Below are positions 1-64,000 of a stretch of 64,000 bases of DNA, in pieces. The stretch spans positions 98,194 through 162,193 of the forward strand of contig NMRA01000488.1 of NCBI GenBank assembly GCA_002633005.1, in the 5' to 3' direction. Within the stretch, counting starts at the first letter, position 1. The number at the start of each line of letters is the position of its first letter. The notes under the pieces are model-generated. The model made no database searches and was not told where the DNA came from. It was given only the letters and a program-made list of their open reading frames with translations. The translations under genes were made by a program, and so were the position numbers. The stretch comes from Phoronis australis (lineage: Eukaryota; Animalia; Phoronida).

Positions 1-838
1 GGGCATGCTTCACCGAAATTTCATATTCCACAGCTTTTTTCAACTCGTAGACTTGCTGCCAGTTGTAAGTTTAAGAATAAATCTCCGTTTAGACATCATA
101 ACTTCTAGTCACAACTTATAACTGTTCAGATGCAGCTTTAAATGGTTGTAAATGGGTCAAGGATGGAACTCAGTCTATCATGTCGACTCAAAGAACGCCA
201 CATTGATAAAACAGTTTTTAGGAAGTCGTTAATGATTTGGTCTAGAGCACAGGTTGTATTCTTATGTATTCAGAATTTGGTAAAACGGGTCACTAAAAAC
301 TAAAAGCAACTAAAATTATATTTTTATCAAATTTCTTGTAACTTTAATGCAGCTATTGATCCACACTTTGTCAACTAAAAAAGACGAGACATGATTTCTG
401 GATTGCAAAGAAGGGGCAATTTGTTATTCCTTGAGACCATGTTCAAGTATAAAGTGAAACACCTTGACAAGCCAACGTGTAGTGCCTGATCTCATGCAGT
501 AAAGAACTGTCAGTTCTTTCGCAGTCCTAATACCATCCCTAACTTGACTAAAGGAACAATTTGGCAACAATTTCATAATGGTATGTGGTCTTAATCAAAA
601 CTATTTTTGAGATGGAAGGGAGTTTTTTAGCCAATTTTTAAGATAAGCATCATTATCGTTATTTACGTACAATAATTTCGCCCCAAACAACAATTACTAA
701 AATATTGAAAATTCAGAGCACTGTAGTGAGCCTCTAATAGATCGATAGAAGGCAACAAAGTACTTGTTTTTTTCCCAAATTGAGGAATTTATGCGGCAGT
801 TCTCATTTTGAAAGACCATCCAGTTGCACCATGTATTT

Positions 839-1356
839 AGGCCCTTTCATACTAAATTAACTCCACTATCAGCGGAGCGTCGACGACGTAAACTGTGAAG
901 TTAATTTAATAGCTCATACCAGCTTCAGTAGTTAAGGTATAGAAGAAAACTATCTGGTAGGTGGCGCTGTCATCATCAAAGTAATCGCAAGGTAATGCTG
1001 ATGTAACCCATGCATGCCAAGATTTTTTAATGTGACAATTCGAGAACATTTACGTGTTGTAACCGACATACAAAACTTATTTCTAATTCGACTGGGGATT
1101 ATTCGAGCAAAACATAAGGAGCTTTTAGAGACGACACTGCCCTTAAATCGTTATTGATAACAGTGGCCCCTCCGGCAATAATTTGATTGGACTATTCATA
1201 ACACACGACAGCGTCAATGCTGCGCTGTTAAATTCACCTATTTACTGTGAACTTAGCTGGTAATTTTAACTTCAATCCAGGACCAAAGTTGTAACCGTTC
1301 ATACTGACTACAACTCCCCAGAACATCGAGGCATTGACATTAGTATGAGAGGGCCT
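839..1356. mobile_element. Non-autonomous TIR DNA element (PIF/Harbinger-like MITE), copy 1
   Basis: 17-bp TIR AGGCCCTTTCATACTAA / TTAGTATGAGAGGGCCT (1 mismatch). Internal sequence is homologous, in inverted orientation, to 10313..10799. Confidence 0.7.
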
Positions 1357-1716
1357 TTTGATTTGACACTGATAACATGTCAAAGATACTTTATTAGGGT
1401 AATTACCCTGATAACCACTTGAATTGGATTAGTGTCAATGAACTTCCCTACTAAGTTGTGGTATTGGATTTGTCAAAATATTACCATAGCAACAGATTGG
1501 TAAGTGTAACTGAACTCGAACAAAAACAAAAACTTAAGAATTCATCAAACGACAAAATTGCAAATCTGCATTATAAGCAAAAGAACCCCAGAGCATTAGT
1601 AAATAATTGTTCATTATCAATTTTCGACATAATTCACCACATAATTGTCTTCATGAATATCCACATCTAGAAATGTGCTTAACCAGGTGAAGAGGTAAGG
1701 AAACCGTAATAAACAG

Positions 1717-1793
1717 CAGGCGTGCTTTGTTAGGGTAGGGACAGGCATGCTTTGTTGGGGTAGGGACAGGCATGCTTTGTTGGGGTAGGGACA
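1717..1793. repeat. 25-bp G-rich tandem repeat x3
   Basis: CAGGCATGCTTTGTTGGGGTAGGGA repeated three times, near-identical. Confidence 0.9.
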
Positions 1794-2125
1794 TAAAGAA
1801 GCACAAATCCTGCATCCATATCCTCGCTTACAGTTCCTCATGCATCCAGAGCAACTCACACAACGTTCAACAATACCTTTTAAGCCAATTGACATCGCAA
1901 AAACATTTAGATCAATTTACATAAAAACAAAGACAAGCCATAAAGTGAAATCAGAAACTGAGGGGGAGGAAGACGAGGCTGAAAAACTGCGATCATCGTC
2001 AGAGGTGAAGCAATGCAAGTAAATACTATGACACTATTGAAGAGCACCCATGGATTGTGAGGATACGGCGATACAAGCTTTGGGAACACAACGACACCCG
2101 GGGATTGGCATCATTAACAAAATCA

Positions 2126-2193
2126 GCACGCACACCAACATATGCACGCACACACGCACACACACACACAAACACATACACGCACATACACAC
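2126..2193. repeat. Imperfect (CA)n microsatellite
   Basis: Direct reading of the sequence. Confidence 0.85.
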
Positions 2194-2899
2194 CTGCTAT
2201 TTTTCTCTAGATTCAAAAACCACATAATTGGCTGCGAGACCAACCATAGTTGCAGCTTGCTCTGGAGCAAGAAAATCTTATAAGAGTCTAATTGGCTGAT
2301 GGAAAACAGGCGCTACATAGAGGCCAGACAGACACAACTCACCAAAGAGCTTTTGGTGAATGAAACACCGGAATTCCAGCATTTTAGCTGTCTTGCCCTT
2401 CTTCTGATATGATGTCTACATTCACCTTACAAAAACTAGGGAAGTGCTTCCAAGAATTTTGATGATGTTGCCTTAATTGAAGCCGCTTTTAACAACTAAA
2501 TTAATGAGTATGAGCTTTCCAACAATGTTCACGCTTGGTAACCAGAAATCTCTTGAGTCTCATCCACACACAACTTGCCCTTGAACAACTTGCACTAGTG
2601 CAACTTGCGCCACACTTGTAAGTGGAGTGTCCACACACACACATCTGATAACAGGGGTTAAAGCAGAACTTGTCGCTCTGTCACGGACAGGTGATGTGAA
2701 TACGCCATGCAAAAGAAGACCCATCTATATGTAAACGCAGTGGATAATTACTTCCGCCTTGCCCCAGGTTTGTGGCCACACGGTAATTCGAAGTGGCGCA
2801 AGTTACCCTAGAACGAGTTAAGTACTCAACCCGAATGAGGTGGAGTAAGTTGTCAAAAGTGGGACATGTTGTATAAAATAAAGCACGCGCACAGCCCTC

Positions 2900-3500
2900 A
2901 AACCTAGCGACAACTAGTTCCAGGAGTAATTTGTTCAAGGTTAAGTCAGTGTCGACGGCACTTAACATCGGCAACAACGACATCCTAGAACAAGAGTGAA
3001 AAAATATCACGATGACAACATGAACCTGACTACACAGCAGCACAGATTCTGTTCATCGAAGGAAAAAATTAATGTGTCCAACTATCAGGTGATGTTGTCT
3101 GGATAGACCATTAACACTTCTGCCAGATTGCTTCATCGTCTGCACTCATCAAAAAGTAAAATGTTGGAAAACAACAAGACAAATTGTTTAAATGTGACCT
3201 GTCAATAGTAAATAAAAAAACGACATGTCACACATTAATGTCTTAAAGGTTTTGGTCCTATTATTGGTGTGAAATACTGAGAAAGAATCTAGGAAAAAGA
3301 AGATTATATTTTGTCTGGTTTCTCCAAAGATTCGATTTGCAAAATCCTTCACTGATAATTCAGGTGAATTCAGGCCAAGCACCACTTTGTGCAATCACAA
3401 GTTATCATGAATGCCCCAAGGTAGTGTCAAGGGTGGTCACCATCTGACCTTAAACGCTTATCAAAGATGGCCTGTGTTAGGTTCAAGAAACAAATAGTGA
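2900..3500 (-). mobile_element. Possible highly degenerate LINE endonuclease remnant
   Basis: Broken minus-strand peptides (NLAEVLMVYPDNIT, IVGHIN) loosely resemble the APE-domain IIVGDFN region. Frameshifted, with approximate limits. Confidence 0.25.
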
Positions 3501-6075
3501 TACCTTCCAGTAGTTTTTAAACTGCCTAAAGCTGAGCTTGGTTCTTGTTGGTGGCCGTTTCATTGACAGTCACCAGGACCATGGCGTGGTTGATTATAAC
3601 TTTGAACTAAAACAATTCCAATTACGTGGGTATTTCATTTGCCAAAAGTTTATGATTTACTTCAAATTGTATCACCATATTGCATTAAAGACTTGTAAAC
3701 ACTGTGCAAATTCAAAATCTAGACTCAATTCAACACTTCCAGAAAATCGGCTCCTGTAATACCAAGTAACACAGGCAACACCGTCCTCACAAACACCACC
3801 CATGATGACATTAATGGTGATATGTGTTACAGTTTGCAACGTGAAAGCCTAAGCTCCTCTCACCCCTTACTTCAAAACACTAGATTTGTCTTTGCCAGCA
3901 ACAATAACTCACTTGTTGTTTATACATCGACACAAAATTGAGTCAACAGTAGTCTGTCTCATTTTGGAAGTCCTTGATTTTGAGAATCAGGCCATCACTG
4001 AATAACACATCATATTCAGTTGATGACACTGGTTTTCTAAATCAGGAACTACCAAAAGGGACTACAGTCATAACGTACATTTGATAAAAATTAAGTATAC
4101 TGATCCAAAACCCATTTGTTAACCGAGAAACGGCCACACAACAACAAAACAAGAGGATTGAGAATATATTCGCCAAAGTGAGAAGCATATGGAGCACCAG
4201 TTTTCAATGAAAATGCAACAACTTTCATTCACAGGAGTCCTGGATTTTGAGAAATAGATTGGTGTCCATTTTTCAGTGGAGAAAACAAGTTCTCAAAATG
4301 CAGTGCCCTAGTGACTATTACCAAAAATCCTTTCCAAGTTACAATGAACAGGAGCTTAGTAAACGAAACAGATATCTCAGACAATTTCTTGACTTGAGAT
4401 TTTAAGAACCAACATGAGTACTAGAAATCCACAAGTCCTTTTACCTTATATTGTTAGCGCATTCTCAGTGAAAATCTCTTCGAAATGTGCATGCTCACTC
4501 AGACCAGTAATCATAACTTTGACCAGCTGGACTAGAGAGGAGTGTGGCATTTGCTGCTGAATCACATACCAACTCTTGACCTAGATAGCAGAGAGGTAAT
4601 CCCAAAGTACATACAAGACAGAAGCTCTGGTTGAAAGCAGTGACACCTATTATCAACAATGCTCCACTTCAGAAGGAACTAAACAGTGGAATAGCTTGGA
4701 TACTGTTGCAGAGAACGAGTGCTAAAATTTTGTAAATCAGCATCAGGATCACTCAGATTGTGACCGATTGAACCAGTTTTGAGCAATATTTCCCAATTTC
4801 TACTGGTTTGTGAATGTCAAGTTGGTGGTAATGCCAGATATGAGCTGGATAGTGGAAGTACAGAAATTCGGTGCACGACAACAATATGAGGGTGTGAGGG
4901 TTTGATTTTGAAGGGTCTCAACCTCCATGCACTCAAAACAGGAGGGAATGAGACCTATACCAGGCAAGGGAATGAATAACACGCAAACAATAAACCTTGG
5001 TGAACCACCCACAAGGGTACCTCGCACTGTAAGCCTCCAACAGTTTCTAAGAAGCTGAGATAAATAAAGATGAACAAATCACCTCAACAACAACATCAAA
5101 ATGCTTTTGAAAAGTGCTGCAAATATGCTAGCAATAATATCACTAACATTATTATTTCTAGTGTTATTAATTAAAAATAGAAAAACTAAGAAATTGATAT
5201 GAAACTTTAAAAACGTCAAGCCCGAGTCTCCAAACAAGCTTCAAACTATTAGCCGTAAAATGTTAACTACGTTTAGTTTGCAATTTAACTCCTCCAGCCA
5301 ATTCACATCACTGGTATATCAGTGATATTCCACACCATACCGATCATCCTGCACACACAGAAAGCTTGGAATAGTTCATGTCCAGGAAAATACCACGGTA
5401 ACCCAACTCAGATACAGACACGCCCCTTCCAGTCATCAACTTAGTCGCATATCAAAACTGAGATTACTCATGTCTTGGAATGAAACAAAAATCTGCCACA
5501 GACGTAATTATTTCATTTGAAAAGAAGCCTCATCACTGCAAAAAAATTCCGTGTGAACATGACAGCTGAGCCAGGCAGACAGTTAGGACCAGATATGTGT
5601 CAGTCTCAAACAAGTAACAGTTGATAGATTACTAGTATGTACATGGTAAAATTAAGGACAGACAAAATACCACTTCCCAGTCACAAGACTACTTGTGTTT
5701 ACAGCAACTATGACAGGAAACAACTCATCACCTCAAAAATAAATCCTAAACATAGAACAGTATATCATCCATGCTAATGTTCTAGTGAATTCTTTGTCGC
5801 TCCCGGTCAAGACTGACAACTACTATTAAATTCTACTAGCGCCCAAACATCAATGTGGAGAATTCAGGATAATTTTGCCTGATTACGCTTGGCATGTACT
5901 GTCCATCAAGTTTTGCAAAGAATTCCTATCTTTCTAACCGTAGTTAGATAAAGACATGTCTCATAAACCATTGCAAACCTGAATCTACAGCACATTAAAA
6001 AATGCACTCTCTCTTCAGTCTAATGCCGGGAGTTCAGTTTCAGTTCCAGTGAACAAACTCTGCACCCGTGACTAC

Positions 6076-6149
6076 CGGATGGTTACAGGTTGCTGTGAAA
6101 GTAGGCATGTGAGCCGGCGTGTGAGCTGATGTGTGAGTCAGCGCGTGCT
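6076..6149 (-). CDS. Candidate downstream exon of the Pro-rich minus-strand gene
   Basis: Acceptor ctgtcag|, phase 1, compatible with the donor at 7144. Reads EHALTHTSAHTPAHMPTFTATCNHP. Donor is uncertain (exon end 6076 or 6066). Confidence 0.35.
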
Positions 6150-7144
6150 CTGACAGCACAGGAATGTCAAACAAATATTTCAGTTTTCGAAAATTAAAAT
6201 CTATTGCTCTATAGCCACTGGCAATTCAAAAACATCCCAGTCTATAAAGCATCTTCCTTGTTAAAAATGCATTTATTTTTGATTAAAAATTGAATTCCTT
6301 ATTTGATTACCTCTTTACGAATTTAAACCAGTAATCTTGTTCCTAAGTCAACCAACATCACAGTTATTGTCATTCGAATAACGAGTACATTATGGGACAC
6401 CCTGTATTACTAATGTTATGCAAATATGGCAAGATCACTTAGCAAAGCTAACATTTAACGAGGAAGCAATAACCAAAGCAATGAAAACAACAGGATGGTT
6501 GTTTCAGTAACAAAATGTTTTGTTTTTGTATTATATTCTTTGATGCAAGGTTAGTGAGTCAATTCCCTAACCCTGAATTCAACTCTGGAGGGGGAAAATG
6601 CTTTGTATGCTTAATAAATTTTTCAAAAGGTGCAGTAAATTTAATCTTATTTTGTACAAAAAATAATTGGTATAACATCATTTTCCATTTTCCAAACGGA
6701 GATAACCTTGCCTGAAATAGGGGGAACTTTGGCAAACGGTATTTTATGACATCTATACAGTGCAAACTGCGCTTGTAATAGACTGAAATTTTCTTAACCT
6801 TTATTTTTGTTAAGAAATTTGACAAAATAAATTTTCTCCCGTCAGCAATATTGTGTGCTAAACAAGTGAAAAATTACCAATATACCTAACGCACCTTTGA
6901 GTCAAGATGGACAAATGAAGAACGATTTATTGTGCCTTACTCGGCTATTCAAATTTTTTAGGTCTGTACTGCAACCCAGTACAACTGCAGGCACGTGGAC
7001 TACTGACAAGTAGCATTGTGGGTAAATATCACAGAATGGAAGAGGGCATTATGGTGCTACGTAAGTGGCTGTTGTTTTTTTACGAATTAATTTAGACACC
7101 TGTAATTCAGAGACACACGACTAACAACTGTAAATAAAACGTAC

Positions 7145-7757
7145 CTTGATTAGGTTGGACACCAACTTTTATATTGACATCTCCGGGGGAGCGCAGATGT
7201 GTCAAGAGTTCATCTACACGGTTTACTCTGGGTGAACTTTGAACCGGCACTATAGATGGCGCTGTAATTGTCTCCCTAACAGGAACTTCTTTTTCATCCG
7301 AACTTGTGCTACTAACAGAGCCAGACATTTGCCTCGCAGGCTGACTACCAGCAAACTCCACAGGTGGCGCTGACTTGACCATCACAGGAACAGGTCTAGT
7401 AATTTGTGTAGAGGTTTTAGTCGTCGTCGAATGTCCACTGACATACTTTGTAGGCTGTTGACCTTGACCTTGCCGATAGGACGCGGGCAACGTGGATGAC
7501 GGAAAAGCGGGTGAATCGTTGATGCCGCCATCTTGGGCAAGATTTCTGGGCATTGTACCTCCGATGCTCTGAAGATGTGGGCCAGCGGAACCATCCGTGT
7601 ACGAGAACTTCATCTGAGAAGACTGCACGCGGCTGTACAAACCCTCTTCATCTCCTGTTGACAGACGTGGGGGGCGAGGTGGGACAGGGGGTGGTCCCTG
7701 ATGCGGCTCATACAACCGCTTCAGTTCCTTAAACTGTTCGAAATGCACAGAGGACAT
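7145..7757 (-). CDS. First coding exon of a Pro/Ser-rich adaptor-like protein (possibly paxillin/zyxin-type LIM family; remainder mostly outside the window)
   Basis: GC-richer 204-codon frame. ATG 7757 has an in-frame TAG just upstream. Acceptor ttgtttcag| precedes 7809 and donor CAAG|GTACGT is at 7144. Motifs: PPPVPPRPP, EEGLYSRV, LD-like VDELLTHL. Confidence 0.75.
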
Positions 7758-10312
7758 TGTCTAGTCTTTACTGGCTCATGGTACTATCCGAAACTGTTAC
7801 AATCATGCTCTGAAACAATAAAGACAAGAATTGTAAGAATTCGATATACATGTCGTCAAACTGATGGAACTTGAGGAGTCTGCACAGCAGGCTAAAAAGT
7901 CTTTAATTTGGCCAAATTTCTATTTTTCAGAGACTTACCGGTAATAAACATAATACATACGGAAATGCTCATGTGAAATCAATGACCGTCAACATTTTTT
8001 GGCTGGGCTTGAAAAGAGTACATTTTGCACACCGATAAAATGCATATAACTAGGAACAGCACCCAAGTTCCCACGAGAATCTATCTATGTCATTAAACTT
8101 GGCCACTTTAAGAATGAGATATCTTCAAGATGTAAACTAAGAAAAGCCAAAATTGACCCATCCAGATGCAAGATCAATCAGTACAGGACATGATAATATT
8201 CATACAATGTATATCAAGAGCTGAATTGAATGAATCATCACTACATGCCAGAGGGCCAGTTGGATGATAGATTACTGATGAAATCCATAGGTCAAATATT
8301 AGCGGTACTCTAGCTGCCACAGAGGGAGCAAATTTTCAGGACACCAATGAGGAAGACTACCGCGATCACACATGGTGCTGATTGCTGTTTATAACAATTA
8401 CTTTTGTTTAAAAAAATTGACTGAATATGATAAGAGCAAATGCCATACCAGTTATTACTTTAGCTAACAGACGCTTAAACCGGGATTTCCGAAAGAGACC
8501 TACTGTGGAAACTAGACTTAAAAAAGCAACTCTCTTTCTGGATCATTTGGCATGTCTGACAAATGTGGAAAATATAGACAAGGATTTCCGATATTTTTTC
8601 ACTTTTTGATCTGAATGAGAATGCTGTAGACAGCAAAACAAGTTTCCCATAGTGCCCCAACACTTTTTCCAAAGGACCCCCAGGGTCTCTGCTTGGACAA
8701 AGACACTTCGTTAAAATGTCAGTTTCCAAAAGAACACCCTGGAGTTTTTTCGGAAATCTCTGGTATGGCAGTTGAGTCAAGGGATGTAATGCGATGGTAT
8801 TATAATTTTGTTAATTCTTTGTCTAAGTCTAGAATAATTCATGGATTACACATGGTCAGTTGCAGATATTCAAAGAAATAATTTTATTTCTAAAATACAT
8901 GAATAGACACTGAAAACCACAGCTTGCTATGAGCTCCAACAGAACAGAAAAACCACAGCCTAAATTGATCATTTCTCAAGGAGATTTAAAAATTGTAAAT
9001 GTACACAGTGTATTAGAGGAGGTAGTTGTTTTACAAAACGTCAGAAATAGCGAACACTATTTAGGGCTTCCTTAAACAAAACCACGCTTCACTGCCCCCA
9101 TATTGTCCAATGCAGGTGACATTTCACTGTAAATTGAATCATTATCACCACCCTTGCCATTCCTTCCAGACTACTGTTTAAAAACCAATCAAATATGTAA
9201 TAACCATTCGAATCATGAAACAAAAATAGGAAAATCAAAATCCACAAAACAGAAATATAGAGAACAGAGAAAACAGTCTTCCATTCTGACGCTGATGTAC
9301 AAACCATTTGCTTGTTGCACCAACTGATACTCCAATAAGGTTGCCACTGAAATAGTTATCAAGTGCGGACCAGATGTTATGTTCAGTTGAGGGTCAGGGT
9401 AAGTACATCACATCAGTGTACAAGAAAGCAGCACATCCGAACAAACGAGGTGTGTCCAATCCAAACGGGGGTGTGTCCAAAACTTTGTTGGAATAAGATC
9501 AGCTAGATATGGGGTAATAATTCGGCAGGCCAAAAATGGTCGAATTCAAAGTAAAATAAAATAAAATAAGAATATCAAGTCAAAAATAACCAGCTCCATT
9601 CCAATCACAGTACATACACCCCTAGATTATGAAAAATGTTAACTCGATTTTTTGTGGAGCATCGCAAACCAAATCAAAACATTCGATCTTGTTGTCGTGT
9701 GAAATGAAAATTATCAAAGTAACATCTATAGGGAAATTACATTTTCAACTGCAAAATGTTTCGCAATTAAGTTTCTGTGCAATCATCAACATCAAGATTT
9801 CTATAAACATTTAGACAACAAAGACCGTTATTAGCGAATTTTTAATTATCAAGATATTTACCTCCAAATCCCAAAAACGATTGGAAACTGCCTACACACC
9901 ACAAACTGAACTCTATATGAAATCCAAAATAATTCAAATAAACATAGCCTGCAGAGCTCACATAATCATGATTCATTTTTAGGAAAATATCACCGGTACT
10001 TGGGATCAACATTACAAAAAACCTGTAGTACCGGTATAAAGATCAGTCGGCTGACTCTTAAAGACTGTTAAGTCACCACAATAAGCCATCAGCCTTGAAT
10101 TTTTATGCACCTATGTAGTTGGTGCAGAGAATGAATACTGCAGAAAATGAATATAATAATAAAAAATACATAACGTTAGAGGGGTAGAATCTCACCAAAT
10201 GAGGACACAACATGGCAGACAAGTGAATTTTGCGTTCACATTTTTCATAAAACCTATGTTACGCCAAGTCAATGCTTAATCACATTCAAATTCTGCATCA
10301 CAGTTACTGTTA

Positions 10313-10799
10313 AGGCTCTTTCACACTAACGTCGACGCATAGATGTTTTGGGGGAGCTGTGGTCAGCATGAATGGTTAACTTGGTCCTGGATCAAAGTTA
10401 ACAGTGTCAGTTAACTTTGCAGTATACAGGTGGATTTAACAGTGGAGCATTGACGCTGCACTGCGGTATGAATGGTCAACTTCGGTCCCATTGAAGTTAT
10501 CGCCAGGGCCACTGTTTTCATCAACAACTAAAGAGCAGTGACATCACTAACGGCAGCTCATATTTTGCTCGAATAATCACCAATCAAAATAATTTTGATG
10601 CCAATTAGCACATGTAGATGTTTCCAAATTGTTTCATTAAAAAGTCTTAGCGTGCAGCGCTACCTTGTGATAACTTCAAAGACGACAGCATCACCTACAG
10701 TTTACTTCGACATTTGTTTACTGCCGAAACCGCTATGAACGGTTCAGTTAACTTCGCAGTTTACGTCGACGATCCACTCAGACCGGAGTGAAAGGACCT
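10313..10799. mobile_element. Non-autonomous TIR DNA element (PIF/Harbinger-like MITE), copy 2
   Basis: TIR AGGCTCTTTCACACT / AGTGAAAGGACCT in TTA/TAA context. Shares CGTCGACGTAAACTGYGAAGTTAA and other blocks with 839..1356. Confidence 0.7.
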
Positions 10800-11015
10800 T
10801 AAAGGCACTTTGTAAAACTGTGGGCACTCATAACAATGTCATTAAAAGACCGCGAAAAATGAAAACAAGGCAATTTTTTTCTTTATAAAATTTGTGAGAT
10901 TTCCCGGTGATACGTATGAGTTTTCAACACAGAATCCTTGCAAAAGCAGATTTTCAAATTACAAGTTCCTCAAAACAAGACCAAAATAAAATGGCATAAG
11001 TAATAAATCACTTAC

Positions 11016-11083
11016 AGCACAGACACTAAACGTCCAGTCCAGTTCTCTCTTCCACAACAAGTGGCGGAGACAATCAAAAATAT
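11016..11083 (-). other. Probable 5' UTR exon of the minus-strand Pro-rich gene
   Basis: Acceptor aatttacag| and donor GCT|GTAAGT flank a 68-nt segment. Confidence 0.5.
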
Positions 11084-11480
11084 CTGTAAATTATGTTGTC
11101 ATCATAATAGCCACAGGATATCCTTGGTTCATATTTGATACCACGCCGCCATATTTAAGTATCCGCACACAGACAAATTATTGTGCAAAAAATGCCAACA
11201 AACAAGAACAGATATTGCTGATAACTTGGTAATTAACGTAACTTGGCAAAAATCTATTTTCAAATCACAGACAATTTTATACACAACTTGCTTATTAGTG
11301 AGTTTCCATAATTGCAACAATTGCTGTCCAACACAACATAAGTACAGTGCCAAGTAATGGGAAAACCATGACAGAATCCTTTAGTTAATAACGGCATTCA
11401 TCTGGGTTCACACCCACATTTGGCAAAATGCCCATCCCCGGATTTTCAAAATTTTCCCATTCGAATGCCCATATTTTAAA

Positions 11481-11554
11481 AGTACACATATAATTGTGTT
11501 GTTATCAATCAGTGCCTTTATACTGACGGATAACAACACAATTATATATGCACT
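11481..11554. repeat. 33-bp-arm inverted repeat (hairpin)
   Basis: AGTACACATATAATTGTGTTGTTATCAATCAGT ... ACTGACGGATAACAACACAATTATATATGCACT, with an 8-nt loop. Confidence 0.85.
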
Positions 11555-11619
11555 CCCAAGTTTGGGGTAAAATGCTCTGTATTACGTAAGCCTGCTTGGA
11601 CTTCTGAAATTGCCCGGTG

Positions 11620-11700
11620 ATGACGATAGCTCAGTCAACTAGAGCGTCTGCACCGTTAGCAGAAAGTCCCTGGTTCGAACACCAGTAGATGGCAGCGATC
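11620..11700 (+). mobile_element. tRNA-derived SINE head / tRNA-like pseudogene
   Basis: A-box-like TAGCTCAGTCAA, stem TCTGC/GCAGA and B-box GGTTCGAACAC. No clean acceptor stem and a non-canonical anticodon loop. Confidence 0.6.
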
Positions 11701-14700
11701 TTTTCAGAGGTAACTATAGGTCAGGTGATGTAACCAACATATGGCCTGTATGAAAACTAATTCTTGCATATTTGTGTATTCGGCTTTGGGCACAATCTAG
11801 ACTGAGTCTCAGAATTTGAATGCCCTTTGCCTTAAATTGGATCCATGTAATGGAACATGACACAGAACTCCTCCTAACATGAGAGACATTGGCAACAGAA
11901 CATCAAATACATTCAAGTACCAGACACATGCTGAAATTTCAAACCTCCACAGTCTCGCAAATGCAGTACGGAAATATTTGAATGTGAAAACAGGAACTGT
12001 AGTTTTATGTAGTGGTATCAGAAAATTGTTAGCATTTAATGTAATGGACAATGTAAAACAAATAGATTTGTCAGGAACATTGATTTTGTTCAAGTATGCA
12101 TGATTTTCTACATAACCTCAAATGACATGCTATTCAAGAACAACACACGACATACCAACGAAGCAACGTGCAGTCAATCATTAATACGATTTTTAAGCAT
12201 GATTGACCACCAGACCAAACAGTGGCGCCAAAAAACATTTAGAAAGTTTACAAATAGCTGTTTACTAGTGTCTACCCAACTGGGACCAGTGTACCCAACT
12301 TCTAAATTATTCAAATTGTTTTCTATAGTAACATGGTGGATTTCTCCAGTTTTTCAGTTTGTAACGATGTAACAACTTTGCTCTCTAAGTCAGAGTCTGT
12401 ATCAAATTTTGGAAATAGAGGGAATATAAGGTGTTTCAAATTCAAGTTGGCTTTTTTGACAATTTCCTGAACTACCAAGTCTGTTTTCAGCCAAAACCCA
12501 GTATCCACATTTGAGAAATTTGATAATACCAAAATCACCCATGTTACAGTGTTCTAAATAGTTCTACACTGGAGTAGTTTTACCGGAATTAGACTGCAAC
12601 AGAACAACACACACTGTATACTGGAAAAAGGAGACGAATCATGATCAATGGATAATACGAGACAATAATCAAAAAAATATGAAACAAATTTTCAGTCTGC
12701 AGTTTTTACAACTTATCAATTGATGCAAAAGCAGCTTTTTGGGCGAACACTGCTTTTCTAATTTACTATCATAAAAATGGCAAGCTAAGGTAAAAAAAGT
12801 CGTTCTAAAATGTCACCAAATATCGAAGCACTGACCACCGAGAGCTGCTGGACATTCTGGTCAAAGACCTCACGGGGGGGGGGGAGGTCTCTGATGTTTT
12901 CAACACAGGAATGAGGTTGTTTTCGAAGAAAACTACACTGGGGATTATATTTTGGTAAAAATCCTGTGCATACCGGTAAGTGCATTTTGCTATAAAGTTA
13001 CAGTGGCGGTACAAGCATTTATGCCACCATGCATCACGTTTTACGCGAAAATATCACAATAGGGAAGACATCACAAAGCCATGAGTGAGACAACCTAATC
13101 TAAAAGTGGATCAAAGTAAATACACTACATCTATTACATACCCAGAGAACAAAATCTTCACAAATGACCAAACCAAGCAAAGTTCTCTCAGTCATAATGT
13201 AAACAGGACATTCCAAGTCTATGATCCTTCCCTCACTCAAAAACAGTGGCCTGAAGTTACACCCCTCAAGTTACAGGCTAATGTTAATAACAAATAAATT
13301 ACAGATTACAGCCAGTGAATAACAAAAATAACTACCTACAGAATAGTTACCCCCAGGAGATCACAAAAGGATACCAACAGACACTCAGGTCAAAAAGTTC
13401 AATAGAAGAATGAAATGCCATTACGTCCTTGAAACTTCTTCAATTTAGCAATAAGGTAAACGATGAATTTTCAAATTGTCACATTTCTTGACAAACATTT
13501 TCACATCACACTTAATTTTGGAGATTTTCGGGAAGAAATTTTGTTTTCTTTGACGACTTGATAGGGGAAACAATTTCCATATCGAATGTCCCCAACAAGA
13601 ATAGTTTTGATTAATAATAATAACAACACTGAATTAGCTTAAATTAAAAGCTACTTGGCAACCAAACCCCAATCACTGTTTTATGCTTGGTTCCTGTGTA
13701 TGTATTTCTGGAAAATTGCTAATACAAAAAATCCTTAAGCTCAAAATAATGTAAACATTCATCCAACAGCAGGATGCCACGGAATTTTTTTTTAATTTGA
13801 AATGCTGACATGTTTCAACAACCCTCCTGAGCAAAGCTTATTGAACTCACTTAGCCAAAGGCCATCGAGTCAATTCCCAAAGTCAGTGAACAAAAAATAT
13901 CAGAGACTTCCTCAAGTCCCCAGACACATATAATGGGAAAAAATGACCAAGAGCAAAGTTTAACAATGTTGGGAATAAATTTTATGCTCACCATATCACA
14001 CAATACAAAAGTGAAAACCCAAGAAAACAAAAGGCAAAAAGAATAGTTACCATTTCCTCTGTGTCAGAACGAGATTCACCGAGCTCTGCTAATGTTAGTG
14101 TATACCTTGAGAAATGATGTATTTTCGTGTTCTTTTTCGTAAATATGCTACACAACTTACAAGTCATCTCTGCAGAAGACTAAAGACTGTTTCCAGGTAA
14201 GTGTAGCGTGCTGATGTAAATTAATAGCCTCCAGGTGCAACAGCAAACATCAGAAATAGATTTAACTAACAGCTTGCTAAATTATGGACAAACACACTGC
14301 AGATGGCGGCATTTATGGTAGATTCGCACAATTTCTTATCTACTCAACGTAAATACAGTTAAAAGTCATGTGATAGGTTATTTGCCCTTCTGAAACAATG
14401 TTGCCACAAAATGAACTTTTACTCCTTGAAAATTTCTTGTCAGACATCTTGCTCTCATAGTTTCCGGTGAAGAAACTTCTGAACACATTTCGCTTGCTGC
14501 TGACCACCAAAAATCAACCCAAAATAATTGCCAAACTGCAACTTTTTGATTTTTCAAATAATTACGGTTTTACCAAATTCTTTTACGGGGGGCACAGCAC
14601 AACCAGTACTAATAACGGAGCAGAATTTTATTACTGTTGTGAAATTTTATCCAAAAATTTCTACTGTCCCATCATATTGCTGGCCAAATACACAAAGGTG

Positions 14701-17700
14701 ATGTTTGGTAACTATTTACCCATTTGGCACAAAATATGCCGTACGACTAAAATTATATTTTAAGAAATTCCTCCAATAAATTCATATTAAAAAATGTTAA
14801 AGTCAATTCTAAGCTTGGATTATACTGTGTAGATCACGCAAAAACACAATTGGTCTGACTGGTGTCTATCATTTTCAGCAAGAAAATCTGCCTTAGAAAT
14901 TCAAAAAAACGACCATTTTGGCACTAATGTCTATGCAAAATTACTTAATACAGGATGCAAATATCGTCAAGCCCGAATGTCCACAAGTCAACCAGAACCA
15001 CCCGAATCTTGCAGGGGACACAAAACAATTATGCTTCAGTGACTTCCAACAGTATATCCTTAACACAATTCCAAAAAAGAGATCATATAAAAACTGGTTA
15101 GCCAACTGTGCAGTGAAGATTTATGGTGAGTGACTGTCTGGGGCAGGACAATAAAGGAGCTGACAGCTGCACAATAAGACCATCCATCCATGCCTCAATG
15201 AGTTTTATGATAAAGCAATACTTGTTTAGGGTAATAGGATTTTGATCCATTCACCTAACAAAAACAGACATTACACCTAATTTCACACATTATGATACTG
15301 GATATCCTTATTTCTAGACATGTATCCAGCTAAAGCTCTCAGTTACTTGCAGCAGGTTTAGCAACAGAAACAGTATACAGCTGAATCAGACTTGTATTTA
15401 TGTGACTCTAAAACATGATGTCCAAAATAATTGCTCAAACGTATGTAGGGTATAACCATGCCTTGTATTTCAGTAACAGTGTGGTAAAACTTCTGCAATT
15501 TGAGGCAGTGAAAATTGAATTAATTTGCTCCGGAACTTGTATCAAATTCTAGAAATAGACAACATTGGGGGTCCTAAATTCTAGAATCACCGGAAAGACG
15601 GCAAAATTACCCACACTGAGGAATAAAAACACAGTGGAAATTTGATGAATACCCAAATTGCCATAGTCCCAAATTCTAATGACAATTCAAATTGGAAAAG
15701 ATTTTACCATACTTAAATTGCTATACAGCTGCTGGACTCGAGTTGGCCAATAAGATCGTTAAAATTCAATATAAAATCATTTTTGAATGTAGAATCTAAG
15801 AGCAAATAATGATCTTTGACACAAATATCCCAAATCTGCACGCTCTAACAACAATCGAAGATCGTATTTTCCAGGGACACCGCTTAAACTTTTTTGCGAC
15901 TTTTGTTAGAGTGCAAGGAAGCATGGCTTCAAGGGCTTTTTGTACTCCGATAACAAACCGTGATTCGTTTCGATACATAAAATATAAAAAAATCTGTTTA
16001 ACTTGAACTTTAGCCCTCTTATTTGCCAATTTCGGTCCAGCAAAGTTTAAACGGAAACAAATGGTACACTTGCAGATATTACCATTATAAAACAGCAGAT
16101 AAAATTCTGATATACAATCAAAACATAAAATTATTTATCGCTGCAAATGTTTAAACAAAATACATCATCTTTTATCAAAATACCTCTGTGAAAACCTCAA
16201 TGTGCTTTGCTTGTAAATATAATGCAGAAGTTCTGTTCCTGAAACTCAGTTACTTTCTCCTGCAACCTGCGACACAACAGGTTAAAAAAAGTGGCCCACA
16301 TTTCTTATCATTTCACAAACTCCAGAAATGCTTCAGTAGGAAGTTATCACCATTTTCAGAATCACGTGAAAGGCTACACATCCTGGGTGCTGCTCTTAGT
16401 CACAAACACAATGTCTGTGTACTCTTGTTCAGAGTCTATAGAGAGTTGCAATCACATGGGATGAGACACAATGGAATAGACAGCTGGTGACTGAATATTA
16501 ATGAACCCTTTGTCTGCTGGCGAATAAAGCAGCACATAGTAACATAGTCATTTGATGCATAATTTAACTAAAACACCAGGTTAAATATTGAACAGTTAAT
16601 GTAGATAGACAACCAGGGTTATTTTTCCAATATTACAGTGACATATTGGAATAACCTGTGTCAGATGGTGACAAAGTATTTTGTGGGCTAACGTTCAGCG
16701 CCACCTATAGTTCACATGTGATTTGGATGGAGCGAAGGCAAGCCATCAACCTGTTATGTAGTGAGATGTTAAAATGGTTCTCACAAAATATCCATGAACA
16801 AAAGAAATAACATTTCGCGTCCAGTAACTCGACCAGTCATGTCCTCCAGACTGAAATCTGGTCAAGAAGAAGTAACTTTCGTGTTCTCACAAGACTAAAG
16901 AGCAGTGTGTTTATAAAGCCAATCTATGATAACAAAACACGATAAAGCTGGTCCAGATTTAAAACTGCATGAAATGACAATAGAGTTTTGGACAGTCATC
17001 TAAAAATCTTGCAACCTTTCACAAAATATTGCAATCAATTGAAATCCTGGTAAAAATGTGCAGGAGCTTCTAAAATTTCTGCATGGCCTTATAACCAACA
17101 TACCATCAACGGAACTAACTTTTAATTGACACCACTTACCACTGATGTTGCTCCGAATTCAGGGAGAGGTGGTTTTTGGTTTTGGAAAAGTACTGACGGT
17201 TCACTATTGATTGATACCATGACCAGCAGTGACAAGCCAACTAATGTAGATGGTGGCCTCAAACAATGGCAAACTGACAATTCTTAAGTCCCCTCGATAC
17301 ACAGCCTACCCTAGAACGACTTGCATTAGTGTGGCGTCCACACACATATCCAAACACTGGGGTACGGCGGAATTTGTCTTTAGCAAACTAGTTGAATCAG
17401 TATAATTTGACTAAGGGACAATTTCAGACTACATTTCATAACTGTAAGTGGTTTAAATCAAAGTTATTTTTTTGATAGAGAGCGTGTTTGTACAACTGCT
17501 TTGTATTGGCTTTTGACAGTATACACAGATCTAAAACCATGAACAGAGTGTGTCACCAGAAAGTTTCATTGCTGCAAATTTTAAGAGTCATGCTTTCCCT
17601 TGAAGTCTCAATATAAACAATTTCTTAAAGACTAAAATTTGCACTAATCCAATTGTAATACTCCTAAAATCACTCCAGTTAATTTCAACCTTACCTTCTT

Positions 17701-20700
17701 GAAGCTAAGAATGGGATAACCAGACCTTAAGTCCTGGCTTATTTTGACAGAGTTCAGTATGACTCATTCACTTTGTGGGGGTGACCATGATTCAAATTCA
17801 ACAAAACTATTTATCAGCTTACACCACACAGGAAAGCCTTACTGTACCTCTGAATACCACAAATGCAAACAAGTACTTGAAGAGACATTATCCCACTATA
17901 AAACTTGATACTTCTGAGATTTTACAGCAGTGACTTACTTAGCTCAACACAGCGAAAATGTAATCAACACCAACTGAATCCGCATGGACCACTCAATAAC
18001 ATCATAGACTATGATCTATGATAACATGTAGACATAATCTGTTAACATTGAATTGAAATCTACAATTGGAAATAGTCCATTACCTTTTTAGGTTGCCGCT
18101 GAACTAATATTTGCCTAGATGATCCCTGCAAACTTACCATTTACATATTCAAACTTCACCAAGACACAAGTGCTATCAGAGATAGGAATAACTCATTTTT
18201 TACCTGCGTTTGACCTACATGAACTGAGTAGCCTCACATTGCGGATATTTCCACTTGACCTTTATAAAAACCAAACACTAATCAGGTTAACATTCAATAC
18301 TTTCAAAGGTGTATTCAAAATAACTAAAGGCTGGCGCCCTTGTTTTTTAACAACAGGTAGCCTGTTATTTGCCTACTTGATTTAACCCACACTCCGATCA
18401 TCAAAAGGTAAATGTATGAGGCCATATAATTCAAATGTTTTCTGTGTTTCTGGCTCAAGATTATACAGTATAGCAAAAAGAAAGCTGCCATGCAGATTGA
18501 AACAAAGTAGATTATTTACATACACTATTCACGCAAATCAGTGATTGTTTACCTGAGAAAACGATCAACTACAACTGACAAACATGTAAATCGAGAGGAA
18601 ATAAAAACTGCATCGAAACCAACGCCAAATCGTTTCACCTACAGTTGATTAAAAAGTAGGAGAGAGACATACCAAGACCTTGCACACAAATCTTTATCAT
18701 TCACATACAGTAAACCTTGACCTGCAGTGTGTCACCTGGTGGCCAGATAGCAAACATGAGTTTTTGAACAACGAAGCAGTATCTACAAAACGAAATGCAT
18801 AGATAGGGCTTTGCTGTTTCTGCTACTCGACAAATACCTCATTCATAAGCTGGCTAAAACTTTAGCATTTTCGTAAGTGCTTTCGGCGCCAGCAAAATGC
18901 CAATATTGTGAACAGTTACAAGCGATGCTTCTGAGGGTTGTTAGAGTTGTAAAACCCAAAACTGGTGGCACATTTTTGCCATCACTTTTGTCGCCATACT
19001 TCAAAGGACAGGAAAGGAGGCCTTTGTTTATCCAAGATTTAATCAATTTATGACAGAGATTGAACCTGTTTTTTAACATCAACCTTCACTTAGAAATAAA
19101 TTCGGGTGACGAGGAAATAAAGTAACCGTAGGCAAAAATGATCCCTAGCTGTCTGGCTAAATCATTAGCATTTCCCTGAACCTGCTAGCATTTTCACCAC
19201 AAACGCGGACCTAGTAATACTAAGAGTCATTATTCACGCTTTTCAAACACAAAATCCCATGAGCTTCAAAACATTTTGCCCAACATAATATGTCATCCAT
19301 ACCCTGTTTCTAAAACCAATCAGACAGAGTAACACTGTGACAGGGAACAGACTCAGCAAAAGTAAAACAGATGCCTCATAACATTACAAAAGTACATGTC
19401 ACATAATCCAGGGTAGCTGTGACACTCCCTCATACAACCTGGAATTCACGGCTGAATAACATCTACCCTACTTACGGAAACAGTAACTGCATGTAAAGGA
19501 AGGAGATGAAAGGGACACAATTCTTCCCAACATTAACATAGGAGTAAAACAATGATGAACCCTCACCTGAGCTGACCTAAGAGCAGGTGTATAGTGACAG
19601 CCTGAACAAGTCCTACCACTAGTGAACATTCAACTTATGTGTTCAGCCTGACCTAGCTCACACAATGATAGAGTATTATTATCGAGCAGCAATGAGCTAG
19701 TTATTGAAATATCACATCCTATCACAGATGCATTTATTGATGAGTTTAACACATGGCCAACTCTAGAGTGAAATGAGAGGGATTCCTTTCATATTTCTTT
19801 TCAGGATCTAGTGAAGAATGTCAAGCCCAGATAGGGGAGAGATAAAATGCACCTGTTTTGAGGATCTGCTGGTCTAGTATTTGAACAATGAAGCAATTCA
19901 CTACCCCTGAAAGGTCTTCAATACATGACACAAGATGGCTTAAAAAAGGAAGTAATTCATTTTGTGAAAATATTCAACGCACATTGCATATACAGAGTTC
20001 TATATCCATTTAGCACATATTATGGAGGAAAAGTGAAATTTTATTTCCTCAAATTTCTAAACAAAAATAAATTTTAAGCTGTTCTTTGCTTTGTTTGCAC
20101 TGTGCAACATTCATAAAAAAGATCTGCTAAAGTTTATACCGTATTATCTATTTGCACCACAGCAATCAGTCTTTGAAAACTAAAAAATGACAACTTTGAC
20201 AACTACTTTTCTGCAAAATTAGTGAATAAGTATACTTAAACTTTGTTGTTATCATAGTCAATGCAATAGACAGCAGTGTAATAAGCTTTTTTAAAGAAAA
20301 TGAAAATTTTTAATATTTTTTGCTACAATGAAGAATACTGCTAACAGATTTGTTGCAGATCAAGGCCACTTAGAAGAAGATACAAAATTGGCTACGCAAG
20401 GACTGGCCTATGATGAAAAGAAATTTTATGAAAAATAATGAATTAAAAGTTGTCTATGTGCAAGCCAGGAGATCAATTCTAAGTAACGAACAAGACCGGA
20501 CAAATTTTACAATGGTCTGTGGCCTTACTCAAACGCTTAACAGAAAGCATGACTTAATACTGCTTTAAAACTTTCAATTAAACACTGACGAATTGTAATT
20601 TAAAAATGTGGAATGAATTAAATCTTAAAAAGTTTAAATGTAATAGTAGTTATCAAAATTAAGATTACCATTAAACTGTTGGTTAAAGCTATGGAGGAAA

Positions 20701-20859
20701 CTAGAAAAATTTCCAAATTTTGCTCACATCATATCTCAGAAATAACTGATTGATTATAATGCTCCATTATAGCAAGAGGGGCTATCAAAAATAAGATTTT
20801 CGCGAAATTTTTTTAAAGTTGCGTGAAATGAAAACCAAAATATTTTAGAAAACTATAAC

Positions 20860-21105
20860 TGAGATCTCACTTTGAACATTTATATCAAATAAAATGCGAT
20901 CATGTTATTGGTGTCGCTGTTTTGTTATCTGTGTACCTTTCATTTTAGCTAAATTTTAATAGAGGCACGGTCACGTGATTCAATTAATTGGAAACAGTCA
21001 AAAATCAAATTCTACAGGCTATCTATTTTCAAAAACATATACTTTTAATGAGTTAAATATATGGTTTTGTAAATATTTGACTAAATACACATACCTGTCA
21101 ATAAG
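20860..21105. repeat. Dispersed repeat, inverted homolog of 31790..32042
   Basis: Blocks such as AAATATTTGACTAAATAC and ATATACTTTTAATGAGTTAAA match the reverse complement of 31790..32042. Confidence 0.65.
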
Positions 21106-23076
21106 GTGTAACACTAACATAACTTTGAATCAGCGATTCATATGAACAAAGTTATAAACTTGTTATGGTCCACTGCATTTATATTACACGGATACAATTA
21201 AACTTTTTTATTGCAGGAAACCAAAAATTATTTTCATTAAAATAGTTCAAAAAGTGAATTTGAGATCGTCAATCAATGTAAATTATTTTTGAAACAACTG
21301 TATCAAAGATCTAGTAGTGTGTGATTTCAAAAGTTATTAGGGTGTTAAAACATATTATAAACGAAGAAATTCTCATGAAATCCATTGACAAAAACTCATG
21401 AAAATACACGCTGGTCAAGATCTCAATGACAGTCTGAAACTTTAGATTTGCTGGTAAGTCAGAAGTGAGATTCATCAAGGAATGATTGAATAACAAGGAC
21501 GTCTATTCCAACTCGACTAAGCATGTTTGACATGCAGCAATTTAAAACTTGGGTAAGCACTTCACATAGCAACGAACATGCAATATCAGAATAATTAAGT
21601 GAAATTGCTATACAGTAAACATATTCTGGCAAATGGCCAAAGTACAAAAATAAATTTCGACAGACAAAAACCATGATGGACATCAGCCACAGTTGGCGGT
21701 GATATCAATGCTAACGAGTTTAAAGTATAAGTAACCATTTTTGTCCAGTCAGATGCAATTGTATTAGGCTACTACCAGAGAGGGGCCGTGCAGACAACAT
21801 GGCTCAATAATGGATCAACACTTAGCACTGCGAGTCCTGAATAGCTGAAATTTGTGTGACCAAGAGATAAAAAATTGCATCGTCATGCTCATGACAGTAG
21901 AATAATTTCCCATCGCTGACATTCACCTGAAAAACAACAGTGCAATACATTCCACCCCATTGAGCACCACCTTTTGATAAGCTTGAGCGCCACCTTTTGG
22001 TAAGCTTGAGCATCACCGTTTGGTAAGCTTCCATTTTCAATCACCTAGTCGTGAAACTTTTAAATTTAGACAATGGAAGTATTGATTGTAAAACTTTCTT
22101 GTGATTTAAAATAAAAAAGTTTTGCTGAATACTTAGCATAACATTTTATTTGCTTGAACAGAAAATTAGTAGTGTCTCTTGACCCCAATATCCTGCGCAA
22201 CTTCCCTCGGTATACTTCCTGTAGTATTTGGCTTATCTGCTTGGAAGCGGCGTGACAACTTTGTGGTGACCTTCACTTTTTATCGGGTCGCCAAATGAAA
22301 TCTGAAGTCACATAAGCGACCTGCTTGTTGAGCCATTTTGTTATATAATTAAAATTTAAAATCAATTCACTGTGAGATGATTTTTCACAGAGAAGTGATA
22401 CATAGCAACTCTCGGGGAAACGGTGTTGTGGTGGCCACGCTGCAAAAATCAAGCACAGGTGTGCGTTATTGCAATTTAGGTGAGAAGCGCACTGTTTTAA
22501 CATAAGCAACTACCGTAGTGAAAAATCACCGTGTGTGGATGTTTTTTTTCAACCGCTTAACATTTTTAACGGCCATCAAAGTCGGTGGCGAACTGCTGCC
22601 AAATTACGCTATCAGTAGCTGCAGCAATTGTAGGTACTTTGCATCTGTTTCATGAAATGGCGATGAGAAAAAGACGGTTAATGAACTAAATTTTTTTCCT
22701 CTAAGTAATTACTAGAACGAGTCCTACTTGTGTCCCTTACGGCTGTTTATAAAAACACAATCTGATGAAAATCATTTTCTTACATCACTCTCCCGCTTTT
22801 GTACTAAAGAAAATAAGACGCTGAGTTCAAAGCATCACGCTTATGACAAGTGCTATATTCGGTTTGGTAAAGTGACATCTTTTGTGAGATGATTCCCCCA
22901 GAATTTCTGTTTGCTGTCACTAAAGTACTCAAAACCAGGTAACAAACTGAAATCACTCTTGCTAATTTGTTGTGAACTGTGCGTAATCATTGGCTTAAAG
23001 AATAGTTGAAAACAGAGATTGGCTAATAGGTAACGCTCAATTTCATGGCACCCAAAGTTCACTCACATATGATCAC

Positions 23077-23237
23077 CAGTGGTGGATTTAAGGGGGGGCC
23101 AGGGGGGCCATGCTTCCCCCCCCCTAAAATTCTCCCATATTCCATTTGCCAATACGGGGATCCGAATGTCTGATGGGCAAAATCCTGATTAATACTATGC
23201 CCTTCCTCCCCAACTCAAAATCCTGGATCCGCCCCTG
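23077..23237. mobile_element. MITE with CAG..CTG ends and 5-bp TSD (hAT-like), copy in unit 1
   Basis: CAGTGGTGGATT ... GATCCGCCCCTG, flanked by ATCAC on both sides. Confidence 0.7.
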
Positions 23238-24713
23238 ATCACTCCACAAATTTAACTACAAAACAGCAGACTTACAAAAACCAAAGTAGCTTAGTCAAGG
23301 AAGAGTGTAGTTTTTAATGGGATTAACTTTCTGCAACATTATGTTTTATTCACTTTTACTCAGATCGTTTTCAATCAGTATACAGTTTTGGACACCAAGG
23401 TTATATCACCCCCCCCCCTTTCCCNATATTTGTCCAGTGAGATGCAATTGTATTAGGCTACTACCAGAGACTGGCCGTACAGACAACATGGCTCAATATT
23501 GGATCAACACTTAGCGCTGCGAGTCCTGAATAGCTAAAATTTGTGTGACAGAGAGATAAAAATTACATCGTCATGCTCATGACAGTAGAATAATTTCCTA
23601 TAACCAGCATTCACTTGAAAAACAACAGTTCAATACATTCCACCCCATTGAGCACCACCTTTTGGCAAGCTTGAGCACCACCGTTTGGTAAGCTTCCATT
23701 TTTAATTACCAAATCGTGAAACTTTTAAATTTAGACAATGGAGGTATTGATTGTAAAACTTTCTTGCGATTTAAAATAAAAATGTTTTACTCAATACTTA
23801 GCATAACATTTTATTTGCTTGAACGGAAAATTAGTAGTGTCTCTTGACCCCAATATCCTGCGCAACTTCCCACGGTATTCTTCCTGTAGTATTTGGCGTA
23901 CCTGCTTGGAAGCAGCGTGACAACTTTGTGGCGACCTTCAATTTTTATCAGGTCGCCAAATGAAATCTGAGGTCACATAAGCGACCTGCTTGTTGAGTTG
24001 TTTTGTTGAATAATTAAAATTTAAAATCAATTCACTGTGAGAAGATGTTTCACAGAGAAGTGACACATAGCAACTCTTTGGGAAACGGTGTTGTGGTGGC
24101 CACGCAGCAAAAATCAAGCACAGGTGTGCGTTATTGCAATTTAGGTGAGAAGCGCACTGTTTTAACATAAGCAACTACCGTATTGAAAAATCAACGCATG
24201 TGGATGTTTTTTTTTCAACCGCTTAACATTTTTAACGGCCATCAAAGTCGGTGGAGAACTGCTGCCAAATTACGCTATCAGTTGTAGGTACTTTGCATCT
24301 GTTTCACGAAATGGCAATGAGAAAAAGACGGTTAATGATCTAAATTTGTTTTCCTCTAAGTAATTACTAGAACAAGTCCTACTTGTGTCCCTTATGGCTG
24401 ATGAAAGTCATTTTCTTACATCACTCTCCCACTTTTATACTAAAGAAAAATCAGACGCTGAGTTCAAAGCAGCACGCTCATGACAAGTGCTATTTTCGGT
24501 TTGGTAAAGTGACATCTTTTGCGAGATGATTCCCCCAGAATATCTGTTTGCTGTCACTAAAGTACTCAAAACCAGGTAACAAACTGAAATCACTCTTGCT
24601 AATTTGTTGTGAACTGTGCGTAATCGTTGGCTTAAAGAATAGTTGAAAACAGAGATTGGCTAATAGGTAACGCTCAATTTCATGGCACCCAAAGTTCACT
24701 CACATATGATCAC

Positions 24714-24874
24714 CAGTGGTGGATTTAAGGGGGGGCCAGGGGGGCCATGCTTCCCCCCCCCTAAAATTCTCCCATATTCCATTTGCCAATACGGGGATCC
24801 GAATGTCTGATGGGCAAAATCCTGATTAATACTATGCCCTTCCTCCCCAACTCAAAATCCTGGATCCGCCCCTG
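24714..24874. mobile_element. Same MITE, copy in unit 2
   Basis: Appears identical to 23077..23237, with the same ATCAC flanks. Confidence 0.7.
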
Positions 24875-26019
24875 ATCACTCCACAAATTTAACTACAAAA
24901 CAGCAGACTTACAAAAACCAAAGTAGCTTAGTCAAGGAAGAGTGTAGTTTTTAATGGGATTAACTTTCTGCAACATTATGTTTTATTCACTTTTACTCAG
25001 ATCGTTTTCAATCAGTATACAGTTTTGGACACCAAGGTTATATCACCCCCCCCCCTTTCCCTTGCACGACTGAGGGTAGTGTTGTGAATTTTCAGTTCGC
25101 GATGTGATATGAAGTTGTTTAGTGAGTGCGCTCAGACGCATGTACAGAAAACAGTTACACGGCACTAGTCTGAAGGTGTGCATGTTTCTCTGTACTACTA
25201 ATGATTCTTCGTACCTCACTGAATGGACGCGCGAAAAGCAATCTCTAAACATTTTCAAAAATGTAACTGAATTTGCACATGTGCGACATCGAAGGTGATA
25301 TACTTTGAGCTCAACATCACCTACCCAGTACCAGGAGCCTTCGCTATGAAAGAAAAAAAAGCGAACAAGATCATGGTTAATTGCCAATTTACTGGAAATT
25401 AAACTGGCTATAACTTGAGTCATGAAAGCGAATTTTGCTGTTCATCAAAATTTTGCTGTTCGTCAAAAATCTCAAATCAAGGCATTTTTAATGCAGCTAC
25501 TGTCATTGACTTGACTTGGTTCTCGTGAGGGTTTCCAGGTGCATCAGTGAGTTTCATAGAATGATGAAAATATTGAATTTTAATGTTTTAAGGCTCACTT
25601 CCGCCTTATTAGTAGACTTTCAGACAAGTGCACCTTCGGCTTCGGCCTAGTGGCCTAGTGCACCTTTGGATTTAAGTGCATCTCCGCACTAGTGCACCGT
25701 CGTACTAGTGAGCTGATCCCACACAAAATTACCAAAGCGTCGTGCGCTGAATGTACCACAGGATGATGAATTTTCGAATGACTCATAACCATATAAGGAA
25801 ACATGTTTTGTCAGTGATTGCTGCATCAGTGGTGATCCAGCCCCAGGAGCAGATGAACTCAAATGCCTGTGGCATGTACAATAATTTTTACCCACTAAAG
25901 TCATCAATGCATTGATGAGGGCTCTTAAACTAGGCATTCCCTTCATTTTTAGAAATAACCCAGAAAATTGTGAACATCACTTGAAGTAAACACTGGTAAA
26001 TTCCGCATATCGCTCTTAC

Positions 26020-26302
26020 CTCACTTCTTTTGTTGGCTTACCCGCTAACGCCATTTAAACCTGCCGCTTATAAAAAGAGTAATTGTAAACAATAAGTTGC
26101 TAGATTCTCCTTGTTATTTTTTCTTAGGTCAAATTAAAAATGTTAAGCCATTCATAATGTTCCAGGACAGCAAAAAATTGACTGTGATAAACTATAACAA
26201 TAAAATATCATACAATGTCAATAATAATAAACCAAGAATTCGCCACTAGAGGGAGTATTTCTTTTCTCTACAAGTCATCAGCTGTCGTGACCGAACAAAT
26301 TT
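26020..26302. promoter_or_regulatory. Probable bidirectional promoter with divergent first exons
   Basis: Minus-strand donors GAG|GTAAGA (26019) and CGG|GTAAGC (26041); plus-strand donor TTT|GTAAGT (26303). TCT-like initiators on both strands (26072..26079 minus, 26258..26265 plus), YY1-like AAATGGCG, and CTCF-like CCACTAGAGGGAG at 26243. Confidence 0.55.
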
Positions 26303-26997
26303 GTAAGTAAAACGTTGTCTTGTATCAAAACACTTTGCATTGCAGTGTCGTTACGGTACACATTGTATTGTGCTTCTTTCTCTCTCATGTGCAGATTGTG
26401 CTTAATAGGATCACTGTAAACGAAGTGTCCAGTCCAATATTTGCAGCCCGACGAGCCCTTTCCCTTGTTGCTGCTTTGATCGATTGACGTAGCCTGGCTC
26501 AGGTCACGTAGTCAGCTAACGTTAGCTGTATTGCAAAGTGATTACAGTCACTCAATTTATAAATCGTCCTTCAAACATTGCACTGAATTAGTGAATAGCA
26601 GGCATATTATTCACAAGTTCTCTAAATCAGGTCAATGATGGCAAAGGCATACATATACTACAGACTTGTACAGTGCTCAAACCTTTCTAGAAGCTTTGCC
26701 TTTGGCTTTGCAGCCTTTCCACAGTCTCCCATCAATTTGTTGCCGTATCCTCAGCGGCCTTAGTCTTGGGCTTAATGTTGAAAAATACACCCCTACCAAG
26801 GTTAAGCTAGGTACTTCCAGTGTGTGAGCCAAACGTCCAAACTTTTAGTTCTATATTCAGAGTATGCAATTGCCTATAAGAGAGTTTAGCACGTGATTTG
26901 GAGAGGCTTCACATCAAATCCGTAAGTCAAATACATTGGTGCCAATCTGAAGTACATAGTATACTGCTTTCCCTTTGAAATAATCTGGGTAATAGGT

Positions 26998-28167
26998 AAA
27001 CATGAAAGCGCTCTGAGGAGCGAAACTTGGCGGACGATGGTGGCGAAGATGAACAAAAGAAGTAATAATAACATACACATGACGAACGTAGAAGTCTGAA
27101 ATCAGTAAGAAAAAGGCTACAGTCTTGAGCGACACTTGGCGAAATTAACGGAAAAGACAACGACGGAGATGATGACGAAGATGATGACGATGATGACGAA
27201 TATGATGATGGTGGTGGCCATGATGAAGAACATCATAACATTCATATGACGAATTTAGATGTCATAAATCATTAAGAAATAGGCTGCAGTCTAGTTCAAT
27301 AGAAGCTAAACCAACCTGAATGCAGCAAGAGCGCTCAACAAAGGAGAACGTTATCACAAAATCTCAAATAACTCGAAAAGTAGACGTCGTAGAGAAAAAT
27401 AAAAAGCATCTTCTGAAAGCCCGTTCAAAGCTCTATCTAAGCTGATGGTATCGCCGTAAATCCGTAAATTTTTCGAAAAAAATGAAATTTTGCGTTTTTT
27501 TAAGAATGTCAAAGTCAAATAACTCGAAAACGGTAAGTCTGAGAGAAAAATTGTTACAGGCCATTTGAAAGGTAATACTTCAAAGAATCTACATGCAAAA
27601 AATCACGTCTTTTTCTCTTCCGGTTTAAAATCGCACTCCAGACGCCTGAAAATGGGTCAACATGCGCCATATCCGCCATCTTGAAAGCAACTTCCGGTTT
27701 TTTGGTTTTGTATAATAGCATGTTACAAGAAACTAATACCTGTAAAAATTCGAAGGAATTGGTTTGATAATGCGCCCTCTAGAGGAGAAAACGTTTTTAA
27801 GCCAAAATCGAGGTGCGCATGCGCGATCGCCGATATTTCCGCCATCTTTAGCCGGAAGTAAACAATTTCCGGTATATTTGTAGCAAACTTCCGGTCCATT
27901 TACTGTGCCGATTCTTAGCCTTTTACGTAAAAAATTGTAGCCTCCAGAAGCATTTGAACCTTTAAATGGAAACAAAATGGCCGCCACAGCCGCCATCTTG
28001 GATCCGATTTTGACGAAAAACAATAGGCTTCCAGTACTTCCGGAAGTACGTGTTATGTGTAAATTTCGTGATGATCGGACGAAAATTGCGACCTGTATCG
28101 TGCGAACAAACAAACAAAAAAAAAAATATACAATATACTTGGCGAAATTTATTTCGCCAAGTAATAA
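26998..28167 (-). mobile_element. Helentron-associated / DINE-1-like non-autonomous element (HINE)
   Basis: 5' end TTATTACTTGGCGAAAT-AA-ATTTCGCCAAGTA palindrome, then a (GTTT)n tract and several AAGATGGCGG motifs. The 3' end has the subterminal repeat CGCCAAGT followed by hairpin CGCTC-CTCA-GAGCG. Internal (GAT)n at 27160..27230. Confidence 0.65.
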
Positions 28168-28516
28168 CGAAATCTGACACAAAATTAGTGTTTTTAAAAA
28201 CTACACTTTTTCTATGAGTAAGCTAACTAATGGTTAGTGGCGTAAAAATGATACCATTTGTCTGTTTATTCTGCATTTGAATTTGTGGAGTAATCATACG
28301 CATCAACTTAGAGTTCCATGAAATAGAGCACCATCTGTTGGTCAGTTTCTGTTTTCGTCAGTGTCTCAATCCACTGTTCTTTTATCACAATTTTTCACAC
28401 AGGAGTCACAACAAATTGCCAGAAGTGTTTGCACTTCGTTAAGAATTTTCAGTGTTTCAGGGGCCATTTTTTAATTATAAATTTGTTTAGCAAATTTTAT
28501 CACCATCTCCCAAAAG

Positions 28517-28550
28517 ATGGCTCTTTATCAAAATAAAAATGAACAAAATG
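28517..28550 (+). other. Upstream exon segment of the plus-strand gene containing a uATG
   Basis: aaagATGG start, reading MALYQNKNEQN, then strong donor G|GTAAGT at 28551. Confidence 0.4.
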
Positions 28551-29343
28551 GTAAGTGCTAGTGTCAATACTGTTTTGTAATTGATGTCTGACTTGTGTGT
28601 TTTTGTTACAAAAGATGGAGATACATACGTATGAAATTCTTAAATCGGCATGGAAATGTATAGTTGGCGCTAAAATCTTTTTAGACTTACATTGCTTAGG
28701 TCACATGATGTGGCCACAGGTGGAGTGCTGACCTGACATAAAATGTTTCCGAAAAGCTGGATAGTGGTACAAGAAAATGACGGTCATGCAGCTGGCTTGT
28801 ATTTCTTTTATTTTTAAGCATTTGTAACGGATATAAGGTACATTGTCGGAGTAGGGAAAATCTTATGCATGGCTCGAGGTGATGTTGCAGTTTGATGTAA
28901 ATTTTGTTGCCAAGGGTCCTAATAGAATTGTGCTGAATTGAAATAGCGAGCTTCTCGTAAATTGCCAACTGGATCCAGAACACAAAGAGAGTACCACTGC
29001 AGGCATATTTCAGAACACAGGACAAACTCCAGAGCTCTTTAATAAACCAATTATTTCAAGTAGTTTTCAATGTCATCCTTGTACATATTGGACTTGTAAA
29101 TCGGAGTGCTTTGGTCTCATCACCGCCTCTGTTACACTTCATCCACAAGTATTGTGTGCAACAATCTACCAGTTGATTCGTGGACTACTCAGTTCTTACC
29201 TCACATCCAAGGGTTTATTTAAAAAATCGGCAGAAGTTTTCGGAGGTCTTGGTGTTGACTCTGCGTTCTTCAGTGATGGTGACGCTGTATGTAGTAACAC
29301 GTCATAAACAGAGGAAAGCTTGTAGCCTTCATTCTTGTTCATC

Positions 29344-29412
29344 ATTTGTTCATTTTTCTGATTTGTTCATTTTTCTGATTTGTTCATTTTTCTGATTTGT
29401 TCATTTTTCTGA
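29344..29412. repeat. 17-bp tandem repeat x4
   Basis: ATTTGTTCATTTTTCTG x4, perfect. Confidence 0.95.
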
Positions 29413-31789
29413 TACAGTTGGAGTTCTTAATCATCCCAAAGTCAGTGTTATGTTCATTTGCTGGAATCTTGGAGCTGTTCAATTGAGTAGTCTAATCATA
29501 CAGATATCCAGATGAGACTTTTGTAATTAACCTATTAGCTAGTATTATTGAGTGTTCATCACTGGGCACTCTTTATGAGCCAATGTTTTCATCCCAACAC
29601 ATTGCATTTTGTGCATGGTGTACCTCTATCCTGTGCTTTTTTCTTATGTGTACTAGTTGGTATATGATTCATAACATAAGCCATCTCAGAATTCAGTATT
29701 AGGGTGAAATTTAATGAGCGACAGATAGAATCATATGAAGCTTTGGGGTGTAATATGTAAAAATGTATTCTAACTCTATGCTAAACAGCTGTCATTAAAG
29801 ATTACAATCTTCCTTGGTTAAACTCAGTTGGTTGCCAGTCCTCGAAAATAGTCCATTATTTGTGGAGCTATCGTGTCAGCTTTGTGCGCGTGATGAAACA
29901 CGGTGCCATCTATTGGTCATTCTTCTAATTCTTCATTAAAGTTTTCTGTTCATAAGTTGCAGTTTAAATCAAAATACCTGACAACGATTTTCACTTCATT
30001 GTAATTTTGAGCATTTTTGTTACCATTTGTGAGCAAATTGTACTTCATGTTGTAATTTTGTCATGGTTTATGTTGCTCTACCAAAACGCAAACAAATGAC
30101 ATGTGTGCACTTCACAAGCGTATGATGTTTTCACTTTTTTATACAAAAACGAGAATGCAGTGCAAGTAAATGACGTGCATCAAAGATGTGGTTCTTTTAA
30201 GTGGCTTTAACCAGCAGGTTAAAGCGGTTTGTATGGGGGATGGTAAATGTCAGACACTCTGCAATTTGGTATATGAATGAAACCACAACTTGAGTTTTGT
30301 GTATTGACTGAAAATACTAGAGATCTTTGTTTATTTGTCCAGTTTTTAGCCGCAATGATTCCTAGCTATGAATTCATTCATACACAGGCAGGCTAGATGC
30401 CAGGTTCTTTTAGTTACAGGGTACATAATCAGAGATGCTCATGAGAAGAAATCTGGAATATGGGGTTCAACTCATCTCTCTGTAATTATCATATGTTATG
30501 AGCGTGAACAAAATGTCCCTTGGCCTCACTTGGCCCAGACTAATCACCTATGCATTCATTGGGTCATACTTATATATACAAACTAGTTCCTAGTTAAAAT
30601 CACGTATTTGTAAAATATATGGGCATGGCAGTTAAAAACTTTATCATAAATGTGGATTTATAGTTATTTTTAATTCTTTTAGTTTTGTATTTATTAGAAC
30701 AGACAATTATTTCTTTTTAACTCCACTGAAAAACCATTCCAATGGCTCTGGAACAACAAATGTGAACTTTATCTGTGTTATGGTAGCCTAGATTAGTTTT
30801 TAGTCTCTACTACAGATGTCTCTGCTTATTAAAATTGAGTACTATTAATAAACATAGTCTCATGTGTCAGTGTTGGGAAACTGGGGTTGCTTATACTTTT
30901 GTCTGCAGATTGAGGTCATGTTGTGTTTTTTAGAGTAATGCTATTTGCTTGCCTTTCCGAATTCACTATGCATAAGCTCAAGTGAAACTGAAAGTGATCC
31001 TTAGCACTGCATTTTACGATTTTGGCTGACCATGAGAACATGTTGAAATTTGGACAACTTTGATACATGCTATCAGAATCAAATAAAACTTTGATGTGCT
31101 TTGCGAACTGCATATGCCTTCCGTAGTTTTGATATGAATGACTTTTTCCCAAGCATATCATTTTGCTAAATTTCACTTAAAAATAATTAAGTCACTTAAA
31201 GCCAATGAGTGGTAGATCACTGTAAACCTCAAACTATTAGAATTCTAGTTTCAGAAAAAAATTCTTGCCTTGAATTTATTTCTGTACGTATAGAAATTTG
31301 GTGAAATGACCAGGCAGACTGCTAAAATGTTCATCTACATTTAATAATTCTCCACTTAAACAGGTAAAACGTCACTATGGTACAACAAACTTTTTCTTGT
31401 GTATGATTCGAACGTTTTACCCTCAGCGTTTTGTTGATCTAGATCTAGAATAACATCATACACCCGGGGGAGCTGTAGTCCTTGGTTTCGATTCATGGTA
31501 AGCTGTCTGGTTTTTATAAAAACACCCTCCTTAACTTTTCAAGAGAGCCAGCATTCCTCTCTGGCTAGATTCATATTTTGAATTATTAATTAAGTCTGTA
31601 GTGTGTCCTTAAAATATCATAAGAACCTAAAAACTTTTGGCCTCAGAGGTCAGTGGTCTTTTGCAAACTTCAGCGATAACCTGATGATGTACAACCAAGT
31701 AATGAAGATAAATGATAGATCCTACTAAAACAAAACATGTCACTTAAAGGTCAGTGACCTTTCATGAGGTTTCTTTCTTTTATCTATGA

Positions 31790-32042
31790 CTTATCAACAA
31801 GCCTATGTATTTAGTCAAATATCTACAAAACTTTTGATTTTAACTCAGTAAAAGTATATATTTTCTGAAAATAAAAAGTCTGTAGGATTGGATTTTTACT
31901 TTTTACCAATCTGCCATTAAGTGGGTCACACGACCATGTCTTTTCAATGAAATTTAACTAAAAAGAAATTACATTCATGACATTCAACTTTATCAATAAC
32001 ATGACCAAATTATGGTTGATATAAATATTCATTAAAATCTCA
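31790..32042. repeat. Dispersed repeat, inverted homolog of 20860..21105
   Basis: See 20860..21105. Confidence 0.65.
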
Positions 32043-32440
32043 AAAATGCATTTACAGTTCTTTAAGTTAACATCTTGTTTTTGCAAATTTTGAATTTGCT
32101 CATGGAAATCGTGGAGGTGTTATTTTGATAAATGTGAGCCAGTCTCTGAACAGATGAAATTCATACATGTAAAAGGTAAAGGATACCTTTTAGAGTGTTA
32201 TCCTTAAAAATAATTAGTTCAAGTTGAAACTATCAAATTAGCTCCAAGAAAATTATTTTCGTTTTGAAGTTAATGACCTACTCTTCAAGTTAAGCGTACT
32301 TTAATAAACATGCAATGATTTAAATTTTTCACAAACAAAAGTAAACTGTTAAGCTTTTGTTGACAATCTTACCCGATTATGTACTTTACCAGGGTATGTC
32401 AACCCAATGTGTACCTTGGTAAGTTTGACCTGACCTACAG

Positions 32441-32532
32441 ATCTCGTCCCCACAGTGAGGTCACCATCTGATGATAGTATTTATGTTGAAACATTGTCAA
32501 CACAGGCAGTTCAGTGTTACTGCTATCCATAG
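32441..32532 (+). other. Probable 5' leader exon of the plus-strand gene
   Basis: Branch/acceptor ctgacctacag| and donor TAG|GTAAGA. Confidence 0.45.
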
Positions 32533-33570
32533 GTAAGACGAGTGATATTTTGTTGTTTTTGTTATTTGGAGGTGAACATCAAGATTTCTAGCATGTTTTG
32601 AAAAAATAATTAAATTAATTAAGTTTTATTGTTATTGATTTAATGTTGGTTCTGTTAGAAATTGAAGCAAGTGTGATTGACCCAGTTGCATATTTGATAC
32701 AATTTGTAGCAAACTTTGTTGCCGTTAGTTGTCAGGTAAGCAGTCAAGAGACTGGTTGTGTTGATGGAAATAGTGTATAGGTGAGACAACAGGGTGTTTA
32801 AGTCAGTGTTGACTTGTTTTGCATGGACTTGGATGGATCATATTGAGGAATCAATGGAACAGATAGTCAGTCCATGGAACATATAGTCAGTCCAGACTGG
32901 CGGACTTGAAATCTCTCAGAAAAAGTATGGTGATGCGCTGTTCAAACTTGGGTATGTTTTTACAACAATGGCGCAGTTTTATTTTGATGATGTCAATGTC
33001 GACAGTACTTGCTCATCCTGGGGCACAAAATATTGTTGAAACTCTTCCGGGATCCACCAGTTTTAAGTTGGTGAATCCTTGTTTTTTACCTTTTGGGATT
33101 GGTTTTGAATTGTTTAGAATCAGAACTGGACAAGAGTTTATGGATTTTCACTGAGTTTTGAATTTTTTCAATCAACACATCTATATCTTGTGATAAAATA
33201 AACTTTGAAAAAAGCAGGTGGTCTTGTGACTTTCCTGGGAACGCAGATTCACATTTTCTGCTATTGTTGGGGAATGTAAAAGTACAAAGCTTTGGGAATT
33301 TTTTTCATATGTTCATTAAAGGGCATGATGTATCACATGCAAAAAAATATGTTTAATTTGAAATTTTACTTTCTTATTCGCAACTTTGTTGATTAAAAAC
33401 AAATTTCATCCTCATCTATTGAGGAATATAAAATAAAGCAATTTTTAAACTTAGGAATAAACTTTACCCATGTATCATCATGTAAAATATAATTTGTAAT
33501 ACGATAAATATCAATGTCAATCAGTAAAAATGTTTTTTCAGGTGATTTGTTGTGCATATGATGCTTGACT

Positions 33571-33739
33571 ATGTCTACTGCTGGACGCATATATGTTGAG
33601 GGTGTACCCAGCAGTGCTTCGCGGGAGAGGCTGGAGCTGTTTTTCACCAAGGTTACTCAAGGTGCTGACATCAACCATGTGTACTTTCCACTTCCTCTGA
33701 AACCCCAGACAGCCGTGGTAGAGTTTACAGATCAACTAG
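33571..33739 (+). CDS. Coding exon 1: PARP14/NMI-type RRM
   Basis: RIYVEGVPSSASRERLELFFTK...AVVEFTD. In-frame TGA at 33559 lies upstream of the ATG. Acceptor at 33541, donor G|GTATGT. Confidence 0.8.
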
Positions 33740-36700
33740 GTATGTTCTACGATATTCTCAATAGTTACTTCTTTTAATATGTCAAACTCTTGATCAAATT
33801 GAAGATAAAATGAGAAGTGTCCTTGCTGGAAGATTTTTTGTTCACATATAATTGAAAACTCCTGTAGTTTCGCAAGTGCATCTGTTGACACTTTTTTGAT
33901 GAATGCTAAGTAGCCTCATTTTGCCCCCTCCCCCTATTCAGATAAGACCTGATTTCAAGGCTTGAGAAGAACTTGTTTTTGATGCAGACCAGGCTCACAG
34001 AGTTAATTGTCATCGCAGGTTACTCTTTACAGACATTTTGTTGTAACGCATGGACAAAGTTGTTATTGACAAAGGTTTTTGGTGGCTTTAGAGGCGATGC
34101 TTCGAAAAACTTCGCAATTGTAAACAGTGTAGAGTGATGTAAATACAGTATGTGTAGATGTTTCATTTCGTCCTGTCGTAAGAAAAGTTTCAGGTCACGT
34201 GATCATCTTTCCTGGTCAGTAAGATCAAACGTTCAGCTGCTAAAATTTTATGACACTGTCTCACTTCTGGAATGCTGTATAATAACAAGCAAATGATGAA
34301 ATTTAGGATTTTCATATTCACCAAGTGTGATAAATCAGTCCTCAAAAATAGGGAAAATTCACCTTTTATGACAAGTTTCATTGAAGGTACCCTCCTAAAT
34401 TACCTGGCAAGCTTTTCACTAGTTTTAGAGCATAGTAGTTACATGGTTATGTAAGAAAAATATGTCCACCGGCTTTCTCTCCCTACAAACTCAAGTCAGA
34501 CATCCTGCAAGGTTCTCAATCTTGCCACTGAGTTAGCTGCTTGGCATTTCCTAGCCATCCTACAGTGATTGACCTTTGATTGGGGTCATTCCATTGACTA
34601 CGAAATTTGAAACTGGACATCACCTCCACAACCCTTTTTATTAAGAGCAATATGAATAAGATATCAAGGTGCACATATTGTTTCTTTGTGTATTTTCAAA
34701 AATGACCCCAATCGAATGTCGGACAACATCCAATGACAAGGTAGCTAGCCTAGTGTTTGATGAGCGCATCACACGGTGGGGAAAGTGGGGAAATTGAGCT
34801 CCTTGCATGATATCCAAAATCAGGATTTTAGTCTGCATGGATCAAATGACTGTGGAGCATAATCCCGAGTGTTGAACAAAACTTTCATTTCAGTTGTTGA
34901 CCTAATTCTACAAGACACTCAACATGGTTACCGCTACATTCAGTACAAAGAGGGTGATCAAAGTGACCCGATCCGGTTGTCTGCATATGAAGTAGGTGAA
35001 CCCTTAGAAAATACTGCACCCCTTTGGGATGACACTCGCATTTGGATTAACTTCAACCATAGAATTTCAAAAGTGTATTTAAACACCCTTGTTTTGCTGT
35101 TAGGCTTAATGTTCATTCAGTAATTGTAAAATGTTTCACCTGAAATGCAATGAATGTTAACTTTTAATTATGCCAAATTTATTGTCTCGGTTATTGGCGA
35201 GCCAAAGACATGCGCTTTTATTTACAAGTCTTTCACCTCAGGCCTTGCAGGTTGAATAGATAGTGTTTTATTTATTTGCTATGAGAAATTGGTGTATTTT
35301 AATTTGTGCATTACAGACATCTTTGTCTGCTCCATAACTTTTATAGAATGGCATTCATTTGTAGAAACTTAAGCATCACTCTGTTCTGTTTTTAACACCG
35401 CATTTATGAAAACAGAAGTCAGGGTGTGGAAACGGTTGTATGGCTGCATCTCTAAATTCCAACTTCAATCTTCTGAACCCCTGGGTCATGTGGACCATCA
35501 AAACTACAACTGTGATACAAATTCTGTGCCCTTGCTGCTAGCTTCACGTACCTGCCAAAAATGCTCCGTGCCCGGTGACCAAATTTGACCCAAATCATAG
35601 GTGTCAATTTGGAATCTGGTTCTGGGGTATGAAGTATTTTCAGTGTATTTATAGCATTAGGGGATTTGCTAGTTCAGGAATGGGATGTAGGTGATCGTAG
35701 TTGTAATTTTAAAGGATTGGCCATGGGACTGTTTGCACCCCCTGAAAATGTGACTGATCGATATTGTTGAAAATTCATTAGTTTTGGCCTTGTAAGCGTA
35801 GTGTGGATGTCACTTTCCACCTCACTAATTACTGCTCTATTACAATTCTATTATTTTTGTGTATGAAGCAGATTGATAGGTTCAGCACATTTTCATTGTA
35901 GGGACCAGAGAACCCTCTACTCTCGTTGGAACTCGACTCATTTGCCATCAGCGGCATGGAGATCAATTCTCAGGACGACATTGACAGGATAACGGAGATT
36001 ATGCAGAAGCCTTTTGTGCACTTTAGCCAAGAGATAAAGTTCCTGAACCTTGAGGAGGTCATCAGCAAGGAAGCCAAAGACGAGAACTTGACACCATCTA
36101 AAATGGCTACCGTCAATAATGACAGCACTGTGAAACTTGACTTCTCTGGTCTTCACAAAGTCTTGTACGATAAAATGGTGCAGTGCAAAGTTTCTAAGGT
36201 TGGTAGCAGACTAAGGCTTCTGTTGCATTAAAAGAGATTCGCAAAGAGGCTTTTGAAAGCCTGATATCCTATTTTTGTTAGAGTCGTGTCTTCTACTACT
36301 AAAAATTAGAAGACAAAATTAATGTTGCCGCAATGGTGATCTTTATTTACATTATTTTGGGTAACTTGGACATGAAAAATTTTCCTTGATTATTCAATTC
36401 AATTTATTAATCACTTTAAATTCTGTTGGTCGCGTTACCTTTCACTTGATTAACGATAAGAACAGAAATTAAATTATGAACTTTAATTAGTTTTTTGAAG
36501 TTCAGTCTTTGAGCAGCAACAGCAGCGGCATCACCAGAGTAATAATATATCACCTGCTGTTTTAGGTGCATAAAATGTTCTTCCCAACGGACGTCAAGTA
36601 TTGCGTTCCTGATACAGCCTTCGACGCTGAGGAGGTAGCACGTTTGTATCAGCGTTCGCCAGGATACGGTGTTCTGACCCAGTCTAAGGAACGGTACCAG

Positions 36701-39700
36701 AGTCACGTGATCAATATGCTGAATGATCTGTCTGATGAGCTGGTCGGCCGAATGAGCATGCTACATCTGACCCACAAGACCACTTTTCAAGACTTGTACG
36801 CTATCTTGACCAAGATAAAGACTGTAAGTATGAGGCCCTCTGTTTGAAAATTAAAGAAAAGTCCTCTTCTGCCAAGGTAAATGTGTCCTTAGACCAGTAA
36901 TTTATTTATCTAGTGTCTGTTTTGACAATGGTCGCATGTGGGGAATCGATGGCAATCAGGACGTTAGGTGCTACATGTCATTTCCCTAGGAGCAACTTAT
37001 GACCGCTGCCTGTTTGTGGCAACTTTCTTTCCTGTGCCTTTTAGAATCTATGGACTATAAAAACTAAAAACATTATAGACTGTGCTCAAATACATTATAG
37101 TTTATGCATATGAGTTTCTAGTCCAAGTTTGCACTTGATGACCTTTATATTCGTGTGACAAACTTGAGTAAAAACTCGAAAGTTTAAGTTCAAACTCGAA
37201 TTTTTACCCTTGATGTTGGGTTTATCAACTGCAAACTGTGACTAAAAAATTGTCCACATATGTCATTATGAATATAATAATAGACACTTATCTTGAGTTC
37301 GCACAAAAATAGAGTACAAAATACCAAACATAATTTCGAGTTCCATTTTTAGTAAAAGATTAGAACCTGGGGCCAAGGATCAGTATTACTTCAAACGTTT
37401 TTTTACAATCGCATTATCGAAATTAATAGTCACACTGATCTAGTTCAAAAAGTGTTAACAGTAAACAGACTCTCCCGCTTAATCATTTCTTGTTGTTCGA
37501 ATGCAGGTGATTGGGTAACTTTTCAGGTAAGAGACAAAACGTTACTGAATGGCCCTCAACTGATTCATGTTCAGAGCCTGGATTTCTACAGTAAAGTTGT
37601 GCAGCTTCCTATCTTGAACAACGTGATCATTTACACCAGGAAACCCAACATCACCTTCATACAGTCATCCATGGATAGCCAACTGAAAGACAACGAAATG
37701 GCCACCAATCTGTTTCAGGCTGGACTACGCATCCACATAAAAGGGGTCAGTAAAATACTCAGCCAGTGCGTTATCACAGATGTCAGTCAGTTGAAGCCGG
37801 AAGATGCCAAGCTCATTTCTGAGGTTGCCACGGAAAAGATGTCGGTGACGCAGAACCTTAACACCCCACCGGCTAGTCCTGCGTCGACAACAGTTATGTT
37901 CAAGTCTCACTTCGCTTATGAAGAGTGGCATGGCTTGCGTCGTTATTCCAGCATTGATGTGGCCCGGATAGCAGAGAAACGTAAGCGACAGAGAGCGGGC
38001 CTCAGCGATGCGTATACCAGTATATCCGATAACGTCTTTGTTAACTACTCACTGAAATTTGCCGGTATTGCAAAATGCCTCGATGCCATCAACAAGGTCC
38101 AGGCCAACGATGTTCTGCAGGTTACTGATGTCACTGTTGGTCTCCTCGACACTGGAGTCTCTATGTTCCATAAGGCATTCTCTCCAGATCAGATTCTTGC
38201 TGTTCAGAATTTTGTCAAGGGAGATAGTTTGGATGCTATGTGGGATGTTAACGGCCAAGGCACCCATTGTTGCGGCATCCTTGCAGGTGGTGCGTATGCA
38301 GCGCAGGTTCCATCCAATGCGCAGATAATAGACGAGCCATTAAAATTCGTCAATGGGGTTGCACCGTTTGCCAAACTTGTTATGGCCAAAGTGCTTGACC
38401 GATCGACCTACAGCTCCTCTGAAAGCTTAGCTGAAGGAATTGAGTGGATGCTCCAGTTGGAAGAACACGATCCTCTCTACAAGGTGGACATTATTTCCAT
38501 CTCAGCGGGCGACATGCAGTACTGTCATCGACTCCGAGCAGCCGTATCCATGGCTACTGTTAAAGGGAAAGTTGTGATTTGTGCTAGCTCCAATGACGAA
38601 GAAAGCCACCAGACGGGGATAGTGTACCCAGCGCGATTTGCTGATGTCATCTGCGTTGGCAGTCATAATGCCAGAGGTCAAGTGTCAAGGTTCACGCCCT
38701 TGGGTGAGCTTTTTTGATGCTTCTTTAGATAATGTGTTCACTGCAGCTGAAGCAATAGAAACTTTTAACGTACATTCAAACTTCTCTTGTATGTGGATTT
38801 GTCTTGCTATAATTGTTATCATACATAAACCTTGCTTTTTGCCATTCCATGGCAGTATTGTGGAATGCCAATAAAAATATGAAGAAACTTTATTGCTGCA
38901 GTTCTTGTTATAAATGTTTGAGAGGCAGAAACCTTGAAAACTTTATAAAGTTGGGCAAAATTTCATGATTAATCTCTATTTTGTTTTAGTGAGAGTACTT
39001 GCATTCAAAGTCTTGAATCATTGAACATTAACACTAGGCAAGCCTTATTACATGTTTGCATATAGGACGCGAGATGGACTTCCTTGGACCCGGGGATGAC
39101 ATTTGGTCTGCTGCACCAGGGTCCAGTACAGCTGTCCAGAGGCTCAGTGGTACAGCCATGTCTGCACCCTTTGTCGCTGGCGTGGCTGCTTTGGTGCTGC
39201 GATATGCGGAGGCTGTTGGTAAGTCTCATGTTTAGGGAGCATCTCCACTTGAAGTTTTAACTGTATTCTGCAATAGTAGGATATAACGTGCCGACATTTT
39301 GAGAATCATTATTCAGTTGAGAAAACTAGCTCTGGAAATACAGGGATGTTGTATCCAGCTATTATTGCTGTAGTCGTAGTGGTTTACACACTAAGTGTTT
39401 GATTTGAGAAACTTGTAAATCAGTATTGGCTTCAAGCCGAGAGTGGGTATTTCAAGTGAAATGAAAAATCGGGTCGGCGTTGAGCCGAGGTAAAAATTCA
39501 AGTTGATACCCAGAGAGCTGCACTTATGTGAGTCACTTTGCATGCGGTAGTCAAATAAGACTTTGGCTGAAAATACACATTGCACTCGTGTAATTCATAG
39601 GACAGCAAATTCTTCATGGTAGTATTCACGTACTGGATATTTTAAAAGAAACTAAATGCACAGAGTGTATATCGGGTTTGGGTGTATTACAGGATATGAG

Positions 39701-40248
39701 CAAAATAGTAAAGAAATTGGAGACTGGCCGTTAAACTGAATAATGTTGTTAATCTAGACGAGTACTAATAGTTAACTAATACTGTTTCCATTTTGACATT
39801 GTAAATTTTTAGAAAATACTGGGATTATGAACAATCTGGTTAGTTCCTCGAAAATAAACACGCAAGCCACATAGGCAGTATGATTGCCACTGAAACATGA
39901 TTGGATGACCCTTGGGAGTGTCACCCCACAATGCCATGGTCAAGATATCTCACTGCTAGAATTCTGATTGGCTTCTTTGAAGCAAATTAGCATAAATGTA
40001 CACTTCAGAAATGTGCCCAGTCACAACTCTAATTTTGCTTTTGTCATTCAGGAGGTGAAAGTTTGAGGAAATTGGCATGCAACAATGCCGTCATGCGGGA
40101 AATCCTGCGCGTCATGTCAAGCAGCCCGGGCCACCACAGTGAGGCTTACGGCTATGGAAGCATCAACCCTTGGCGTGTTTTTGAGTTTGGAACGGACTAC
40201 TTTAAGAACCTCGTCACTAAGATTGTGTATGGTGAAGTTCAGCAGTAA
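33571..40248 (+). CDS. RRM-containing intracellular subtilisin-like (S8A) pseudoprotease, ~782 aa, 7 coding exons
   Basis: Exons 33571-33739, 34894-34991, 35902-36198, 36566-36823, 37527-38703, 39066-39218 and 40052-40248 join with GT-AG and matching phases (2349 nt, no internal stop). S8 motifs: LLDTGV, NGQGTHCCG, GVAPFAKL, ASSND, YPARF, SGTAMSAPFVAG, YGYGSIN. Confidence 0.85.
34894..34991 (+). CDS. Coding exon 2 (end of RRM)
   Basis: tttcag|, phase 1, VVDLILQDTQH..., donor GAA|GTAGGT (alternative donor at 35074). Confidence 0.7.
35902..36198 (+). CDS. Coding exon 3 (unassigned region)
   Basis: ttgtag| ... AAG|GTTGGT, phase 0/0, 99 codons. Confidence 0.8.
36566..36823 (+). CDS. Coding exon 4 (unassigned region)
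   Basis: ttttag| ... ACT|GTAAGT, phase 0/0, 86 codons. Confidence 0.8.
37527..38703 (+). CDS. Coding exon 5: linker plus S8 Asp, His-position and oxyanion motifs
   Basis: Lies within the 421-aa ORF. Acceptor tttcag| at 37526 (phase 0), donor G|GTGAG at 38704. Confidence 0.9.
39066..39218 (+). CDS. Coding exon 6: S8 nucleophile motif (not in the ORF track)
   Basis: GREMDFLGPGDDIWSAAPGSSTAVQRLSGTAMSAPFVAGVAALVL; atatag| ... G|GTAAGT. Confidence 0.9.
40052..40248 (+). CDS. Coding exon 7 (last): S8 C-terminus
   Basis: attcag|, phase 1, MREILRVMS...YGYGSINPWRVF, ends TAA. Confidence 0.85.
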
Positions 40249-41949
40249 ATGAGACTCTTACTGAATTGGGTGTAATGCGGGTATGCGTGCATGAGTTGGG
40301 AGAGCGAGGCTGCAGGTGTTGTATCTATTCAAGCATAGAATTTTTAGAATCGCAAAATAACGAACCTTTATGAAATGATTTTCTTTCCGTAACATTTGGT
40401 CTTGATGACGTATTTTCTTGTTAAGTATTTTAACTCCTCAAACTTTTTTTTTGAAAATTGTTCCTGTACCGAGTTGTTCTGGACAGTCTGTCGGGACCAT
40501 ATACTGTGACCTGAAAAACTAATCCCTAATTTGGGGTATACAATGAGATTTACGCTAGCCAGTTTTTGTTGAAGAAGTGCCCACATTTATCTGTATCTCT
40601 TTGTTTAGCCTGGAGAGCATGGAAGCATGCACTTAAGTAGCAAGGGTGTGAAGTTCTGAATATGTAACCTGCTTGACATGCAATCTTACCTGAAAGCATG
40701 TGATGTTATGTCAGTGTTGGAATTGCCTACTGATATTGTTGTAACCACAGCTAGTCTCTTCCATGTAATCTTATCTACAAGCATATGTTACATTGGTGTA
40801 TAATAACCTACTGATGTTATATCGACATCCAGTCTCTTCCATGTAATCTTATCTATAACCAGGTGGTATTATGTCAGTGTTGGGATACCCTGGTGATATG
40901 GTCATGTTCACTGGGCTAATGCCTAGACCATTTAAACTGAGAAATCGAAAATCAAGGCGTGGACCTTAAACCAAACTTAACAATACATGGTCGCTTAAAA
41001 GTGAAATTGCTTCAAATTTTGACATAGGAAGTTAGCAATACGTGGACATCACCTGTAAAAGAGGGTGCCCATTGTACACGGAGAACTCTAATGATCGTTT
41101 TTGTTACAACTCAAACTGATGTCTATACATCCAGTAAAAAGAGTAATGCCTTATATGTTCATTTAATTATTCTGTCGCATTTTGTTATGATTTATAAGGC
41201 AGTAGTTCGTAAGTTGGGGCTTGAACCAAGCTGCATACTAATTCGTAGGCTGTATAATTTTAAAAAATGCTGAATTTCGTTACGGGTTTTGTTTTTGTGC
41301 CATACGGAAGTGATCTTTATGCAAGGTTTGCTATTTTTATGCATTAAGAATTTCAATACTTAATGCAGCTATTTCTTAAAATGTTGAATCCGTTCTTTTT
41401 GGTGATGGACCAACTATGACTGATGGGCTCATATGTTGTCAAAGGCAATAGGTGCCAGGGTGCAGAAACTACTGACTACCATTTTGACAATTTTTTGTCT
41501 CATTGTTACCTTTAATCTTCTTGACTAAAGCTGATGTACATACCAGTATTATGTACTCTACTTATTCAAGGCATGCTGTGTTTTGACTCGGGGAAGGCTT
41601 GGATCTCTGCAAGTTCTCTAGGCATGTACAATTTTAATAGGTTTAAAATATAAGACTGAATTCAGGAACAAAATATAAGGAAATTAAGTTTGTTCGCATA
41701 ATTGTGTGGTACTGACTTCCAAAGGACAAGTCTTCCCGTGAAAAAATCAAATTTGTTAATGTTCGCACTACGCAGTGTCCGTATTCCATGGGAAATTTTG
41801 GAAAGGAACAAAATTTGTAACGAGTTGTGTAGAACATGCTTGTAAATTGAGCTTATTTGTGCTTCATTGGTGTTACTTATTTGCAGTTATCTGATCAACA
41901 TTACTAGAGTGTCACTGGAAGTAGGCACACCCACATAATCATTTTGTAT

Positions 41950-42179
41950 TATGCGCTCACCCAGGGTGAAGTGGGTAAAAATGTCCGCCTCAGAGAAACA
42001 AAAAGTCCGAGAAAACGAGACAAAAGTCCACTAAAAAGGCACAGACGCACAGTTCAAGGACCTGAAGGTGGTACCCCCATTTTTTTCTGCTGTTTTTAGT
42101 CCTCTCACTTTTTTGTCAGCAAAAGGTCCACTTTGTCAGGGATTCATGCCCCCCATATTAAAGGCTGGGTGCGCGCATG
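41950..42179. mobile_element. MITE with 14-bp TIR and 5-bp TSD (hAT-like)
   Basis: ATGCGCTCACCCAG / CTGGGTGCGCGCAT, flanked by TGTAT on both sides. Confidence 0.75.
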
Positions 42180-42217
42180 TGTATGTATTATTAAATAAAT
42201 CGAATAGATGTTAGAAT

Positions 42218-42355
42218 ACTGTGCAGTTACCGACGGATAAGAATGTAAAATAGTAAAAATAAAATGAGCGTCGGTACTCGGAACGTGAGGAATATTTTAA
42301 TATATTTTAATACCAACGCTTGTCATTTTATTTTTACTGTTTGTACTATTGTATG
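42218..42355. repeat. Dispersed fold-back repeat shared with 59527..59760
   Basis: Both copies share AGTAAAAATAAAAYGAGCGT and GGAATAYTTTAATATATTTTARTACC. Confidence 0.6.
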
Positions 42356-43961
42356 CATTATGAAAGCTTTTTGTTGTTAACCTGTAAGTATACTAAACAC
42401 GTACAACCTGCAAGTTGATCGTAACCAATTTGAATCTAGTCTGCCGATGTGGCTTGAAGTTTTTGGATATTCTTATTAATCCTATGTGTACTTTCTGAAA
42501 GCTGGCATTTTGCACATTACAATGCGTTTTATTAACAAATGAAATCAATGATTTGAATGAATCATTGGTGGCATAATCAGATAACCTATTCCAAACAAAT
42601 TCTATAGCAAAATAGTTGGGGATTGGTGAAATTTCATCAGTTTTGATAGATTACAATTGTTATTTTGTTGAGAAAGTGTTTGCCGCTTTATTTTAATGAA
42701 TAATAGTAATTGATACATAGCGCTTTATTTGTTTCGTTTTATTGATCTAGAAAATATGGCTTGAACAACGTTTTCATCGGTTACTGGTCAGGAATAAGAT
42801 ATGTTCTTTAATCAATGCAGCCCAAATATCCTTACTATAGCTCAGCGTACTGCTTGCCCACCTAGATTCGTGATCTCCACTTTGCCGCCTGTCCACGTTT
42901 GATGCGCCCCTGATTCATCACACACCCACGTGTCTAAATTCAAATAGAAACAAGGAGCTTGAAATGCATATGCTACTTTTTAGACAACAATCCTGCCTGC
43001 GTATATGCGCGCCGTTCTTTGTCCCGTGGGATCCTTGACTAACAAAGAGCATCATGCTGGTGAACACCATTATGTTCAAGATGACTCATTCGTCATCAGC
43101 GCCTATCCTGGTTTTGAAGGGAAAATAATGTATTGTGATTGGTCAATAACTGATCAACTACGACCAGTCATAAGTCCCCAGGCAAGCACGCCTTCAATAT
43201 ACTAGAACAATATAAAACAGTAAAAAATACACAATAAATATTTCATTTTTATTATTGAAAATTGTTTTTATAACATTCTGTACCATTAAAAATACATTGC
43301 ATGGGTCAATAACTTAATACACGAAACATGGGCCCTGGTACCAGTCCAGCAGGTGTGTACGCCACTTGCCAAGCCATTATGAAAATTCTTCAGACGCCAC
43401 TGCATAACAGTTTAATACATTAATTCATCTGGGTGAAAAAATTGGATAATAATGTGATGAGCTGGATAATGGGTGTCGCGAATAAAAGCTTTGATTCAGA
43501 GTATCTTGACCTCTTGTGGTATTGAAATATGTAATTAATGTTTCTACAAGTTCTATTTTCACACCATAATCTTCAACTTTCAAAAGTTTTGAGTTACATT
43601 CTGCCATGATTTCATCCTCATATATTTTGATTTCATAATTTCTGTTGTAAAAAAACAAGATTTATTCCCGAGCAGCCCGGCCAAAATGAAAAGTTTATCA
43701 TTAACAATAGGTAGTTATCTTAGTTTACAAATCACTTCCTCACTTCAAGAAAACAATACCTTTTTTCCTCTTGCTACTAGAACGTGAAACCGAAAAATAT
43801 GCTGAGTTCATCAAACTGAATATAAGAAATGTCATAACCACACAGTGGGATGTGCTCGTTGAGATTGGGCTCCATTGAAGAAGGTCTAATGGTTGCACAT
43901 GGTCAAATCATGTAATACGGTTATTTACGTCTTGGTCTGGAAATCTCCTTGGTGTGACTTT

Positions 43962-44039
43962 CTACCTGGCTGTGTTCTTGAGGGCTTTCAGGTGGCGTCT
44001 TCGCGTTGGAGTTTGGCAAACAGGGCAAAATCGGCTGCT
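43962..44039 (-). CDS. RTEL1: RTEL1 last exon (RING end)
   Basis: ttttcag| [25 protein letters not shown]. Confidence 0.8.
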   Translation of the reverse strand, partial: SSRFCPVCQTPTRRRHLKALKNTAR

Positions 44040-47000
44040 CTGAAAAAGGACGAGAGAAATGACATGAATTGCACCGAATCACTCTTCAACAAGCCAATTT
44101 CACTGGCAGATCTAGGATGTCTTCAGGCAAGGGCAACCCCATCTTTTGTGGGAGAAATCTGTGTAGGCCCTAAAAACAGCATGCTGTTTTTTGGTCACGG
44201 GGGCGGCCTGCTAGGCCCACCCATAAACTATCTTTGAATTTTACCATGCATCTACAGGCACCTTTTAAATATTGGCACACTCTCGGAACTCGCTATGGTA
44301 TAATATCCATATATACATTCATTCCATTGCACGGGCCCACAATTACGACAGAACTCAGATCCTTTGCCAGAAACGATTTCATAGATCACCCTTAATCAGA
44401 CAACTACACCAGAAGCTAAATCAGTTTCATTTCAGCCAATCAGCAACGCCGAACCAGTCGTCTGCTATTCTTCACCAGAAATGTAAAGTCTACTCACTTC
44501 AAACTGCTGCTTCCAACAGGGCATACAACAGATGTGGCCACAAGGGGCTTGAAGAGGAACAAAGGCACCAAGGTTTTTACTTGAGGAGGCGCACACAGCA
44601 CAGTCGTACACTGAAACAATATGAAACATTGGTACACACATCCACTTGCAGTACAGTACAGTAAAAGAAGACAAAAGTAATCAGACAAAATACAGTGCAA
44701 GACAAAGTAATCAGACAAAATACCAATTCCCCGTCATGATCTCTAAATATTTTAACAGCAAAAGTGACTGCAAATGACTTTGATTTCGCCAAAATTCTAA
44801 TTACACAATACCTCAGCCACCTTTCTAATTTTCTAGTTAATTCCCCTTCATTCTCAGTCACCAGGGGAGACTACTCCAACAACAAATTCAGCTTCTGCCC
44901 AGTAATCATTATGGGAACTTTGCACCATTTTGTCTCAATTCTTATAGTGTGTACAGTATATTTTATGACTTTTGGTTTTCTTTTTAATTAACACAGTACT
45001 TCTGATTATTCTGTGACCACATATAATAAGTGCATATAAACATGGAACACAGACGTGTGAATGTAACAGTTGTGGAGGTTGATAGGTGGACAGAAAATTA
45101 TGACTGGTTGACATGTAGTATATAATTGTAGCTATTCAACAGTGCATCGATAGCAAGAACTCGTCCCAACAAATGATGTTCTAAATTTCCGAGCTTCTGG
45201 CTTGTAACTTTGCCAGATACTGGATCCCACAAATTAAGCTATACTATTACTAATATAAAACAGAATGGCAAACGAGAAATAAAAATCTTTGAAACATTCA
45301 GGCATGATTCCAGACGATGCAAAATCAAAGCTGTTTGCTCTTGTGATCAATAAAATATAAAATAATTGTGTCAACTCACCACATCTCAAATTTTTATTCA
45401 GCTGTTGTAACGTATACTTGTCTCCAATGTCCCCAGGATTTTTAAACTCTGAAATCAGTGAATTGCCACAATTTTCCACAAAGTATGATAATTTTCACGA
45501 AACATTATTTAAAAAAAAAACATTAACAACAACTTTAATTGGACCAGAGATTAACAAATGTTAAAAGAAATTAGTCAAAGTGTTCAGCAACTAATAAAAC
45601 TAAAAATACCAGATTGAAGAAATCAACATACTAATCATTATAATTTTACTTCATCTTCAAAATTAGCTTTAATCTAAACCAAAATGGCTGCTTACCTGTA
45701 GTATCACTTCCTGTTGGCAATCTGTCAGCAGTGGTAGCTCCATGGACGTCTGATGACCCTGTGCTGCTGACTAGCACTGGCTGAATACCATTGTCCTTGC
45801 CATTCACCACAGTTACACTTGAAGCAGTATTATCTCCCCTTGCAACTGGTATGTCGTTATGTTCTAAGGTACTACACGATGCCACCTTGCGACTGGCCTC
45901 TGCCACTCGACAACATTCAACAACGGTGTTGGTCTTGCTGGATTTGTGTTCACCTTTGACCCCGAGGTCACACCGACTAAGCACACCAGCACCAAGATCA
46001 GGATAGTCTGGCCTACAGTCAGAAGGAGTCACATGAGGCTTAGTCTTGAAACTTTCCAATGGAGTAACTGTTATCTTGGTTCGCTTGGTTCTGTTTGGAG
46101 CTGCAAGACAGAACATATTGAAGTTGTCACAAGCTGAGAAATTCATGGTATCAGCTTAATATGTACCAGCAAATGCTGATTCACAATAAGGTTGATCAAT
46201 TTCGAAATTTCGTTTACAGTGCTGCTGTCCTCTTTCAAATGCATTGTGGAATGGAAGGGTGCCAGTACGTAAACATGCGGTGACAGATAACTTCTGGACA
46301 CGTAACTTGATTCATAATTTCAGCTGGTGAGATTGACATTAGGTTGATCAGATGACGCATCCCTAGATAATTTTTGCAAAAAATTGCTAACCTATGCATG
46401 TTATGTCGCTGAATGTTTACAAGCCGTCAACCTTCCTACAACACATTTGAAGAATGACAGCAGCGGCGTGAATGAAATCCCCCAAACTGACCGTTGGTTA
46501 TGAGATGTTCCTTCACAGAACACAGCCAGACCTTACACATTACAAAAATATCACTCATTGTTAAGGGAAAATTCTCCTAACACTACCAAAACAGCTGAAG
46601 GATTTAACAAAAATGACAGGTATCACATACCCTGCTTGGCTTCATCGTTCATCAGCCTCTTCTTGGACAAGGCATGTTCTGGTTTAAACCCACAGCCCTG
46701 ACCAGTGATGTTGCAACACAGCTCATCATAGTTCTTTTTGTGTTCAGGTAACACATAGCGGTAAAAGTCTAAACATGCAGAGAACGACATGAACAAAAAA
46801 CAATGTGGAGAAAGAAAATTAACATGCAATCTCTAAACTCGAAATCAAACTCCAGCTTAGCTGTGTTGACCATTAATGCACTCAGTACTTTGAGACTTAA
46901 ACAGATGAGTACATAAAACACAGTTACTACTGACTAGGTGATCTCAGATTCACGCTAAACAGATTCAAATGTGAGATTTCACGTTAAAAAACAACTCGCC

Positions 47001-50000
47001 GCCAAAATAGTCTTGACATTGTAGTTGTGCCCTAACCCCTACACAACATTTCGCTACGGTAAGAGTGAATTCCGGAGAAGTGACTCAAAATCCAAACGAG
47101 AATGTTGTTTGTGGCGCGACTTGATTAGAGCAGACTGTGAGTCAAGACATGAGTACCCGAAATTGATTCGCCAACGGTGAGCTGGCGAACGGCTAGCATG
47201 AGCCTAGTCAAAGATTCCAGAAAAGATGGTTTTCTTTATCACAGCAATATTTATTGGAATCTATTTTGCCTACTGAAACAGCAAACCATGAGGCAAATGG
47301 TTGCAAAAAATTGTTTATGGAGTAAGCAAAGACTGCAAGATGGGCACCAAGAAAAATGTCATGACGACAGAACGTGAATAAGACATGGAACATCCTCAGT
47401 AATTATATTATACTGTCCAGTACTACGGTAAAATCTCACCAATTTCGGACAAAAATAATTGACAAAATTGGTCTTTTTTCAGTTTTCAAAGGCTTCTAAT
47501 ATTGTTTTGAATGTCCACAGTTGCTGAAAACATTGCCTGAAGGTAGCCATGGCATAGACATTTATATTTGGTATATCATCTATTTGGTGCTAATTATCTT
47601 TTATGAAAAAAAATGAAAACACAAATTTCACTTGTCGGCCATATTGTGTCCTAAATTGGTGAGATGTTACCGTACTTGATGTATACCAGTTATATTTGTA
47701 TCTAGATTTCCTACTTGGATGGTCTAATAAACTTCCCATGAAAGTTCATTAGGAAATTCATCAAAATGTCCTTGAGATTATGTTGCAAATGCAGCCTTAC
47801 TCAGTAAAAACAATCCTTATACACTCAAAACAAACGTTATCATACCTATGAGAAGTGGGTGATGTTTTGCTTCGTCAGTGAAAATCTCCGCCAGCACTGG
47901 CACTAGTTTACTGTAGTCATGACCACTGTGATAGGCCTTCATAGCCTCCCTGAACATGTTGTAGGATTCTGTACTCAACACCTGCTTGACTCGGGCTACG
48001 TAAGAACTAGCACTGCCCCCAGTGGATGTCTGTCAAGGAAGAAGGGTGTGACACACGGAATGTCTTCAGAAAATGGTAATAGTTGGATATAACATGCCCT
48101 CATTTTGAGAATCAGTTTTCTCCACTGGATAACGGGCATCAAACTGGTTCTCAAAATATGGGCATCTTACATCTGACCATTGCCCATAAAAGAACAAAAT
48201 CTGTTGTTCCTAATGAGTGGTGCTATCTTTTGGCAACAAATATAAAGCGACCACTTAAAATTGCAATTCACGAAAAAGTAGAAGAATTGACCATTTTACG
48301 GTTTAGAGATTAATGGTATATCTGCAATAGATTGTCGGACACTGGTTTTCCATGCAAAAATATTACTAAACTAACCAAGAAACCAGATAATGTATACTTA
48401 CATCTCAGCTAACCTATTTCGAAAAACAAGAAAATGCACAGGCGTTAACTCCTGATCATTGTCTAGAATGGGGATTCAAGTAATACTTGGAGGCAAGATA
48501 TCTCGAATAGCTAGTTCATGGACTTGACCATTAGAAACAGATACCTGGCATTTTAACAAAATTTTCTTCTTAGTGGCCACAGCAGATTTCTGTTCCAACT
48601 CCTCGTAAGCAGCTTTCTACAAAAAAGGCAACGAAACTGTGTGAATGTCATCAAACATAGTCTGGTTTAATTACTACACAAATTATGTAAATCCGCTTTA
48701 TGGTTCACTCTCCAACCTCACCATGCAGATCATAGATGTCAGCACTGTGACTAATTCGTGTGGCTCTCCTGCAGGAACCGGACTCAAGCATAAATTTTTT
48801 CTTGGTTTCAGTTATGTTGCTCAGTTCTCCTAAGAACACCAATTCCACTTTTATACAAAATCAAGCTCTCCACATTGTAAATGGAATGTATTTTACTTCT
48901 TTCTGTTTTTAACACAAAAATCAAAATTGTAACAGTCACGGGTTCAAAGTTAAACGTTAACTAAATAACTAAGTCAAGACTGCAGTTTAATCGTGTATTC
49001 TGACGACCATAGAAACCCCCTCCCCAAACCCCCCATATTTCAAACTCTCTTACTTGACTGCCTCAACCACAAGGTTTTCACTAAAGGTTCCCCACATGGA
49101 AATCTACATATCAATAGATAACGCAACAACAGGTGACCAAATGGGCATTTGAATATGAATAGCCAACTCTGCTGCGTGTCGCGAAACAAGGAAGATTAAC
49201 TTTACCATAACAACATGACTTAACATACCCTAGAGAAGTAAGTATCAGGTTCATCATCTTCGTTTTTCTGAAACAAGCATGCCAAGGTGTAACTGAACCA
49301 GATAATGGACAAAATTATTCATCGTCTACACAAACATACATTACATAAAAATTCTACCTCGCATTGCAGAAACGCCTGGTTCCTTCTACTGCAGAATCGA
49401 AATCGCTGGATTTCAGCACAAACTGCCGGTATTCATGTACATCAATTTCTGAATCAGCACCCTGACTCGTGCACTCGACTTTTTCAATTTGACACCATCA
49501 CGTCAGTACCTCATTGTCAGGAGGAAACTTCAAGTGTGTTTTTGCACATCAAATAAAACCTAAAGCTGTTACCAGTAACGGGCAACAGTCATGTACAGCG
49601 TCTTAGACTTTGAGAACCAGTTTGATACATATTATGATTAGAGAAAACTGGTTCTCAAAATGCTGGTCCCCGTAAGTATCTATTACCCAGTAATGTATTA
49701 CACCATAATGGAGACAATAAGTACTTGAACAAATTCATTTATCACAGTGAAAAACGTAACAGAAGGGAAATCTAATCGAGTAGTAGGAATAACAGATATT
49801 CCAGACATACCTCATTATTATCCAATGCATCCAGCAAGCCTCTTTTTGGCAGTGTTGGCTTGGCACGGACGCTTGTCAAAGGCAAGGAATATTGTGACTG
49901 CAACACTTCTTCGACTTGAGCTGAATACAGAGACAAAAACGTTTAACAATTAGTAACATTCAATATTGATAATGGCAATCCGGAAATCCTACATGCCTCT

Positions 50001-53000
50001 CCGTGGTTGTGTTTGCATCTATTTTCAGACACTTGTTCTCCCAATGAAGTGTTAGCCACGGAAAAACGAATGTAAATTTTTACAGATAACATGAGTGGAT
50101 GTGGACGAAAAATTATGTTGCCACGCGAAGTGATATGTTCTTTATATGTGAGATGCAGTCATTCAGCTTTCGAAAAGATTTGCATACAGTAATATTTCAA
50201 AGGAAATGCGATGCAAGTTTATTCATTACTTGTAAAGCACCTTTCAAACAGCATGGTTGTTTTCTTGATTCGATGACATACATAATAGGGCCATCCCGGA
50301 TTACGCAGTGATAGAGCTCTCCTTTGTCTCAGAGGTAAGAAAGCGCAGTGTTTTCATTGACCTACTTTTGGAATGCCATGCACGTTTTCACAGGTCTTAT
50401 CATAAATCATTGAGGTCTGTGGCCATGCAAATACTCCCAATTTCAACCCTTTAAAAAGTTCCAGAATTGGAAGGTGTTTTCAAGACAGTGATTTTGTTCG
50501 GTTCAAAATTAGCCCGAGGTATTTGCGTTATCTACTCACTCCACATTTTCCTGTCTTTGCTTGATGTCGAGAGGGTGACGAACTTAACATCACCCACCCA
50601 TGGTTATTTGTCAAGTTTATCCAACTTTCTCCAGTCAGAGTTGAAACCCACAGCACAACACTAACACTTTATTGGCATTGTAAGGACGAGATAAATTTAT
50701 AAAGAATACGAAAAGAACAAAGATTTTGTGGAACTCCAATGTTACAAAAATATGTGCCTGACGGATATTGCAGCACTGTGGGTAAATACAGCGAGATTCG
50801 AGTGTCGCTGCATAATCTGGGACAGCCTATTAATGTTTACTTTGGTTTTAATAACAGAATATTTGTACTATGTATAATTAAAAACAGTTGTCAAAAGTTA
50901 AACGACTTAACAGGATTGTACAATCCATATAATCGTGAATGTAAACTTTGTCTGTGATAAATTTTTGTAAATTTATTTTCTGGTTTCATGGTTTACAGAC
51001 TGAAATGGGCAAAACTCAACCTCAGGTTGACAAGCAACAACCAGTTTATGTGTGAAATTATTATAACAGCGTTTTCATACATTAAAACAAAAAATGGAGA
51101 AATTTAAGTTGCACTCACCGTTTCCCACCAGTAGACTCGGCAGATGGTTTTCCACATGACTAGCTTTAGAGACAGTCAGCTTTTTGCGCACCTCAGACTT
51201 TGAGGGCATGAACGCCGCGGGTACAGAATATGATGCTGTCTCCTTCCTTGGTCTTACTGAAGGAGTTGGACACTGAAATTTCAATTTTGGTTCAATTGAA
51301 CAAAAGAGAATTTACAAAAGCACAACAAACAAGCAAATCAGATGTGAGAAATCATATTCACAGAAAGGAGTCAACTAAAATAGAACATTGATATGATCTA
51401 CTTTTTAAACTGCAAAACTTAACAAAATCCAGCAGCAAACACAACCAACAAAAACAAAATAAGATGAATAATCTGGCACTAAAATTTCAAAACACCTCCA
51501 ACTAATATTCGGGGTTATTAGCTTATTATTTTTCATATTAACACTTTTTCATATAATTTCAGTCAAATTTTAATGACAAAATTTTGAAATATAAGAAGAG
51601 CCAAGTCATACAATCTCCTCTGCCTTTTTGAAGAATTTGCACAGGTCCCTCAACACATGGCCAAAATTGTCGTACTTCTTGACGTAGTGTTTCACCCACG
51701 CAGGAAGATTGCTCACCGACTCGGCAGACGAGAATCTAACAAATAGATAATGATTTGAAGTTCTGTAACAATAACATGCTGTAGTTACTGTTATGACAAT
51801 ATTGTCAAATAAAGTGACAAAGAGCATAGCTTACAAATGTTTACACATGCAGCTGATTATGTCAGAGCATCATACAATAGAATAAAATTCTCACTGAAGA
51901 AAAAACAGATTGGACACCCTGGAGTCTTTGCATTGTCAATCAAAATTATGCAAAAAGGAAGCTCAAATATCAATGAATAAATGCTTTTAAGGTCCACAGT
52001 CATCAAATATATAATGCCCTCCTCAAGACACTAAGTTGAGAGGTCTAGCAGGCCAAGCAAGCACCCTGGTTTCAATTTTCACAACTAAGTGCGAGTGAAC
52101 AAATACTATGAGAGAAGTCAAACTAGCCAAGTATCACACAGCTGAGAGCAGTCCTCCTAAAAAAAAAAACCCAGCTCCGAAAAGTTAAGCTTACCAAGTA
52201 TCACACAAGTGAGAAGTGAAGCTTACCTAGTATCACACAGCTGCAAGAAGTCAAACTTACCTAATACTGCACAGCTGCAAGAGGTCAACTCTACCAAGTA
52301 TCAAACAGCTGAGAGAAGTGAAGCTTACCTAGTATCACACAGCTGCAAGAAGTCAACCCTACCAAGTATCACAAAGCTGAGAGAAGTGAAACTTACCTAG
52401 TATCACACAGTAGAATGGCACCGTAGTCCTGTTTATGCCGAATGACACGCCCAATCGCTTGATTGACAGCTCTGGTAGCCTGCTGTCTGTACCACTCCCA
52501 GCCTGTCAAGTACTGCGAAGAAATGAGAAAAGTGTTCTCTAAATCAGAAAGTAATAACTACAACACAACTGCATGAGTAGAAAACAGTCAGATAAAATAC
52601 TGGTTTCTGGGCTTACCTTGTTTATTGAAGATTTACTTTTTGTTAATAAACATACAAAAAGTAGAAAAATCCCATACAAAATTGCTATGTGCAAGATCCT
52701 GCCCCTTAGTCCAAGTATATACAACTTTCAACAGAAGCAGAACTGATTTGCTTAAGAATGACATAACTTCAGGATATTGCACTATCAATGCACGTTCTAA
52801 ATCCTCAAGGTTTTCATGACTTGGCTAACTCTTATAATTTTCATTTTTTTCTCTGGTTTCTCCATCTAAGCTGACCATGAGGTTGCACGCTAGTCAGCCA
52901 ACTGGTAGTTTTTGTTAAATTTTGCAACTTACTGTACAACTTGGATTTTTCAATTGATTCATAGTTTGTAAACTAAAAACAAAAATGTCAGTTTACTGGA

Positions 53001-56000
53001 CTGTTTTCTTGCTCCACTACAGATAAATTTTTACAAAACATAACTAGTACTGTTCGACTTTTCATCAGAGCTTCGATAAACTGGATGGCACTGATGAGAC
53101 CTTGACATTTTTGAAGACTACAGAAACATAGCAACAGCACACGAGCTCATCAATACCTCCGACTTTTTTCGCTTCATCTCGTCCAGGAATTGCATTTTCA
53201 ACATGACACGAGCATCTTTCATAGGCGGAAACGGCAGTCCAGTGATGATCACAGCACGACCATTGATGTCAGCAAAATCGAGACCCTCACTAACCTGACA
53301 CCAACAATAAACAAATGCCGTCTCACAAAGAAATATTTTCCGTGGAAGGATACATCCGTAAATTGTGGATACTGACAACTATATCAACACTTTTCGTTAA
53401 GCAATAATTAATTCATACACTTCCTATTGGCCATTGTTCAACAGCTAAAAGAATGAAATCACTAACTGCAAACATGTTTTGTGGACTATGGTTAGTCACC
53501 CATCTTTAATCCAACCAGTGGACGGTCAGAAATTTTGTCTAATTTCGTAAAAAAGAAACAATTTTCCATTTTAACCCGCAAATCTTTGTCAAATGCTTTG
53601 AACCTTTTGGGATATACTGCGTGACTGAGGCGGCTAATGATTCAGATATTTGCAAGTCACTATCAAATTATCTGATAGAAACTACCACGAAAAGCTATTT
53701 CAACAAATCATACACAAACCAATCTGCAGTTGTATCCATAGATGATGTGTATGTGAAAATAGATTCTACAAAACACCTCTGCCCTTTCGAAAGAGAACAC
53801 ATACCTCACACGACCAGTGCTAGTCCCCAGCTTTAAGTCACATTATCGACAAGACATGAGTCAATGACTTGAGTCAGATCATTTTCGCCAAAACTTTTCA
53901 AAAGCACTTAGCAACTGACCACATACATCAAAAGTGTTTTTAGAATTCCTTCAACCATGCAAAGATAAGTGAGTAGCACACCCAGGACACTTTAAGGCAT
54001 CAACTTCTTGATAACCTCTCACTTACCTTTCCTCGACACACAGCAGCAAAGACAGCGCCATTCTTTGATGGGTCATTGATACTGGCGTAAAAACTGTCCA
54101 TTGCCTGGATACATTAAATCATACTATATATCAAATACAACAAAAATGCAAAGAATTACACAGGTTCATGGCTTAAGACAAACACTGAATACAACTGGCC
54201 AAGTTATTTTTAGCGTGACATTCAATTACAAAACCTGCATTCAAAGTATGCTGCAGGTAAAACAAACTTGGCATTTCAAACTAAAAAAGTCAAGATTTAA
54301 TAAAGCCACAGTACCTTGCTTGGTAGGTTTTATTATTGATATTTTAAACACCTTCAAAATCATCTGTGCATTGAACTTGTAAGTCATAATTTTGAAGGAA
54401 AAAACAATGGATCCTATGTCAAAGTTGGGAACAATTTTTGGACACACACGATGTTGTATGAGTATGCACATGCCTTCAGCAATCACAGAATCATCGGGAC
54501 AGAGATGCACAAGAAAGCACCCAAAGAGAAGAACATGGAAATTGATTTTCCAATAAAAACTGTCTCTAACAAAAGCCCGAGGATAAGCTATGCTATAATT
54601 AGCGCAAAAAGCTCTCCAATACCAGACGGATCTCTCAAACATTTGAGGAATTCAAGTGAACAATTTACAAAGGCAAATTTTTCTACTACATGTCATCATA
54701 GTTTTGACCTGATTGTCCGGTCACCAATAAACGGTGGCTTTTAATAGAGGCCAAGACTATGGATGTGCTAAACAAACAAATGTTTGGGCTCCTATAGGGA
54801 CCATAACGGTACCAAATGTGGTTCCTGCATACCTGCTGGAAGCTGTCTTTCCTTTTGGGTTCTACAAAGATGTCTTTGTACTGAAGAATGCGGTTCCAAA
54901 TACCATTAGTCTGCAACGTATATACCACGTAAAGCAACTGTGGATTGAGTCTGACAGATACTTCACATGACGATGTTAACAAGGTCAGGACTAGATATGA
55001 CCAAGATTATGCGAACTTTTTGAACATGTAATGCCAAGCTTGGATTACATTGCAGATTACTGACCAGATTCAGGTGTGGAATTTGTACAAGGTAAATATT
55101 ATATCTGATCAAAAGACAGAGTAGATGCACAAAAGGCATCCTATCTGCTGTCTCATAAGTAATTTAGAATAACATAGTGTGCAAAATGCCTAATCACATG
55201 CAACCACTGAGGGCAAAAGAATAAAATATGAGTCAGACAAAAACTGCAGCTTTTGGAAGTTACTAGGTTTTATATGGAACTAATAAAATTAACAATCAAC
55301 AGTTTTGACCTAGCCATTCAGTCTAAATTTTTCTCGATGTCAGCAAATACTCTGTGGTCTGTAATCACTAAAACGTTGAAACTTAGGTAGGAAGAATGAA
55401 AAATACCGGCAAGTACATTTAAAAAAATAGCAAAACTTTTCAAAAACGTATTTATCATCAGAGAACATGAAAGAAGAAGAGAAAAATGAAGGCACATTAT
55501 GCAAAGTTATGAACACAAGCGCATTTTAGCATGCAAGAAAATTTTGATAACAAGGATATTACAAGAGTGCATCTTTCTTTTTAGGATATAAAAATTCAGA
55601 GCCAAAACCAATTAAAAATAATGAAGACAGTATTGTTTCGATACAAATTAACCTAATTACCTGCCAGTGTTCTGTGCAGTCATTCATTACAGTGTATGAT
55701 GGGAAGAACAACAACACCCCATGTGGTACATTCTTGATAAAGTTGACAATGGCGTTGCCTAGCGACGACTTGTACTCAGAGGAGAACCTGGAGAAATGTC
55801 AAAAGATAAACAAACACTCAGATAAAAAAAAAAACGATAAACAAACAAGAACACGCGTTTGAAGCAATCTCCCATGTGGACCACAAAAAATTTGGACTCC
55901 TTTTCATGATAACAACCACCATGAATGAGAGGACAATTATTGAACAATGTTGGTTAAGACATGCTACTCAGAATAAAGTACAAGACTTTAAACCAAAGAC

Positions 56001-59000
56001 AAGGGTCTAGTCATGTGTATGTTGCTGCAAGGGGGAACAGCTGAGCCTAGTTGCAAATCTGTTGATCACAGATATGAAATTGCGTACCGAAAGGCTGGGT
56101 ACTCAGGAAATCCAGAGTTTCAAAATACTCTAACAGACCGAATTAGGCACATTTTTACAACTTATTACAAACTCTAAAGGCTTGCTAAGTTTATCTTCCG
56201 CAAAACATTTTTAAATGTTTTTGCTGTTTAAAACAGCAGAGACTGTCACGATTAGAGAGACATATAATCTTTATTTCAGTATTGCACCTTGTTTGGTAGG
56301 ATGAGTTGAGCGTGGTTCCATCTGGCCCTTTACATAACGTCGCTACCATGAACTGTTCTGGCTGAATGACATGAGGATTCTCCAGAGTGTTCGGAAAAGG
56401 ACTGAAACACATCATTTAGCAATGAGATCTGTATACACCACACTCAGATTGGCCAGTCTTCATCTCTTACAAACTGCAACTGTGTTCTCACTAACACTAC
56501 TGTGACTCATGGTGAAAATCGCGTGCGAAAAAGTACTATGGGACGTAGAAAAAGAAACACAGCACACCAGAAAAAGAACCATGTTTTTGAGTAAAGAAGA
56601 CTTTAGCGACAACGCTTGTGGTTCGAAAGGGTGGAAGGCTGGCGGCTAGGCTGGCTAATAAGTCTGTTTGCATAAATCACACCTTCCTACACATAACCTT
56701 TCAAAATGAATGACATAAACTGTACTCACATTTGCATTTCTAAGGTGAAAGATGACAGGGGAGATAACGTGCCACTTGTGACAATGATGGACTTGACACC
56801 ATGTGACTTCAACTCCTGCATAGTGTGACCCGAGCTGAAGCACCAATAGCTTAGGACACGCCCAACCCCCTTTTTAGAGGATGCATCCCAGAAATCGGAA
56901 ACCGTCTTTGGTTTGGCCTTTTGTTTAGTGTCATCTTGGCGGACATGAACCTGAAACGTACAACACAACATGGGTGTTGTTCACATGTGAAATGTACAAC
57001 ACAACATCGGTGTCGTTCTCATGTAAAATGTACAACACAACACTGGTGCAATTCCCATGTGAAGTTTAGAAAATATAACATTTTTTCCCTAAAATTTTAA
57101 TTGGAAAAGTTTTGCATCAAGACACGATATTGTGAAATCCACCAAAATTTGCCCGTACTACTGTAACATTACAGTCGTATCTGTAACATAAAACCACTGC
57201 TGTTGATGCATGCATGGCATTGTACTGTCTGACTCCTCTTCCATTTACACATGCATCTTATTCCGACAGCTTTCCGCCTGTTGTGATTTTGTCAAAAATA
57301 CCAGTAGTCCGCCTGTCTACTTGGGTACGCCGCCGTTTGCGGAACTAATCCTATTAATTTTTTTCCTGAAATATTTCGAGGATTTCAAAGTTCATGAGAA
57401 CACAGCTATTTTTCCACGCAGTGACGCAGACTTTCCTTTCCTTAAAGCATCGTGCATCGATAAACAGCTCAAGTCACAACTGCAAGCATCAAACCAGAAT
57501 GATTTAAGTTTGTGGAGGCAAGTTCAGCTAAAAAAGCAATCAACGGTGTTCACAAGTCCATAGCAAAATTGATTAAAATCAAGACCTGTTGGCTGGCCAC
57601 GTAACTAAAGATCAAAAGGTATCCGAGGTTTTAAATATGGTACTGTACCTGGATTAAGAGGTGAGTTTAAAGGTATGGGCTTTATCTCATACTCACTATA
57701 ACTGAAGTAATCAGCTCAAATAATCCACACACAGCACCCTCGTTAATCCCAGAGAACCTCTAAACAAACTCAAAAGTAGCGATAACGAGAAGATATTAAC
57801 GATTCCTATAAGAGCGGCAGAACTAAAGGAAATCAGAAATGTCACTACCAACAGCACTTTGTCAAACGCTCACCTTGAAGTACTTTGCTAATTGCGCCTT
57901 GTGGTAACTCATAGAGTGGGACTCACTTTTCTCTTGACTAAAAACAACCTGCAAAAGGAAAACCTAACAAATCAACCTCAATTTTTATAGCAATCACACT
58001 CTTTTAAGACTAAATTAGTTGTTAAATGAAAAACGTTGGAACGCTGCTAGTAACTGAGCTCGTTTCAATGATTTGACCTGATGTTAATTTGTAGTAAACC
58101 ATGAAACTAATACATCTACATTAAGATTTCGGCCCAGTATCAACATAAGTGCCAACACACTCTATAACTGTTTAGAATAGTTTGGTTGCATTTACAATCT
58201 GATGGCAGTTTTGTGTTGGTGATTCAATTTCTACCATGTCTCTTTTCCCACATGACACAATACTTCAATAGTATTTTGCATATGTGAGACTGTGACTGAC
58301 CAATAATTTTAACTCACTCCTACTTCAGCGCCTACATCAATGAGTCTGGATACAGCTATTGTCCCGATTTATGCTGCTGTTAAGTACACTGTAGTTTTAA
58401 TATATTGTCAGAATTTTAACATTGCGCTTGTAATTGATGGTCCACGGAGCACTGTAATGTGTTTTATTAGAACAGCACTTTTCTTATTACTGAAGACTAA
58501 TAGTTTATGTTTGTTTAAGTATGCATATCAACAATTTGAATTGTAAGCATTGTGTTTTTGTGAACGACTAACAAATTACTCAATTGACTCGCAATATGTT
58601 TTTGTATGTTTGCAGTTGAACCGAGCAGCCAACGAAAGAATAAACTTACCGTACACTGTAACTCAGATTCGCATTCTTCCAAAACTTGCTTAAAAGTACA
58701 AGAATGTTACTCAAGGCTCTAGTAAAAAATTGACTGAGGCCAACATTAAAGCATAAAATTTGAAAATTAGCACATAGTGTGCCGTGCAAGTGGTAAATTT
58801 TCAAGTCAAGTCCAGAGTCAACTTAGTATTGGTGAACCTGCCTTCAACACTTCAGCGATCTTGGAGAGTCCAGCCCCCCTGCTGTGATAGCCGGATGTTC
58901 CCTGCTCCATCAAGTGGTTCACCACTTTGTCTACGAGTTCTATAGTGAAGTTCTTGTTATCAAATGTGATACCAATAGACTCAAAGAGTTCAAATATATA

Positions 59001-62000
59001 TCTGAAACAAATTGTGTTACACTATCTTAGACCAACAGATAAAGATTTTTCTCCGCTAAAATATAATCAAACTCAAGAGAAAGTCTCAAGTATCTAGATT
59101 CAAATTGATGCAAAAGTTGAGGTAACAAATCTTTTGTAATTTCATTTTAGCATTGAAATTTCTCAACAAAAACAAAATCTTGAAAGTTTTATTTCATTAT
59201 CACACATGGTTTGTGAAGCTTATTAGAAATGCCAAAACAAAATATATTATATATTTTACAAATTTGTAAGCAGGTCATGCCAAAGTGAAAGCTTCGAAAA
59301 CAGTATGAACATGCAACAACGTATTTCACTGGCTACAGTTTCTGTTTCTAAGCCAGAATGTAATTGGCTTTCCACCTTCAGTGAAAGGGGAGTTTTGAAA
59401 TCCCACCTAGCCAAAGGTCGACTAGCCGAAATCACAAACTTCCAACTGGTATAAACCAAGTTAGCAGTAAAGAAGCTATGTGTTGAAGCAATGAACTCTA
59501 TTTGATCCACACATTATCATGCTTAATTAAAATAGTAAGAACAGTAAAAATAAAACGAGCGTATGCTGCCTATTGTATATCACCATGCGGTCACCTGTGC
59601 CATTTTATTTATATCCATCTATTCGGCAGTCTGTATCATACGCTTGACAAAGAGCGCATCGCTCAAAACGCGGGGAATACTTTAATATATTTTAGTACCT
59701 ACACTTGTCCTTTATTTTTCCTATTTCTACTATTTTATATTCTTATCTGACAGTACCTGCACGGCATTCCAGCATCTCTTTGATTTATGCATAATTAAGA
59801 ATGCTTTTTACAGTCGTTGTACCAAAAAAGTAAAAACAGAGTGTTTCATCCCAAAACACAAATGGCTTTCAAAGATGGCATGACGTGACTTTAACACACT
59901 TCTTGCAGAGACTTTAATTAGGTCACCGACTATTAACAGATTAATTTATTTACACGGAACAGCCTTTTTGTTCAGACAGACTACACAACACAGAGAGCAA
60001 GCTATTAACTAATCACAAACTAAATGCGTTTATTGGTAAACCGCAATGATGTCAGATTTAGAAGACCAATTTATTAGAATGAGAACATGCAAAAAGGCAT
60101 AGACCATGTGACTAAAATCTGACAGTGAAAGTGGCTGTAAGTTTGAAGGCATTCTAAATTGAAAGACTAAACTCTGTGCCAGCTATGTTTGAACATTTGA
60201 CGCTACATCAGCTGTCACACAAGAACGAGTGAATCCAGTGATACTCACACACCAGCTCGAGTAACGCTGGTTTGACCAGCAGTGAATGGAATTTTGTCCA
60301 CAGCCTCTTCAAGGTGGTGAAGAGCAGCTGAAATGAAATACCATGGCACGAGTTGTCACTGCGAATGGTACATGTTTATTTACTGATTCAATGTACCCTA
60401 AGCATACCATTTGAAGACACTTCTTGGTAGGGAACGCATGAGAAGGAATTACTGCTTCATGAACATGGAATAATCCTAATGCTAGCTATTGTTGGGTACA
60501 CCACATAAATTGCATGCTTGACACTTATTAGGTCACAAATGATGTGCTTGTGCAGGATTTGGAATTACATACATTGCATAAGCCTCCCGTATGTATCCTT
60601 CTTAGGTATTCTAAATAAAAAGCTAGCATTCAAAGTTACTGAAGAACCATTCAATGAAAAACAAATAAGTTCCCAACTAAGCCATAATACAACACGTTTC
60701 ACTATCTAATGGTACATTTCTGTATTACTTCAAACTCTTACCCTTCAGCTGGAGCAGTTGTTCCAAGGAGAAATCAACAGACTCTGCAAGAACAGCAATT
60801 GTAGGTATCAAATTACAGTATCCACAAACGGCAATCTGCCATAATATCACTCAAGTAAGACATCTGAATAGCCAGTCAGTTGGAACATGAACCAAAAAGC
60901 TGGTTTTCAAGGATGATGTTGCATGTACCCTAAATCTTCAACCCGTCCCTTGTTTCCATGGCAACTTCTAATACTTACCTAGTGAACTCTCTCCGACCAC
61001 ATTGGCCATTGCGTCCTCACACCGCACCATTTCTTCCAACTTTTCAGCCAATTCCGTCAGCTCCTCGATGGCAGTGGCCAGGTCATGTGACGACAGGTCC
61101 ACAGAAGCTGAGTCTTCGCAGATATTCTCCTGCCACACAAAAATACTATTCAAATAATACAGTACTTCAAGTAGTACATTAAAGGTTGGTATCATACAAA
61201 AAATGGCCAAAAATTCTCTATAATGACACCTGAGCTCAACAAGGATTCCCTGTTATGGTGGCTAAAGGCAAGCTAAATTTGCCATCAGAGAACCCGGAAC
61301 GGCAAGTCATGACAGTGAAACATAACTTAATTTATTTTACTTTTTCTAACTGTGGCAGAGACATGTTGAGTAGCTGTACGAAGTTTAAAATGGTTTCCTG
61401 AAGCCTGATTCTGTAACTTTACAATAGATTCCTCACTTCACAATATGGACTCAGCTTATAAGCCGTTTAATACGCATAATTAATATCTAACGACCTACCA
61501 GGTTATGCGCCTCATCAAAGATCAAAATGTTGTTCTGCAATTCTACACCGTGCATTTTGCGAAGCTGAAAGAGAAAGAAATCTTAAGAAACTGAACTCAG
61601 GAACCCGATACTAGACTAAAAGAAAGCTACGTCATTGGCAAAACATAAGCTGCTACAGTTTATTATAGCTTTTACTGCCAGAGAGAGCCTCAAACTTGGT
61701 AGGGAAATATTCTGGCAATGTCTAATGCTTGCAGGCAATATGGATAGTAAAAACAGCGTCATAAATACGTCAGGACCAAATGACGATCAAAAAACCCATG
61801 AAGGGAGGTTTTATGCTCCTCACAACATAACGTTGCACAGGTATACAAACTTGCATCTCGCAACATCACCATTTGCTGATTGAATCTTTATGATGTTTTT
61901 AAACAATCATCTAGTATTCATGTTACGACATTAAAAACATCATTTTGTTCGACTTTCTTCACAGGAGAATCCCCTGGTCACACTGACGTCATCGCATTCT

Positions 62001-63349
62001 TATCCTCAGCTTTAAATATGCGAGACAAGTTTTAAAAATTTCTAATCCTAAATCAACTTGTCAATGCAGGGCCTCCACTCACCTGAGGAGAAAAGTGCCT
62101 GTACCTTCTAAGAGGGTAATTTTTTGGTTTAGTTGGAAAATGAGCAGTTGCCACACCTCACCAGCAATGCCTCAAATAACCAAAACTAACGTTTTTGCAG
62201 GAGTAATTTTAATCTTGAGAGGAAGTTTTTAATCACTGCAGGGGAATTTTAAGGCATGAGGAGACAAATTTCATGTCATCATTTTTGAAATATTTTTCAT
62301 AGGGGAATGTGACTGATATTTAGCCCCTAAACTGAATTTTCAATTGTCATGTAAAATACGTTTTTCAATAGTACCTTGGGGTCAAGTAGATAGTTGTAAG
62401 GCATGAATAGGATGTCTGCTTCTTGTTTGGTCTCCTTAGCCATGTAGTATGGGCATACACTGAAATAAGAAGCAATGTCAAGACACAGTCAAAGGTGGAT
62501 TTGCATGCGAGTCAGGGTGTTAAGCTCCAATTTTCACCATTAAAGCTGCATTTCTGCCAGTTTATCTTACTGTCTAACAAAACAAAAATTAAATTATGCC
62601 TTTCACTCAAATTGGTCTCTAGTAATATTCCTTGTCATCATAGTCCTAGTCAATAGTTCTTAATGCTCCGACCTTGAAAATCCGACAATTTCAGAAATTA
62701 AAATCGTGTCAAAAAGACAGAGTAAAACAGACAAAGGACGGTAACGTGCCACTGCCAAAATTATGTTGGTTATTAATGAAAATAGACCATTTTATCTTGT
62801 CCATTAATGATGAAGGGAGATACGCCAACTCAGTTGATCATTAGGCCAAAAGAGCATAGTTGGTCCTAGTCTCAACCCATGTTCACTGATTAAAAAAGCC
62901 AGACAGCAGCTATATCAGCAGTACAAAGACAGGTAAGCAAGGTTAGACATGCCAGGTGATGAGTAAAACTTAAATGTTGGATTAGTTCTCGACTGTTGCT
63001 ACTCTTACCGATGTTTTTCACCAATCTTAACCAAATCTTCAATGTCCACCACATTGGGTAGAAAGCTGCCACCAGTTTTCTTGGCTGGAAAAAAAATGAA
63101 TTGCGACATTTAATGAAGTGCAAGAAGGTTTGCGTATGGCATCAGTAAGGCTAAATAAGAGTTTTTCATTTCGTAGGCACTTGAAAGTTCACCAAAACTG
63201 TATTACCATCGAGATTATTGTAGTACCGGCACGTGCGGCTGTTGACCTTGGCTCGACACAGATTGACCTTGACACTGTTACTTGTTTCCTGGGAGACCTT
63301 CTCATGGATACACAGTTGATCACGTGATCCCAACACGCCCACTTTGACA
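43962..63349 (-). CDS. RTEL1: Regulator of telomere elongation helicase 1 (5'-partial, 26 exons in window, ~1064 aa)
   Basis: Exons 63349-63207, 63084-63009, 62459-62375, 61564-61499, 61129-60979, 60783-60742, 60327-60249, 59001-58842, 57948-57874, 56950-56730, 56401-56288, 55787-55661, 54910-54833, 54104-54027, 53294-53157, 52512-52397, 51735-51612, 51272-51119, 49920-49811, 48616-48545, 48029-47846, 46768-46631, 46100-45696, 45448-45380, 44610-44498 and 44039-43962 are all phase-consistent. Motifs: Fe-S cysteines, [46 protein letters not shown], a harmonin-like domain and a RING. Confidence 0.95.
44498..44610 (-). CDS. RTEL1: RTEL1 RING exon
   Basis: YDCAVC...[16 protein letters not shown]|GTGAGT. 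Confidence 0.85.
45696..46100 (-). CDS. RTEL1: RTEL1 C-terminal linker exon
   Basis: cttgcag| ... G|GTAAGC, 405 nt, phase 1/1. Confidence 0.75.
46631..46768 (-). CDS. RTEL1: RTEL1 harmonin-like domain, second part
   Basis: [32 protein letters not shown] resembles vertebrate RTEL1 FYQFVRPHHK...TGRGCGYRPEH. Confidence 0.9.
47426..47672. mobile_element. Tc1/mariner-type MITE in an RTEL1 intron
   Basis: ~30-bp TIR CGGTAAAATCTCACCAATTTCGGACA / TGTCCTAAATTGGTGAGATGTTACCG with TA flanks. Confidence 0.8.
47846..48029 (-). CDS. RTEL1: RTEL1 harmonin-like domain, first part
   Basis: [26 protein letters not shown]...[19 protein letters not shown]. Confidence 0.9.
52108..52410. repeat. 34-bp minisatellite (~8 copies) derived from an RTEL1 exon/donor junction
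   Basis: Unit CTGAGAGAAGTGAAGCTTACCTAGTATCACACAG. The last copy overlaps the real donor at 52396. Confidence 0.9.
52397..52512 (-). CDS. RTEL1: RTEL1 helicase motif VI exon
   Basis: [33 protein letters not shown]. Confidence 0.95.
53157..53294 (-). CDS. RTEL1: RTEL1 helicase motif V exon
   Basis: [24 protein letters not shown]. Confidence 0.95.
55661..55787 (-). CDS. RTEL1: RTEL1 helicase motif IV exon
   Basis: [24 protein letters not shown]. Confidence 0.95.
56730..56950 (-). CDS. RTEL1: RTEL1 helicase motif III exon
   Basis: [12 protein letters not shown]...[11 protein letters not shown]. Confidence 0.95.
56958..57064. repeat. 36-bp tandem repeat x3 abutting an RTEL1 splice acceptor
   Basis: GTACAACACAACATGGGTGTTGTTCACATGTGAAAT and two diverged copies. 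Confidence 0.8.
58842..59001 (-). CDS. RTEL1: RTEL1 exon ending at a GC donor
   Basis: [13 protein letters not shown]...[10 protein letters not shown]|GCAGGT. Confidence 0.85.
59527..59760. repeat. Dispersed fold-back repeat shared with 42218..42355
   Basis: See 42218..42355. Confidence 0.6.
61499..61564 (-). CDS. RTEL1: RTEL1 DEAH (motif II) exon
   Basis: [22 protein letters not shown]. Confidence 0.95.
62375..62459 (-). CDS. RTEL1: RTEL1 exon with the 4th Fe-S Cys
   Basis: [28 protein letters not shown]. Confidence 0.95.
63207..63349 (-). CDS. RTEL1: RTEL1 Fe-S cluster exon
   Basis: [14 protein letters not shown]...[18 protein letters not shown]. Confidence 0.95.
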
Positions 63350-63528
63350 CTGTAAACAAAGTATCAAATATGACCATTTCCACTACAGCAGAATGGGTGA
63401 ACTACGAACACGATGGGCCAAGCAACTCAGCACAGTCCATACACAGACATGCAAGCATGAATTGTCTGGTCTACTAAACAACGCTAGCAGGGAAAATATT
63501 GATTGAAACTGGAGGATTAATGATGACG

Positions 63529-63654
63529 AGTCACATGAGGTCGACTCCTACTAATTCATTGTGCCTGACCAGTCACACGAAGTCGATTCCTACAAACTCC
63601 TTGTGCCTGACCAGTCACATGAGGTTGATTCTTACTAACTCCTTGTGCCTAACC
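63529..63654. repeat. 42-bp tandem repeat x3
   Basis: AGTCACATGAGGTCGACTCCTACTAATTCATTGTGCCTGACC and two variants. Confidence 0.85.
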
Positions 63655-63835
63655 AGGTCTACTGTTTCATGAACCCTCTTGAGGGAAAGCAAGATGCCAT
63701 TTCTACTAGACATACGTACTCTTGTGGATAAGCCACGGCAAAAAATTTATAGTCCTACAATTTTGTGAAGGTCATGTGCGTGAATGTTAGCATGAAAGTA
63801 GAAAAAAGCAATGCTTCAGCAATATATTAAACAGG

Positions 63836-63863
63836 GTGTGTGTGNNNTGTGTGTGTGTGTGTG
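63836..63863. repeat. (TG)n microsatellite with nn gap
   Basis: Direct reading of the sequence. Confidence 0.9.
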
Positions 63864-64000
63864 CTGTTTTAAGGCATCAATCTACTTTTCAGACAGGATT
63901 TTGTTTGCCACTGAGTCCTTTCCTACACTGCTTTTTTTAAAGACAATTTTTTGTAAATTGGGCTGTGTATTCTGATTGTAAGTAGTATTTTTCTAAGAAC

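What the first reader, a model, noticed from the sequence alone, without database searches (positions are those of the whole stretch)
38148..39157. Intact subtilisin domain with catalytic His->Gln and Ser->Ala: a preserved pseudoprotease
Seen: the Asp motif LLDTGV is intact (GAC 38148) and the oxyanion Asn (ASSND) is kept. The His motif reads DVNG-Q-GTHCCG (CAA 38256..38258) and the nucleophile motif reads SGT-A-MSAP (GCC 39155..39157). The Ser motif is in an exon missing from the ORF track. Known: in S8A subtilases the first His of HGTH and the Ser of GTSM are catalytic, so proteolysis should be abolished. The frame, splice sites and structural motifs (GVAP, YPA, APFVAG, YGYG) are undamaged. 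Inference: this is a selected non-catalytic fold rather than a decaying pseudogene. It could be a substrate trap, an inhibitor decoy or a regulator of an active paralog, analogous to cFLIP versus caspase-8.
Basis: partly seen in the sequence, partly recalled or inferred. Interest (0 to 1): 0.85.

Follow-up and report, generated by a model that had tools for sequence, protein, structure and literature searches.

The report
Dead subtilisin kept by an invertebrate
This animal gene is spliced, expressed and strongly conserved, yet its subtilisin-type protease domain lacks two of the three catalytic residues, so it is predicted not to cut proteins and likely acts inside the cell as a binding partner or brake for working proteases of the same little-studied animal family.

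Summary
A 7-exon, 782-codon gene has Asp482 and oxyanion Asn630 intact, but Gln518 for the catalytic His and Ala697 for the catalytic Ser. RNA reads of three samples show all six splice joints and no other allele at those codons. The protease domain carries 18 silent against 4 amino-acid variants (pN/pS 0.07-0.09). It is neither an assembly error nor a decaying pseudogene. It sits in a well-supported clade of subtilisins without signal peptide, closest to bacterial intracellular subtilisins, with named members in amphioxus, a brachiopod, an annelid and a sponge. 60 of 77 other clade domains keep the triad; catalysis was lost more than once, and amphioxus fuses live and dead copies in one chain. 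In front lie an RRM-like domain (weak) and a family-specific beta/alpha-repeat domain (weak). Dead subtilisins are known: C. difficile CspA has the same His-to-Gln and Ser-to-Ala pair. So the kind is known; the animal clade and this architecture were not found in 10 literature searches. The partner and pathway are not shown; no active paralog was demonstrated in this organism.

The parts
33571..33739 (+). Exon 1 (coding part): start codon and RRM-like segment, residues 1-56
   Evidence: Pfam RRM_PARP14_3 E 8e-4, 19.8 bits, below the curated cut-off of 24
34894..34991 (+). Exon 2, probably the rest of the RRM-like domain
   Evidence: both joints in RNA
35902..36198 (+). Exon 3, start of the family-specific beta/alpha-repeat-like domain (about residues 90-340)
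   Evidence: weak profile match
36566..36823 (+). Exon 4, beta/alpha-repeat-like domain
37527..38703 (+). Exon 5: end of the repeat-like domain, basic linker, first two thirds of the S8 domain
   Evidence: PF00082 E 4e-20; model with pLDDT mostly over 90 for the S8 part and under 50 for most of the N-terminal part
38148..38150 (+). Catalytic-position Asp482 (intact)
38256..38258 (+). Gln518 at the catalytic His position
38592..38594 (+). Oxyanion Asn630 (intact); two residues on, Glu632 replaces a Gly kept in 59 of 60 active clade members
39066..39218 (+). Exon 6 with the nucleophile helix
   Evidence: PF00082 E 8e-5
39155..39157 (+). Ala697 at the catalytic Ser position
40052..40248 (+). Exon 7 coding part: clade-typical C-terminal segment and stop codon; the 3' UTR continues past 40600

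Best explanation
The gene encodes an expressed, strongly conserved subtilisin-fold protein that lacks the catalytic His and Ser, is predicted to be catalytically dead and cytosolic, and likely works as a non-cutting partner that binds and tunes an active protease of its own animal family. Shown: gene structure, expression, fixed substitutions, purifying selection, membership of the clade, repeated loss of the triad in the clade, live+dead fusions in amphioxus. Inferred: no proteolysis (from S8 enzymology); cytosolic location (no hydrophobic leader); pairing of the dead S8 domain with an active paralog through an intracellular-subtilisin-like dimer surface; the variable N-terminal domains as the input side of a stress or immune pathway.
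For: Fixed Q518/A697 in all covered samples. pN/pS 0.07-0.09 in the S8 core, p about 1e-8 to 2e-7. Of 37 columns at least 90% conserved in 60 active clade members the window keeps 29; the non-conservative losses cluster at the active site (H518Q, S697A, G632E, A523C), the other four are conservative. Ser-to-Ala is the standard inactivating change in intracellular subtilisins (PMC11419036, PMC6220982, passages) and His or Ser to Ala abolishes HET-Q2 function (PMC8851545, passages). Closest solved sequences are bacterial intracellular subtilisins 7xr8 and 7y6m, a group described as dimeric. Six amphioxus proteins (P0001, P0014, P0015, P0029, P0059, P0190) carry a Ser-motif-intact S8 domain followed by a degenerate one, as CspBA does. 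One clade of all dead domains is rejected (p-AU 5e-11), so dead copies arose more than once beside live ones. Two relatives carry an N-terminal death domain (P0118 E 2e-5, P0063 E 0.005). Among the 40 best-supported of 155 differences shown, residues 1-470 have 8 amino-acid and 3 silent changes against 1 and 10 in the S8 domain (Fisher p 0.0075).
Against: No active paralog was shown in this organism: the genome is not held, the window has no second copy, and reads laid at 88% likeness showed no near-identical sister. The neighbour is the housekeeping helicase RTEL1, not an immune gene. The window protein has no death domain. [quoted passage not shown] The N-terminal domain calls are weak, and the regional variant contrast rests on a partial list. 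No immune or stress expression data were examined.
Confidence: 0.4

Rival explanations
1. Dead binding module with no active partner: the S8 fold is used as a receptor or scaffold, holding a peptide, a substrate of the pathway or a pathogen protease inhibitor in or near the old cleft, as CspC/CspA act as sensors.
For: Asp, oxyanion Asn and the glycine-rich framework are kept; the dead domain is the most constrained part; CspC:CspA signal without CspB in the complex; the gene stands alone.
Against: Glu632 beside the oxyanion Asn and Ala601 in place of Phe/Leu/Met suggest a remodelled cleft, which weakens a simple substrate trap; no ligand is known; live+dead fusions in relatives point to a link with active copies.
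Confidence: 0.35
2. Function lies mainly in the RRM-like and repeat domains (RNA binding or adaptor), and the dead S8 domain is a structural or self-dimerising platform.
For: An RRM-like segment not detected in any of 159 homologues and a basic linker; intracellular subtilisins dimerise.
Against: The RRM match is below cut-off; the N-terminal part tolerates more amino-acid change than the S8 domain in the rows shown.
Confidence: 0.15
3. The protein keeps weak or rebuilt catalysis (second His, Ser699, or substrate-assisted).
For: Asp482 and Asn630 are intact; His521 and Ser699 lie near the lost residues.
Against: Both residues also occur in ordinary active enzymes (74 of 130, 16 of 130); both nucleophile and base are lost; CspA with the same pair does not self-process. 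Geometry was not tested because the spliced domain could not be folded whole.
Confidence: 0.06
4. Assembly error, rare null allele or young pseudogene.
For: Each substitution needs only one base change.
Against: RNA reads of three samples and contigs of a second study agree with the window where they cover; 18 silent against 4 amino-acid variants; intact splicing; nearest homologue only 47-48% identical.
Confidence: 0.02

Closest known systems
CspA (and CspC) pseudoproteases of Clostridioides difficile; CspBA fusion (PMC7200643 passages; PMC12880746 abstract and outline)
   Same: S8 fold with a broken triad; CspA has Gln at the His position (Q757) and Ala at the Ser position (A1064); CspBA joins a live and a dead S8 domain, as the amphioxus relatives do.
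   Different: Bacterial spore proteins with a long prodomain; not close in sequence (absent from the 60 best PDB sequence hits shown). The window protein is animal, intron-containing, with RRM-like and repeat-like domains. The match is convergent.
Bacterial intracellular subtilisin proteases (ISP; PDB 7xr8, 7y6m, 2x8j; PMC6220982 passages)
   Same: Best sequence matches among solved structures (E 3e-19, 4e-15); no signal peptide; in a modelled active relative (P0028) the segment before the S8 domain superposes from residue 391 on residue 4 of 7xr8, the place of the ISP pro-peptide.
   Different: ISPs are active single-domain enzymes with an LIPY/F motif; the window protein lacks that motif and the triad and has 470 extra N-terminal residues.
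HET-Q2 of Podospora anserina (PMC8851545, PMC13475620 passages)
   Same: Non-secreted eukaryotic S8 protease without I9 prodomain, used in cell-death signalling; a precedent for cytosolic subtilisins in defence.
   Different: HET-Q2 is active and is linked to a gasdermin gene; no such neighbour was seen here; kinship to HET-Q2 was not tested.
Plasmodium PIMMS2 (PMC5520436 passages)
   Same: Eukaryotic subtilisin-like pseudoenzyme with a needed non-catalytic role.
   Different: Has a signal peptide and transmembrane domain; HGT/GTS motifs are lost altogether.
cFLIP versus caspase-8 (recalled, no call)
   Same: Dead protease paralog proposed to tune a live one.
   Different: Different fold; recruitment by death-fold domains, which this protein lacks.

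Membership tests
Peptidase S8 / subtilase (PF00082, S8A) | Subtilase domain above the curated cut-off and subtilisin fold | tested here: met
   72.7 bits against 21.8; Foldseek E 4e-14 to subtilisins for the exon-5 model
Peptidase S8 / subtilase (active enzyme) | Asp-His-Ser triad | tested here: not met
   Asp482, Gln518, Ala697
Peptidase S8 / subtilase (active enzyme) | Oxyanion Asn | tested here: met
   Asn630
S8 pseudoprotease (as a kind) | Intact, expressed gene under purifying selection with fixed loss of catalytic residues | tested here: met
S8 pseudoprotease (as a kind) | No proteolytic activity measured | not testable with these tools
   Needs probe labelling or cleavage assay
Animal ISP-like subtilisin clade (defined here) | S8 domain inside the clade with named amphioxus, brachiopod, annelid and sponge members | tested here: met
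   78-row clade, support 99; 35-row clade 100/99; names; most rows carry no name
Animal ISP-like subtilisin clade (defined here) | Beta/alpha-repeat domain before the S8 domain | tested here: inconclusive
   10.9 bits, above 300 of 300 shuffles with the bilaterian profile; 24 of 300 and 4 of 300 shuffles reach the score with the other two profiles; hhalign probability 1.4%
Bacterial ISP | No signal peptide | tested here: met
   Highest 11-residue hydropathy in the first 30 residues 0.5; no membrane span apart from the buried nucleophile helix (simple hydropathy, not a signal-peptide predictor)
Bacterial ISP | Short N-terminal pro-peptide with LIPY/F motif | tested here: not met
   No such motif in the 782-residue model; the clade's own pre-domain motif is not clearly recognisable in the window protein
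Bacterial ISP | Dimer | not testable with these tools
   The spliced domain could not be folded whole and no complex prediction was obtained
Csp pseudoproteases (CspA/CspC) | His-to-Gln and Ser-to-Ala pseudo-active site as in CspA | tested here: met
   (resemblance, not kinship)
Csp pseudoproteases (CspA/CspC) | Csp-type prodomain | tested here: inconclusive
   Atlas feature hits to I9/CspB prodomain clusters at 0.87-0.92 with under 100 shared features; that part of the model is mostly below pLDDT 50
cFLIP-like regulator | Death-fold recruitment domain | tested here: not met
   No death-fold hit in six of seven exons scanned (33-residue exon 2 not scanned)
cFLIP-like regulator | Binds an active paralog in the same cell | not testable with these tools
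   Genome not held
HET-Q2-like gasdermin protease system | Gasdermin gene next to the protease gene | tested here: inconclusive
   None seen in a codon-bias scan and Pfam scans of 16 selected stretches; the upstream gene is unidentified
PARP14/NMI-type RRM | Pfam RRM_PARP14_3 above cut-off | tested here: inconclusive
   19.8 bits against 24, exon 1 only; weak hnRNP Q hit E 0.35

The most novel reading that the evidence does not exclude
Invertebrates from sponges to amphioxus run an undescribed cytosolic subtilisin signalling system, akin to fungal HET-Q2: proteases with a variable repeat-type or death-domain input module and an intracellular-subtilisin effector, kept in check by repeatedly evolved dead paralogs such as this one, a subtilisin counterpart of caspase-8/cFLIP that vertebrates lack.
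Probability: 0.2. Interest if true: 0.8.

Novelty: new variant of a known kind. Interest (0 to 1): 0.45.

Why it matters
Animal subtilases are usually thought of as secretory-pathway convertases plus TPP2 (recalled). This gene points to a separate, expanded clade of intracellular-type subtilisins in invertebrates, with no description found in 10 literature searches, in which catalysis was lost several times while the fold stayed under strong selection. It gives a clean animal example of the CspA-type dead site and a testable entry to what these proteases do. As a single pseudoenzyme it is unusual but has precedent.

Tried and rejected
No genome is held, so paralogs in this species could not be counted. 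No second copy in the window. No ortholog found: best hits 40-48% identical and confined to the S8 domain, so dN/dS between species and the age of the loss could not be computed; polymorphism was used instead. The 'longer' search with alignment A1 covered only 1321-3770 residues and returned 21 multi-domain proteins, none shown to belong to the clade. The fold of the N-terminal domain was not identified: S8 matches filled the PDB lists; the viral library gave only a weak F-box-protein match (rank 40, E 0.009, rmsd 6.5); the Atlas gave nothing at 0.8 or above; 'LRR-like' therefore rests on the beta/alpha repeat pattern of the P0028 model. First profile tests of the N-terminus were not significant. 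The complex prediction for the two S8 domains of amphioxus P0190 gave no fold and no verdict; it says nothing about pairing. Shared origin of the window protein with the dead group P0002/P0003/P0017 is neither shown nor rejected (p-AU 0.20), though P0002 and P0003 share Glu at position 632. A bacterial origin of the clade is suggested by the tree but was not tested against other eukaryotic subtilases. No Rfam match in the window. Earlier-findings look-ups by sequence, by two word sets and by genome were empty. No indexed holder was on record as RNA; expression rests on raw-read runs with the same species label. Compensation by His521 or Ser699 rejected on frequency grounds. Supplements of papers were not opened.

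Full report
Observation. Seven exons (33571-33739, 34894-34991, 35902-36198, 36566-36823, 37527-38703, 39066-39218, 40052-40248), all GT-AG, give one frame of 782 residues. Positions are Asp482, Gln518, Asn630 and Ala697. Exons 5 and 6 both match Pfam Peptidase_S8, and the exon-5 model has a confident subtilisin fold.

Real, expressed and fixed. Three raw-read RNA runs (X6-X8, one study, same species label) and contigs of a second study (X5) were laid on the gene. All six joints are supported, on the sense strand. Depth corresponds to roughly 7-21 RPKM (arithmetic). The full variant list for 38120-39225 holds 22 differences, none at the triad codons. Of the 22 differences 18 are silent and 4 change a residue; pN/pS is 0.07-0.09 over three transition weights (p 1e-8 to 2e-7). 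Assembly error and decay are excluded. Among the 40 best-supported of 155 differences over the whole gene, residues 1-470 show 8 amino-acid and 3 silent changes, the S8 domain 1 and 10 (Fisher p 0.0075). On this partial list the dead domain is the more constrained part.

Family. Searches found no ortholog; the nearest domains are 47-48% identical. Of 164 homologous domains 126 read D/H/N/S and 130 keep D, H and S; the window is the only D/Q/N/A row. A tree of 158 domains (7 under 200 residues left out) puts it in a 78-row clade (support 99), confirmed on 41 rows (100/99). Named members come from Branchiostoma, Lingula, Dimorphilus and, through a cluster member, Ephydatia; most rows are unnamed, so 'animal clade' is an extrapolation from these. 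One named row outside the clade is a Myxococcales protein, and the best solved sequence matches are bacterial intracellular subtilisins. Of the 77 other clade rows 60 keep the triad, 4 look like truncated gene models and 13 carry substitutions. These fall in separate groups: P0002/P0003/P0017; the second domains of amphioxus tandem proteins; P0055/P0077/P0108; and single rows. Holding 12 dead rows together is rejected (p-AU 5e-11), while joining the window to P0002/P0003/P0017 is not (0.20). Of 37 columns at least 90% conserved among the active rows, the window keeps 29; the non-conservative losses are His518, Ser697, Gly632 (to Glu) and Ala523 (to Cys). It loses 8 such columns, where active rows lose a median of 1 and other dead rows 3-14. 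His521 and Ser699 are common in active enzymes (74 and 16 of 130), so they are not a rebuilt triad.

Architecture. Exon 1 gives a weak RRM_PARP14_3 match (19.8 bits, cut-off 24). Many clade members have a domain before the S8; in a model of P0028 it is a confident beta/alpha repeat (residues about 166-360) whose fold could not be named. Bilaterian and P0028-type profiles of this domain match each other (E 2e-5, probability 77%), and the window's residues about 90-340 beat 300 of 300 shuffles against the bilaterian profile but not clearly against the other two; the anchor was chosen after seeing the window sequence, so this is weak. There is no hydrophobic leader. Two relatives carry a death domain in place of the repeat domain. 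Six amphioxus proteins join a Ser-motif-intact S8 domain and a degenerate one in one chain, five of them around the repeat domain. The gene stands alone in the window, tail to tail with RTEL1.

Mechanism. Loss of nucleophile and base should abolish proteolysis: Ser-to-Ala is the routine inactivating change in intracellular subtilisins (PMC11419036 and PMC6220982, passages), and either change kills HET-Q2 function (PMC8851545, passages). I put the pseudoenzyme call at about 0.92. For its job I favour (0.40) a non-cutting partner of an active paralog: intracellular subtilisins are dimers, dead copies recur beside live ones, and live+dead fusions exist in the clade. A stand-alone receptor or trap is nearly as likely (0.35): CspA pairs with dead CspC and not with active CspB (PMC12880746, abstract and outline), and no active paralog was shown in this organism. 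A defence context is inferred from death-domain relatives, lineage expansions, the variable N-terminus and the HET-Q2 precedent; nothing here tests it.

Comparison and novelty. C. difficile CspA has the same His-to-Gln and Ser-to-Ala pair, and CspBA is a live+dead fusion (PMC7200643, passages). Plasmodium PIMMS2 is a eukaryotic subtilisin-like pseudoenzyme (PMC5520436, passages). Earlier notes of this scan list several other dead subtilases (unchecked). So the kind is known. The animal clade, its repeated inactivation and this domain order did not appear in the listings of ten full-text searches (listings and abstract starts only, open-licence library only), so absence from print is not established. 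Verdict: a real, selected animal pseudo-subtilisin, a new variant of a known kind; interest 0.45, rising to 0.8 if the clade proves to be a cytosolic defence protease system.

Noticed in passing
window 47868-63357, minus strand: Exons of an RTEL1 helicase gene (DEAD_2, ARCH_RTEL1, Helicase_C_2, weak HHD), tail to tail with the pseudoprotease; useful as a synteny marker.
   Followed up: partly
window 37077-37357 (intron 4): A repeat with inverted structure, covered by many RNA reads on both strands with loose ends; probably a short transposon-derived element common in transcripts.
   Followed up: no
window 21737-25061: A 1.7-kb tandem duplication at 92% identity with an N at the junction (23425); may be two haplotypes assembled in series.
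   Followed up: no
window 7242-7757, minus strand: A Pro/Ser-rich coding exon with no Pfam match; the upstream neighbour is unidentified.
   Followed up: partly
P0001, P0014, P0015, P0029, P0059, P0190 (amphioxus): Tandem proteins with a Ser-motif-intact S8 domain and a second S8 domain that has lost Asp, His and the oxyanion Asn; P0059 also has an F5/8 type C domain.
   Followed up: partly
P0063, P0118: Death domain fused to a triad-intact S8 domain of the same clade.
   Followed up: no
P0002, P0003, P0017: A second dead lineage with Tyr and Trp (or His and Gly) at the His and Ser positions; P0027 has Cys at the Ser position; P0001/P0004 have Cys at the oxyanion Asn position.
   Followed up: partly
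window 40255-40600: The 3' UTR is highly polymorphic (29 differences in a 346-base contig), a control showing that low amino-acid variation in the S8 domain is not due to low diversity.
   Followed up: no
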